Shown: positions 1 to 64,000 of the stretch, in pieces
Layout: each line of letters begins with the position of its first letter
Numbering within the stretch: the stretch's first letter is position 1
From: Amoebophrya sp. A120
Lineage: Eukaryota; Protista; Dinoflagellata
DNA length: 64,000 nucleotides
Direction: 5' to 3'
Assembly: GCA_905178155.1 (NCBI GenBank)
Contig: CAJINV010000003.1
Coordinates: forward strand, 11,629,074 to 11,693,073
Position numbers and translations under genes: made by a program
Notes under the pieces: model-generated
What the model saw: the letters and a program-made list of their open reading frames with translations, nothing else
Database searches by the model: none
Told to the model about the DNA's origin: nothing

Positions 1-277
1 TACAAGAACTACGGGTGCGATACTTTTGCAACGCGTATGGCGGGCTTGTTGTACATCTCCTCCAGTTCCGCTTGGCGCTGGACCTCCCGGGGATCCGGAA
101 CCTCCTCATGCAAAAACCGGCACTGAATCACGTTACAGCGGCCTTGACGCCTGGTTGTGTTGTACCAGAGTCATGTTGAAAGTAATTGTAGTAGATTTGA
201 TGTTTGTAGTTTGACGTGCACAAGTTAGTAGAAACAAGTCGCTTTCAAGCCCTCGCCAAGACCAAATTCAAATACAT

Positions 278-1705
278 CTATGAGTCGTTTATTTCTGATT
301 TATACCAGTGTCGACAGGTGACCGGAATGCGCTTGCGGTTGGGATCAACCCATCCGTCCCACCCCGCCTTCTCCAGATCCTCCCCAACGGGCAGAACCAT
401 AGACGAAGTCGTCCCACCGCTCGTAGCGCCAGCCCCTGCGCTGCCACCTCCTTGGTGCGTCGGTGTTCTCTCGAGAAGATGATGGCTTTTGCTGTTATTT
501 CCGACGGAGACCACTCTCAAGTTGCCACTATTTTTGAAATGGGCATTCATCTCATTCGCCTCATTTTCTGACAGCATCATCAGATCCTGGTTTGGGCTGT
601 TCAGCGGCAGCGTGCTCTGCGCGGCGGAAGAGGGCTCAGACGGGTTCGGTTGCAGCTGCAGTTGCACTACCTCCGGTAGGACGGTAACGGCATCAACAAA
701 CTCAGCTTGTTTAGTATTTTGCGCATAAGAGGATACAACTTTACTTCCTTCTACTACTTCCCGTGGTCCTGAAGGCTGCAGTGCTGTCGAAGAAAATCCA
801 CCGTTCAGTGCCACTTGCACCGCGCCGCCGGCACGGGCAGAACTGCTGCGGGGGGATTGCAGGGATTGCTCCTGCTGTTGCTGTGCGCCGCTGGGTGCGC
901 TTGTAGTACCACCCACCGATCCGGCAAAGAAAGTCCCGTCATCTCCTGTTGAACATTTTTATTTTTCTGAAACGTCGACAACATAAATCTTTGTGATTTT
1001 TCATCTTTCACGTCCGTGGTACTTGTATTTGAAAATTATTTCGCAGCACACGACTGGTGACGTAGTCATAAAAATCGTACCTTGTTCCAGTGTGCTGCTC
1101 CGCGTGGTCATGTTGGTGTACTGCCGGGTTGTGGTCTCGATCACGATCATTGACTCGCGGGCGGACGACAAAGTAGAACCAGCCGCGTAATTTGTAGGGC
1201 CGTTGTGCTGCACACCAGAGGTGATGGACTCCCGCGGATTATTCATAATGCCCGTACTAATCGTGGACAAAGATTGCTCTGACGAGCGAGCATTTCCCGC
1301 ACCTGTCGTACAAGCAGCGGCGGCGTGTTTAGAGCCAGAGGTCGAAGATGAAACGCGCCCGGAGAGACGGATCCCCGGCGGCGGGTTGGCCGCCCCATTC
1401 ATAGCAGCATTGGAAGTACCACCTCGCTCACCTCCACAAACATTCATCGCCCCGTGCTGGCTCATGTTGGCCGTGACCTGCTGATCGACCAAAATCGGAG
1501 TGCAATTCGCGTAATGGTCCGGCCCATCTAGTTGTGCTTCGAGCCTGGTCGAAGTGCCGGTGCTATGGGTAGTTGTCCGCAAATCACCGGAGCGCGGCGT
1601 CGCGGTTAGCTGCGCGCCCGAGTGCCCGCTGGTGTTGGCTGTGTTTTTTTTATTTTGGTTTGGCATAGAATACCTACATTCTTCCGACCACAGACCATCC
1701 TCCAA
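278..1705 (-). CDS. Low-complexity Ser/Thr/Asn/Gln-rich protein, partial exons (unknown function)
   Basis: Long minus-strand ORFs 278-916 and 1001-1705 share the same biased composition. Exon structure not resolved. Confidence 0.4.
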
Positions 1706-1870
1706 TAAGAACTACATCGAAGTGGGTGTATATTACCATGTATGGAACAATTCTATTCAGGACCCTTCTATTGAAGTTGTATTGCCGCACGTGCCGTTAT
1801 GCAGCAGCATAGAAGGAAAATACTTCATGCTACTTCATGCGTGGACCAGCTGCTCTACTTCTTGATCCAT

Positions 1871-3600
1871 AAAAGCTGTAGCCACAGCTGCGCCGCACGC
1901 AGCTGTCTCGGGCCCGGGCCGAAAACGAGGCACGGCACGAAGACGGGCAGGCCCCCCCTTGTGCCCGCCAGGATACCAAACCCGGCTCAAACGCCCGCGC
2001 GCCGCGGAAACAAGCAGGCAACGCATGGGTGAAGCGCAACAGGTCCGCTTCTGCACGGTCTCCCCCGCGAGTTGCCCACCAGGCCCCCGTGGGCAAGAAA
2101 GAAAAAAAAAGGCACGCCGGAAGCACGCAGCGCGTGAGCTGATCCGAGAGGCCGGCACACGCTCCCGAACATGTCCGGAATTCCGAAGAGGCACATGGCC
2201 GGAACTCCCGAACTGATCCGAGAGGCCGGCACATGTCCGGAATTCCGAAGCCGGAACCGGAAAAAGTTCGGCCCCCGAACTTTTTCGAATTCCGACGACG
2301 GAATTCGCGAAAGGCATTCTGGAAAAAGTTCAGGGCCAAATCTCGATTCTGAACTTTTTCGGATTCCGGCTCCGGAACTGACGAAAGTCTGCGGTCCTTG
2401 ACTTCAACCAAGACCGGCTCCTAAAGATTTCCTAAGGGGCCGGCTTTGGAAAAAGTTCGGGAGGCTGGGCTTTTATCAATTCTGGCGCCGGAACTGGAAA
2501 AAGCTCAGAAACGAAGAAACGCCCTGAACTTTTTCGAAAGGGCGCGGCCCCAAGCACTATCTGGGTGGCTTTACCACGTGCCGGGGCACGGCCGGAGTGC
2601 GGCCCTTTTTTCGGTGTCTGCGTCTACTTGATTCCCGGCAAAAATTGCTCGGGTTCTCAAGAGGCCGCGCCGTTTTTTTTTTGGTGCGCCGCAGTCATCA
2701 CCCCGAGGGAATGCTAGCTGGGCTGGCATGCCGGAAAAGAGGGCCGCACCACTCTCCACCCAGATCCTGCCCTTCTCCTTTATGGCGATGCGCATGCGGT
2801 GTATGTTCGCACAGGACAAGTGCAACCGTTGCAAAAATGCCAACGCTGTAGAACGACGAGAAGCAAGTGCAAGAGGCTGAGCGATATCTCGCGTGATGCG
2901 TGTAACCTCTAAAAGACCCACGCACTGCAAATCAGTTTTGCCATCATCTCGCCCTCTTTCTCGCCTGCTCTATGCTATTACCCTACCAAAGCAAAGGCGT
3001 AGCACCAACACCACCGTCACGCATCCTCGCCGTCGCCACCTAGTCAAAAAGTGCGCGTCCTCGGCGAAGCCGCTACTTCCTACCCGCCTTTTCCTCCGCC
3101 TTCCCCACCAACTCCTACACACAAGGAGAAGCGATTGCCTTTACTTGACACTGCGCCCGCCTGCGCTGCACGCCTCTACACTGATCCCTTCACCCCCGCA
3201 GAGCAGGATGCGACTTCGGCCCCAATGGCCCTAAGCACTCAGGCGACTTACAGCCGCCGCCCCTCCTGCGCAGCACAGCTTGAGCCAGTGGCTCGGAACG
3301 ATTTTGGTGTGCCAGACTCTCCTGGCTTTCTGTTGCGCAATGCTAGCGCGCAACGAGCAGCGACGCGATCCGGGGAAGAGGCGCAACGCGCATTCTGGTG
3401 GTGCGCGAGACAGAAGGGGGTCGCTTACTCAAGGCCCAATCGCCCAAGACGGTCGTCTGGAAGGATTTTCACCGCTGCCACCTGGCCGGCGCCACGCCAC
3501 TCATGCTCATCCGCATGGAGCGACACGCACGGCATAAAACGTCTAAGCTTTGCTGGCCATAGGTTATTTCGTTCAGGGGCGTTTATTTAGTTTCTTGGAG
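1871..3600. mobile_element. GC-rich 1.73-kb insertion flanked by a 40-bp direct repeat
   Basis: TACTTCATGCGTGGACCAGCTGCTCTACTTCTTGATCCAT occurs at 1831-1870 and 3601-3640, with an extra TACTTCATGC at 1821-1830. Composition shifts abruptly. Internal repeats CTGATCCGAGAGGCCGGCACA and CATGTCCGGAATTCCGAAG each occur twice. Confidence 0.55.
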
Positions 3601-3717
3601 TACTTCATGCGTGGACCAGCTGCTCTACTTCTTGATCCATCATCGAAAATGTATTCCTCAATTTTTGTCACATTTTACTATTCAATTTTTAAAAAAGCGG
3701 AATCACAAATCACTATT

Positions 3718-4302
3718 CTATCTTAGTCTAAAACGGCGTTGACCAGTGGTAGCCGTGTGTTCGACGCCATCTACATCTTCCCGGTCTAGCATGCGGCGCG
3801 TAGGCGGCGTCTTGGTGGGGGTGGGGTTCGCATAATAATTGGCGTTCTTTGCATTAGCAGTGTTGTGCATCATACTAATGCCAGCACCAGCACAGCTGGA
3901 AGTGGTACAACTTGATGTAGTAGTAGTCCCGGCGGCGTGATCATTATAGTTGCCTCCGCGAGGAACCCCGGTGCCGGCGCCCTCAAACGGCATGACCACG
4001 CCCTGCTCCCCATGATCGGTGATTGTTTTGGTACTACTAGCAGCGCCCAACTTCGAAGTGGAACTATTGGAATGCATGCTCATTGGTTCCGCTGCCTCCT
4101 CGAAGCTATCCAGCGTTGCTGTTCTCCCCTCGTCCGTCGCTCCGGCCGTCGCTTGACCGGTAAAATACTCGAAAACGCGGTTCATGATGGGCCGCGTTGA
4201 CGAGTTGGGTCTGCTCTTGGTAGTAAGTACCGCTTTTGCGAGAAAAGGAGAAACAACTTTTCCTTCTACTTCTCTCGCCGCGCTGGTGTTCTGAAAAAAC
4301 AA
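3718..4302 (-). CDS. Low-complexity Ser/Thr-rich protein exon (unknown function)
   Basis: 194-aa minus-strand ORF; the frame stays open upstream to about 4388. Confidence 0.4.
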   Translation of the reverse strand: MFFQNTSAAREVEGKVVSPFLAKAVLTTKSRPNSSTRPIMNRVFEYFTGQATAGATDEGRTATLDSFEEAAEPMSMHSNSSTSKLGAASSTKTITDHGEQGVVMPFEGAGTGVPRGGNYNDHAAGTTTTSSCTTSSCAGAGISMMHNTANAKNANYYANPTPTKTPPTRRMLDREDVDGVEHTATTGQRRFRLR

Positions 4303-6917
4303 CCCGTTGGTTAATATGACTTCTTTGAAACTAACTATGAGTCGATCGAAGATTCTGTGATTGTGATTACTATAGGCTGGAGGTAGTTTTTATTACAGAC
4401 TGTTGTACTTTCACAAGAAAATTTTCTACTAGCAATTCGGTGCTGTGGTTGGCGTCACCAGTGGTCGCCAACGCTTAACCGTCTCAGAAAATAAATCTGG
4501 TGGATGCTATTCAAGTACTTGAACTTGTTTTTGAAAAAATATACTCCGTGTTTTTTCTTACTGAAGTGTGTTCTCCTACACTTTTACTAGAAACACTACT
4601 AGCCCATGAATCAGCAGAAGCTTCTTTTGTCGACAAGAAGATGAAGTGGAACGGAAGCTACTAGAAGTAGAGCAGTACTAGGATTTATTACGGTACTAGG
4701 AAGTACCGCAAAAATATCTAATAATTTCTACAAGCTGTATGAGATAAAATCTTTCCAACTGTACTAGTTGCTCTCCATCTCCTCATCTCTCACAGTTGCT
4801 AAAGTTTTTGTCAAATGGGGATGTTTTTATGGTGAGGGTGTTGATGGTTTTTCGATGGTTGAGGTCGTGTGGTTCACTACTACAACACTTGTTCGCCAAA
4901 TAGGGTTGAACGCTCTTGAGTCTGTAAACGTTCCAATTGGCGGTGATCCTTCGTCGCAGGCAAAGCTAGCCGGAGAAAAAGGCGGCCGTGACAGACGGCG
5001 ATGAATGTCATAAAAATATATATTTATATTCTTCACACTAATTTGGTCCACTTTGTGTGGCCGGAAAGAACTTGGTAAAAACTAAGTTGATAAGAAAAGC
5101 CTGGCGTTGTACTATTTGTGATGCTGAAAACAAATCATACAGGTGTACTCGAACAAATGGCACTTATTATTTTTCCCGGCTTTTACTATCTCAATCGATA
5201 TTCTGTTTAGATCGTAGCTGTTCTGGAGCCTCTCTCATACTGATGGTAGAATCATATGGGTTTGCCTTTGCTACATGTTTCTATGGACAAAAAAAAATAC
5301 CTATGCTGATGTGAGCAGCCGTCAGACCTCCACGAATATACTATGCTGAACCATGATCCTCCTTGAGCAGGCTTCTGATAGCCTAGAAATAACCTAGAGT
5401 CTTTTTTTCGTGAGCGTGATGGTCCTTAGCACCGGTCAGTATCTTCTAAAGTGCTAGTGCCTGCTCTCATTGAGTTAAGCAACAAACACGAAACAGAGTC
5501 GATAATTATGGTGAACAGACACAAGCGCGTGTTGTTCGAAGGGTTTCTCTAACTATGGGGGTACTACGCATAAAACTATATCCACTATTACTCATCGTTA
5601 CATGTAGAACTCTATTGAATTTTCTCACATCAAATGTTTCCCAGCTATAGTTTGCGTTCTTTCCTATGCCGACTACCCTCGCAGTCGCAGGCTAATAGAA
5701 GTAGCAGTAGGGGTTATAAATTGTAAACTTGGTGCGTACTACACAAGTACAGAAAGGGAGTGCGATTTCTTCGAGCAGCTAATATTGCGGCTACCTCTTC
5801 TTGACACAGAAGAGCCGGGCTGTAAGTACTATTTATTATGGATCTACGTCGATACTATCTTATTTCGGTGTATATTTTCAATTGACACTAGTGGAGCATT
5901 TAAAAAAGTCGTAATTTGTACAAGGAGTATAAAGTAAAGTCCTGGCTTAGGCTTTCGAAAATTATTTATTATACACAAAAAGCAGAGCGATGAAAGGCAG
6001 CTAGTATTCGTACTGTTTTCTTGAGGGTGAAATTCTAAGCGCGTAACCACGATGTCCCATAGATACTACGGAAAATACCTAAAACAGATCCTGAATTATC
6101 GCTGTGGAAAAATCAATTTTGTTGAGGCGAAATAAAAAAAAAAGTGGCGACTTCATGGCCTCGGCTGGAAAACAAAGAGCTCTGAACATTGATTTTCATA
6201 CAGAACATAGCTGGCTGCGGAAGGATCGAGGAAGCGCGGGCTTGCTTCAAAGCAGCACTAGGCAGAGGGAACAGCGGTATCAAAGAATAGAGCAAAAATT
6301 CCTTCCCAGGAACACTAACACTTTACCAAACTAGATCTACTCGCAAAGTAGTTTTAGATCCTATCAATGGTTAGATCAGGTGGTGATATAAATCTCCACA
6401 CAAATTTGCTATCTGCTATTGGGAGCTGACCAGGGAGCTCTTCTTCTATGTTGTGCATGCTACGTCTAGTTTCAGATCGGATCGTATCAAAAAAAAGCTG
6501 CACGGTGAGCGGATCTTCAACATAGTTTCTACTTTTGATCCTACATGTAGTGCTGTTCCTGTAGTAAATTTGATCTTGCTAACAATGGCGATACCAGTTT
6601 TGTGTCCGGAAACGCAATTGGTTGTTCTTTTTGGGGGGCGCTAGGCTCTACTGATCTTCTTTTGAAGAGGGTCGGAGCTTGATAGCCCGACACTGACGAC
6701 CCGACTAGAAATGTGTGCTCAGCACGCATTTCTAGTTGGGTCGACACAGCAGCTGCGTGAGTGACGTTTTTGCATGCTGAGGTTTGTGCCGTATCTTCAT
6801 TTTTCCGTTTTTGTTAAAGCCCCACCGCGTCAAATAAAACCCAACCCCCCCCCGCCCAATATATGAATATAATTCCGGCTGCGAATCCCGACCCCAACGA
6901 ACCCCATCCCCCGCAAA

Positions 6918-8480
6918 CTATGGAAATAACGCCGCAAGCTTCGTTCTTCTGCCGTGGAAGGCCGTCGCCCTTAGAATTTTTCGATGGGCTTTCAAAATGT
7001 TTGAACGTGAAAAATCAGACTCAGTACCATATCGCGGCCCACCGAACGAGCGGCCCGGTTGTTGTACTAGTTGTTCGCAGTTTGTTCCTTTCGCGGTAGC
7101 CCCAGCACGACCACCCCCGCCAAGATCTACTTCTTCGCTGCCTTCGTTTATTGATACTGCTGCTGCACCAGCGGTCGGAGATGAACTCGCGAACGAACCC
7201 CAGATGGATCGTGTCATTTGGGAAAAGAAGGACGAAGAGGACGCCTTATAATTCTTGGTCGTGGTGTTGTTCATCTTCACAGGCTCGTGCTGTGCAACTA
7301 CATGTTCTTGATCACGTTCTTGTAGTACTTTCTTGCTGTCGTCCTGTAGTACCTGTAGTTCATCATCATCTCCAGCATCTTCCGGCAAGAATAAACCTTC
7401 GCCAGCTAGAGGAACTAAAGAAGTAATCTCGTTTGTCGTTACTTCACCAGCTGCACTGGTAGTTGATGCAGTACTGACTCCCGTCACGTTGGAGCTAGTA
7501 CCCGAGAAGTCGCCCGGAGAGGACGGACCCCAGGAGGTCGTAGATGAGAAGTTCATCATGCTCATCTTGTTTCCGTAGTTGTCGTTCTGATCATCATAAT
7601 CTTCTTCAAAAGCTACTTCATGACCGGGAGCCTATGCATTGCAAATATGTCTGGGTCTAGAGGAATGCGAGTTTGTCGTGCTTGTCTCACATGACTCTTA
7701 GGTCTGTAATGCATGTTGAGCTGTCATGCGGGAAGAAAGACACATAGGAGCACAAAAACTTGTCATGCGTGGTTGCGTAACGAAGTGCGCCCAAAATTCA
7801 CAAACTAGCGTCACAAGTTTCCTCCCGACCCAGACATATTTGCAATGCATAGAGCCGTCTCTAGTACAACTTCAACGCCCGACGTCGAAGCGACCTCGAC
7901 GTCTAGGAACTCGTCAAAACTGGAAGAGGACCCGCTGACACAAGAACTCGAGTTGTGTATCCCACAGAAAAAGACAGGCAGGGGCAGGGCATCCTCGTAT
8001 TATGCAAAAATAAGAAGTACACGAAAAAATCTGTACTGCATATCCCAAATGGCACACTGTGGGTCCGGCGCCCATGACAGGAGAAATAAATCTGCTAAAC
8101 TTATACTTTTGCATTTAGAAATATGACCTGCCTGTCTTTTTCAGTGGGATAGAATGGTCGGGGTGCGAAGATGAACCGGTTGATGAGATGCGGAGTTTTT
8201 CCGAGCAGGCGACCGGCACATCCTCTAAGAGCACATCGTCAAAAGCGTCCACGTACAGACTGTCGGACTCCGCGCGCGGGCGAGCAGGACCATCTTGATG
8301 CAGCTCCACGCCGCCCCCGCGCGGAGTGGTGCAGCTCGTAGTTGTTCTTGGGCTCCTGTAGCAGCTGCCTTCCTGTTTCAGATTGTTCATGGGGCTCTTC
8401 AATCCGGTCGACGTGCTGCTGCTTGTCGTAGTGGAGCTAGCGGTGGTGAGGCTCTTCCTGTCGCTGACAGTACTCACCAT
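6918..8480 (-). CDS. Ser/Thr-rich protein of unknown function, split by two introners
   Basis: Removing 7958-8156 and 7633-7856 joins ORF 8115-8480 to ORF 6918-7565 in frame (...SSHPDHNSSSCVSG...VVLETAPGHEVAFEEDY...). Gene ends uncertain. Confidence 0.6.
7633..7851. mobile_element. Introner, family A
   Basis: TIR TATGCATTGCAAATATGTCTGGGTC / GACCCAGACATATTTGCAATGCATA; DR GAGCC; removal restores frame. Confidence 0.9.
7958..8151. mobile_element. Introner, family B
   Basis: TIR TATCCCACAGAAAAAGACAGGCAGG / CCTGCCTGTCTTTTTCAGTGGGATA; DR decayed (TTGTG/GAATG); removing element +5 bp restores frame. Confidence 0.85.
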
Positions 8481-10398
8481 TTTTGTTTTATTTCCCCTGC
8501 GGTAGGTCTACCTGGTGACCACGACGACGTGGCTCTTCCTCCCGATTGCAGGAGCCAAGAGCAGAAGGATTGCAGCAGCCGGCCCGTCGTAACTGGAAAG
8601 ATAAAGCAAGGTTACCTACGCCAGAAAAACAAGAACAGAAAAAAAAAGTAGTAAGCGCGAAATCGGAAATAATCAATTGAAATAGTAATAGTTCTTTTGT
8701 TCTCCAAGTGATATTACGATTTGAAGATTGAAGCCCCGGCTTCTACTTCACCCGTAGAACAAGCAAGTAAGTAGGTAGGAAGAATAGACTAGCAGTGCGC
8801 TGGAAAATATCACACGTTCAACGGGAATCAAAAAACTCGCATATATTTGGTACTCTTGACTCTAAACTCGCATAAAATGTTAAAACTGGTAGGCTTTGTT
8901 GTTTTCTTGGAACTGGAAACTTTGAAAGTAAAGAGTAAAAACTTCGGAAAAAGATGTTGACGTCAGCAGCTCGCCTGTAGCTCCTGTAGAGACTTCTACT
9001 TTCCGGATTAGAAATTGTGGACACTATTTTCAAATCTTAAATAATCTTGTAAAATAAACTTGGTTTGTGAAGCGGTTCTGGGCTGATTTTGGCCCGATAC
9101 TCATACTACATCTAATATCCCCTGCACTACATCGAGAGTTTTCGTTGAGGGCAAGAAAAAGGACTCCTATGTGTCTTTTTTTGTGCAGAGTATTTTCAAA
9201 ACGGACTTCTGTCAGAAAAGACCTCCCGAGTCAAAACGCCAATATCGAAAGAAAGACGATACCGGCTTCTTACAAACATGAAACCTTATGTCGAAAGAGA
9301 CGGAAGAATAGGCGGTAATGTTGTGGTTGTAGTACTTCTCAGAGAGTTGGGTGCCTGGGTAGCTTATAATATACCATTCTCAATCTCGACTCATTCGTCG
9401 CACTCAATTCATTCGATCCCTCTCTTCAAACGATGAAGCATCAACAAGCACGATTTGAAGGCTGAAGAAAGTGGAATTACAATTAGACCGCAACACACAA
9501 AAACGACAGACGAATTGGATTTTACCACTCGCTGCACTCGTATACAACACTCGAAAGAGCCGGGTCGTTGTACTTCTACATGCGAAGTCGACTGTCTCCC
9601 CGTGGTTGTCTCGCCCAATTGTACCAGTAGTTTCACCAAAACACAACAACTTGACTTATTCGCTCGTACTACTCTATTTTCAAACAGCGGCTAGTATAAA
9701 CACTTGTAACGAAGCGCTCTGGAGTCAGTACTAACAGTCACCGTCTCGTCGCTCCTTGTCAAGAAGAACAAAGCCCCGTCGTGAAGGTGGGTCTCCATCG
9801 CGAAGGTGGTCCGCAGGAGAACAGGGATAACAAAAAAACAACAGAATGCGGGTGAAGATGCTCTTTGGAGATTGTGGTAGTTCAGTTCTCACAAATACAA
9901 CGTTGGAGCAAGAATACGTACACGTGCTTTGAAGTGTGGTGCTCAAACTCATCCACCGGCACCGTTCTTTCGTGCGCATTATTTTTGCAAATAGGAGGAT
10001 GAAAGGCAACATCTTCTCACATTGGTATTTAACTCTGCGCAGCAGCTCCGGCGCCTCGTCGAGCGCAGTAGAATATCGCGAAGACAGAGCCGCGACACAG
10101 CCACGGGCCGGTCGGCTCGGTAAGCAGACATGACATAGATACAGAACAGATGAAAAAGGAAAGGAAAAATACGCTCTACTGAAGAACTGGAACCAAAAGA
10201 TGAAAAGTCCATCGAAAAAATGAATCAATGAGGAAAGGCCCGCCTTACACTTCTCGCTCTTGCGCACTAAAAAGACGAAGACGAAGAGCGAGGAGTGTTT
10301 TTTTCTAGAATAATTGATCGCATATTGGTTCAATGAACCAGCAAAAGCCGGAAAATTGAACAAAAATTCGTGAACAAGAATCAATTATCCTCTATCTG

Positions 10399-13300
10399 TT
10401 AGAACCTCCTCTTGTACCATATCATGTACTCCGGGTAACACTGGTCGTTGTCGTACACAATCAACTATGCATTGCAAATATGTCATCTGGGTCTGGATAC
10501 TTACACTTGTCATGCTAATTCTGAATAGTGCAACAACGTTGTCATGCTAATAACTTGCGTGATTCATTACCAAAAGCGGCCCCATTTTCTTGACCAAGTT
10601 GATGAGAGGCAGCTTCTCATGCAGGGGAGGCATGATAGCGGTCGCGCAGAATCTGTCATGCTAGCTCATATAGGACAGACCTCATGATGTCGTGTCATGG
10701 AAAACCTGCATGAAAAAGCCCTGCAATCTACTTCCAGACAAAGACCTATTTGCGTGTGATACCAGCTCCCGAAAGGTGTCGCGGCACTTCTCACGGTCCC
10801 CCAACACCGAGTCATAGGGGCCCCGCGTGCACTTCTGCACCAACGAATCGACGTTCGGGTGGATTTCCTCTATGGAGTGGAAGAAACATTTTTGTGCAGG
10901 ACGGAGCATGTTCTTGCAGTAAGTACCTATCATCAAATGACTCAGCTTGTAGTTCCCTTCTAGACAAAGAAACCAAAACTGGAATACAACTTCGGCAATA
11001 CAGATTGTGATGTTCTCTGTGCGACGGCTCGAACGGATGGGAGAAACATCCACTGATTTTATTTCGTGTCTGATGTATACTAGCACAATCTTTCTTCGCA
11101 AAGTTTCAATTTCATATCGTCGGTGTAATACACGTTCCCCAGGACCACCCGACACAGCAGCAACGGCCGCAGCCCCGTCATGTACTCCGGCTCAGTGTAC
11201 TCATCGGACTTGGAGCACGTATGGGAGTGTCAGGATTGAAATCGACAAAGTTGTCATCCATAAAATCGATACCAGTTGGAAGCCCAATTTCTAAGCGGCG
11301 CATGACAAATTTCGGCACCGTCCAAATCCAGTTTGTCATGCTGTTTAGGGACAGAAGGCGTCTTTCGTCATGCGACTTTAGCAGCTCTATCGGACACCTA
11401 TATCAGAAATTACATTTCAACTTTGTCGATTTCAATCCTGACACTCTTCCATAGCACGCTTCCGCAAAGTAGAGTCCTTTTCCGTACAGCGTGCCCGCGT
11501 GCGACCCCGATATCAAATGCAAATATGTCTGGGTCTAGAGATTTGTGATTCAAGTCAGGGAACAGTGCGCGCACCGTATTGCACTGCCAAGCATGACACG
11601 TTTTTCCGTGGTTCTCAGTTGCTTACTCCGCATGAGAAACTGCGTTGTTCCATGACAGGCAAGAGGAGCTCTGTGCAGCCACGCAATACAGAGCTCAGAG
11701 TCATGCCCGACTGGCATGCCAAACCCGCACTCTTCCAGACCTAGACATTTTTGCAGTTGATACCCGACAAGTCCAAGCGAAAGTCCGAGCTCGTGATCGC
11801 GGTGGCCGCGTCCGGCTTGGTCCCGTGCCACAGGTATCGTAAGGAAAAATTCCCCCTCCCGATATCGAAAAGTAATGCGGATTTGTGACCACAAAGAGTA
11901 AGAAAAAGTTTCGGGTCACACCGTATGTTTATTTAAAAAATACAAAAAATGAAATTAAATGCAACAATTGATTAGTTTTACATGTCCCGTGATGATGAAG
12001 CTCTTTAATTAAGTATGAGAATAGATATCAGCTGAAGACGATCCGGCATGGTCCCCATCCATTGAAGGCGGTCCGGCATGGTCGTCATCAGCTGAAGATG
12101 ATCCGGCATGGTCGCCATCGGCTGAAGATGGTCCCGCATGGTCGTCATCGTCTCAAGACTGCCCGCAAAACCTTTGGCGCGGGAAATTTACCACAGGGCG
12201 CCCCCGATGGCACGCACGGCGAGCCTGGTCGGCGACGCTTCCACGCCGCCCAAGGAAGTCAGCAACAAATCTGAGCGACGGGCAGCGCTTCGCCGTTTCC
12301 GGGCGTTCTACGGGCGTAGGGAGCCCGGAAACGCCCGGCGGCCGTCTTTTTCCGGGCGCGCCAAGTACAGGCGGGGCCGACCGAACAAAAAGCCGGGCCA
12401 ATCTTTGCCGGGCGGTAGTTTCGCAGCCGCCCCCTAGAACTTTGGCGCGCAGCCCGCCCGGCGATCTTCGTCGCGGCGAACTTTTTCGGCAAAATCGCCG
12501 GGCGACAATTTCGCGGGCAGCCCCTGCACCCGGCCAGACGCTGCCTGCCCGCCACCGTTTCCGGGCGTTCTACGGACGTAGGAGGCCCGGAAACGCCCGG
12601 CGGCCTTCTTTTTCCGGGAGGCCAGCACGCAGCCGCAAGCCCGCCGGCCCGCCCGGCCGGCACTCGCGCGCGCCTTTCGTTGATGGTGATCACCTGGCCA
12701 ATTCTCCGGAATGATCGCGAAACTGCCGACCCCGATGATCGTCTCCAGCTGACGACGACCAAGCGCGGACGTCTTTCGTTGATGGTGATCACCTGGCCAA
12801 TTCTCCGGAGCGTCCGCGAAACTGTCGACCATGATGATCGTCTCCAGCTGACGACGACCAATCGCGGACGTCTTTCGCTGTCTGATGGTGATCACCTGGC
12901 CAATTCTACGGAGCGTCCGCGAAACTGTCGACCATGATGATCGTCTCCAGCTGACGACGACCAATCGCGGACGTCTTTCGCTGATGGTGATCACCTGGCC
13001 AATTCTACGGAGCGTCCGCGAAACTGTCGACCATGATGATCGTCTCCAGCTGACGACGACCAATCGCGGACGTCTTTCGCTGATGGTGATCACCTGGCCA
13101 ATTCTACGGAGCGTCCGCGAAACTGTCGACCATGATGATCGTCTCCAGCTGACGACGACCAATCGCGGACGTCTTTCGCTGATGGTGATCACCTGGCCAA
13201 TTCTACGGAGCGTCCGCGAAACTGTCGACCATGATGATCGTCTCCAGCTGACGACGACCAATCGCGGACGTCTTTCGCTGATGGTGATCACCTGGCCAAT

Positions 13301-16300
13301 TCTACGGAGCGTCCGCGAAACTGTCGACCATGATGATCGTCTCCAGCTGACGACGACCAATCGCGGACGTCTTTCGCTGATGGTGATCACCTGGCCAATT
13401 CTACGGAGCGTCCGCGAAACTGTCGACCATGATGATCGTCTCCAGCTGACGACGACCAATCGCGGACGTCTTTCGCTGATGGTGATCACCTGGCCAATTC
13501 TACGGAGCGTCCGCGAAACTGTCGACCATGATGATCGTCTCCAGCTGACGACGACCAATCGCGGACGTCTTTCGCTGATGGTGATCACCTGGCCAATTCT
13601 ACGGAGCGTCCGCGAAACTGTCGACCATGATGATCGTCTCCAGCTGACGACGACCAATCGCGGACGTCTTTCGCTGTCTGATGGTGATCACCTGGCCAAT
13701 TCTACGGAGCGTCCGCGAAACTGTCGACCGCGATGACCGTCTCCAGCTAACGACGACCAATCGCGGACGTCTTTCGCTGATGGTGATCACCTGGCCAATT
13801 CTACGGAGCGCCCGCGAAACTGTCGAGCATGATGATCGTCTCCAGCTGACGCCGACCAATCGCGGACGTCTTTCGTTGATGGTGATCACCTGGCCAATTC
13901 TACGGAGCGTCCGCGAAACTGTCGACCATGATGATCGTCTCCAGCTGACGACGACCAATCGCGGACGTCTTTCGCTGGTGGCGATCACCTGGCCAATTCT
14001 CCGGAGCGGCCGCGAAACTGTCGACCGCGATGATCGTCTCCAGCTGACGACGACCAATCGCGGACGTCTTTCGCTGATGGTGATCACCTGGCCAATTCTA
14101 CGGAGCGCCCGCGAAACTGTCGACCACGGTGATCGTCTCCAGCTGACGACGACCAATCGCGGACGTCTTTCGCTGGTGGCGATCACCTGGCCAATTCTCC
14201 GGAGCGGCCGCGAAACTGTCGACCGCGATGATCGTCTCCAGCTGACGACGACCAATCGCGGACGTCTTTCGCTGATGGTGATCACCTGGCCAATTCTACG
14301 GAGCGCCCGCGAAACTGTCGACCACGGTGATCGTCTCCAGCTGACGACGACCAATCGCGGACGTCTTTCGCTGGTGGCGATCACCTGGCCAATTCTCCGG
14401 AGCGGCCGCGAAACTGTCGACCGCGATGATCGTCTCCAGCTGACGACGACCAATCGCGGAAGTCTTTCGCTGATGGTGATCACCTGGCCAATTCTACGGA
14501 GCGCCCGCGAAACTGTCGACCGTCCGCGCTGATCGTCTCCAGCTGACGACGACCAGGTGATCACCTGGCCAATTCTACGGAGCGTCCGCGAAACTGTCGC
14601 CCATGGTGATCGTCTCCAGCTGACGACGACCAATCGCGGACGTCTTTCGCTGATGGTGATCACCTGGCCAATTCTACGGAGCGTCCGCGAAACTGTCGAC
14701 AATGATGATCGTCTCCAGCTGGCGGCGACCAGTCGCGGACGTCGGTCTTTCGCTGATGGTGATCACCTGGCCAATTCTACGGAGCGTCCGCGAAACTGTC
14801 GACCATGGTGATCGTCTCCAGCTGACGCCGACCAGTCGCGGACGCCTTTCGCTGATGGTGATCACCTGGCCAATTCTGCGGGGCGCCCGCGAAACTGTCG
14901 ACCATGATGATCGTCTCCAGCTGACGACGACCAATCGCGGACGCCTTTCGCTGAATGATGGTGATCAGCTGGCCAATTCTACGGAGCGTCCGCGAAACTG
15001 TCGACCACGATGATCGCCCCCAGCTGACGCCGACCAGTCGCGGACGTCTTTCGCTGGTGGCGATCACCTGGCCAATTCTACGGAGCGGCCGCGAAACTGT
15101 CGACCGCGATGATCGTCTCCAGCTGACGACGACCAATCGCGGACGTCTTTCGCTGATGGTGATCACCTGGCCAATTCTACGGAGCGCCCGCGAAACTGTC
15201 GACCGTCCGCGCTGATCGTCTCCAGCTGACGCCGACCAACCGCGGACGTCTTTCGCTGATGGCGATCACCTGGCCAATTCTACGGAGCGTCCGCGAAACT
15301 GTCGACCATGATGATCGTCTCCAGCTGACGACGACCAATCGCGGGCGTCTTTCGCTGATGGTGATCACCTGGCCAATTCTACGGGACGCAGGACGCAGGA
15401 GAAAAAGACAGAAGCAAGTAATGGCGAGCAATGCTTTATGCTGAGCACCAACGACAATGCTTATTCTACCAATTCAACAAGTCAATGCATGTGGTCAGCT
15501 ACTAGCCCCATCTACTTAGTTAGTTAATCTATGACCCCACTTAACATGCTCAGTTAGTGCATTGCTAACTCTGTGACTAGTTAACTTATTTAATTTCATT
15601 CTTTGCAATTATTTAATTAATTTTATGGCGCAACCCGAAAACTTTTCTAAAACAATCTTTTTGTCTTGCAAGAAGGCAGGTCCATAGTCTCCGCCACCTT
15701 GTGCAGGCGGTTTGTGATGCTGCTGGGACTACAGCGCGGATATTTGTGATGCTAAGCGTGTACTTCAGAAAATCTCCTACTCAGGACCGGCGTATGCCTG
15801 TAGTCCTCTACTGCAAGACAGCTCTGATTTGTGTACGCAAGTCCAGCATCAGAAACTTCGTTTTGATATCGATATGGGAAGGGGGGACTCTTCCTTTTGA
15901 TAACAGGTAGAACTCGTTCAAATGCGGGCTGATGGGCTCTTTCGCGAGCGGCGTGACCGGCGCCCACTCCTTCTGCGCCTTGTAGGTTTTGATGCCAAAG
16001 TCCAGCTCCGTGTCGTACCGGGCAAACGCGTTTTTGCCCAGCGTGTTCCGCAGGGCCTTCAAATTATCAAAGATCTGGTCGCGGCGGCAGGTGTAGCTCA
16101 GGTACGTGTTCGGCTGCTGCACTTGCACCACCTTGCACACCTCGATGCCCTGCGGCACGTTTCCCCCGTGCCGGTCCCGCGTGTACTTGCGGACAAAGGT
16201 GGCGTCGCACAACTTCTGCATCACCTGCAGCAGCTCGTCGGTCATCTCCGGCTTGTAGGTGTCCTTCTTGATGAAGCGGAGGGCGTCAAACGTTTCCGGC

Positions 16301-19009
16301 AAATTTTTCACCCGCTTGTACACGTCGACCGCCGTCAGGAAGGTCGGGTGCTGCTCGAGCTGCAGCTCGCTGGCCTGGTTCACGGTGAGGGAAAACATGT
16401 ACTCGTGGAAACCTTCCGGGTTCGTATTCAGCTGCTCAATCGCGGCCTCCAGTTTTTTCAGGCAGGTCCTCTTGGGCAGCATGACCAGCTCCGCCTTCAG
16501 GTTGGCCAACGGCGCCCGGCACAGCTCGTGCCCGTCCAACTTGAAATTCTCGCACTGCGCGATCGCGTGCTGCATGGCCGCCGCGTTCTCGCTCGCCAGC
16601 GCCCGGGCGAGCGTGGTGGCCATGATGGTGCCCACTTGGGCGTTCGCCTCCGCCAGCTGCGGCAAGTCCTCCGCAGTCATGTTCTGGTTCGCTTTCAGCA
16701 AGGCGTTGCCGTAACTGATCACTCCGATCAACTGCGTGATGTCCTGTTCCCCGATGGCTTGCTCCAGCTTCCCTTGCAGCAAATTTTTCATTCTATTCCT
16801 TTGCAGCTCGTTCCGTTTCGCAACTGCTCGCGCAAAAAGTTTTTTGTTCGGTCCAGTATGCTGCTTCTGGTGTTCGGCTGCCATCACAGCTTGATTCAAA
16901 GCCAGCAGCTGGGACTCCGTACTTTCGAATTCGGCCTCGTTCAGGGCGGACGCGAGTTGCAGCGCCACCAGTTTGGTCACCCCCCGCACTTCGTCCACCA
17001 GCTTGCCCTCAGGATGGTCCGGGTTTTGACCCATCCCGTTCACGGCCTGCGCAAAATTGACTGCCTGTTCCAGCCGCGCAACGTTCTCACTGTTCAGGGC
17101 CTCCTCGATCAAATCCAGCAACCGGAAGAGGCACTGTCTCGCCTTCTTGCCCTCCCAGGCCTCCTCGCCCGCAGCACGGGCACCGCGCACGCAGTCGAAC
17201 ATGATTTCAATGTCCCCGGCTGCCAGTTCCAGGGCCAACGTGCAAGCGCAGAGAATGTTCGACCCGTCGTCAATGTCGTGGGCCACCAGTGCCGCGGTGA
17301 TGGGGGTCTGCTTATCAAATGTAAAAATGTCTGGGTCTGGAAGAGTCATGCTGTTTTTGCATGACACAGAAGGTCTGGCATGGAAGCTCTAGCATCACAG
17401 GTTTCATCGAAAAGCTTCCGCAATGGCGAATCCGCATGACAAATCCCCCACTTTGGTGACAGAAAGTGGGCAGCTTTTGCTACCTATGCATCAGAGATTT
17501 TTCTGTGTGCTGAAATGCGCATCACAAGTTTGTACTCTTCCAGATCCAGACACTTTTGCATTTGATACTGCTTCTTGTTGTTCAATTTGTCGATGGTGAG
17601 GCCAAAATCCTTGCGCAAAATCTGCGCCATCTCCAGCTGCCCGTTCACGCAAGCAATGTGCAGCAGCGTGTTGCCTTCCACGCCTTGGTAGGTGTCCGCT
17701 TTGATCGTGTCTTTCTCTTCCAAAAGCATCCTCATCGCAGCCTCCCCGCAATCCTCCGCGACTCGGGCATTCGCGATCAAAGCGTGCAGCAGGAGCTCCG
17801 TCGCTGCCTCCAAGTGATTCGCTTCGCAGGAGAGTCCCAAGTGCAGGGAGCCGATGGGTTTATGCCCCGTATCCTCCGACTCCCCGGCTCGGTACAAGTC
17901 TTTTTTAAACAAGGGCTGATCCCCCCCGCCCTCCATTAGGTTCTTCAACACCCTGCCTAAACTCAATTTGCACATCCCACAGGCGGTGCCAATTCCCCTG
18001 TTCGGGCTGCCCCGCGCGAGACCTCCGCCCCCGCAGCAGGGCAGGCAGGGCTTGTCCGTATATCCCACAGAAAAAAGCTGGCAGGGCATATTTGTAATGC
18101 AAAAATAAATACACAGAAAAATCTGTCATGGGCGGCCTCGTAGCATGCTGTTTAGGATACGCAATACAGATTTTTTTGTGTATTTATTTTTGCATTACAA
18201 ACGTGACCTGCCAGCTTTATTCTGTGGGATACCGTACGGTAGATACGAAGGTAAAAGGTCTGAAACCCATTGGTCTTGTAGGTGGTCGAGATGGTATTTC
18301 CGCTCGTGGCTGGCCACGCGACGAACCCCGATTCCGCCTCGCTGGAAGCTGGTTCCGTCGGGGAGCTGGTAAACGCCGGATCCTTCGCTATGGTGCTGGA
18401 CAACACCCCTTCCCCAAAAAAAATGTTGTAGTGATCCAAAATACTAACCCCTATCGTACTATGTTCTCCGCTTTTCATCATCATCGTCATCATCATACAT
18501 CATGTAGTGGACACCCGCATCCAGGCGCCACGGCTCTTTCCTTTTGGTTTTGGCTGTATTTTTTGCATGACAAGGTTTCGGAAGAAGCCCACGTAGCGCA
18601 GTACACGACGAGTCAGGGCAACGAACAACTACATTCATTGACTTGTATAAATGCAGAGGCAAAATAATGATCACCTTTCTTCAAGTTGTTTTATTTCATG
18701 CTGCTCAGGTCAACGTCAACCTTCTAAATGCGGGGGAGGGTCTGGGGAGTCGTCCATTCTCATATTCGCCGTCGCGGACACGTACAGGCTCAGGACAAAG
18801 GTGCATTTTCCCGAGTCCACACCGGGGAAGGAGTCCTCGTTGAAGGAAACCCGTTTTAAAGTGATTTTAAACGGGATGTCCAGCTGCACCGGGCCGGTGT
18901 TGGTCCGCACCAGCTGCTGCTTCAGCTGCGCCGACTCGACCTGCTGCTGCATTTTCTGGAAGGCTTGCGACTTCTTGTAGCTGCTCAACAGATTGGAAGT
19001 CGTGGCCAT
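10399..19009 (-). CDS. Ankyrin-repeat + PARP (ADP-ribosyltransferase) catalytic-domain protein, 927 aa, 9 exons
   Basis: Exons 18721-19009, 18237-18450, 17573-18060, 15908-17312, 11768-11834, 11459-11510, 11122-11219, 10767-10870, 10399-10465 total 2784 nt. Motifs: ankyrin GNTLLHIACVNGQLEMAQIL...KKQTPITAAL; PARP NEFYLWHGT, GSHAGTLYGKGLYFAEACSKSDEY, LLCRVVLG, FRELIVYDNDQCYPEYMIWY. H-Y-E triad intact. Confidence 0.9.
10466..10761. mobile_element. Introner, family A (PARP gene)
   Basis: TATGCATTGCAAATATGTC..CTGGGTCTGGA / TTCCAGACAAAGACCTATTTGCGTGTGATA; decayed DR TCAAC/CCAGC; removal gives FREL|IVYD. Confidence 0.85.
10871..11116. mobile_element. Degenerate introner (PARP gene)
   Basis: TATGG...TTCATA termini; DR TCCTC/TCGTC; removal gives VYYTD|EIHPN. 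Confidence 0.75.
11220..11453. mobile_element. Introner, family D (PARP gene)
   Basis: TIR TATGGGAGTGTCAGGATTGAAATCGACAAAGTTG / CAACTTTGTCGATTTCAATCCTGACACTCTTCCATA; DR GCACG; removal gives FAEAC|SKSDEY. Confidence 0.92.
11511..11762. mobile_element. Introner, family A (PARP gene)
   Basis: TATCAAATGCAAATATGTCTGGGTCT / AGACCTAGACATTTTTGCAGTTGATA; DR CCCGA; removal gives DLSG|SHAG. Confidence 0.92.
12027..12153. repeat. 30-bp tandem repeat, about 4 copies
   Basis: Unit approximately ATCAGCTGAAGATGATCCGGCATGGTCGTC. Confidence 0.85.
12672..15383. repeat. 99-bp tandem satellite, about 27 copies
   Basis: Unit GATGGTGATCACCTGGCCAATTCTACGGAGCGTCCGCGAAACTGTCGACCATGATGATCGTCTCCAGCTGACGACGACCAATCGCGGACGTCTTTCGCT. 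Identical copies at about 12885-13676, variant copies downstream. Confidence 0.97.
17313..17567. mobile_element. Introner, family A (in ankyrin repeat)
   Basis: TATCAAATGTAAAAATGTCTGGGTCTGGAA / TTCCAGATCCAGACACTTTTGCATTTGATA; DR CTGCT; removal gives NNKKQ|TPITAAL. Confidence 0.92.
18061..18231. mobile_element. Introner, family B
   Basis: TATCCCACAGAAAAAAGCTGGCAGG / CCTGCCAGCTTTATTCTGTGGGATA; DR CCGTA; long internal inverted arms; removal restores frame. Confidence 0.92.
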
Positions 19010-22000
19010 TTGGAAAAATTCTTGTGGGGCTGCGTGAGGAGAAAAGTCGTGCTAATTGTAATTGCCAACATCCTTTCGCTTTGTGCGCCGTAGCTTACGG
19101 AAAAATAAAAGTAGAATGGAACTATTGTTCGGTAAATTTTACCTAGCTCGGGGTAATATTCATCGTTGTTCTCAAGTAGTTGGACTGGAAAAGAATGCAA
19201 CAAAGTGGGACTGTACGTCCTGGTACGCTCGACGACGACGTTCGTTTTTGTTCTTGCCAGATACTAGCAAAAGCAAGGCGTAACCGAGAAAAAGTTCACC
19301 GGCTCGCTCTACCGCAGATGCAGATGCAATTAGATGAGGAAAATGGATCACAGACAAGTAAAAAACGGCAACGAAATCGACCGAGGAACTACAGAATCTT
19401 CTGCAGGGCAAGCAGCACCGAGCCTTTCACTTTCAAGGAAAAGTAGAACTACTGGGACTTTGATTTTCTGATTTTTTTCTCAAACAACGAGAACGAAATC
19501 CGGCACAAGAAGCTAAGTATGAGTGGTAGAAAGAGCTCGTGGGCAGCAAACCGAGAGATGCAGGGAGGATCAGTTTTCAGAAGTATGAAGAACCGAAGTT
19601 AGTCTTCCGGAGTTGTACCAAAAACCGAATAATACGCTCACAAGCATCAAAAACCGAAAGTCCTACTGACCCCGAAGGCGTTGAAACTAGAAAAGCGAGC
19701 CTTCTTGTAATTTCAATGTGGTCCTCCAGGAGCTGCAATAAAAGTCACATATTTTAAGTTTTTCGGATTTCGAACACTGACATCAGTAGCATCACTGTCA
19801 AGATAATCTCAGACAAAATTCTTCCAGAAATCACCCAGATATTACAACAGCCTCTGCATGTCATCCGCCTTGTCACGTCCAGTACAACTACAAGCTGATG
19901 CTTTACTTGTTCAACTACGCGGGGTATGCAATCAAGCAGGATATGCAGTTACTGAGTTGGGCATCCCTCGGTGGAGCAGTCCTGCAGGATATGCAATTGT
20001 TGGTATGGTGGAAGGGGTAAAAAAGAAACAGGATACTACTCATACGGGGGGGCTGGCGTAATATGATCTAGAATGAAACAAATATGCCTTGGTAATTCTG
20101 GTCTTCTCCTTGAGCACGAGGGAATGATGTAGGTAAATTTTTCGCGGGTACTTGGCGTTGGCTTTGGAAAATGTGACTCTACTGCTCATAATGAACGATA
20201 GGTCGCCATGCAGCAGTTGACCGCCTGCAACTGCACAACATGCAGCCCACGTTATATGAGGGGAAAACGTCGAGACGGATAACAGTTCAAATACCGGGCA
20301 AAGTGGATACTCATACTTTTCAAAAAGATGATCATAAAAAAAGAGCCCTGAAGTTCCCAGGGTTGAGGTGACGTAGCGCAAAAGAATTGAAGCAAATGTT
20401 TTCAAAGAAAAACCCAATCGTGGTTGCGGCTGAATCTTTCCGCTAGTGGCTGCCTAGATAGGTACTTAGTTGGTTGTTGGTAAGTAGTTCTTGAAGAGCA
20501 TAACTCGTTTACAGTTGTAGCGCCGTCGTGTCAAGGAAGGTCCACGCGCAGCTTTGCTTCGTATCCCTTCGGATTTATTTGTCGCTAGGAAAATAAGATG
20601 CGCGATGCCTCGGGATATTATTTTTTGTTTTTCCAATTTGCATTTTTTCCTGTGCTGTTTGTAGTTTGTTTGCATTTTTTTGTTCGTGTAGATTTGTGAA
20701 TTTCGAATGAAACAGCAGCTGATTATGTTCTGTCTTCTCACAGCACCAGGTTTTAGAATAATTCAAGAAAAAACCTAGGTGAATAAGCTTCCTTGGATTA
20801 GGCTCGATAAAAATGAGGCCCCTTGAAGGTCGTGAGTAAAAGAAAGCGGCTTTTATAATTAAAGCGAAAACTTGACCCTCGTAGTTAGTAAACTTAACGC
20901 AATGAAAAGAGAGCAACGGCAAAGCTACTAATATTCCTGATATGATGCGGCCGGGGGCACGTAGACCACGGATTCATTATTCACCCAGTTGCAGCAAAAC
21001 GAATACAGTTTTTCGCCAGCTCTGTGACGTGGGCTCCACCCAGCTGTTTCTGAGGCGGCATGGTAAAAAAATTTAGCGGAATCGCATGAGTCCTGCGTGC
21101 CATAAGAACTGCAGTTTGACAAACTGCAGTCCCCTTCGACATTCTTCTTTTCCTGGCAAGATCCTCCTTCAACAACTTCCCATTTCTTCTGGACGACGAG
21201 GAGGAAGGACCCGTTCACTTCATCTCCATGCCATTCGTGGGTGATCTATCCTGTGTGCACACAACGCACCCAGCGAAAGACCATAAAAAGTATGAGCGTC
21301 GTCGAAGCCTTTTGATTATTGCAAAGACATTGCTCCAACAAACCTAGGTTTGGACGTTAGTCTTCAAATTGGCGCGCATCGATCATAGTAGGTAGCTTAA
21401 GCTTCTTACTTAGTTTCAACGTTTGCGACATTACCGTTAGCGGAAACAGCTGCTGAAAAAAATAACCCAAAGCGGACTTCGCTCTCCTGTTTTAGCAGAG
21501 GCGGTTAAAAGGGTACTTACTTGTTCGATATGCTTGATGCAAAGTGGTCCCCGTCCCGTAGAAATTTGCATGACAACAGCCTATCATCAAGATGAATATC
21601 ATTCAATCTCATGTCGCAGAGGGGAGCATTTCACACAGGATATGGACTCGGTCTTCCCCGTAGTCTTCGCGGCGGATGCTTGATGCCCGTTCCGAGATCT
21701 TTGCAAACTTCTTCATGATTTTGTTTGCAATATTCGAACAGTTTACCAAACGACAGTTCCCCAGGGATCGATTTGGTGTTGTAGTCTGTCTTGGTATTTG
21801 TTTTCCTTGTTGTCGGTACCCTCGTAGACCTTCCCGGAGAGATAAAAAGTTGCGTTGGGAACTGCGATGAGAAGAACAAGAAAGACCAAGAAGAATCCTT
21901 CCTTCGACATAATTCGTAAAGCGGAAAAAGTAGCTGGCGACGATTTCCAGGACGGGATCGAGTTGCACGTATGCGTAAGTATGCGCTTCACTTTCTATCT

Positions 22001-23224
22001 TCTAAGGAAGCCAAGTACAAAGACCTCCAATGATGTGGTAGAATTCTCCGCACGAGAAGAACAACTACGACAGTCCGCTATACGACTATTCGCTTCGACT
22101 CTGCTTCTTTTGTTTTGCGGACGAGTTTATTTCGCGGACGAGTTTTGGTTTTCATGCGACCACCTGCATGACGTTGTACTGCACATAGACGTACGTTGTC
22201 ATTCTTGGGAGGTGACATGCTTTTTACTTTACGCACGGTATGGAATTTCAGACTACGTATGTCGGAAAGCAGTTTTTGTACGAGCGAAAGCAATTGGCGC
22301 ACGACACAAAAGCCTGTAGATGTGGGCTAGTACAACAACGTACAACAACGAGAACGAGTCTTTAAGAAAGAACGGCTTGAGAGGAACAATCTTTCGTCCA
22401 GTCCCCACTCCGCGCTGCGGGATCATGAAGAAGAAAGCACGGCGCTTTCCTGCTGTTGCGATGGAAAAAAGTAGACTCGACGCCGGGTCTGGAATTCATT
22501 TTTGAAATGCAAATACAAGTCGAGGATGCGGTATTCACGAGCACGACGAGTGAAGTAATTACTTCCAAACTTATTAACTTCAATCCTTGTTCTGTCGATC
22601 ACAACAGATCCGCATCGATGATGTTCCTGCTCGTCTTTTCCAGTTTATGGAACGTGAAAAGCCAGCGAAGACTCACCGAACTGCACGCTGCCGACTCAGG
22701 AAGCAGTGGTAGTGAGACCATCAACAGTTTGTCGCCGCGATGCATCAGGTAGTACGAGACGACTACAAACAGCCTGTCGAACATGTCAACACAACTCATC
22801 CATACTTACATACTCGCACCACACGCGCGGGACCAAGAAGTAGTTTGATCATACCTTACATGCAACAAAACTCCACGATCACGTTGACACGGCACTATCA
22901 ACACGTCACTCTTCTGCTTTTCCCCCTGCATACCGCTCCATGCTCCCGTACAGGATCTGTTTTGCTTCCATGGACTTTCTGTATTCCGCTGCCACATTGG
23001 CGTAACGCACGTAGAGCAAGAATCCAATCGAAAACTCCCGGCCCTCCAGATGAATGTACTTAAGTCGTAGCATTGATGCTGATACTCTGTCTACTGTCTT
23101 GCTTCAATCATGACCATGCAAAAAGAAAAACACGATCGGAAGAATAAATACAGATGCGGGATGGCAACACCAGTAGGAATTTTGAGCGTACCCATTTCAT
23201 TTTTGTCATCAAGGGGCAGCATAG

Positions 23225-25597
23225 CTAAGTACTGTACTCACATTCGATGCCGAGCAAAAGGAAAAGTTTCCACTCTGATAAAAGGTAGCTGATGTTGATG
23301 AAATATGCGTGAATGACGAAGCCGATCACGACGAACACCCAGTACACTTGCTCCTTGGCGGAGCACGAAAAGTTCACCGTTGTGGCGTTGTGCGCGGCGT
23401 TGTTGCTGCTGGACCCGTAGCCGACGGCATTCTTGGTCTCGTCGTACATCTTGCACGTGTTGTTCATGTATGCATGGCAAAAATCAAAGAAACTCGTGGG
23501 AAAAATATATACAGATCTTCATCGCAGGTATGAACATAGAAATTTTCAGGGGATCGGATTTTTTCGGAACTATCTAAACTGAGAACGGAACCAACAGCCA
23601 CCACACCGTGGCGCTTCGCACTTGTCGCCATTCCGTTTCCTTTCGTGTGTGTTGTTTTTTTTCGTTCTCTTCAGCTTCAACTTCAAGCTCGTTTTCTTCT
23701 TCAAGTTTCGTTTTCTGTTTTTCTCTCTTTCCTTCTTCTCTTAGGGGGGACAAAATTTGCGGGATTTGCGTCCGCCCCGCGCCATTCGTTTGCCACGGCC
23801 CCCGCCCCGTCTATGTGTGTTCTTCTTGCTAATGGTTGGCGTCCCGCGGATATGCGCGGGTGCCAGCGGCGGCGGCAAACTTCCAGGCGTTGCTCCTATT
23901 AGAGGCGTAGGCCAGGAAAGTTAGCCCCCTATGTGGGGCTAAAAGGTCAGACGCCACCTAGCTCCCGATGCTGGGGAGACGCGCGGCGCGCTGTTCTCAT
24001 GATCGATGGAAGAAGGCCGATGTGGCCCCCCAGTGGCGGAAGTTGGGGCGCCCTTTTTTGGGCCGATTAGCTTTACAGCAGTGGGGCATAGATACGGCCC
24101 TCCGCCCAGCCTTAGCTCCAACGCCGGCAGTTCTTTCGCAGTCTTCCGTGCCCCAGGGCCCCTTGGATGTGGTTGTCACATCCAAGAGACGAGCCCCTCC
24201 TTGGGTGCGGAAGACTGCGGGATAACCGATGGAAAGGCAAACAGCCCAATTGCCGTGGCAGGCTCTCCATGCAGCGGTTGCTAGACGAGCGCGGGCCAGC
24301 AGTGGCAGCTAGAGCGCAGGCTTGGGTGGTTGTATCTATTATACGGCGGCCGGGCTCATTGTGTTCCTTGCTTCCCGCTGTTGGACGGCCACCGCTAGCC
24401 TCATTAGGTTGGTAGGGAGCTCGGCCCTCCTCGCGGGTTGCTGCCGGTTATTAATTTCATGGCCAGGCCTCTCTGGCAGCAAGCTCCGCCGCGCCTAACT
24501 TCGCGGGCGGGCGACCTTCTCTGGCATCCCCGCCCAAGCATCCGGCTGAGCGCGCAAGCTCGGCCCGTTTGCTGAAGGTGACTCTGCTTGGCTATAGAAA
24601 CAACATCAAGAAAAACGCCGCGCAGCGACAGGAGGGCGCGCAAGAGAGGGGCACCACGGGGCTTAGGCCTCCCCCGCTCAGGGATTTGCTTTGCTTCGAA
24701 GGTCGCCACGCTTCTAGCAGACAGCCGAGATGGCTCGGCCGCCTGTGCGCTGGCCGGCCGGGGCTTCTCGGATTTTTCTCCGTTTCCGTTTCCGCACTTG
24801 TTTCACGGCTTCGAGTTCCGTTCTCAGTCTCGCCTCTTTTTTTTGAAAAAACACGAGAACAGGCGGGGAAGGATCCAAGAGTCGCGAAAAAGTTCCGTTC
24901 TCAGTTTAGACAGTTCCAAACAAAGCCATATCCAATTTTCAGTTTCAGTTCCAAGAAAAACCAAAATTTGCAAACGCAGAGCGATGCTATTTCTGCTGCA
25001 GCACCCTCTGCGAACATTTGTACGCATTTACCACGAGTTGTTGTCGTGTATTTTGCTCCGGATAGCATGAGCGCGTTCACGATGAGGATCGGGATCATGA
25101 CGCAAAACCGGAACAGCTGGTAAATCAAATAGGACTTCAGCTCTTCGGGCTGCCCGTGCTGAATAGCCAGGATGCAGTAAACGCAGTAGTAGAGCCCGAG
25201 GAAGTTTACGATCGCCAGAATCACGGTGGTCTCTGGGGAGAGCCGGGAAAAAAAACCGAACGCCATCGCGACTTGCGGGAAGAAAAGGACACAGAGCAAA
25301 CCTGGAAGTGGATTCGATTCTTCTTTCGGTTTACTTGATGCTGGTGTCGTGTACTACTACCCAGGAGATTGTGACGACGATCGCAAGGGCGACACGAAAA
25401 AATGAAAAAGAAAAAGACACTACAAAATAAATAGTACCGACGAAGCTCGCGACAAAGGTGAAGAGTGCGTAACCGGACACCGCGGCTGTGATGGGAACTG
25501 TCTTGCACATCACGTAGGCTGCTTCGGGATCGCCTTGCAGCCAGTCCGGCAGTTCGAAGCGGTTTCCCATGTTGGCGCGGAATTTGTTCATGCGCAT
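23225..25597 (-). CDS. Multi-pass membrane protein, multi-exon (unknown function)
   Basis: Hydrophobic exon segments PITAAVSGYALFTFVASFVG, TTVILAIVNFLGLYYCVYCILAI, YLIYQLFRFCVMIPILIVNALM and VYWVFVVIGFVIHAYF lie in order on the minus strand. Exact boundaries unresolved. Confidence 0.55.
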
Positions 25598-26166
25598 CGT
25601 GTACAGGAGAAGCTTGTAGTTCTGTGTGTAGGTGTGAATTTTCAGTAAGTTTCATGTTGAATAAGTATATTTATGCCGTCGATATTCCTGTCTTACACGT
25701 TACAGTTCATCTTTAGCAGACCAGATGAAAAACCAGCATGATGGGGCCATATCCATCCGTGCTGCTAAGCCTCCTGATAAAAAGCACAACTTCCGAAAGT
25801 GGGTTCCTAGTGGTGAAATAATCGATGTTCATGCAAATTCATCTTGCTTCATCACACTGAAAACATTTCCTTACCTCGCGCAACAGGATGCCCTCGAGCA
25901 GAATCACGCCAAGAAATATCGCGGGAGCAAATCGTTGTGTAGCCAAGGAAAATCATGACCCTTCGAAATATGCAGAACATCCTCGTTCGCAAATTTGCAA
26001 CTTCGAATTCGAAATTTCTGCAAGCGTCATGAAAAATTGCGTCCTGCAACCCTTATGAAGCACCCGCTGATGCCATGACAGAGAAAAATTATGAGTGGTG
26101 CAAAAATAATACCAAAACTGGCAACTGCGAAAAAACCTTTATAACAGTGTTGATGTACTTACACAC

Positions 26167-27180
26167 CTATCGCTTCTCCCTGCCGATACCCAGAAGCCCG
26201 GCGACCGCCAAGGGGTGTAGTGACAGGCCCATGACTATCAAATGCAAAAATGTCTGGGTCTGGAAGAATACATGTTTGTCATGCTTGTCTGGCATGACTC
26301 TTAAATCTGTCATGCACGTTACCCAAGAGCTCCATTTTTCTGCGATGCAGAAACGCAGTTTGTCATGCAGAATAGGCAACACCTAGGAGCTGAGAAGCTT
26401 GTCATGCTAAGCCAGCACTTGTGGCCTCATCTCATCATGAGACGCCACCCAGCATCACAAGTTTCCGGACCCAGACATTTTTGCATTTGATAATGACCCC
26501 GGAGTCGAACAGTATGTAACCGGACAAGTACGGTAGGAAGAAGCCGAGCGCGAAGATTCGTATCCCGTGCAAATGAAGTATCGCACTCGCACTAGTATTG
26601 GTAATTGCAATCACGCATGACAGATTGTACTATCTTTGTAGGATACTTACACAGCACTCAAAGTTTCGTTTTTCATCATGCTACGAAAATTTTCAACAAA
26701 ACTGCGATTTCTACTACTTAGTACGACACTTCTACTTCTTTGGTTGTGGTGCATAATTCTCCAGTACATGCAAAACCGCAGTTTGTCTGCGTCGTCCATG
26801 AGAACGCCCCACTCGCCCACCAGCGCGGACAAACAATCCACGCCCCCCACGATGAAAAAGAGAATCTGCTCCACCTTGGACTGCTCGTTTCCCGGTTTGA
26901 AGCCCGCCCCGGCGACGAGAAAAACGACTCCCCGCACGAGCGCTTGGACCATCAAAATATGCCCCCCGATCCGCATGGGAAGGAGCCCGAGGAACTTCGG
27001 CGCCCGTGGGGGAGGCACGACCTCTTCCGCTTGGTCGTGTGGGGATGGGTCGGGCGGCGGCCGAGGAGGTTGTGCGTCCTGTGCTTGTTGCATTCTTGTG
27101 TCCATCGTGGCCGCCGCACCTGGGCGTGGGCCCTCTGCGCCGGGGCTAGAATAATTACTTACTAGGCGCTTCCGCAGCAC
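26167..27180 (-). CDS. Membrane protein (unknown function), split by two introners
   Basis: ORF 26647-27180 joins via introner removal to ...CMYWRI|FALGFFLPYLSGYILFDSGV|MGLSLHPLAVAGLLG...; 3' end uncertain. Confidence 0.6.
26236..26492. mobile_element. Introner, family A
   Basis: TATCAAATGCAAAAATGTCTGGGTCTGGAA / TTCCGGACCCAGACATTTTTGCATTTGATA; DR ATGAC. Confidence 0.92.
26561..26755. mobile_element. Degenerate introner, family E
   Basis: TATCCCGTGCAAATGAAGTATCGCACT...GTGCATA; DR ATTCG/ATTCT; removal restores frame. Confidence 0.75.
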
Positions 27181-28259
27181 TCAAGATTCCTATCCCCGGT
27201 TAGAGCTGCAGCGGCTGCTGCGGGGCCGCAAACTGGAGGTCCGCCGTTTTTGGTGTTGCTCCCGCTGGGAGGTGGAGCCGCCGCCGCGGTTAGAAATACA
27301 TCGGTGCAGCTGGTTCTCTCATGATCGAGATCGACCCGTCTCGCATGATATTACAGTACCATTAAAACAAAGCAGGACAACAGCATGATGCGCTTGACGA
27401 GGCTCTTGCTTTTGCACCCTAGTTGAATTGCGACAAGCAACGCAAGGGGATCAGAAATGCGTACTTCACTCCATTGATGACCCTCACTGTGGTTCAGATT
27501 GTTCTCGCAGCAGACCTTGCTACGAGACACATCGTTTTTGCACTCCTCGAAGCTGTGCAAGAATGCTCTCCTACCAGCCAGAATCACTCTCCTTACCTTG
27601 TGAGGACACCGTTGTTATTGTTACCCACTCTTCAGCGTCACCCTTCATTTTTGTGCCGCTTTTTCAAAACTTGTAAATCTAAATTTGCCGCATCAAACCC
27701 CAGATTAGCAGCACAAAGACTTAGTTCCTCTCTCTCTGTTCCTCTTGCACCAGCGTGGAGTCACACTTAACGATCTGACCAAGCCAGATTGAGAACGTTA
27801 CAGAGTCACGTTCAACAGTAGTTTACAGCAAAGCACTGGCTGTAAGAGTTTGATTTTTTTATGCTGCGGCAGAGCAGACGAAGATCATACTGGTTCCAGG
27901 GTGGGATGGAGTAGAGCTAGAAGTAGAACACGAAAACGAATGCCTTCGCATTACTATTGTCGTCGTTGTGCGCCGCTGGACAGGAAAAAAGCGGCCGCAT
28001 TGGCATTTCTTGGCGAGCGAACGCATCATGCTCCTTGGCGCGCCTCCTCAGAAGGCAGCTGCCGCACAACAGCACAATGAGTTGTATATGACTTCTAGCT
28101 CGTCCTTTTTCTCCGAAAATTCAGAACTCTATCATTCCACACGGGCGACCCGAGGGCAGAAAAGAGAGAGACCATTCTAGGTGGTACTTAAGTACGTAAC
28201 GGAAGTACTCGGAACTGCAAGTGCTGGGCCATTGTCGTGCTGCTCTCGCATACGCTAGA

Positions 28260-28694
28260 CTCAGAACCACACTGTGCTCCAGCCGGGGAAAAAGAAGCTT
28301 GTATCAAAGGCAAATATGTCTTGGTCTGGAAGGGTGCAAGGTTTGCGTTTCTCGTGCTCCGCTACCATGAATCACAAGTGGTCCGTAAAGCAGAAGTGAC
28401 TTGCCCAGAAGCTCGGTTTTCCTGTCAGATACAAAACGCAGCAAGGCAATTTGTCGTGCAGAATCAACAACACCTAGCAACTCAAAAACTTGTCATTGTT
28501 GAGACCACCAGCTGCGGCGCCCTCGTAATTCTCAAGCCAGCATCAAAAGTTTCCAGACCCAAACATATTTGCAATGCAGAGCTTGCGATCACAAACCACA
28601 TGACGATGATGATGGCGATGTTGAGCGCCCAGTCGCGGTACAGCCGTTTTTTTGCCTCCTTCTGGAACGCCTCCCGGTCCTGGCCCGGCAACAT
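28260..28694 (-). CDS. Small single-pass membrane protein, partial
   Basis: After introner removal reads ...REAFQKEAKKRLYRDWALNIAIIIVMWFVIAS|FFFPGWSTVWF*; 5' end uncertain. Confidence 0.5.
28302..28580. mobile_element. Introner, family A
   Basis: TATCAAAGGCAAATATGTCTTGGTCTGGAA / TTCCAGACCCAAACATATTTGCAATGCAGA; DR GCTTG. Confidence 0.88.
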
Positions 28695-28854
28695 CGTAAA
28701 ACGCAGTGGGTTTCTCTACTTTGGACAAACACAAATCAGGTGATCTTATTTCTCTTCCTCGATATGTCAAAGCTCCAAGCACGGAACTGGTGTGAAGAAA
28801 CAAAGTAAGTACGTAGTCGTCTATCTCTTAAATATCTCCGTAAGCAGCTCACCT

Positions 28855-31800
28855 CTATCTTCTGTGCTCTTGTTGAAGATCAACACCACAGGAGCTAAAA
28901 ACCGTCGTAACAAAAATTCCGCATAGGGCAAAGGCGACACTACAAAGCAACATCACTCCGTTCATCAGCAGCAGACGCTTCTCATAAGGCGGCAGCCGCT
29001 CCCCTCCGTGCGCCTTGCAATCTAGGAGACTCTTGAACACGACCCGACGGTGTTCATGTTGTTGTTCTTCTGTTCTGGCTTCATCTAGCAGAGGTTTTCT
29101 AGTCTCAACACCCTCGTCACAGGCGCGTGTAAGCTCCTGCAGGTCGCCGGCGTAGTTCCTGCCGGCCTTTTCTTTTTGTTTTATTTTGCAGTTGTCCTGC
29201 TCAGATGAAAACGCTTCTGAAGAACGCACACAAGCTGCCTCCCTGTCCTTTATTGGATCCGTTCCGATTTGTTCCTCTTCACATTTGATGTTTGCTAGAG
29301 AAACTTCTCCACCACCTTCCCGCCGAGCATCCGCCAGAAACGGCCTCAATTCCTCGGCCAACACCGCCGGCCCAGGAAACCCGCACTCCCCCTCTAATTT
29401 CAGTTGCTCGTAGACTTCGACTACATTTGACTCATCCACGAAGTTGCCTGAGACTGCGATGGTGGGCTCTTCGTTCCACACCTCGTGTACCCAGCCGCTT
29501 GGCACAAAAATCGCTTCTCCAGGGTTTACGAAAGTTTCCCAAATCTCGATTTTGTTGTAGTCATTCTCTTTGTCTTCATGTGTTGCTGGGTCGTTCTCCA
29601 CTGCATTTGCAGTGCCGCCGTCGCCCTGCGTCGTCGTACTCTTTTCGCTGTCCAAGAACTGCACGTCCTTCCCGGAAATAAAATCCGCAGAGTCACATTG
29701 CAACGCGTCCGCGGGGATCCAGGGGGAGCTCAAGTCGTCAAGATAGAAAGGCTTCAACAATGGCAAACTATGAGAGTGCACAACTACTCCTCCCCAACAT
29801 TTGTCGTGCAAAATACCAAACCCTAGCGCTGCCATGTGGTACTGCTTGCATGACAGATTCCGGAAGCCCAAACAGTGCTATGCATCTTACGCGCATGAAC
29901 TTGTCATGCACAAGCTTCAACGATGTGCTTGTGCGGGTCGTGTTTCTATTGCTGTTAGTTCATGCAAGACAAATGAGGGGGAGGGGAGCAGTTGCAGTCG
30001 TGCACTGTCATACAAACTCTCCGGACTGCACAGCCGGTACTTTTTTCTCCCGCACCCGACGAACTGCCAGAAGTGCGTGTTGGAAAAGTCAACGTGCGGC
30101 CCCGCGCCCTTCTCCTCGTATCCTGAGTAAAAACGTACCCACACCAGAGTTGTAATGCAGATTTGCAAAGACAGGAAGACTTGTAATGCGCATCCCCATG
30201 AGAGCCATTTCCAATCGTCTTTTGGAATTTGTGATGCTGTGAACAGGATGAGCAGATGAATCTGCGATGCGGCTGCACTTGCTAACCTGCCCTACACTGC
30301 GGAGTGCAGCTTGTCATGCGTGACTCACAAAACTCCTAGGTTTGTGTTGCAAAATCCCCATCCTGACTCTGGTGTGGGGACCTTTTACTCAGGATACCTC
30401 GTGCCCGAAGTTCGCGAACAGGGTCGGAAACGCGGACCCGGACACCGGGAGTGCGTTGCTTTGCGCGACGGACAAAAAGTCGCGGTGGGGGAAGGGCGGG
30501 TAGGGTTGGAACGCCTCGGCGAATCGCCGCCCGAGCTTCGTGCGCCACAGTGAAAAATCGAAGACCAGGTCGTGGTTCTTGGAGGAAAGTGGATCTTGGT
30601 GGCCACCACGGGACGAGGAGGTGTCATTTACACTATTATTTCTCCCGAGGACGACAGAGTTCTTCGTCTCTGGTCCGGATGTTGTACTTGATGTAGGCCA
30701 AGAACAAGCGCTGGCCATCATCTCCGCAAAGGTTTTCTTCTCCCCGACATTGTCCTTCAAATGGGCCCAGAGGCACTCGGTTTCTTTCTCTTGTTCAACA
30801 CCCGTATCAGTCTCCCTCTCCGACCCCGAGGGGTTTCTACTTCTAGTTGAAGAGGTGATAATTCTTGTGTCGCACCTTCTTCGCGTCGGCAGCTTCAAGT
30901 CACCGAGAAAAGCGCTGAGATCTTCAAACGACCGGAGGAAGGGAGGGATAAGCTTCTTTTCAAAAGTACTGTTATAGTACTTTTCATCATTTCCTGCCGC
31001 CCTCGCCCCTGCTCCCGATGATCCACTTCCTGTGTACACAAACGGGGTCCTTCTCGTCGTGAAAGCTTCGTGTACGCAACTGACCCGCGGCACTGGGATG
31101 GAGAGTCTCTGGATAGTACGACAGCATGTGTTGGCGGATTCCTCTTCCACTTCCGGCTTCTTCCCTCTCGATGAAAATCGCAGAGAAATTCGTTCCTGCC
31201 GCTTTTCCTCGAATTCAAGATGCCGCCTGGCGATCTCTTTTGCGAACTTTAGTCCTGCGGCTTCGGGAGACTTGTATCGATGTGAAAAATTATTGTTCTC
31301 AGCACCATTTTTGGCACTCCTCTTTCGTTTTTCCAAAGCGTCTACTGAGAAAGAAAAGTTTGATCCAGCACATACATATAGAAAAGCCGAAGTCGTGGTG
31401 CGTGGTAGCACATTCGCACGCATGCAAACTTTTTGCAAGCTATGTTCAACACACGAATAAACACCGTAACCTTATTAGGTTTAGGTAAGCTTCCTGATGC
31501 CACATAAACAAATTTTCCATAGCGTACAAGTTCTTTTTCGCCGTCGGCAGCAACACTTGTCGCCTGCAAAAGCGCCTCCTCGGCGACTGCCAGCGCTTTC
31601 TCGGGGTGTCCAGCTAGGTCGAGCAAGTGAGCCACCGCGGCTTTATCCTGCTGAAGTACAATTGAAGCTGAACATGCTCCAGATGATACCATGTCGGTAC
31701 GACCTTTTTCGCCATGTTCCGGCACTCCAGCAGCAGAGACGTTGCTCCCACGAACTGCTACATGATCCAGTGGCAGGAGTTTTCGCAAGACTTTTTCCTT

Positions 31801-32144
31801 GGCCTCTTTGTTGGTTTTGACTAAAGTATGAGAGTGCAGCACTACTCCCCCTTCTCCTTCATCCCCTCATCTATTGTAATGCAAAAATGCTAAATGTAAA
31901 TTCTGTGTCTGTGAGCCTTTTCGCTGTTTTTGCATGACAAGTTCTGGAAGCCCAAGCTGCACTATGCTCCGTGCGTGGACTTGTAATGCAGAGACTGCAT
32001 TTTTGACGTGGTTTCTGTTGGTAGAAATGCACCACAAATGAGGGGGAGGGGGAGTTGTGCACTGTCATACAAAGCTTGGACACCCCCAAACTCGCGGAGA
32101 AGTCGGATACGAATGTGATTGACTGAGGTGCCAGTCGCGGGCAT
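28855..32144 (-). CDS. JmjC-domain Fe(II)/2-oxoglutarate dioxygenase with C-terminal hydrophobic segment
   Basis: Spliced: ...PTLFANFGHE|EKGAGPHVDFSNTHFWQFVGCGRKKYRLCSPESL|PLLKPFY...PGEAIFVPSGWVHEVWNEEPTIAVSGNF, giving the HxD...H triad. Three introners plus an unresolved intron near 31400-31500. Confidence 0.85.
29769..30012. mobile_element. Introner, family F
   Basis: TATGAGAGTGCAC..CTCCTCCCC / GGGGAGGGGAG..GTGCACTGTCATA; DR CAAAC. Confidence 0.9.
30119..30396. mobile_element. Introner, family G
   Basis: TATCCTGAGTAAAAACGTACCCACACCAGAGT / ACTCTGGTGTGGGGACCTTTTACTCAGGATA; DR CCTCG. Confidence 0.92.
31827..32069. mobile_element. Introner, family F
   Basis: TATGAGAGTGCAGCACTACTCCCC / GGGGAGTTGTGCACTGTCATA; DR TAAAG/CAAAG; removal gives GGVQAL|VKTNKE. 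Confidence 0.88.
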
Positions 32145-33452
32145 TTTTTTTTTTGATGTAGTTATTTCAGATAAAGACGCCGCATTGTAGTGATCGCTCC
32201 TTTATGCTCTTCACTCGTCCCGGATTATGTCGTACAGGAGGTACTACGGAGCCTTTAGTTTGCTAGAACAAGAATCAGCAAGCGCATCAACAAGCTGCTT
32301 GCTACAAATCCGATTGTTCCAGTGCACACCAGCCAAACAGGAAAAACGCCACTGATGACGCACATAGAACCGTTCGGTGTTGACCTCACTACAGGTCACC
32401 TAATCGCACATATATTCTCTTTTTTTCATTTTTTCAATTAATCCTACAATTTGTTCCAAAATATGGAGTGTGTTTGCATTCTGTTTAGTCTCTCCTCTGT
32501 TTCTTGAAGAGTCTACATCAACATCAGCACACACACCTTTCAGTTGTTTTTCATTATACACGGCTTTCAGTTTTACCATTCATCATACACTTGGGAAAGT
32601 TTCTGCTAGTACTGGTGCACAGTTTCTACAAAAGAGGCGCGAAAGCGGAACTACAACAACTACGTTTAATGTGAAGATCGCCCACAACTTTGTCTCTCTC
32701 CACCGATAAAGTCTTTTTTTGGGTAAAAAAAAATTCCTCCAAAACATACATAGGGTGACGGTGAATGTTTGTGTTTCAAAAAAAAAAATTTGCGCTCGCT
32801 TGCTTCTTCGGGCGAGCGAGAACAACCAGGTTACCTTACATCTATGTTCCTGAGTGTAAGTAGTTGACGACCAGTGTCTCAACCGGTCGCCACCGTGAAC
32901 TGAAGAAACACTGCTAGTTTTAGCTATGAACCAACAGTCACGGGGAGTTACCAGAGGGAAAGCAAGCCGGGGCTTGCAATCGTCCCTGGTTTCACTATCA
33001 AAATACTCTTGACACTTGCAAGAATATTTTGATACTGAAACCAGGGACAATTGTCCCTGTTTCAAGAAAAATCGCAATTGTCTCTGTTTCAAAAATCAGT
33101 TGTGTGCTCTCCTCTTCAGGCGAGCGCGTAACTGTTTGTCATACTAAGTATGTTCCTGTTTGTGAATAGCTGGCAACTAGTGTCGCAACCAGTCGCCACC
33201 AGAGCCTGACGAAACACCGCCCGTTTTAGTAGTGAACGGCCAAGCTCGGGGAGTTGCCGGGGAGAAGGACTGCCGAAGCCCTTCCCTCAGCCCTGGCTTC
33301 AGACTGAAGCAAAACTACCTCCTCTTCCGTAATGCTCCCGTCAACCTCCGCACAACCACAAGGTCCAAAACAAGCCGCCTCTACACGGTCCAAAACAAGG
33401 TTCAAAACTGTTTCAAAAGGCTAAATACGAACCCGCCTGCAGCACGGTCGCT

Positions 33453-35339
33453 CTAGGAAAGGCGGAGCGAACGCAAAGGGACAGCCTCGCGACGTTCAAC
33501 TTCGAGGCCTTGGTGAGGACGTTCAATTTCGTAGGCCTTGAAGTCCAACTCTTCGATGTCAACTCTCAGAAGGCGAGGCGCCGACTCGACAAAGTCCACC
33601 AAAAAGCTCCACTTCCATCGCGAACGGTAGGAAATACGCGGAGAGAATTTGCAAAGGGGGGTATACCCCCACCGGAAGTCGTAGTCGACAGTCCAACTGA
33701 TTTTCTTCACCGCCGTACTTGTGCCATTCGAGGAATCTTCGTAGTAGATATCGTCCACACGCATCCCTTGAGGTCCAACCTTGATTGCGGCTTCTCTGTT
33801 TGCATCAGCCCTGTCCGACACGTCTGCTGCAAACAGAATAGGATCCTCTTCCTCGACATTGTCCGTGCCCAGGATCGCATCCCAATAAGTGTCGTTGTAA
33901 TTTCGCACAAGATATGGGACGAACTTACCCTCTGTCGACTGTCGAATGTTCTGGGGCAGCAACCTCTTGTCAGCCAGAGGCCCAGAATCTCTGCTCCATG
34001 TCCGAGACATGAGCAGCTTGCTCCATGTCCGAGACTCGTCACGAAACGGCAACTCTACGTGGCTGCGATCCCCACCTCGGGGGCGTAGGCCGGCAGCACT
34101 GACTCTCCCTTCGATGATGTCTCGCAGTATCGGGAAATGGAAAGATTTGACTAAGTCGCCAACTGCCTCCCACAACTTTCGAGCCTCTTCCTGGGGGGCG
34201 ATATCAATCCCAATCTGGATCGCCTCCTCCGGCGGCGGCAACTTATTGAACAGGGAGGCTCTATGATGCGGACCGAACCAAAACGACTTCAAAGAGACTG
34301 CTCCATCGGAATTATTGTCCCAACAGTCGGCGAGTTTCTGCTCGAAGGCGTTAAACTCGCGCAGGTCCTCTATTTCCTGGTCGTCACTTAAATTGAACCG
34401 GTCAACAGCCTCACCAACCCTGCTAGCAGCGCTAAGAGCGCGCCTTCCAACAGCCTCACCAAGAGTGAGAGCAGCGCTAGCAGCGCTTCCAGCAGCGCGC
34501 AAGAGAAGTCCATTCCTCTCCGAAACTCGACTTGCAGACGCCCTACCTGCTGCACTGTGGAGGTTACCACCCAGTTCCAAGTCGACGAATCCGTCCTCCC
34601 TGGAAGAAGACGGCTGGCGCACCGCAGCGGAGCCGCGCCCCGGCCCCCCCAGCCCCACACGAGCTCGAGCACGAGACCCAGACGAAGCCGGTAGCGGCAG
34701 TGAATCACCACCATGGCCGTCAGACGGCTGGCGGTGCACCGCAACCACGTGCGCGCGTCCCGCGGAATGCCTCCCCACACGAGGCCCAGATGAGACGCGT
34801 GTATGAACTGCAAAAGTATCGTACTCGTATAAATGCATTACAAATTTTCTCAGCATGAGAAATAAAATTTGTAATGCAGATTTACCTTAGCAAAAGGATT
34901 TGTAACGCATGATTGCAATACGAGTACGATACTTTTGCACAGGATAGTGTGACTTTTCCAACGCCGACCCGAAAAGCGACGAACCCAACAGGATATGGAT
35001 TGCAAATATGTCTGGGTCTGGAAACTTGTAATGCTAAAAGTGAATGATAGACGCACTGCAATACGCAGCTATGCATGTTGACAAATTTTTTGGCTTCCAT
35101 GGCTTACGTATTCCGCATGGCATGGTAAGCTGCGCTTTTGCATGACAGGTAATAAGGCCTTTTCGTGCCTATGCAACACAGATGCTCGAGTCATGCCAGA
35201 CAAGCATGACAAAATTGGATTCTTCCTGACCCAGACATTTTTGCATTTGATACAGGAACGACCACAACATCAAAACTCTGCCGAAGACCGCTCCTCCCAT
35301 TTTGCGGCTGGCAGTTTTCCGAAACTGAGGCGACGTCAT
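33453..35339 (-). CDS. Tandem-family putative secreted protein, copy 1 (490 aa)
   Basis: Exons 35258-35339, 34952-34993, 33453-34801 total 1473 nt in frame; hydrophobic N-terminus MGGAVFGRVLMLWSFLLGSSLFGSALEKS. Confidence 0.8.
34802..34946. mobile_element. Introner, family E (copies 1 and 4 only)
   Basis: TATGAACTGCAAAAGTATCGTACTCGTAT / ATACGAGTACGATACTTTTGCACAGGATA; DR GCGTG/GTGTG; site empty in copies 2, 3 and 5. Confidence 0.92.
34994..35252. mobile_element. Introner, family A (reverse orientation)
   Basis: TATGGATTGCAAATATGTCTGGGTC / GACCCAGACATTTTTGCATTTGATA; DR CAGGA. Confidence 0.92.
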
Positions 35340-37270
35340 TTTTATTTTAATTGCACACAAAAGACAATTGCGTGCTCGCTTCAATGATAAAGAGCGCGAA
35401 AACAAAATACTTATTTCTTTTTTACGTAAACTCAATGTTTTTTTTTGGACGTTTTGCTTTAAAGCAAACTCAACGATAGAGAGTGGGAAAATATTTCCTT
35501 GGACGTTTTTGCGTAAAAAGGCTTTTGCGCTTTTTGATTTTTTCAAAATAAATGGAGCTTGTGTTTTCTGATGCGAAGATTAGTTTTGAGCGAGCTTCTC
35601 TACTGTACTTTTTTGGACGAAGTAGCAAATTAATCTGTGGAGCCGTGACGTTTCAATTATTGTGATCGCCGACACGTCCGTGCTTTCTTTCTTTCCGTGC
35701 CTGGGCATGGCGTCAAAAGATCAAGGACCCAAAAGATCCGCTGTGTTTCCATTTTCATCATTTCTCTCTCCGGTTGATTCTGCGACGACTCTGACCCTAG
35801 AAAATCTGTTGTAACCTACAAAAATGCGCTGCGATCACTGATTTCGTCTAACCGAGTATTTATTTTCATTTTCATTTTCAGCATCGGTATTTATTGTATT
35901 CTAAATCGATTTTCCATTCCAATGAACAGGAGCCAGAGAGGAACGCCACTAAAACTCCCTCAAGTTGCACAAGTGGCTTGGTCCCTTTTTACACCCCATA
36001 GTATGCATCAAGGCCAATCATAGGCACTCCAGAGAGCAGAGAGGTCGTTGAGAGTCGTAGTTGGTTGCATTTCTAGAGCAATTTGAAATTCGATTTCTGG
36101 TGACTCATTAGTTTGGTACTACTCGTCACTGGTTCTTATACAAAATATCCGTGTCGATTCCGTCGTAGCAGTTCGGCAATTATCACCGCTGCGCGCTTTA
36201 TTCTCTCATTTCAATTTGCGGTGTTGACCTCACTACATATCACCTAGGCGCTCATACATTCTTTTTTTTTTTATTTTTTCACTTAATCCTGCAATTTGTT
36301 CCAAAATATAGAGTGGGTTCGCATTCTGTTTAGTCTCTCCTCTGTTCCTTGAAGAGTCTACATCAACATCACCACACACGCCTTTCGGTTGGTTTTCATT
36401 ATACACGGCTTTCAGTTTTACCATTCATCATACACTTGGAAAAGTTTCTGCTAGTACTGGTGCACGGTTTCTACAAACTACAACAACTACGCTTGGTGTA
36501 AAGATCAACCACAACTCTGCCTCTGTCTATCGATAAATTCTTTTTTTTTGGGGAAAAAAAAATTCCTCAAAAACATAGGGTGACGGTGAATGTTTGTGTT
36601 TCAAAAAATCAATTGTGCGCTCGCTTGCTTCTTCGGGCGAGCGAGTACCAGTTTACCTTGCTATCTATGTTCTTGAGTGTAAGCAGTTGACGACCAGTGT
36701 CTCAACCGGTCGCCATCGTGAACTGAAGAAACACTGCTAGTTTTAGCTGTGAACCAACAGTCACGGGGAGTTACCAGAGGGAAGGCCAGCCGGGGCTCGC
36801 AATCGTCCTTGGTTTCAGTATCAAAATACTCTTGACAATTGCAAGAATATTTTATTGTCCTTGTTTCAAGAAAAATCGCAATTGTCTCTGTTTCAAAAAT
36901 CAATTGTGTGCTCGCCTCTTCAGGCGAGCGCGTAACTGTTTGTCATACTAAGTAAGTATGTTCCTGTTTGTGAATAGCTGGCAACTAGTGTCGCAACAAG
37001 TCGCCACCGGAGCCTGACGAAACGCCGCCCGTTTTAGTAGTGAACGGCCAAGCTCGGGGAGTTGCCGGGAGAAGGACTGCCGAAGCTTTCCCTCAGCCCT
37101 GGCTTCAGACTGGAGCAAAACTACCTCCTCTTCCGTAATGCTCCCGTCAACCTCCGCACAACCACAAGGCCCAAAACAAGCCGCCTCTACCAGGTCCAAA
37201 ACAAGGTACAAAACAAGGTCCAAAACTGTTTCAAAAATCAAAATGCGAACCCGCATGCAGCACGTTCGCT

Positions 37271-39031
37271 CTAGAAAAAGCTGAGCGAACGCAAAGGGAC
37301 AGACCCAGCCCGGTGATGTTCAGCTTCCACACGTTGGAAAGGAACTTCGAAGACTTCGAAGTCCATCTCTTTGATGTCAACTCTCAGAAGGCGAGGCGCC
37401 GACTCGACAAAGTCCACCAAAAAGCTCCACTCCCATGTTGAGCGGCAAGAAATAGGCGGGAAGGTATTGTAATGATCCGCTTCGGAAATCGCATCGGTAT
37501 ACTTCCTTTGGAACTCGTAGTCGACAGTCCAACTGATTTTTTTCTTCATCGCCGTACTTGTGCCATTCGAGGAACCTTCGTGGACATCGTCCACACGCAT
37601 CCCTCGAGGTCCAGCGCCAACCTTGATTGCGGCTTCTATGTCGGTATCGGGCCTGTCGAGGATCGCCTTCCAATAGATATCGCTGTATGATCGCGCAAGA
37701 AATGAGACTCTCTTACCCTCTCTCGACTGTCGAATGTTCTGGGGCAGCAAGTCCTTTCTAGACAGAGGCCCACGAGTTCTGGACCATATATCACATAACG
37801 AGAACGGAACGTCGTCCCGCAGAAAGCCCTGTTCGTCACGAAACCACCACGGAGGCATTTCGATTGTGCGAACCCCATTGCGGGGGCAACGGCCGGCTTG
37901 TGCGTGCCCAAAATCGGGTTTTTCCTCGATGATGCGTTGCAGTGTCGGGAAATGGAAAGATTTAACTAAGTCGCCAACTGCCTTCCATAACTTTCGAGCC
38001 TCTTCCTGGAGAATGAATCGCCTGTCCAGCGGCGCGATATCAAAAATCCCGATCTGGATCGCCTCGTCCGGCGGCGGCAACCTGTTGAACAGGGGCTGTT
38101 GTTTAAGACCTTGTAGTTGCCTCATTTGCGGACCGAACCAAAACGACTTCAAAGAGACTGCACCATCGGAATTATTGTCCCAACAGTCGGCGAGTTTCTG
38201 CTCGAAGGCGTTAAACACGCGCTCGTCCTCAAGTTCGCGTTTTGCCTTTGCATTCCACCGTTCTGCATTTGCATTCCACCGGTCAACAGCCTCACCAAAC
38301 CTGCTAGCAGCGCTAGCAACGCTTTCAGCAGCGCGCGAGAGAAGTCCATTCGTCTCCGAAACTGGACGTGCAGACGCCCTACCTGCTGCACTGTGGTGGT
38401 TAATACCTGTTTCCAAGTCGACGAATTCGTCCTCCCTGGAGGGAGACGGCTGGCGCACCGCAACCACGCGCACGGCTCCCGCGGAGCCGCGCCCCGGCCC
38501 CCCCAGCCCCACACGAGCTCGAGACCCAGACGAAGCCGGTAGCGGCAGTGAATCACCACCATGGCCGTCAGACGGCTGGTGGTGCACCGCAACCACGCGC
38601 GCGGGTCCCGCGGAATGCCTCCCCACACGAGGCCCAGAAGCAGGGAAGCGTGACTTTTCCAACGCCGACCCGAAAAGCGACGAACCCAACAGGATATCAA
38701 ATGCAAATGTGTCTGGGTCTGGAAAGTTGCAAGGTTTGTCATGCTAGGCTAGCAAGACTCTTAAGCCTGTCATGCACGTTGCCCGAAAGCCCTATTTTTC
38801 TGTGATGCAGAAAGGCAGTTTGTCATGTAGTATAGGCAACACTTAGAAGCTCAGAAACTTGTCATGCTGAGCCATCATTGGTGGCATCCAAGTGCTACGC
38901 CACTCAGCATTACAAGTTTCCAGACCCAGACATATTTGCATTTGATACAGGAACGACCACAACAAAACGCCACCGAAGACCGCTCCTCCCATTTTGCGGC
39001 TGGCTGTTTTCCGAAACTGCGGCGACGTCAT
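37271..39031 (-). CDS. Tandem-family putative secreted protein, copy 2 (500 aa)
   Basis: Exons 38953-39031 and 37271-38694 total 1503 nt in frame. Confidence 0.8.
38695..38947. mobile_element. Introner, family A (forward orientation, same site as 34994)
   Basis: TATCAAATGCAAATGTGTCTGGGTCTGGAA / TTCCAGACCCAGACATATTTGCATTTGATA; DR CAGGA. Confidence 0.92.
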
Positions 39032-39982
39032 TTTTATCTATTAATTGCACACAAAAGAAAAAAACTCAAACTCAACGATAAAGAGCGCGAAAAATATAAA
39101 TACTTGTTTCTTTTGGACGTTTTTGCGTAAAAAGGCTTCTCCTTTTGCTCTTTGGTTTTTTCAAAAATGGAGCTTGTGTTGTCTGATGCGAAGATTAGTT
39201 TTGAGCGAGCTTCTCTACTGTACCTTTTTGGACGAAGTAGCAAATTAATCTGTGGAGACGTGACGTTTCATTCATTGCGATCGCCGACACGTCCGCGCCT
39301 TCTTTCTTTCTTTCCGTGCCTGGGCATGGTGTCAAAAGATCAAGGCCCTAAAAGATCCGCTGTGTTTCCATTTTCATCATTTCTCTCTCCGGTAGATCCT
39401 GCGACGACTCTGAACCCAAAAATGTGCAGTGATCATTGATTTCGTCCAACGGAGTACAAGTTTTTATTATGTTTTTATTTTCAGCATCGATAGTCATATT
39501 TATAAATCGACTTTCCATTCCAATGAACAGGAGCCACAGAGGAACGCCACTACAGCTTCCTCAAGTTGCACAAGTGGCTTGGTCCCTTTTTACACCCCAT
39601 AGTATGCATCAAGGCCAATCATACGCACTCCAGAGAGCAGAGAGGTCGTTGAGAGTCGTAGTTGGTTGCATTTCTAGAGCAATTTGAAATTCGATTTCTG
39701 GTGACTCATTAGTTTGGTACTACTCGTCACTGTTTCCTATACAAAATATCCGTGTCGATTCCGTCGTAGCAGTTCGGCAATTATCACCGCTCCACGCTTT
39801 ATTCTTTCATTTCAATTTGCGATGTGCAAAATTTGCATTTCGACTTGCATTTGTTGATTGAGTCTTAATTATTTCTCTTGTGAGTTACAGTGTGGTCCTG
39901 AAGCCAATGTCCACAAGCAGCTTCAGAAGCACTACGTGTAATTGGTGTAAAATTTTTCGATGCTATTGATTCTTCATATCCT

Positions 39983-41030
39983 CTACTTCACAGCAGGGCC
40001 AGGAGTATAAATAAACAAGTACAAAAAAAAGCTCGCAGTGTGCTGTTCCAAGCAAACCTCTTTTTCCCGTGTGCTATTGTGGTCGGTCTGTCGTCCCGTA
40101 TAACGTGAGCAGGTTCGACACGTCCTTTTGCAAGATTCCGAATTTCGTCTTCTATCGCCGGGGAAAATCTTCAACATCGCTTTCGTATACAGAACATCTT
40201 TTTCCAAGTTCTTCTATCAAGATCACCCTTCCCCCTCCCAATACGCAGCGGGGCATGATCTTGATCCGCCCCGGTATCCTAACACTGTCAGTGATCTTAC
40301 GGTTATGCATACAAAACAGAATGAATGCCAGAGCGACGCACAAGCGATGTGAAAAAGACATTTTCTCTAGCCGTATCTTCTGTTGTGTGTCCAAGAAGCC
40401 CAGCACCATTTTCTGCTCCTGCGCAAACTCGCCAAACTCTCCGCGGACACCCTCTAGCGAGGTCCACAGGTCCCGAATCTAGTTTGTTGGTTATTCTTAA
40501 ACAGCACTTCGTACATATCATGCGCACAAAACAACCAGGAATTGCGCCCATAGGCGTACCTGTGGTCCCAACGGCGCATGTGAACAAAAAGACCTTGGTC
40601 TGCATGCAAGAAAAGAATCACGAAATAATAAATTCCATTTATACTTGTTTTTTATTCGCGTTGGTTGACTGTTCGGTCTCCGCCGCCTTTTGGTTTACAA
40701 CTTGCTGTGGCTCCATGGCGTCGAGCAAAACTTTCACGTCGCCGGCCACTTCTTTTATCCTGGTCGAAAGGTAGGTTTCCAGCTGTTTGTAGTCCTGCCG
40801 GCGCAAGTCCCCCTCCTCTTCCAGCCTGCTCTGCCAGGACCGCTCCGCCCGCTCTATCCAGTCGCCCTTTTCGTTCAGCTCCGACTGGAAAAAGTCCACC
40901 TGCTTCTTCATCTGGTCGGAAGATGTGAAGTTGTCAGAGACAAATTTCTGCATGTAGTCCTGTTGGTCCTTCATCTTGCGCTCCCTGTTTTATTTTGAGA
41001 AAATTTTGAATTTCCTCAAAGTACTTGTTC
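39983..41030 (-). pseudogene. Duplicated 3' fragment of the coiled-coil gene
   Basis: Near-identical to 52244-53291. Identity ends at GTACTTGTTC (41030), inside an intron, and the upstream exons are absent. Confidence 0.75.
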
Positions 41031-42340
41031 ACCTCTGGCCACTTGAAAACTGCCGGTCGTTTTGGATAAGACATGTCAAAAAGATCGCTAGATTAGAACG
41101 TTCGTGACCTCACTACATACTACGGAGACTTTAGTTTGCTAGAACAAGAATCAGCAAGCACATCCATCAAGCTGCAGTTTGCTACAAATCCGATTGTTCC
41201 AGTGAACACGAGCCAAACAAGAAACACGCCACTCATGACGCACATGACCTCACTACAGGTCACCTAATCGCACATACATTCTCTTTTTTTCATTTTTTCA
41301 ATTAATCCTACAATTTGTTCCAAAATATGGAGTGTGTTTGCATTCTGTTTAGTCTCTCCTCTGTTTCTTGAAGAGTCTACATCAACATCAGCACACACAC
41401 CTTTCAGTTGTTTTTCATTATACACGGCTTTCAGTTTTACCATTCATCATACACTTGGTAAAGTTTCTGCTAGTACTGGTGCACAGTTTCTACAAAAGAG
41501 GCGCGAAAGCGGAACTACAACAACTACGTTTAATGTGAAGATCGCCCACAACTTTGTCTCTCTCCACCGATAAAGTCTTTTTTTGGGTAAAAAAAAATTC
41601 CTCCAAAACATACATAGGGTGACGGTGAATGTTTGTGTTTCAAAAAAAAAAATTTGCGCTCGCTTGCTTCTTCGGGCGAGCGAGAACAACCAGGTTACCT
41701 TACATCTATGTTCCTGAGTGTAAGTAGTTGACGACCAGTGTCTCAACCGGTCGCCACCGTGAACTGAAGAAACACTGCTAGTTTTAGCTATGAACCAACA
41801 GTCACGGGGAGTTACCAGAGGGAAAGCAAGCCGGGGCTTGCAATCGTCCCTGGTTTCACTATCAAAATACTCTTGACACTTGCAAGAATATTTTGATACT
41901 GAAACCAGGGACAATTGTCCCTGTTTCAAGAAAAATCGCAATTGTCTCTGTTTCAAAAATCAGTTGTGTGCTCTCCTCTTCAGGCGAGCGCGTAACTGTT
42001 TGTCATACTAAGTATGTTCCTGTTTGTGAATAGCTGGCAACTAGTGTCGCAACCAGTCGCCACCAGAGCCTGACGAAACACCGCCCGTTTTAGTAGTGAA
42101 CGGCCAAGCTCGGGGAGTTGCCGGGGAGAAGGACTGCCGAAGCCCTTCCCTCAGCCCTGGCTTCAGACTGAAGCAAAACTACCTCCTCTTCCGTAATGCT
42201 CCCGTCAACCTCCGCACAACCACAAGGTCCAAAACAAGCCGCCTCTACACGGTCCAAAACAAGGTCCAAAACAAGGTTCAAAACAAAGTTCAAAACTGTT
42301 TCAAAAGGCCAAATACGAACCCGCCTGCAGCACGGTCGCT

Positions 42341-44280
42341 CTAGAAAAGGCGGAGCGAACGCAAAGGGACAGGTCCAGCGTCGCGACGTTCAACTTCGAG
42401 GCCTTGGTGAGGACGTTCAATTTCGTAGGCCTTGAAGTCCAACTCTTCGATGTCAACTCTCAGAAGGCGAGGCGCCGACTCGACAAAGTCCACAAAAAAG
42501 CTCCACTTCCATTGCGAAAAGTAGGAAATAGGCGGAGAGATCTGGCAATGGGTTGTATACCCCCACCGGAAGTCGTAGTCGACAGTCCAACTGATTTTCT
42601 TCACCGCCGTACTTGTGCCATTCGAGGAATCTTCGTAGTAGATATCGTCCACACGCATCCCTTGAGGTCCAACCTTGATTGCGGCTTCTCTGTTTGCATC
42701 AGCCCTGTCCGACACGTCTGCTGCAAACAGAATAGGATCCTCTTCTTTGTCTTTGTCTTTGTCTAGGATCGCATCCCAATAAGTGTCGTTGTAATTTCGC
42801 TCAAGATATGGGACGAACTTACCCTCTGTCGACTGTCGAATGTTCTGGGGCAGCAACCTCTTGTCAGCCAGAGGCCCAGAATCTCTGCTCCATGTCCGAG
42901 ACATGAGCAGCTTGCTCCATGTCCGAGACTCGTCACGAAACGGCAACTCTACGTGGCTGCGATCCCCACCTCGGGGGCGTAGGCCGGCAGCACTGGCTTT
43001 CCCTTCGATGATGTCTCGCAGTCTCGGGAAATGGAAAGATTTGACTAAGTCGCCAACTGCCTCCCACAACTTTCGAACCTCTTCCTGGGGGGCGATATAA
43101 ATCCCAATCTGGATCGCCTCCTCCGGCGGCGGCAACTTGTTGAACAGGGAGGCTCTATTATGCGGACCGAACCAAAACGACTTCAAAGAGACTGCACCAT
43201 CGGAATTATTGTCCCAACAGTCGGCGAGTTTCTGCTCGAAGTCGTTAAACTCGCGCAGGTCCTCTATTTCCTGGTCGTCACTTAAATTGAACCGGTCAAC
43301 AGCCTCACCAACCCTGCTAGCAGCGCTAACAGCGCGCCTTCCAACAGCCTTACCAAGAGTGAGAGCAGCGCTAGCAGCGCTTCCAGCAGCGCGCGAGAGA
43401 AGTCCATTCCTCTCCGAAACTCGACTTGCAGACGCCCTATCTGCTGCATTGTGGTTACTACCCAGTTCCAAGTCGACGAATCCGTCCCCGGGGGAAGACG
43501 GCTGGCGCACCGCAACCAAGCGCGCGTGTCCCGCGGAGCGCCCCCCCACACGACGAGGCCCAGGAGATGAGTATCAAAATGAAAAATCCCCCCTCCCCAT
43601 ACCAAAACGGAGATTTGTGTAGCATGATTTGCTACCACAAATCATGTTGTCATGCTAGAAAGCAAAAGATGCGGACTGTAGTGCTGGCTGGCGTGGGAAA
43701 ACCTCGCATCTTCAGCATCACAGGAGGCCACTGTAAGTGGGAAACAGCATGACAAATCGCCTGCAATTTAGGCCGCAACTGCGTCTCTTGGCCTTCTAGC
43801 AATACAAGTCGACTTGTGTACGCAAATCCAGCATCACAAATGTCCTTTTCAATATGGGGAGGGAAGTTTTTTCCTCACGATAATGAGACGCGTGACTTTT
43901 CCAACGCCGACCCGAAAAGCGACGAGCCCAACAGGATATGGATTGCAAACATGTCTGGGTCTGGACTCTTGTAATGCTAAAAGTGAATGATAGACGCACT
44001 GCAATACGCAGCTATACATGACAAATTTTTTGGCTTCCATGGCTTACGTATTCCGCATGGCAAGCTGCGCTTTTGCATGACAGGTAATAGGGCCTTTTCG
44101 TGCCTGTGCAACACAGATGCTCGAGTCATGCTCATGCCAGACAAGCATGACAAACTTGCACTCTTCCTGACCCAGACATTTTTGCATTTGATACAGGAAC
44201 GACCACAACATCAAAACTCCGCCGAAGACCGCTCCTCCCATTTTGCGGCTGGCAGTTTTCCGAAACTGAGGCGACGTCAT
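42341..44280 (-). CDS. Tandem-family putative secreted protein, copy 3 (453 aa)
   Basis: Exons 44199-44280, 43888-43936, 42341-43571 total 1362 nt in frame. Confidence 0.8.
43572..43882. mobile_element. Introner, family C (copy 3 only)
   Basis: TATCAAAATGAAAAATCCCCCTCCCCATA / TATGGGGAGGGAAGTTTTTTCCTCACGATA; DR ATGAG; a single ATGAG at the empty site in copies 1 and 4. Confidence 0.92.
43937..44193. mobile_element. Introner, family A (reverse orientation)
   Basis: Homologue of 34994-35252; DR CAGGA. Confidence 0.92.
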
Positions 44281-46215
44281 TTTTATTTTAATTGCACACA
44301 AAAGACAATTGCGTGCTCGCTTCAATGATAAAGAGCGCGAAAACAAAATACTTATTTCTTTTTTACGTAAACTCAATGTTTTTTTTTGGACGTTTTGCTT
44401 TAAAGCAAACTCAACGATAGAGAGTGGGAAAATATTTCTTTGGACGTTTTTGCGTAAAAAGGCTTTTGCGCTTTTTGATTTTTTCAAAATAAATGGAGCT
44501 TGTGTTTTCTGATGCGAAGATTAGTTTTGAGCGAGCTTCTCTACTGTACTTTTTTGGACGAAGTAGCAAATTAATCTGTGGAGCCGTGACGTTTCAATTA
44601 TTGTGATCGCCGACACGTCCGTGCTTTCTTTCTTTCTTTCCGTGCCTGGGCATGGCGTCAAAAGATCAAGGACCCAAAAGATCCGCTGTGTTTCCATTTT
44701 CATCATTTCTCTCTCCGGTTGATTCTGCGACGACTCTGACCCTAGAAAATCTGTTGTAACCTACAAAAATGCGCTGCGATCACTGATTTCGTCTAACCGA
44801 GTATTTATTTTCATTTTCATTTTCAGCATCGGTATTTATTGTATTCTAAATCGATTTTCCATTCCAATGAACAGGAGCCAGAGAGGAACGCCACTAAAAC
44901 TCCCTCAAGTTGCACAAGTGGCTTGGTCCCTTTTTACACCCCATAGTATGCATCAAGGCCAATCATAGGCACTCCAGAGAGCAGAGAGGTCGTTGAGAGT
45001 CGTAGTTGGTTGCATTTCTAGAGCAATTTGAAATTCGATTTCTGGTGACTCATTAGTTTGGTACTACTCGTCACTGGTTCCTATACAAAATATCCGTGTC
45101 GATTCCGTCGTAGCAGTTCGGCAATTATCACCGCTGCACGCTTTATTCTTTCATTTCAATTTGCGGTGTTGACCTCACTACATATCACCTAGGCGCTCAT
45201 ACATTCTTTTTTTTTTTATTTTTTCACTTAATCCTGCAATTTGTTCCAAAATATAGAGTGGGTTCGCATTCTGTTTAGTCTCTCCTCTGTTCCTTGAAGA
45301 GTCTACATCAACATCACCACACACGCCTTTCGGTTGGTTTTCATTATACACGGCTTTCAGTTTTACCATTCATCATACACTTGGAAAAGTTTCTGCTAGT
45401 ACTGGTGCACGGTTTCTACAAACTACAACAACTACGCTTGGTGTAAAGATCAACCACAACTCTGCCTCTGTCTATCGATAAATTCTTTTTTTTTGGGGAA
45501 AAAAAAATTCCTCAAAAACATAGGGTGACGGTGAATGTTTGTGTTTCAAAAAATCAATTGTGCGCTCGCTTGCTTCTTCGGGCGAGCGAGTACCAGTTTA
45601 CCTTGCTATCTATGTTCTTGAGTGTAAGCAGTTGACGACCAGTGTCTCAACCGGTCGCCATCGTGAACTGAAGAAACACTGCTAGTTTTAGCTGTGAACC
45701 AACAGTCACGGGGAGTTACCAGAGGGAAGGCCAGCCGGGGCTCGCAATCGTCCTTGGTTTCAGTATCAAAATACTCTTGACAATTGCAAGAATATTTTAT
45801 TGTCCTTGTTTCAAGAAAAATCGCAATTGTCTCTGTTTCAAAAATCAATTGTGTGCTCGCCTCTTCAGGCGAGCGCGTAACTGTTTGTCATACTAAGTAA
45901 GTATGTTCCTGTTTGTGAATAGCTGGCAACTAGTGTCGCAACAAGTCGCCACCGGAGCCTGACGAAACGCCGCCCGTTTTAGTAGTGAACGGCCAAGCTC
46001 GGGGAGTTGCCGGGAGAAGGACTGCCGAAGCTTTCCCTCAGCCCTGGCTTCAGACTGGAGCAAAACTACCTCCTCTTCCGTAATGCTCCCGTCAACCTCC
46101 GCACAACCACAAGGCCCAAAACAAGCCGCCTCTACCAGGTCCAAAACAAGGTACAAAACAAGGTCCAAAACTGTTTCAAAAATCAAAATGCGAACCCGCA
46201 TGCAGCACGTTCGCT

Positions 46216-48144
46216 CTAGAAAAAGCTGAGCGAACGCAAAGGGACAGACCCAGCCCGGTGATGTTCAGCTTCCACACGTTGGAAAGGAACTTCGAAGACT
46301 TCGAAGTCCATCTCTTTGATGTCAACTCTCAGAAGGCGAGGCGCCGACTCGACAAAGTCCACCAAAAAGCTCCACTCCCATGTTGAGCGGCAAGAAATAG
46401 GCGGGAAGGTATTGTAATGATCCGCTTCGGAAATCGCATCGGTATACTTCCTTTGGAACTCGTAGTCGACAGTCCAACTGATTTTTTTCTTCATCGCCGT
46501 ACTTGTGCCATTCGAGGAACCTTCGTGGACATCGTCCACACGCATCCCTCGAGGTCCAGCGCCAACCTTGATTGCGGCTTCTATGTCGGTATCGGGCCTG
46601 TCGAGGATCGCCTTCCAATAGATATCGCTGTATGATCGCGCAAGAAATGAGACTCTCTTACCCTCTCTCGACTGTCGAATGTTCTGGGGCAGCAAGTCCT
46701 TTCTAGACAGAGGCCCACGAGTTCTGGACCATATATCACATAACGAGAACGGAACGTCGTCCCGCAGAAAGCCCTGTTCGTCACGAAACCACCACGGAGG
46801 CATTTCGATTGTGCGAACCCCATTGCGGGGGCAACGGCCGGCTTGTGCGTGCCCAAAATCGGGTTTTTCCTCGATGATGCGTTGCAGTGTCGGGAAATGG
46901 AAAGATTTAACTAAGTCGCCAACTGCCTTCCATAACTTTCGAGCCTCTTCCTGGAGAATGAATCGCCTGTCCAGCGGCGCGATATCAAAAATCCCGATCT
47001 GGATCGCCTCGTCCGGCGGCGGCAACCTGTTGAACAGGGGCTGTTGTTTAAGACCTTGTAGTTGCCTCATATGCGGACCGAACCAAAACGACTTCAAAGA
47101 GACTGCTCCATCGGAATTATTGTCCCAACAGTCGGCGAGTTTCTGCTCGAAGGCGTTAAACTCGCGCAGGTCCTCTATTTCCTGGTCGTCACTTAAATTG
47201 AACCGGTCAACAGCCTCACCAACCCTGCTAGCAGCGCTAAGAGCGCGCCTTCCAACAGCCTCACCAAGAGTGAGAGCAGCGCTAGCAGCGCTTCCAGCAG
47301 CGCGCAAGAGAAGTCCATTCCTCTCCGAAACTCGACTTGCAGACGCCCTACCTGCTGCACTGTGGAGGTTACCACCCAGTTCCAAGTCGACGAATCCGTC
47401 CTCCCTGGAAGAAGACGGCTGGCGCACCGCAGCGGAGCCGCGCCCCGGCCCCCCCAGCCCCACACGAGCTCGAGCACGAGACCCAGACGAAGCCGGTAGC
47501 GGCAGTGAATCACCACCATGGCCGTCAGACGGCTGGCGGTGCACCGCAACCACGTGCGCGCGTCCCGCGGAATGCCTCCCCACACGAGGCCCAGATGAGA
47601 CGCGTGTATGAACTGCAAAAGTATCGTACTCGTATAAATGCATTACAAATTTTCTCAGCATGAGAAATAAAATTTGTAATGCAGATTTACCTTAGCAAAA
47701 GGATTTGTAACGCATGATTGCAATACGAGTACGATACTTTTGCACAGGATAGTGTGACTTTTCCAACGCCGACCCGAAAAGCGACGAACCCAACAGGATA
47801 TGGATTGCAAATATGTCTGGGTCTGGAAACTTGTAATGCTAAAAGTGAATGATAGACGCACTGCAATACGCAGCTATGCATGTTGACAAATTTTTTGGCT
47901 TCCATGGCTTACGTATTCCGCATGGCATGGTAAGCTGCGCTTTTGCATGACAGGTAATAAGGCCTTTTCGTGCCTATGCAACACAGATGCTCGAGTCATG
48001 CCAGACAAGCATGACAAAATTGGATTCTTCCTGACCCAGACATTTTTGCATTTGATACAGGAACGACCACAACATCAAAACTCTGCCGAAGACCGCTCCT
48101 CCCATTTTGCGGCTGGCAGTTTTCCGAAACTGAGGCGACGTCAT
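46216..48144 (-). CDS. Tandem-family putative secreted protein, copy 4 (504 aa; chimera of copy 1 N-terminus and copy 2 C-terminus)
   Basis: Exons 48063-48144, 47757-47798, 46216-47606 total 1515 nt; the switch occurs at FWFGPH|MRQLQ. Confidence 0.8.
47607..47751. mobile_element. Introner, family E
   Basis: Duplicate of 34802-34946. Confidence 0.92.
47799..48057. mobile_element. Introner, family A
   Basis: Duplicate of 34994-35252; DR CAGGA. Confidence 0.92.
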
Positions 48145-49724
48145 TTTTATTTTAATTGCACACAAAAGACAATTGCGTGCTCGCTTCAATGATAAAGAGC
48201 GCGAAAACAAAATACTTATTTCTTTTTTACGTAAACTCAATGTTTTTTTTTGGACGTTTTGCTTTAAAGCAAACTCAACGATAGAGAGTGGGAAAATATT
48301 TCCTTGGACGTTTTTGCGTAAAAAGGCTTTTGCGCTTTTTGATTTTTTCAAAATAAATGGAGCTTGTGTTTTCTGATGCGAAGATTAGTTTTGAGCGAGC
48401 TTCTCTACTGTACTTTTTTGGACGAAGTAGCAAATTAATCTGTGGAGCCGTGACGTTTCAATTATTGTGATCGCCGACACGTCCGTGCTTTCTTTCTTTC
48501 CGTGCCTGGGCATGGCGTCAAAAGATCAAGGACCCAAAAGATCCGCTGTGTTTCCATTTTCATCATTTCTCTCTCCGGTTGATTCTGCGACGACTCTGAC
48601 CCTAGAAAATCTGTTGTAACCTACAAAAATGCGCTGCGATCACTGATTTCGTCTAACCGAGTATTTATTTTCATTTTCATTTTCAGCATCGGTATTTATT
48701 GTATTCTAAATCGATTTTCCATTCCAATGAACAGGAGCCAGAGAGGAACGCCACTAAAACTCCCTCAAGTTGCACAAGTGGCTTGGTCCCTTTTTACACC
48801 CCATAGTATGCATCAAGGCCAATCATAGGCACTCCAGAGAGCAGAGAGGTCGTTGAGAGTCGTAGTTGGTTGCATTTCTAGAGCAATTTGAAATTCGATT
48901 TCTGGTGACTCATTAGTTTGGTACTACTCGTCACTGGTTCTTATACAAAATATCCGTGTCGATTCCGTCGTAGCAGTTCGGCAATTATCACCGCTGCGCG
49001 CTTTATTCTCTCATTTCAATTTGCGGTGTTGACCTCACTACATATCACCTAGGCGCTCATACATTCTTTTTTTTTTTATTTTTTCACTTAATCCTGCAAT
49101 TTGTTCCAAAATATAGAGTGGGTTCGCATTCTGTTTAGTCTCTCCTCTGTTCCTTGAAGAGTCTACATCAACATCACCACACACGCCTTTCGGTTGGTTT
49201 TCATTATACACGGCTTTCAGTTTTACCATTCATCATACACTTGGAAAAGTTTCTGCTAGTACTGGTGCACGGTTTCTACAAACTACAACAACTACGCTTA
49301 GTGTAAAGATCGACCACAACTCTGCCTCTGTCTATCGATAAAGTCTTTTTTTTGGGGGAAAAAAAAATTCCTCAAAAACATAGGGTGACGGTGAATGTTT
49401 GTGTTTCAAAAAATCAATTGTGCGCTCGCTTGCTTCTTCGGGCGAGCGAGTACCAGTTTACCTTGCTATCTATGTATGTTCCTGGGTGTAAGTAGTTGAC
49501 GGCCAGTGTCTCAACCGGTCGCCACCGTGAGCTGCAGAAACACTGCCCGTTTTAGCTATGAACCAACAGTCACGGTGAGTTACCAGAGGTAAAGGCAGCC
49601 GGGGCTCGCAATCGTTCCTGGTTTCAGTATCAAAATACTATCGCAATTGTCCCTGTTTCAAGAAACCTCGCAATTGTCCCTGTTTCAAAAATCCAAATAC
49701 GAACCCGCATGCAGCACGTTCGCT

Positions 49725-51292
49725 CTAGAAAAGGCTGAGCGAACGCAGAGGGACAAGCCCAGCGCAGTGATGTTCAACCTCCAGATCTTGGAGAGGACTT
49801 TGACGCTCAATTTCGAAGAGTTCGAAGTCCAGCTCTTTGATGTCAACTCTCAGAAGCCGAGGCGCCGACTCGACAACATCCACCAAAAAGCTCCACTCCC
49901 ATGTTGAGCGGCAGGAAATATTGTAATCATCCGTCCTGTGAGGGGGAGACTCGTAGTCGACAGTCCAACTGATTCGCTTCCTCGCCGTACTTGTGCCATT
50001 CGAGGAATCTTCGTTGACATCGTCCACAAGCATCCCTCCAGGTCCAACGCCAATCTTGACTGCGGCTTCTCTGTCTGTATCGGGCCTGTCCTCGAGGATC
50101 GCATACCATTTGATATCGTTGTATGATCGCGCACGATAGTAAACTCTCGTACCCTCTCTCGACTGTCGAATGTTCTGGGGCAGCAACTGCTTTTCAGCCA
50201 GAGGCCCACGAGTTCTGATCCATGTATCAGACGAGAGCGGCAGCAGTCGGCCACGTTCGCCACGATACCTCCTCTCTACTTCGCTTCTGCGAACCCCATC
50301 TCGGGGGCGTCGGCCGGCAAAACTGAGTCTCCCCTCCACGGTGCTTTGCAATCTCCGGAAATTGAAAGATTTAACTAAGTCGCCAACTGCCTTCCACAAC
50401 TTTACAGCCTCTTCCTGGGGGGCGATATCAATCCCAATCTGGATCGCCTCCTCCGGCGGCGGCAACTTGTTGAACAGGGAGGCTCTATTATGCGGACCGA
50501 ACCAAAACGACTTCAAAGAGACTGCACCATCGGAATTATTGTCCCAACAGTCGGCGAGTTTCTGCTCGAAATCGTTAAACGCGTCCTCGTCCTCTCTTTC
50601 CTGATGAGCAAAATCATATGGATAAACCCGTTCAACAGCCTCACCAAACCTGCTAGCAGCGCTAGCAACGCTTTCAGCAGCGCGCGAGAGAAGTCCACTC
50701 GTCTCCGAAACTGGACTTGCAGACGCCCTACCTGCTGCACTGTGGTTCTGGTTACCTAGTTCCAGGTCGACTTCATGTGATTCGTCCCCGGGGGAAGCCA
50801 GTGGCCGCAGTGAAGTACCACCAGGGCCGTCAGACGGCTGGCGCACCGCAACCATGTGCACGGAATGCCTCCCCACACTACGAGGCCCAGAAGATGAAGA
50901 GAAGCGTCGTGACTTCTCCAACGCCGACCCGAAATGCGACGAACCCAACAGGATATGGATTGCAAATATGTCTGGGTCTGGAAACTTGTAATGCTGAAAG
51001 TGAAAGAATGATAGACGCACTGCAATACGCAGCTATGCATGACAATTTTTTTGGCTTCCATGGCTTACGTATTCCGCATGGAAAACTGCGTTTTTGCATG
51101 ACAGGTAAGAGGGCCTTTTCGTGCCTATGCAACACAGATGCTCGAGTCATGCCAGACGACCATGACAAACTTGCATTCTTCCAGACCCAGACATATTTGC
51201 ATTTGATACAGGAACGACCACAACAAAACGCCACCGAAGACCGCTCCTCCCATTTTGCGGCTGGCTGTTTTCCGAAACTGCGGCGACGTCAT
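49725..51292 (-). CDS. Tandem-family putative secreted protein, copy 5 (435 aa)
   Basis: Exons 51214-51292 and 49725-50953 total 1308 nt in frame. Confidence 0.8.
50954..51208. mobile_element. Introner, family A (reverse orientation)
   Basis: TATGGATTGCAAATATGTCTGGGTCTGGAA / TTCCAGACCCAGACATATTTGCATTTGATA; DR CAGGA. Confidence 0.92.
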
Positions 51293-52243
51293 TTTTATCT
51301 ATTAATTGCACACAAAAGAAAAAAACTCAAACTCAACGATAAAGAGCGCGAAAAATATAAATACTTGTTTCTTTTGGACGTTTTTGCGTAAAAAGGCTTC
51401 TCCTTTTGCTCTTTGGTTTTTTCAAAAATGGAGCTTGTGTTGTCTGATGCGAAGATTAGTTTTGAGCGAGCTTCTCTACTGTACCTTTTTGGACGAAGTA
51501 GCAAATTAATCTGTGGAGACGTGACGTTTCATTCATTGCGATCGCCGACACGTCCGCGCCTTCTTTCTTTCTTTCCGTGCCTGGGCATGGTGTCAAAAGA
51601 TCAAGGCCCTAAAAGATCCGCTGTGTTTCCATTTTCATCATTTCTCTCTCCGGTAGATCCTGCGACGACTCTGAACCCAAAAATGTGCAGTGATCATTGA
51701 TTTCGTCCAACGGAGTACAAGTTTTTATTATGTTTTTATTTTCAGCATCGATAGTCATATTTATAAATCGACTTTCCATTCCAATGAACAGGAGCCAGAG
51801 AGGAACGCCACTAAAACTCCCTCAAGTTGCACAAGTGGCTTGGTCCCTTTTTACACCCCATAGTATGCATCAAGGCCAATCATACGCACTCCAGAGAGCA
51901 GAGAGGTCGTTGAGAGTCGTAGTTGGTTGCATTTCTAGAGCAATTTGAAATTCGATTTCTGGTGACTCATTAGTTTGGTACTACTCGTCACTGGTTCCTA
52001 TACAAAATATCCGTGTCGATTCCGTCGTAGCAGTTCGGCAATTATCACCGCTTCACGCTTTATTCTTTCATTTCAATTTGCGATGTGCAAAATTTGCATT
52101 TCGACTTGCATTTGTTGATTGAGTCTTAATTATTTCTCTTGTGAGTTACAGTGTGGTCCTGAAGCCAATGTCCACAAGCAGCTTCAGAAGCACTACGTGT
52201 AATTGGTGTAAAATTTTTCGATGCTATTGATTCTTCATATCCT

Positions 52244-54664
52244 CTACTTCACAGCAGGGCCAGGAGTATAAATAAACAAGTACAAAAAAAAGCTCGCAGT
52301 GTGCTGTTCCAAGCAAACCTCTTTTTCCCGTGTGCTATTGTGGTCGGTCTGTCGTCCCGTATAACGTGAGCAGGTTCGACACGTCCTTTTGCAAGATTCC
52401 GAATTTCGTCTTCTATCGCCGGGGAAAATCTTCAACATCGCTTTCGTATACAGAACATCTTTTTCCAAGTTCTTCTATCAAGATCACCCTTCCCCCTCCC
52501 AATACGCAGCGGGGCATGATCTTGATCCGCCCCGGTATCCTAACACTGTCAGTGATCTTACGGTTATGCATACAAAACAGAATGAATGCCAGAGCGACGC
52601 ACAAGCGATGTGAAAAAGACATTTTCTCTAGCCGTATCTTCTGTTGTGTGTCCAAGAAGCCCAGCACCATTTTCTGCTCCTGCGCAAACTCGCCAAACTC
52701 TCCGCGGACACCCTCTAGCGAGGTCCACAGGTCCCGAATCTAGTTTGTTGGTTATTCTTAAACAGCACTTCGTACATATCATGCGCACAAAACAACCAGG
52801 AATTGCGCCCATAGGCGTACCTGTGGTCCCAACGGCGCATGTGAACAAAAAGACCTTGGTCTGCATGCAAGAAAAGAATCACGAAATAATAAATTCCATT
52901 TATACTTGTTTTTTATTCGCGTTGGTTGACTGTTCGGTCTCCGCCGCCTTTTGGTTTACAACTTGCTGTGGCTCCATGGCGTCGAGCAAAACTTTCACGT
53001 CGCCGGCCACTTCTTTTATCCTGGTCGAAAGGTAGGTCTCCAGCTGTTTGTAGTCCTGCCGGCGCAAGTCCCCCTCCTCTTCGAGCCTGCTCTGCCAGGA
53101 CCGCTCCGCCCGCTCTATCCAGTCGCCCTTTTCGTTCAGCTCCGACTGGAAAAAGTCCACCTGCTTCTTCATCTGGTCGGAAGATGTGAAGTTGTCAGAG
53201 ACAAATTTCTGCATGTAGTCCTGTTGGTCCTTCATCTTGCGCTCCCTGTTTTATTTTGAGAAAATTTTGAATTTCCTCAAAGTACTTGTTCAATTCTGCA
53301 TGACGGAATCAAACGCCTATGCCTAGGCGTCTACCGCATGACAAAAATCGCATTTTAGAAGTCCTTCAGATCAGTAAGCACCTGTCTTCCTCACTCCTCT
53401 GCATGGCCTGCTGCGTGAGGTCCTTCAGCTTGTTGAGTGCCTCGCTCTGCTTCGTGTCGGCTTCTTTCAACCGTTGCGCATGCTGCTCCGCTTCCTGCTC
53501 CGCTCGCGTCTGGATGTTGTCTAGCTGTCCCGACAACCGCTGCTGATTCAGCTGCGATTCCATGTCCTTGTCCCGCATGGAATTTTCGAGCGCTTGTCGC
53601 GCTTTCCTCTCCTCCTCAATGGCCGCCATCACGGATTGCAGAATCTCGACTTTCGCTCTCTCGATGTCGGTCTTCACCGTGTTCTCGAGTGTGAATTGCC
53701 GGTGCGCGAGCTCTGATACAAGTGGTAGTGGAGTTTGCTGCAACGTATAGATAAAAAAAATCATCAAATTTTGATGATTTTTTTCTCTACTTCTTGGGTA
53801 CCTGGCATTTACTTGGGACAGCAACACCACGAGCACGAGAGCCATGAAAGCCCTCCAGCACGCGTTATAAGACGAAAAGTACTTTTAAAACACATTCGTT
53901 GTTTTTACCTCCAACTAGTTCTGTACCTTCCACTTTCTTCTGCATGCCCTGGACCTTCTGCCCCAGGTCCTCTATTTGCTGAAACGCCTTCCCCGTGACC
54001 ATCTCCACTTCCGTCGCGATGGCCGTCATGCTCTCCTCTAGTTTCCGATTCATTTTGGCCTCGTTCGCGGTTCGGGTCGCGATTTCCTTGTCTAGTGCGG
54101 GCTGCAGCGAACGAATCACGTTGGCAACAGAGCCGACACCTGTGGGGGTCAATCATTCGATATGTATATTGCAGAAATAAATTTTTACGACGTTCTATTT
54201 ACAGATAGAGATACAACTGGCTTTGACTTTTATTAACATCTTCTTCTTTACCTATACAAACCGTCCACCGACTAGGTATTAATTTATGTGTAGTAGATCC
54301 ATATTGTTCTCTTACCTTGCTTCCAGCCCCTTTCCGACTCCTCGGTGTCCTTTGCCAACTGCGTTACCTTCTTCGACAATTTCGCGACCAGGCTGCTCTG
54401 ACTGGCCGAGACGGACTTGATGAATTCTCGGATCTTCAGATCAAAGTCGGCCAGCGTCTGCTTGCGCAGCGCCCGCTCCTCGGCAACGCGGTCCCGCAGC
54501 TCCTTGGAGAGCAGCAGGCCCATCTCCTCGATCTTGAGGAGCACCTCCTCCCGCAGCTTGTTCATGATGGGTCGCGGTGGAGGTGATGGTATCCAAGAAA
54601 GACCAGGACGATGGTGCCCGCGCCGAAGATGGGTTTTAGTACTTCTACAACACTCAGCAGGCAC
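52244..54664 (-). CDS. Multi-exon coiled-coil protein (unknown function); both ends uncertain
   Basis: E/K/Q/R-rich heptad exons at about 54316-54570, 53925-54140, 53381-53745 and 52905-53246, separated by AT-rich GT-AG-like introns. Confidence 0.6.
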
Positions 54665-55900
54665 AGTAGTTGTACAGCCGAAGAGTTTGTTCAGCAGCGA
54701 AACTTCCTCTACCCAGCAGCAACGGCATGGAGCTCGTTCTACTCAGCTGCTCCCTTGATGAGTGGTCTTCGCTCGCCGAGGCAATTCGAGCTTTATTCCG
54801 CACCCCCACCGTCGTCGGTAGATTAAGATGCCTGCGGTAACGAGTAGTCGATAAAGTTGTCGAACAACTTCTTCTACCAGCGACTCCACTCAGGATGTCG
54901 TGAACGTGGCAAGTCCTCGATGCGATTGGCTGACATCAAAAACTAGAGAGGTCGGCACCGGCTTCGATGGAACCACTCCAGTCTTGATCTCGTCGAATAG
55001 CGGAGTCTAGTACAGAGTCACCTGTTGCAGGTAGCAGCAGCTTCGTTACTGACCGTGCCGCTGCACCTATCGGAGGCATGATACTGGTTCTTGATCTTGT
55101 CGTCCTTCCATTCTGGTGACTGCATGACAGGCACGTCCAGACGCATGTCTAGTACGGTGCAACTTCCTCAACATCGTCGTGCCGCAGGGAAACCACGACC
55201 TCAGGCATCTTCGATTTAAATCGCTAAAACTGGTCTCAAAAAACGCAAATCTTGCGGCCGATGGTACTGAAAATTATATCGCTTGAAATTTTTATTTACT
55301 AGCTAAAGGCAACTGGCTCCTTGTGCTTTACATGAGAAAAACGACGGACGACCACGACTTCGAACGTCAAGTCATCAGTCGCACAGAACAAGTCCACACG
55401 ACAGAGCCACTCCCTCTTGTTGATTGTTTCACAAAATCCGAGCAAGTAAGACTAAGTCTAAGATTAAGAAAGCAATCGCTAGACAAGGAGAACTGCAAGC
55501 ACTGCACACACGACGAAAAACGACTTCAATCATCCCTCACTCAAGAAAAAGAACCAAATTCTTTCTTGAGAAGGCAGCGACGTCTACTCTGAAGCGAAAC
55601 CTATCAAGCATGAGGCTGCTGCAGCCGCCAGACACGGCATGTCGGGGGGCACAATTCATTGCATTGCGAGTACGATAGATACTATGCATCTCGACAAAAA
55701 TTTCTTCTTGCAGTCAGTGTGAACTTTTGATATGGTCCATGATGTCACTAGGTGTAGGGGTCGTGTCGCAGCAGGCGCAGCCGCAACAGTACTTACTAGG
55801 TGAACGTGCTTCCTTTCTTTCGCTTAGGTCTTCTCCCTCACGCTCCACCAAATGTATCGCTTCGAGGTACAGCGAGACGAGCGAACGCGAGCGGTGGTCT

Positions 55901-58900
55901 TCACCTGGGGTCTTCCCACCGTCTTTTTTGTCCCGCTTCTATTCTGGCTAGCACCTCCCGGTCGTTGGTCGCCTGGTCTCGGACTAAAATGGTGGTCAGC
56001 TGCGCGACGATGGGACACTGCCGCGACAAGGCGTCGAGCGACATGATGAAGATCCACTTTCCGCACCCGTTTCCGTGCCACGAGATCGGTAGGTGCCAGG
56101 GCTGCTGATACTCGTCCGTTTCGTCCTCGAAGGGCGTCCCCACCCGCACGTCCGTATCAGGGTAGAGGGACGACGACGATGATGTTGAAGGTACAACTGT
56201 GTGGCCGCCGCCGGAAGGCGCTGCTGCTGGGACGTTTTCGCCTGCTGCACCCGGAACCTCCACTTTGTCTACACGAGTTGTACCTGCTTCTTGATGTGTA
56301 CTTGTACTATCACCCACTATACTACTTCTACCTCTATCGCTCATCGGTCCCCCGGCCTGCACCCACTTCTCGAGCTGTTTTCGTCTGAGAAACAGGTCGG
56401 GCGCTTCCGGCGCTGTCTCGCTGTTCAACCGCTCCTCCTTCTGGCGGAACACGCTGCAGCCGCGCGTGCTGTAGAGGCCGTGCGCGATGGGCGAAAAGTT
56501 CTCGATGCGGTCGCTGCGGGTGCAGCACGGGGACACCGCGCACCGGGGCACCCAGCCGTCCTGGCAGGGCAGGTTCTCCACCTCGATGAAGTTCCCGAAG
56601 ATGGTCTGCCACACGTCCAGGGCGGAGGTGGCTTGGTTGGCCCAGAAGTACTTCATGAACAGGTACTGGTCCGGGGACCCCTCGCCGGACCCGCACTCCC
56701 GGGTTTTGCGCAGGTGCTCCTGCTGGCACTCGGCCGCGAACTGCATCACCACCCCGATCATGGCGGCCAGGTGTCCCGCGCTGCCCAGGTAGCCCCCCGC
56801 GTTCAGGTACTTGGAGAGCTATCAAAATGAAAAATCCCCCCTCCCCATATCGAAACGGTCTGAGTCCGAAAATTTGTGTTCGCTGATTCGAGACCACAAA
56901 TCGGGTCTGTCTTGCAAGGAGAGAAGCGCAGAGGCTTCCGCGCCATTATGGAAGCGATTTGGCATGCTGTTGGGCCTAGGGGGCGCCCGATTGTAATGCT
57001 AAACAACTAGACCCCAACGCCCCTACCTAGGCTGAGGATCTGGCTGCGATGCCTTACTGCAAGACAGCGCGCATTTGTGTACGGAAATCCCGCATCACAG
57101 ATTTCCGTTTTGATATGGGGAGGGGGGATTTTTCATTTTGGTAAGAGCGTGGGCGAGTTCGGGAAGTTTGCCTCGTCCTCCGTGGTGCAGAGGTGCGCGC
57201 CGCCCCAGCCGCACAGACGCTCGTATCCTGTGCAAAAGTATCGTACTAGTATAAATTGCAATACAAATTAGCTTAGCATGACAAATTAAGTTTGTAATGC
57301 TGTTTTAGCTAAGGAAGGCGATTTGCTATGCATACTTGCAATTACTACGAGTACGATACTTTTGCAATCCATAGCTCGGAGGAGAACACGATTTCCTTTT
57401 TGAACTTTGCAAACCTATCAAATGCAAAAATGTCTGGGTCTGGAAGATTAGAACTTGTCAGGCTAAATCTGAATGATGCAAAAATCTGTGTTGCGTGAGT
57501 ACCAAAAGCTGTCTGCTTTTGAACAAGTTGAGAGGGAGTCTCTCATGCAGGAAAGGCATGATAGAGACCCCCAAGAGTCTGTGATGCTGGGCCTCGCATT
57601 CCAGACCTCATGGGTCATGGAAAACCTGCATCTTCACAAATCTTGCATTCTTCCAGACCCAGACATTTTTACAATCCATAAAACCGTTTGTGGACCAATT
57701 CCGCGACGTTTTTCACGTTTTCGTGCGGGAACACGCTGGTCATGTCGTTGAAGAACACGTCCATGCCGTCCGAGACCCAGTAGAGAAAATTTGCGCCTTT
57801 CGTTCCCTGTGCTTCGTATGCATTGCAAATACTATAGCGATCTGGGTCTGGAAGAATGCAAACTTCTCATGCGGATTCTGAAAGAGACGATGGCGAAAAT
57901 GATCTGTGTAGGTTGCATAGTGAGCAAGAAAACATGCGCGATCTTTGTCTGCAAAAGACAGAGGGCACTTCTCATGCAGATTAGGCAATAAGAACTACAA
58001 GCCCTCGAAGAATTTGTCATGCTCTGTGTGCATTCCAGACCTCCGCATACATGCAAAAACTGCATGTACAATCTTCTCCTTCAAGACCATCCAGACATTA
58101 TATTTGCAGTGGATACTTCGTGCAGTTTCTCGATTGCTTCCTGCTCCAGTAAATACTCGCGGTACTTTTCCAGCCGCGCGGCCATGTTGGTCCACTGAAC
58201 GTTCTCACAGACATTCACCACCCCAACGCCCTGCTGCATCATGGTCGCCATGAAAATTTTGTACACCGGAAAGTCGGTGGCAACGCCCTCCCCGGTGACA
58301 CAGGTCACGATCTGCAGCGCTTTGCTAGTTGTACTCTTCTGTGTTTGAGGGCTCGCGGGGTCCTGGTCCTGTCCTCCACCTGTCTGTTCTACTATCGCAT
58401 TTCCGCTGCTAGCCGCGGTTGCGAAGCTCTCGAGCAAAAATTTCCGCGACGCCGCTTTGTCCGCAACGGCCTCCAAGTGCGAGAGCCGCATCAGCACCAA
58501 GTGCATGGAGCCCTGGCGGACCAGAATCTGTTGCTCGTTTAGGTACTCCCGCATGCGTTCCATCTTCTCCTTTTCCTTCTCGATTTCACCTTGCACCCGG
58601 TGCATATGCATTGCAAAGGTATCTTCGCACTCGTACTTCTAATCGCGATCACGCAAGACAAATTTTTATCGCCTCCCCAAGCTGTATCTATCAGCATGGC
58701 AAATTCCATTTGTCACGCGCACTGATTTGCAAATTGCAACTTACTACTAGTACAGTACTTTTGCAAAAATGCATAGTGCACCTCCTCGTACAAAAACGCG
58801 AGCTCCTCCCGGGCCTCCTCCATGCGCTGGATTTCGTTATGCATCGCATCCGGAAAGCAAAACGCGTTTTCGTGCTCGAGAAACCAGTGGTCTTCTTGGG

Positions 58901-61900
58901 GTGCAGCTGCCAGTGGTCTCTGTTCTTGGTCATCTGCACTTCCACCTGGACCTTGTTCCCCCGCAATGACCTGCGTTTGTTCGTGCAACTCTACCCCGTG
59001 GAGCATGTGGGCGGGCGAATGGATATTGATTTTTTCTCCATCTCGGTCTCCCGGCGATTTCTCCCCAGATGAAGTGGTTGCTGTTCTACTACTTCTATCC
59101 GCCAACGCCCCGGCGCCCTTGCAACAGGCGTACTTGTTGAGATTCACGACGAATTTGCTGCGGCACGCCCGCTGCGACACCTTTTCGTTCTCGGTTTTCG
59201 CGTCAAAGTCCGGACTCAGTACGAAAGACACTTCTTTTTCCGTCAGCTTCTGCTTCAGCGGCCTCGTCAGAGACGCACCAGGATCGTTCGTTTCGACCGT
59301 TCTTGTACCAGCGGCATGACCCGGCCTCTCCGTATTTTCGTCGCCATTGGCGCTCGCTGGTGCCGTCCTTCTTTCGTGGCCCTCTCCTCCTCCTGCTTCT
59401 ACTCCCACCTGTTCGGCAGGTAGTTGATGCTGGTCATCGTCGTGGCTTTGAAACTTATTGTTTTCTGTTTTGTAGAAAACATCCTCGCGCAAGCTTTCCT
59501 TGTCAAAGACCCGCTGGACCTCGGCGCCGCCTTCGGGCTTCATGTTCCAGTGCGGGTTGAACCCGGTTTTCCCGCCTTCAAAGGGGTAATTTTCCTGGTC
59601 GAAAAAGTCTTGCAGAACCCGTTTGTACTTGGAATTTTTCACGCTGGGGTGCAGCCACAGGTACTCTTGCACCACCTCTTTGTCCAGAAACGGGTACCGG
59701 CCCTCGACCCCGTGCGTGCCCGCAATCAGCTCCTCCTTCATCAAATAGTCCCGCTGCGTGCCCAGGAAAAAGCTGTGCCAGGGAAAGATGTCGGCCAAGG
59801 CGTCGGGAAACTTGCCCCCAAAGTTGCTGTGCGGGTAGATTTTCTCGCCGACATTCCCGTAATCCGATATGTACTCGTCCGCCCCGGACCCGGAAAGGTA
59901 GATTTGGATGCCCCGCTTTTTGCACGCACGGCAGATCCACGAAAGCCCGGAGGATGCGAAGTCGCCCGAGACAGCAACCGGCTGCCCGTCACGGGCCTTG
60001 TACTCGAAAGGTTATGAAGAGGGTGTGCGAGAACGACAACTCCACGACCTTGCATGTTGGCATGTACAGCAAAACTAAAACAAGCACCAGCAAGAACACT
60101 TCGCCTACCGCATGACAAAAAATCTTCTACAACACGTCGTCAATTGCAGCTGTAGTAGCGCGGCCGCTTCTTTGAGGTAGTTCCACTGATGAAACTTGTC
60201 AACGAGGCCGCAGCGCCACAAGGGAAACCACCAGTGGGGGGGCTGGTGACGTGGGCTTCCTTGGCGTTTTGCATTTATACAAACGAGATGGGAGTAGAAA
60301 AAGGTGCGCACACACTCATAAGGGTTCCGTGTTGTTCAACAGAAATGCGTATTCGGACTCTAAAGTTTGCTCCGAGAAAACGACGACGTTCTATCCTGAG
60401 TAAAAACGTACCCACACCAGAGTCAAGATGGGGATTTTTTTGCCCTGCCCCCAATTTTTTCATCATTCATTTATTCTAGTCGGGGCGGTGGGCGTTTCCA
60501 AAAATGTGAAGAACCCCTCCCACCCGCCATGTTATTCACATATAAGGAATTGCGCAGGTATACGGCATTTTTTTCCCGATTTCTTACTTTCGTAGCCCGG
60601 TCTTGCAGGGCTCTCGCCCTGTTGGCACTCGAGCGGTATACTGCTTGAAAAATGACGCGCAAACCCTTTTTGGTATTGTCTGTGTACATTCTACGGCCCT
60701 TGATCGCTTTTTCATTCAGTGATTGGGGATTTTGCAACACAAACCTAGGAGCTTTGGGAGTCACGCATGACAAGTTTCAGTCCGTAAGGTAGTGCAAGTT
60801 AGCAAGGAAAGCCGCATCACAAATCGATTTGCTGATCCTGTTTACAGCATTACAAGTTCCCAAACGCGATTGAAAAGGCCTGTCATGGGGTTGCGCATCA
60901 CAAATGTTCCTGTCATGGCAAATCTGCATGACAACTCTGGGGTGGGTACGTTTTTACTCAGGATACGTTCCCCTCGGCGGTCTGTTGCGTCTGCTGCAAG
61001 CGTTGTCCCACGACGTCAACATTCTCGCCGGCGAAAATGGTGTAGGCGAAGTGCAGCTTCTGCAGCTTGTGCAGCGCCAAGTTGATCGCGCCCGAGTCGT
61101 ATCAAATGCAAAAATGTCTGGGTCTGGAATGTCGCCGGGTTTGTCATGCATCTTTTGCATGACCCAAGATGTCTCGTCTGTAACGCACGACCTAGCATCA
61201 CAGATTTTTAGAGGGCTTCCTCATGCCTACTCCGCATGATAAATGCCCTCCCCGCGTAGCACAAACTAGACTCCTCTTGCTGGTCATGCAATACAGTTTT
61301 TTTTTAGAGTCCCAAGTTAGCATCACAAGTTCCAACTTTCCAGACCCAGACACAACTTTTGCATTTGATAAGTCGTACCCGGATGAGAGCCCGAGAAACA
61401 CGCCGTGCCTCTGGTACTGGATTCGGCGGTGGACCGCTCGAAGGAAGGCACTGATCCAGTCTTTGGTGGTGGTCTTGTACTGCCGCAAATCGAACTCGTA
61501 GTTGGTGGACTGGGAGATCACGAACTTCGTGGTCAAGTCGATTTCCAGAATCGTGTTGGGCGGTACCTGCACCCGGTTCGCGACCCCGAGGCGCTCCAGC
61601 GCAGACTCGTAGGTCGCCACGTGCAGCCCCCGGTCCGTGCTGTACCACAGGGGTTTGGTTCCAAACACGTCTGTGGCGAGGAAAAGCCGGTTTTTCCGCA
61701 GGTCCAAGACCGCGATCGCATACTCCCCGTCCAAAAGTTGCGCAAAGTTTCTGCCCCTCTCCAAGTACGTCGGGTAGATGGCTTGCCCGTCCGACGCGAA
61801 CAGATTCTTCGGTGTGCTTTTTGATGTAGAAGCGAAGGCTTGCTCGTTTTGAAACGTTTTCCTCGACGAAGACCCTGGTGCTCCTCGCGCTGTCGTTCTT

Positions 61901-62632
61901 TCCAATTCTTCGGCAGCCGCCTCCTCAGGGAGTAGGTGGTCGGCGTCGAGTGCGCACAAGTGCTCAAGCCGGTGGTTTGGATGTTGCGCAGTTGCGGCGC
62001 TGGAAGATGCAGGGAATGCAGCCGCGGAAGTCGGTGGGGTTGCAGATGACCAGCCTTGTTCCGCAAAGTCTGTTTCGGAGTCCGAGAACAAAGGAAAATT
62101 TGGATCATTCGGGAGGCTTTGCGCGTCGCTCTCTGCAGCTGAGGAGGACGTTTGCTCTCCTCGTCTCGCGGCCCCAGCTGCCGTGCTTCTTGATCTCCTG
62201 CACCGATACCGGTCTTCCACTTCTCGGTAGTTGTAGATTTCCCCGGTGTATGCATTGCGAGAGCATCGTGCTAGTAGCAATTGCATGCCAAATTTTTTCG
62301 AGAAGAAGAAGTGCTAGATGAAATAAAGCGCAAGAATCTATTAACGAACGCAAAGTCACAGGTACTGTAGAGCTTAGATCTGTCATGGAAGATTGCATCT
62401 CGTACGAATCCGATACTTTTGCACAGGATACGTTGAACAGTATCTGCACCTCCCCGCCACGGTAGCTGAGCGGCTGCAGCACCCGGTCGCCCGTCATATG
62501 CAGAAGGTTGTGCACGAAGGTGAAGCCCTGCCGCCGGGTGTGCGTCGTGGCGTCGGGCCCGCGAAGCTGCATAAAATAGTTCAGCCAGGGCAGGTTCTGC
62601 AGAACCCAGGAAGTGAGTAGAAAGGAACACAT
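55901..62632 (-). CDS. Fusion of asparagine-synthetase-like class II amidotransferase and PLOD-type glycosyltransferase, 1380 aa, 10 exons
   Basis: Exons 62436-62632, 61376-62248, 60971-61099, 60326-60391, 58781-60012, 58121-58604, 57686-57816, 57379-57415, 57149-57223, 55901-56819 total 4143 nt. AsnB motifs: MC start, LRGPD, LFNGEIYN, LDGEYAI, DVFGTKPL, LSSGYDSG, LSGSGADE, EGRYPFLD. Glycosyltransferase motifs: SDGMDVFF, IVFSSERLC, YLNAGGYLG, DQYLF, LDVWQTIFGN, WHGNG. Confidence 0.88.
56820..57143. mobile_element. Introner, family C
   Basis: TATCAAAATGAAAAATCCCCCCTCCCCATATC / GATATGGGGAGGGGGGATTTTTCATTTTGGTA; DR AGAGC. Confidence 0.92.
57224..57373. mobile_element. Introner, family E
   Basis: TATCCTGTGCAAAAGTATCGTACT / AGTACGATACTTTTGCAATCCATA; DR GCTCG. 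Confidence 0.92.
57416..57680. mobile_element. Introner, family A
   Basis: TATCAAATGCAAAAATGTCTGGGTCTGGAAG / CTTCCAGACCCAGACATTTTTACAATCCATA; DR AAACC. Confidence 0.92.
57817..58115. mobile_element. Introner, family A (diverged)
   Basis: TATGCATTGCAAATA..TCTGGGTCTGGAA / CCAGACATTATATTTGCAGTGGATA; DR CTTCG. Confidence 0.88.
58605..58775. mobile_element. Introner, family E-like
   Basis: TATGCATTGCAAAGGTATC / GTACTTTTGCAAAAATGCATA; DR GTGCA; removal gives EEVH|RVQGE. Confidence 0.88.
60013..60320. mobile_element. Introner, family F-like (diverged)
   Basis: TATGAAGAGGGTGTGCG / CGCACACACTCATA; DR AAGGT/AGGGT; removal gives NTEP|FEYK. Confidence 0.82.
60392..60965. mobile_element. Introner, family G, with a nested 285-bp insertion
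   Basis: TATCCTGAGTAAAAACGTACCCACACCAGAGT / ACTCTGGGGTGGGTACGTTTTTACTCAGGATA; DR CGTTC. Confidence 0.92.
61100..61370. mobile_element. Introner, family A
   Basis: TATCAAATGCAAAAATGTCTGGGTCTGGAA / TTCCAGACCCAGACACAACTTTTGCATTTGATA; DR AGTCG; removal gives SSGYD|SGAI. Confidence 0.92.
62249..62430. mobile_element. Introner, family E-like
   Basis: TATGCATTGC / GATACTTTTGCACAGGATA; DR CGGTG/CGTTG; removal gives LFN|GEIYN. Confidence 0.88.
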
Positions 62633-63196
62633 TTTCTGTTTCGCGTTTGAATACTTACCACGATGTCGTTGTGCTTTTCAATTCTTCATCATAACTTGGG
62701 CAGGAAAAGGCCGGAGGCCAAGAGATATCCTCGCACAAAAAAGCGTGTCTAAACTTACCCTCAGAAGAACGCACGACTAGAACTTGAAGTTGAAAGCAGT
62801 CGCGCGCCACTAGCACATCGCATTAATACTGCTGTGTCATCAGAAATCGTGACATTGATCGAATTCTTTCACGGACGGGATCGGAACAAAAAAAACCACA
62901 ACAAAGAAATCGCCAAGAGCAAAACCTCACGCTCAGTCCACCCAGCTCTAGAACTTCAAAAGAGGGACGACAGCCGAAAGGAAAAAAACGCGAAGCCGCG
63001 TCAAGATCAACAATGCGAACGACAGAGGCACCAGTCCATTATATCGGACCCAACTTTACTAAAAGAACCAGAGAAGATAAGATACAGATCCCTTAAACAA
63101 CTGAAGCGCTAGCACAAACAAAATTGGAAAGGAAGAACAAAGTCCAAAGCGCCACCTTCGTGGAAGTAAAACATCAACTATAGCGTCTTGTTGCTA

Positions 63197-63296
63197 NNNN
63201 NNNNNNNNNNNNNNNNNNNNNNNNNNNNNNNNNNNNNNNNNNNNNNNNNNNNNNNNNNNNNNNNNNNNNNNNNNNNNNNNNNNNNNNNNNNNNNNN
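63197..63296. other. Assembly gap (100 N)
   Basis: Run of N. Confidence 1.
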
Positions 63297-63550
63297 GGCT
63301 GATAAGGCGTCGCACTCGACGATGGACGAGGATTGTTTTTGTTAGCGGCCGCGGCTCGTGTGGTTTATAAAAGCACCTGGAATCTTTTTTTTTAATCATT
63401 TCTAGGGTATGCTTTACAGCGGATGCGGATCCCGCGTTTGCCTCTTCTCTTCGACCTCACCACACTAGATGAAGTTCAGCAAACAACTGTGCTGCGGTGC
63501 GTACAGGAGTTACTTCCTTCTTCCGAACAAGGACGAGAGAACCCCTTTGT

Positions 63551-63913
63551 TCACTTCAAACCACAGTACACCATGGTGACGAGAACACTTGTGTCGTCTC
63601 CTCCGTCGGAGAGTTGGTAGGCAATATCGGCCAGATCCTTCGCTATGTCGGACAAGACAGTGGATTGCTTCAGAAACAGTGCCTCCTCTTCCTCCTCGCT
63701 CAGACGATTGCGCTCCCGCGCCGGCAGCCTGGCGTGGTCGTAAAGAAACTGCTGGCAGTCCGCAAGTCGTGACTGGTACTTCAGCGCAATGCGCGGAATG
63801 TCCGCATTCTTCAGAAAGTCGTAGGCACCTGAGTTTAATAGAGATACTTGTGTTAATATATATAGACCCGGGAAAGGTAGAAATTGCCCGAAAGTACTGA
63901 AATCGTGAAGCAC
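63551..63913 (-). CDS. Probable exon of an unidentified gene
   Basis: Coding-like composition (AYDFLKNADIPRIALKYQSRLADCQQFLYDHARLP...); no recognised family. Confidence 0.4.
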   Translation of the reverse strand: MLHDFSTFGQFLPFPGLYILTQVSLLNSGAYDFLKNADIPRIALKYQSRLADCQQFLYDHARLPARERNRLSEEEEEALFLKQSTVLSDIAKDLADIAYQLSDGGDDTSVLVTMVYCGLK

Positions 63914-63929
63914 TTTATCACTCCCCGCG

Positions 63930-64000
63930 TACCCTTACCCGAAACCACTCCAGCGATACCCTTACCCGAAACCACTCCAGGGTTTCCCGGTTTCCCGGTT
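63930..64000. repeat. Short tandem repeats at the window end
   Basis: TACCCTTACCCGAAACCACTCCAG twice (27-bp period), then (GGTTTCCC)n. Confidence 0.7.

Follow-up and report, generated by a model that had tools for sequence, protein, structure and literature searches.

The family-A introners of Amoebophrya sp. A120 have a sharply defined target motif, which lies on one side of the target duplication and at a constant distance from it. In the window (the whole 64,000-nucleotide stretch of DNA that was analysed) five paralogous genes carry a family-A element at one and the same site, and in one of them the element is turned the other way round. Our reading, to which we give a probability of roughly 0.6, is that homologous copies of one preferred site were hit separately by two whole family-A elements, with both orientations probably being spliced out at the same junction. 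Independent insertion is preferred here to a TIR-primed conversion of the resident element.

A TAT...ATA element flanked by two copies of CAGGA is present in all five paralogues. The sequence-only reading had described a family-A element at one CAGGA site in each of them, and the coordinates together with the duplication in five of five bear this out. The elements and the target duplications of copy 2 are as follows.

34994..35252: copy 1 family-A introner, copy-1-type subfamily, left outer end TATGGATT
38690..38694, plus strand: copy 2 left target duplication CAGGA, 5 bp, within an exact DNA contig (38668-38721)
38695..38947: copy 2 family-A introner, 26236-type subfamily, inverted relative to its paralogues, TIR about 31 bp
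38948..38952, plus strand: copy 2 right target duplication, 5 bp
43937..44193: copy 3 family-A introner, copy-1 type
47799..48057: copy 4 family-A introner, identical to that of copy 1
50954..51208: copy 5 family-A introner, copy-1 type, 5.2% from copy 1, hairpin z -5.7
26236..26492: family-A introner in an unrelated gene, same subfamily as copy 2

Both outer ends of the copy 2 element read TATCAAAT, as against a left outer end of TATGGATT in all four paralogues, and the outer left 7 bases differ. The copy 2 element contains an in-frame stop and forms a hairpin on the transcribed strand with a z of -7.5. The family-A form of the TIR, TAT followed by seven nucleotides and AAA, is present at both element ends. 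The 5-bp duplication is CAGGA in all five copies, and 107 of the 116 outside elements listed match at 4 or more of the 5 positions. Family-A elements recur at unrelated loci and have the traits of MITEs, i.e. TIRs, a fixed duplication length, a short non-coding body and many copies; the family-A TIR pattern occurred 0 times in viral contigs. Elements of two further families lie close to the shared site.

34802..34946: family-B introner of copy 1, 37 bp off the family-A site
47607-47751: family-B introner of copy 4
43572..43882: family-C introner of copy 3, 7 bp off the family-B site

The family-B introner is missing in copies 2, 3 and 5, and the three introner families were inserted at most 54 bp apart in these paralogues.

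The host genes of all five paralogues lie on the minus strand. Two features of copy 2 are referred to below.

37271..39031, minus strand: copy 2 coding sequence, two exons
38196..38917: segment found in copy 2 only (start of exon 2 and element interior), boundaries approximate

Taking out the element together with one CAGGA restores the identical frame in all five paralogues, in agreement with the earlier claim that the five open reading frames are intact. The annotated proteins of copies 1, 3 and 4 (n = 3) use the join left by this removal; for copy 2 a full-length annotated protein was not found, the gene being annotated as fragments only. The N-terminus of the copy 2 protein is hydrophobic and, judged by eye, signal-peptide-like, and the host protein has no significant Pfam family. 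A search of the PARP-like gene, with the frames taken singly, gave no PARP match. Among 202 pattern matches in metagenome contigs, a protein search found no orthologous locus. The array is a mosaic with long identical tracts, as in the identical elements of copies 1 and 4, and judged by these tracts the five paralogues are not five independent lineages.

The interior of the copy 2 element has to be reverse-complemented to align to the other four, with which it then shares 64-67% identity, those four being 89-100% alike. It had been described as inverted and strongly diverged, and as closer to the element at 26236 than to its paralogues; both descriptions hold, with 80% identity to 26236-26492 on the same strand (82.6% over the full length by blastn) and the three motifs named at the time present in both elements. 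A special link between the two does not stand, as elements elsewhere match copy 2 equally well (82% and 81%). By its sequence 26236 is a subfamily relative of copy 2, neither its donor nor a special partner. Monophyly of the paralogous elements was rejected with a p-AU of 0.0039 (13 rows) and 4.7e-68 (43 rows), and the tree proposed in the sequence-only reading placed copy 2 with the 26236 subfamily as expected there. The copy-1 type also has a relative at an unrelated site, with an interior identity of 92-93%, the same two outer ends and a branch of about 0; given this free relative (L058), the copy-1 type arrived whole.

The target motif of family A is a half-site with C at the 11th and A at the 13th base beyond the 5-bp duplication (R-C-R-A). 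It was derived from matches listed in one scan of one assembly, the second assembly, with sites chosen for a near-consensus TIR. The half-site is found at 86 of the 104 sites listed, on both sides in 1 only, against a background of 11.6%, and the other 17 offsets gave 3-19 of 104 sites listed. A one-sided model carries 2.56 bits and fits better than a symmetric two-sided model with 1.37 bits. A target model covering positions -6 to +11 showed no preference (0.04 bits), the signal lying further out. The side on which the half-site lies does not depend on how the element is turned (50 vs 35 of the sites listed), and it is found both upstream and downstream in the gene (21 vs 33 of the sites listed). 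Out of sample, all ten window sites, with copies 1 and 3 set aside and copies 2 and 5 both included although they are one site, score +1.1 to +5.5 bits. The idea that the target of a family mirrors bases 9-13 of its own TIR failed across families.

38962..38967, plus strand: family-A target half-site of copy 2, C at 38963 (11th) and A at 38965 (13th)

Copy 5 has the same half-site as copy 2, and in copies 1, 3 and 4 it is altered by a 3-nt indel. The copy 2/5 site scores 4.3 bits, ranking 18 of 1504 in the gene. Its modelled insertion weight is 1.2% of the gene, compared with 0.07% if insertion were uniform, and it holds 16-18% of the weight within about 105 nt around it. The 1.2% is a point against independent insertion, being a small chance for the exact site unless the 5-prime clustering (three sites) is real.

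Dating of the site is indirect, as no empty allele was found at CAGGA. Between copies 1 and 5 the elements differ at 13 of 251 positions (5.2%) and the upstream flanks at 52 of 547 (9.5%; Fisher p 0.037), with about 10% at 4-fold sites. These divergences suggest that the paralogues predate the element common to them, in which case neither loss nor replacement would be needed. The clock is uneven, copies 1 and 3 being 0.3% apart upstream but 3.6% apart in the element, and conversion thus distorts the dating both ways.

Under independent insertion, the mobilising machinery would read the one-sided motif and cut the DNA 10-15 bp away with a stagger of 5 nt, and the symmetric element could be joined either way round. 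The gene would have been split into diverged paralogues beforehand, with the site still empty. One lineage would then have gained a copy-1-type element, which gene conversion carried into a further paralogue, and a 26236-type element would have entered the lineage kept as the middle segment of copy 2. A precise excision with subsequent re-insertion would be indistinguishable from this and is counted within the same reading. Removal would rely on the paired ends and the duplication, the interior being irrelevant, for which there is partial evidence.

An alternative is that the site already held a copy-1-type element and that a break in it was mended with an ectopic element of the 26236 type as template, in inverted orientation and by way of the shared 25-30-bp TIRs, the outer left end being converted in the same event or later. 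Such a replacement would keep the duplication without a second hit, and in P elements gap repair and replacement are supported by TIR homology (PMC3887531). The flanks of copy 2 also agree with it. On the left, the 47 nt next to the element are the same as in copies 1/4, and the right TIR (identical over 30 nt) and right flank equal copy 5, all of them carriers of the copy-1 type. On a larger scale the segment 38196..38917 lies between a left tract resembling copy 4 and a right tract resembling copy 5, both nearly identical, the latter beginning within the right TIR. That the right TIR is identical in copies 2 and 5 is also expected from conversion, which is a further point against independent insertion.

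The outer left end is harder to reconcile with this replacement. Conversion inside the TIR should keep the outer 7 bases of the recipient, yet those of copy 2 are not of the paralogue type and three copy-1-type lineages all retain TATGGATT, so that an extra event is required. The argument from the left end is weakened by the lability of outer ends in family A, for which the 43-row tree gives 10 and 13 changes and in which sister elements have swapped ends; throughout the family the outer ends are also in part decoupled from the interiors. The end swaps have no clear tie to gene direction, pairs of opposite orientation being 12 straight and 11 swapped and pairs of the same orientation 19 and 6, counted over pairs that are not independent. 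The copy-5-identical tract stopping at the TIR fits equally a later conversion that ended at heterology. We regard TIR-primed replacement as unlikely. The sequence-only reading had left a choice between replacement of the interior through TIR-primed conversion and re-insertion at the same site; of the two, re-insertion or independent insertion fits better, given the left end of copy 2, the family target motif at the site and the apparently greater age of the paralogue lineages compared with their shared element.

Independent insertion in both directions is consistent with how the elements lie in their genes. Among 70 confidently oriented loci of the 104 listed, orientation relative to the gene is 38:32, and among 11 independent insertions in the window it is 7 vs 4, all of them restoring minus-strand frames. 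The strand classifier was right at 11 of 12 window sites and at 72 of 72 held-out positions at a margin of at least 4, the latter being overlapping samples from window genes. The copy-1/4 junction is contained in a 508-nt contig of the RNA-like run X5. In run X3 an exact contig specific to copy 2 (38609-38677, depth 9.4) overlaps by 30 nt into contigs that end at the precise junction; for both runs the RNA label is a guess. The copy 2 exon bases are linked to the junction via graph overlaps only, with no single contig holding both, as the diagnostic bases of copy 2 span 32 nt and the contigs were apparently built from 31-mers. Contigs of X3/X4 carry copy-1 alleles at three nearby positions. 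No X3 contig crosses the exon/element boundary of copy 2, and the X3-X5 contigs leave the copy-specific parts of the interior uncovered, an absence to which we give no weight as evidence. Removal independent of orientation, as claimed earlier, is thus supported by the counts and by the RNA-like junction, copy 2 itself being tied to it by contig overlap only. Splicing at one and the same junction is probable for either orientation.

It is very unlikely, in our judgement, that the copy 2 element is real and copy 2 itself poorly spliced or silent, in which case it would have little bearing on orientation independence. The junction is unphased to copy 2, the annotation consists of fragments, and in a recent mosaic the intact frame may not reflect selection. 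Against this, the copy-2-specific exon sequence in X3 overlaps into the junction contig, and the same orientation is found in 7 of 11 window insertions in coding frames and in about half of the 70 outside loci listed.

The left exon/element junction of copy 2 did not arise through misassembly: the DNA-like run X1 has, at single-copy depth, a 54-nt contig (38668-38721) that matches exactly and ties the exon to the copy-2-specific bases of the TIR, and an exact DNA contig also covers 38481-38679. A chimera in which the copy 2 element was patched in from another locus would draw on the long identical tracts in the array and on the X1 contigs, none of which spans the full interior, but in view of the two exact contigs we hold it to be highly improbable. 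The summed contig depth in X1 is 1.5-2 x 10^5 in the interior core and 25-27 in the exon, which is not a measure of copy number. The X1 contigs have a gap at 38781-38792, which is not taken as evidence either.

In a simple inversion, an ancestral element would have flipped between its TIRs and diverged afterwards. This would suit one site, one family and symmetric ends, but is refuted by the AU tests, which reject a single origin; copy 2 also falls into another subfamily, and its identity to the paralogues is far below that found among them.

A more general proposal, which we hold to be rather unlikely, is that each introner family has targeting proteins with a code of its own. These might read a short asymmetric motif on one side, make a 5-nt stagger 10 and 15 bp off in an offset-cutting geometry and insert a hairpin-ended element in either orientation, with swaps and flips being routine, and the motif could then lead to the mobiliser. 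Hints of such codes are CRA for family A and GAT, TTY and CCA for three other families. If true, re-colonisation of the same site, subfamily swaps and flips at fixed intron positions would become predictable.

The motif is a testable property of the machinery that moves the roughly 30,000 introners of A120, a strain in which the genome paper found no transposase. Furthermore, a shared position, family and duplication need not mean shared ancestry of introns, which matters for counts of intron gain. Copy 2 serves as a natural control, suggesting that interior and direction are likely without splice information in these non-GT-AG introns.

Introners of A120 were described by Farhat et al. 2021 (PMC7789003) as having inverted repeats of TAT, seven variable bases and AAA, direct repeats of 3-5 nt at the boundaries, non-GT-AG removal and a length of about 250 nt, with no transposase found and mobilisation left open. 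The family-A elements share these TIRs, boundary repeats, mode of removal and size, and protein hits point to the same strain. The portions of that paper covered here contain no target-site motif, no analysis of IE orientation and no same-site case. Neither an Amoebophrya target motif nor a same-site case with opposite orientations was found in the literature covered; relevant material may be in the supplements of PMC7789003 and PMC12130899.

In Polarella glacialis, several classes of introner-like elements make introns in either orientation (bioRxiv 10.1101/2020.10.14.339549). According to the relevant part of that preprint, the GT/GC/GA splice sites of these elements come from the duplication or from an element terminus, and the elements have an orientation bias. 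In family A the duplication yields GT-AG in none of its registers, and an orientation bias was not detected. Distinct Stowaway MITEs have repeatedly entered one site in the beta-amylase gene of Triticeae (PMC1925063), and in both cases the elements at one site are polyphyletic and nearer to elements at other loci. The Stowaway site is intronic and has excision footprints; here the site is exonic, the element is itself the intron, and the comparison is between paralogues.

P-element replacement, as far as it is treated in the cited part of PMC3887531, swaps one element for another at the same site via homology of the ends and should keep the ends of the recipient; the outer left end of copy 2 is non-recipient and the right end uninformative. 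The P element is a rival mechanism and implies no family assignment. Parallel intron gain has been described for fungal introner-like elements (PMC4457414) and for Micromonas IEs and Daphnia (in PMC4540971), likewise as independent gains at the same or neighbouring positions ascribed to hot spots. In the portions of these two papers dealing with such gains the hot spots are given without a sequence cause, whereas here a motif was measured. Parallel insertion and introners working in both directions were already known, and what is new here is the family-A target motif.

A 253-259-nt element flanked by two copies of CAGGA is present at the same site in all five paralogues, which lie in tandem on the minus strand. 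These elements, and a subfamily relative of the copy 2 element, are:

34994-35252, minus-strand frame, family-A introner of copy 1
38695-38947, minus-strand frame, family-A introner of copy 2
43937-44193, minus-strand frame, family-A introner of copy 3
47799-48057, minus-strand frame, family-A introner of copy 4
50954-51208, minus-strand frame, family-A introner of copy 5
26236-26492, minus-strand frame, family-A introner of an unrelated gene (26236)

Removing the element and one target-site duplication restores the frame in 5/5 paralogues, with the same join used in the proteins annotated for copies 1, 3 and 4. Read from the sequence, GT-AG is absent in every register of the duplication. The inserts carry TAT, seven bases, AAA and short direct repeats, as in the published description of A120 introners (PMC7789003). 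With terminal inverted repeats (TIRs) trimmed, the elements of copies 1, 3, 4 and 5 are 89-100% alike, whereas that of copy 2 has to be reverse-complemented to align with them, and then agrees at 64-67%. The sequence-only reading, which had described five intact ORFs and an inverted, strongly diverged interior in copy 2, was thus correct on both points. The left junction of copy 2 is real, since an exact DNA-like contig of single-copy depth (38668-38721) joins its exon to its own TIR variant.

Outside elements were taken from a TIR scan of metagenome contigs, giving at least 132 loci, those listed all from one assembly (prefix JACKZZ01). The listed loci yielded 116 elements, of which the 107 whose duplications match at 4/5 bases or more were kept. 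A tree of 13 elements from the window joins copy 2 to 26236 (support 99/97), and the AU test rejects a single origin for the elements of the paralogues (p-AU 0.0039). In a 43-row clade tree, which omits rows less than 66% identical to a reference, the sister of copy 2 is a group of 11 members, 26236 among them, and a paralogue clade is again rejected (p-AU 4.7e-68). Both values reject a simple inversion of the paralogous element. Copy 2 is indeed closer to 26236 (80%) than to its paralogues, as first noticed, but the link is not a special one: among the matches listed L003 (82%) and L025 (81%) are equally close and 26236 itself has 91-92% relatives, so it was rejected as donor. The copy-1 type has free relatives of its own among the matches listed, L058 (92-93%, same outer ends) and L090. 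Together with the grouping of copy 2 this means that one site holds two mobile subfamilies, and the occupation of one intron position by two introner subfamilies is real and well supported.

Independent insertion of two subfamilies at a motif-marked site is the best explanation, with a probability of about 0.6. Conversion or re-insertion had been proposed earlier; insertion is now favoured, and TIR-primed replacement of the interior, the main rival, appears unlikely. Such replacement should retain the recipient's outer bases, but the left end of copy 2 is TATCAAAT and not the recipient-type TATGGATT of copies 1, 3, 4 and 5, which favours insertion of a whole element; TATGGATT also occurs at unrelated loci. 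The argument is not decisive, because outer variants are labile, with 10 and 13 changes on the 43-row family tree, and the ends are swapped in some sister elements, so end conversion does occur in the family. Bases 4-7 of the outer TIR occur in a few versions that range from TATCAAAT to TATGGATT, intermediates included, and are weakly linked to interior phylogeny in the window and at outside loci; heteroduplex repair between paired ends is suggested. By a noisier strand classifier, outside loci match consensus more closely at the donor-side end, where TATCAAATGC occurs 47 times in 80 against 21 at the acceptor side, and T at base 10 occurs 6 times against 21.

Target sites have no base preference immediately around the duplication but a sharp one further out. 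Counting outwards from the duplication, the 11th base is C and the 13th is A at 86 of 104 outside sites, either on one flank or, as reverse complement, on the opposite flank (both flanks, 1/104; background 11.6%; other offsets 3-19/104). Motif side is independent of element orientation (50 vs 35) and the motif may lie on the upstream or the downstream side within the gene (21 vs 33), so it is a DNA feature and not an RNA signal. A scoring model trained on outside loci and applied to the window gave +1.1 to +5.5 bits for family-A sites, apart from copies 1 and 3 (+0.3), and negative scores for 8 of 9 listed elements of other families. An indel has removed the motif A from copies 1 and 4, whose junction type nonetheless occurs in the RNA-like run X5. 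The copy 2/5 site scores +4.3 bits, rank 18/1504 in the gene. The modelled chance of a second insertion in this gene falling here is 1.2%, or 16-18% if insertions are confined to ~105 nt; all three known insertion sites of these paralogues cluster within ~105 nt.

DDE transposases usually prefer palindromic targets near the cut. A one-sided distal target motif was not found in the literature searched, and the motif is the aspect of this case likely to interest specialists. There is a hint that other TAT...ATA families may each be marked by a separate one-sided motif lying 10-14 bases outside the duplication: GAT in family B (7/16), TTC in D (4/8) and CCA in G (4/6), each a best-of-many pick from small samples of outside loci and window elements (e.g. 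57224-57373, 30119-30396, 60392-60965). The last of these, a family-D element, is 574 nt, about twice the usual 279 nt; it is possibly nested or composite, with 85% complementarity between its right part and the 30119 element.

The 11 independent family-A insertions of the window all lie in minus-strand frames, seven one way and four the other, and Pfam matches in three host genes back the strand assignment. Outside loci divide 38:32 (70 confidently oriented among 104), elements 94% identical face opposite ways, and the terminal stem folds in both orientations. A precise copy-1/4-type junction lies inside a 508-nt contig of X5. In X3, also RNA-like, a 57-nt contig common to copies 1, 2 and 4 contains a precise junction and is reached through 30-nt overlaps from an exact copy-2-specific contig, which is support for, though not proof of, copy 2 being spliced. 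Orientation-independent removal, as originally proposed, is supported by the counts; copy 2 is tied to it only via these overlaps. Elsewhere, one gene (10400-11830) with what we take to be PARP-like motifs, an identity not confirmed by Pfam on single frames, has two family-A elements in opposite orientation, one (10466-10761) with 2/5 mismatches in its duplication. A tandem array of ~25 or more 99-103-bp units occupies 12581-15456; the sequence flanking it on the left (11890-12308) shares 96% identity with part of the outside locus L013.

The paralogue array is a mosaic. The left part of unit 2 equals unit 4. Its right part, starting within the right TIR, equals unit 5 up to a first difference at 39537, and the ~750 bp in between, containing the element, are its own; both tracts stop at heterology, the pattern expected of conversion tracts. 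Three old paralogue lineages are ~10% apart at 4-fold sites, and most non-coding flank comparisons between them differ by 7-9.5%. Between copies 1 and 5 the element divergence is 5.2%, below that of the lineages (p 0.037), which suggests that the target site had not yet been filled at the time the lineages separated and that elements of the copy-1 type then spread by conversion. The clock is rough, since copies 1 and 3 have the reverse pattern (flank 0.3%, element 3.6%).

Units 1-2 and units 3-5 form the two blocks of the array (32381-53295), which contains chimaeric units, kilobase-long tracts that are almost identical and a neighbouring-gene fragment duplicated at about 40000-41100 and 52200-53290. 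Homologues of the host protein were found only among Amoebophrya sp. A120 proteins, and a Pfam search found no family. With a hydrophobic N-terminus, and 27-35% amino-acid difference between old lineages in 33453-51300 at only 8-12% at 4-fold sites, it looks like a secreted or surface protein, probably under diversifying selection.

The elements belong to the A120 introners, and the orientation flip itself has precedent. Two-way intron formation is described for Polarella (bioRxiv 10.1101/2020.10.14.339549), and fungi, Micromonas and Daphnia are described as having gained introns in parallel (PMC4457414, PMC4540971). Replacement via end homology is known for P elements (PMC3887531), and for Stowaway distinct MITEs are reported to have inserted repeatedly at one site (PMC1925063).
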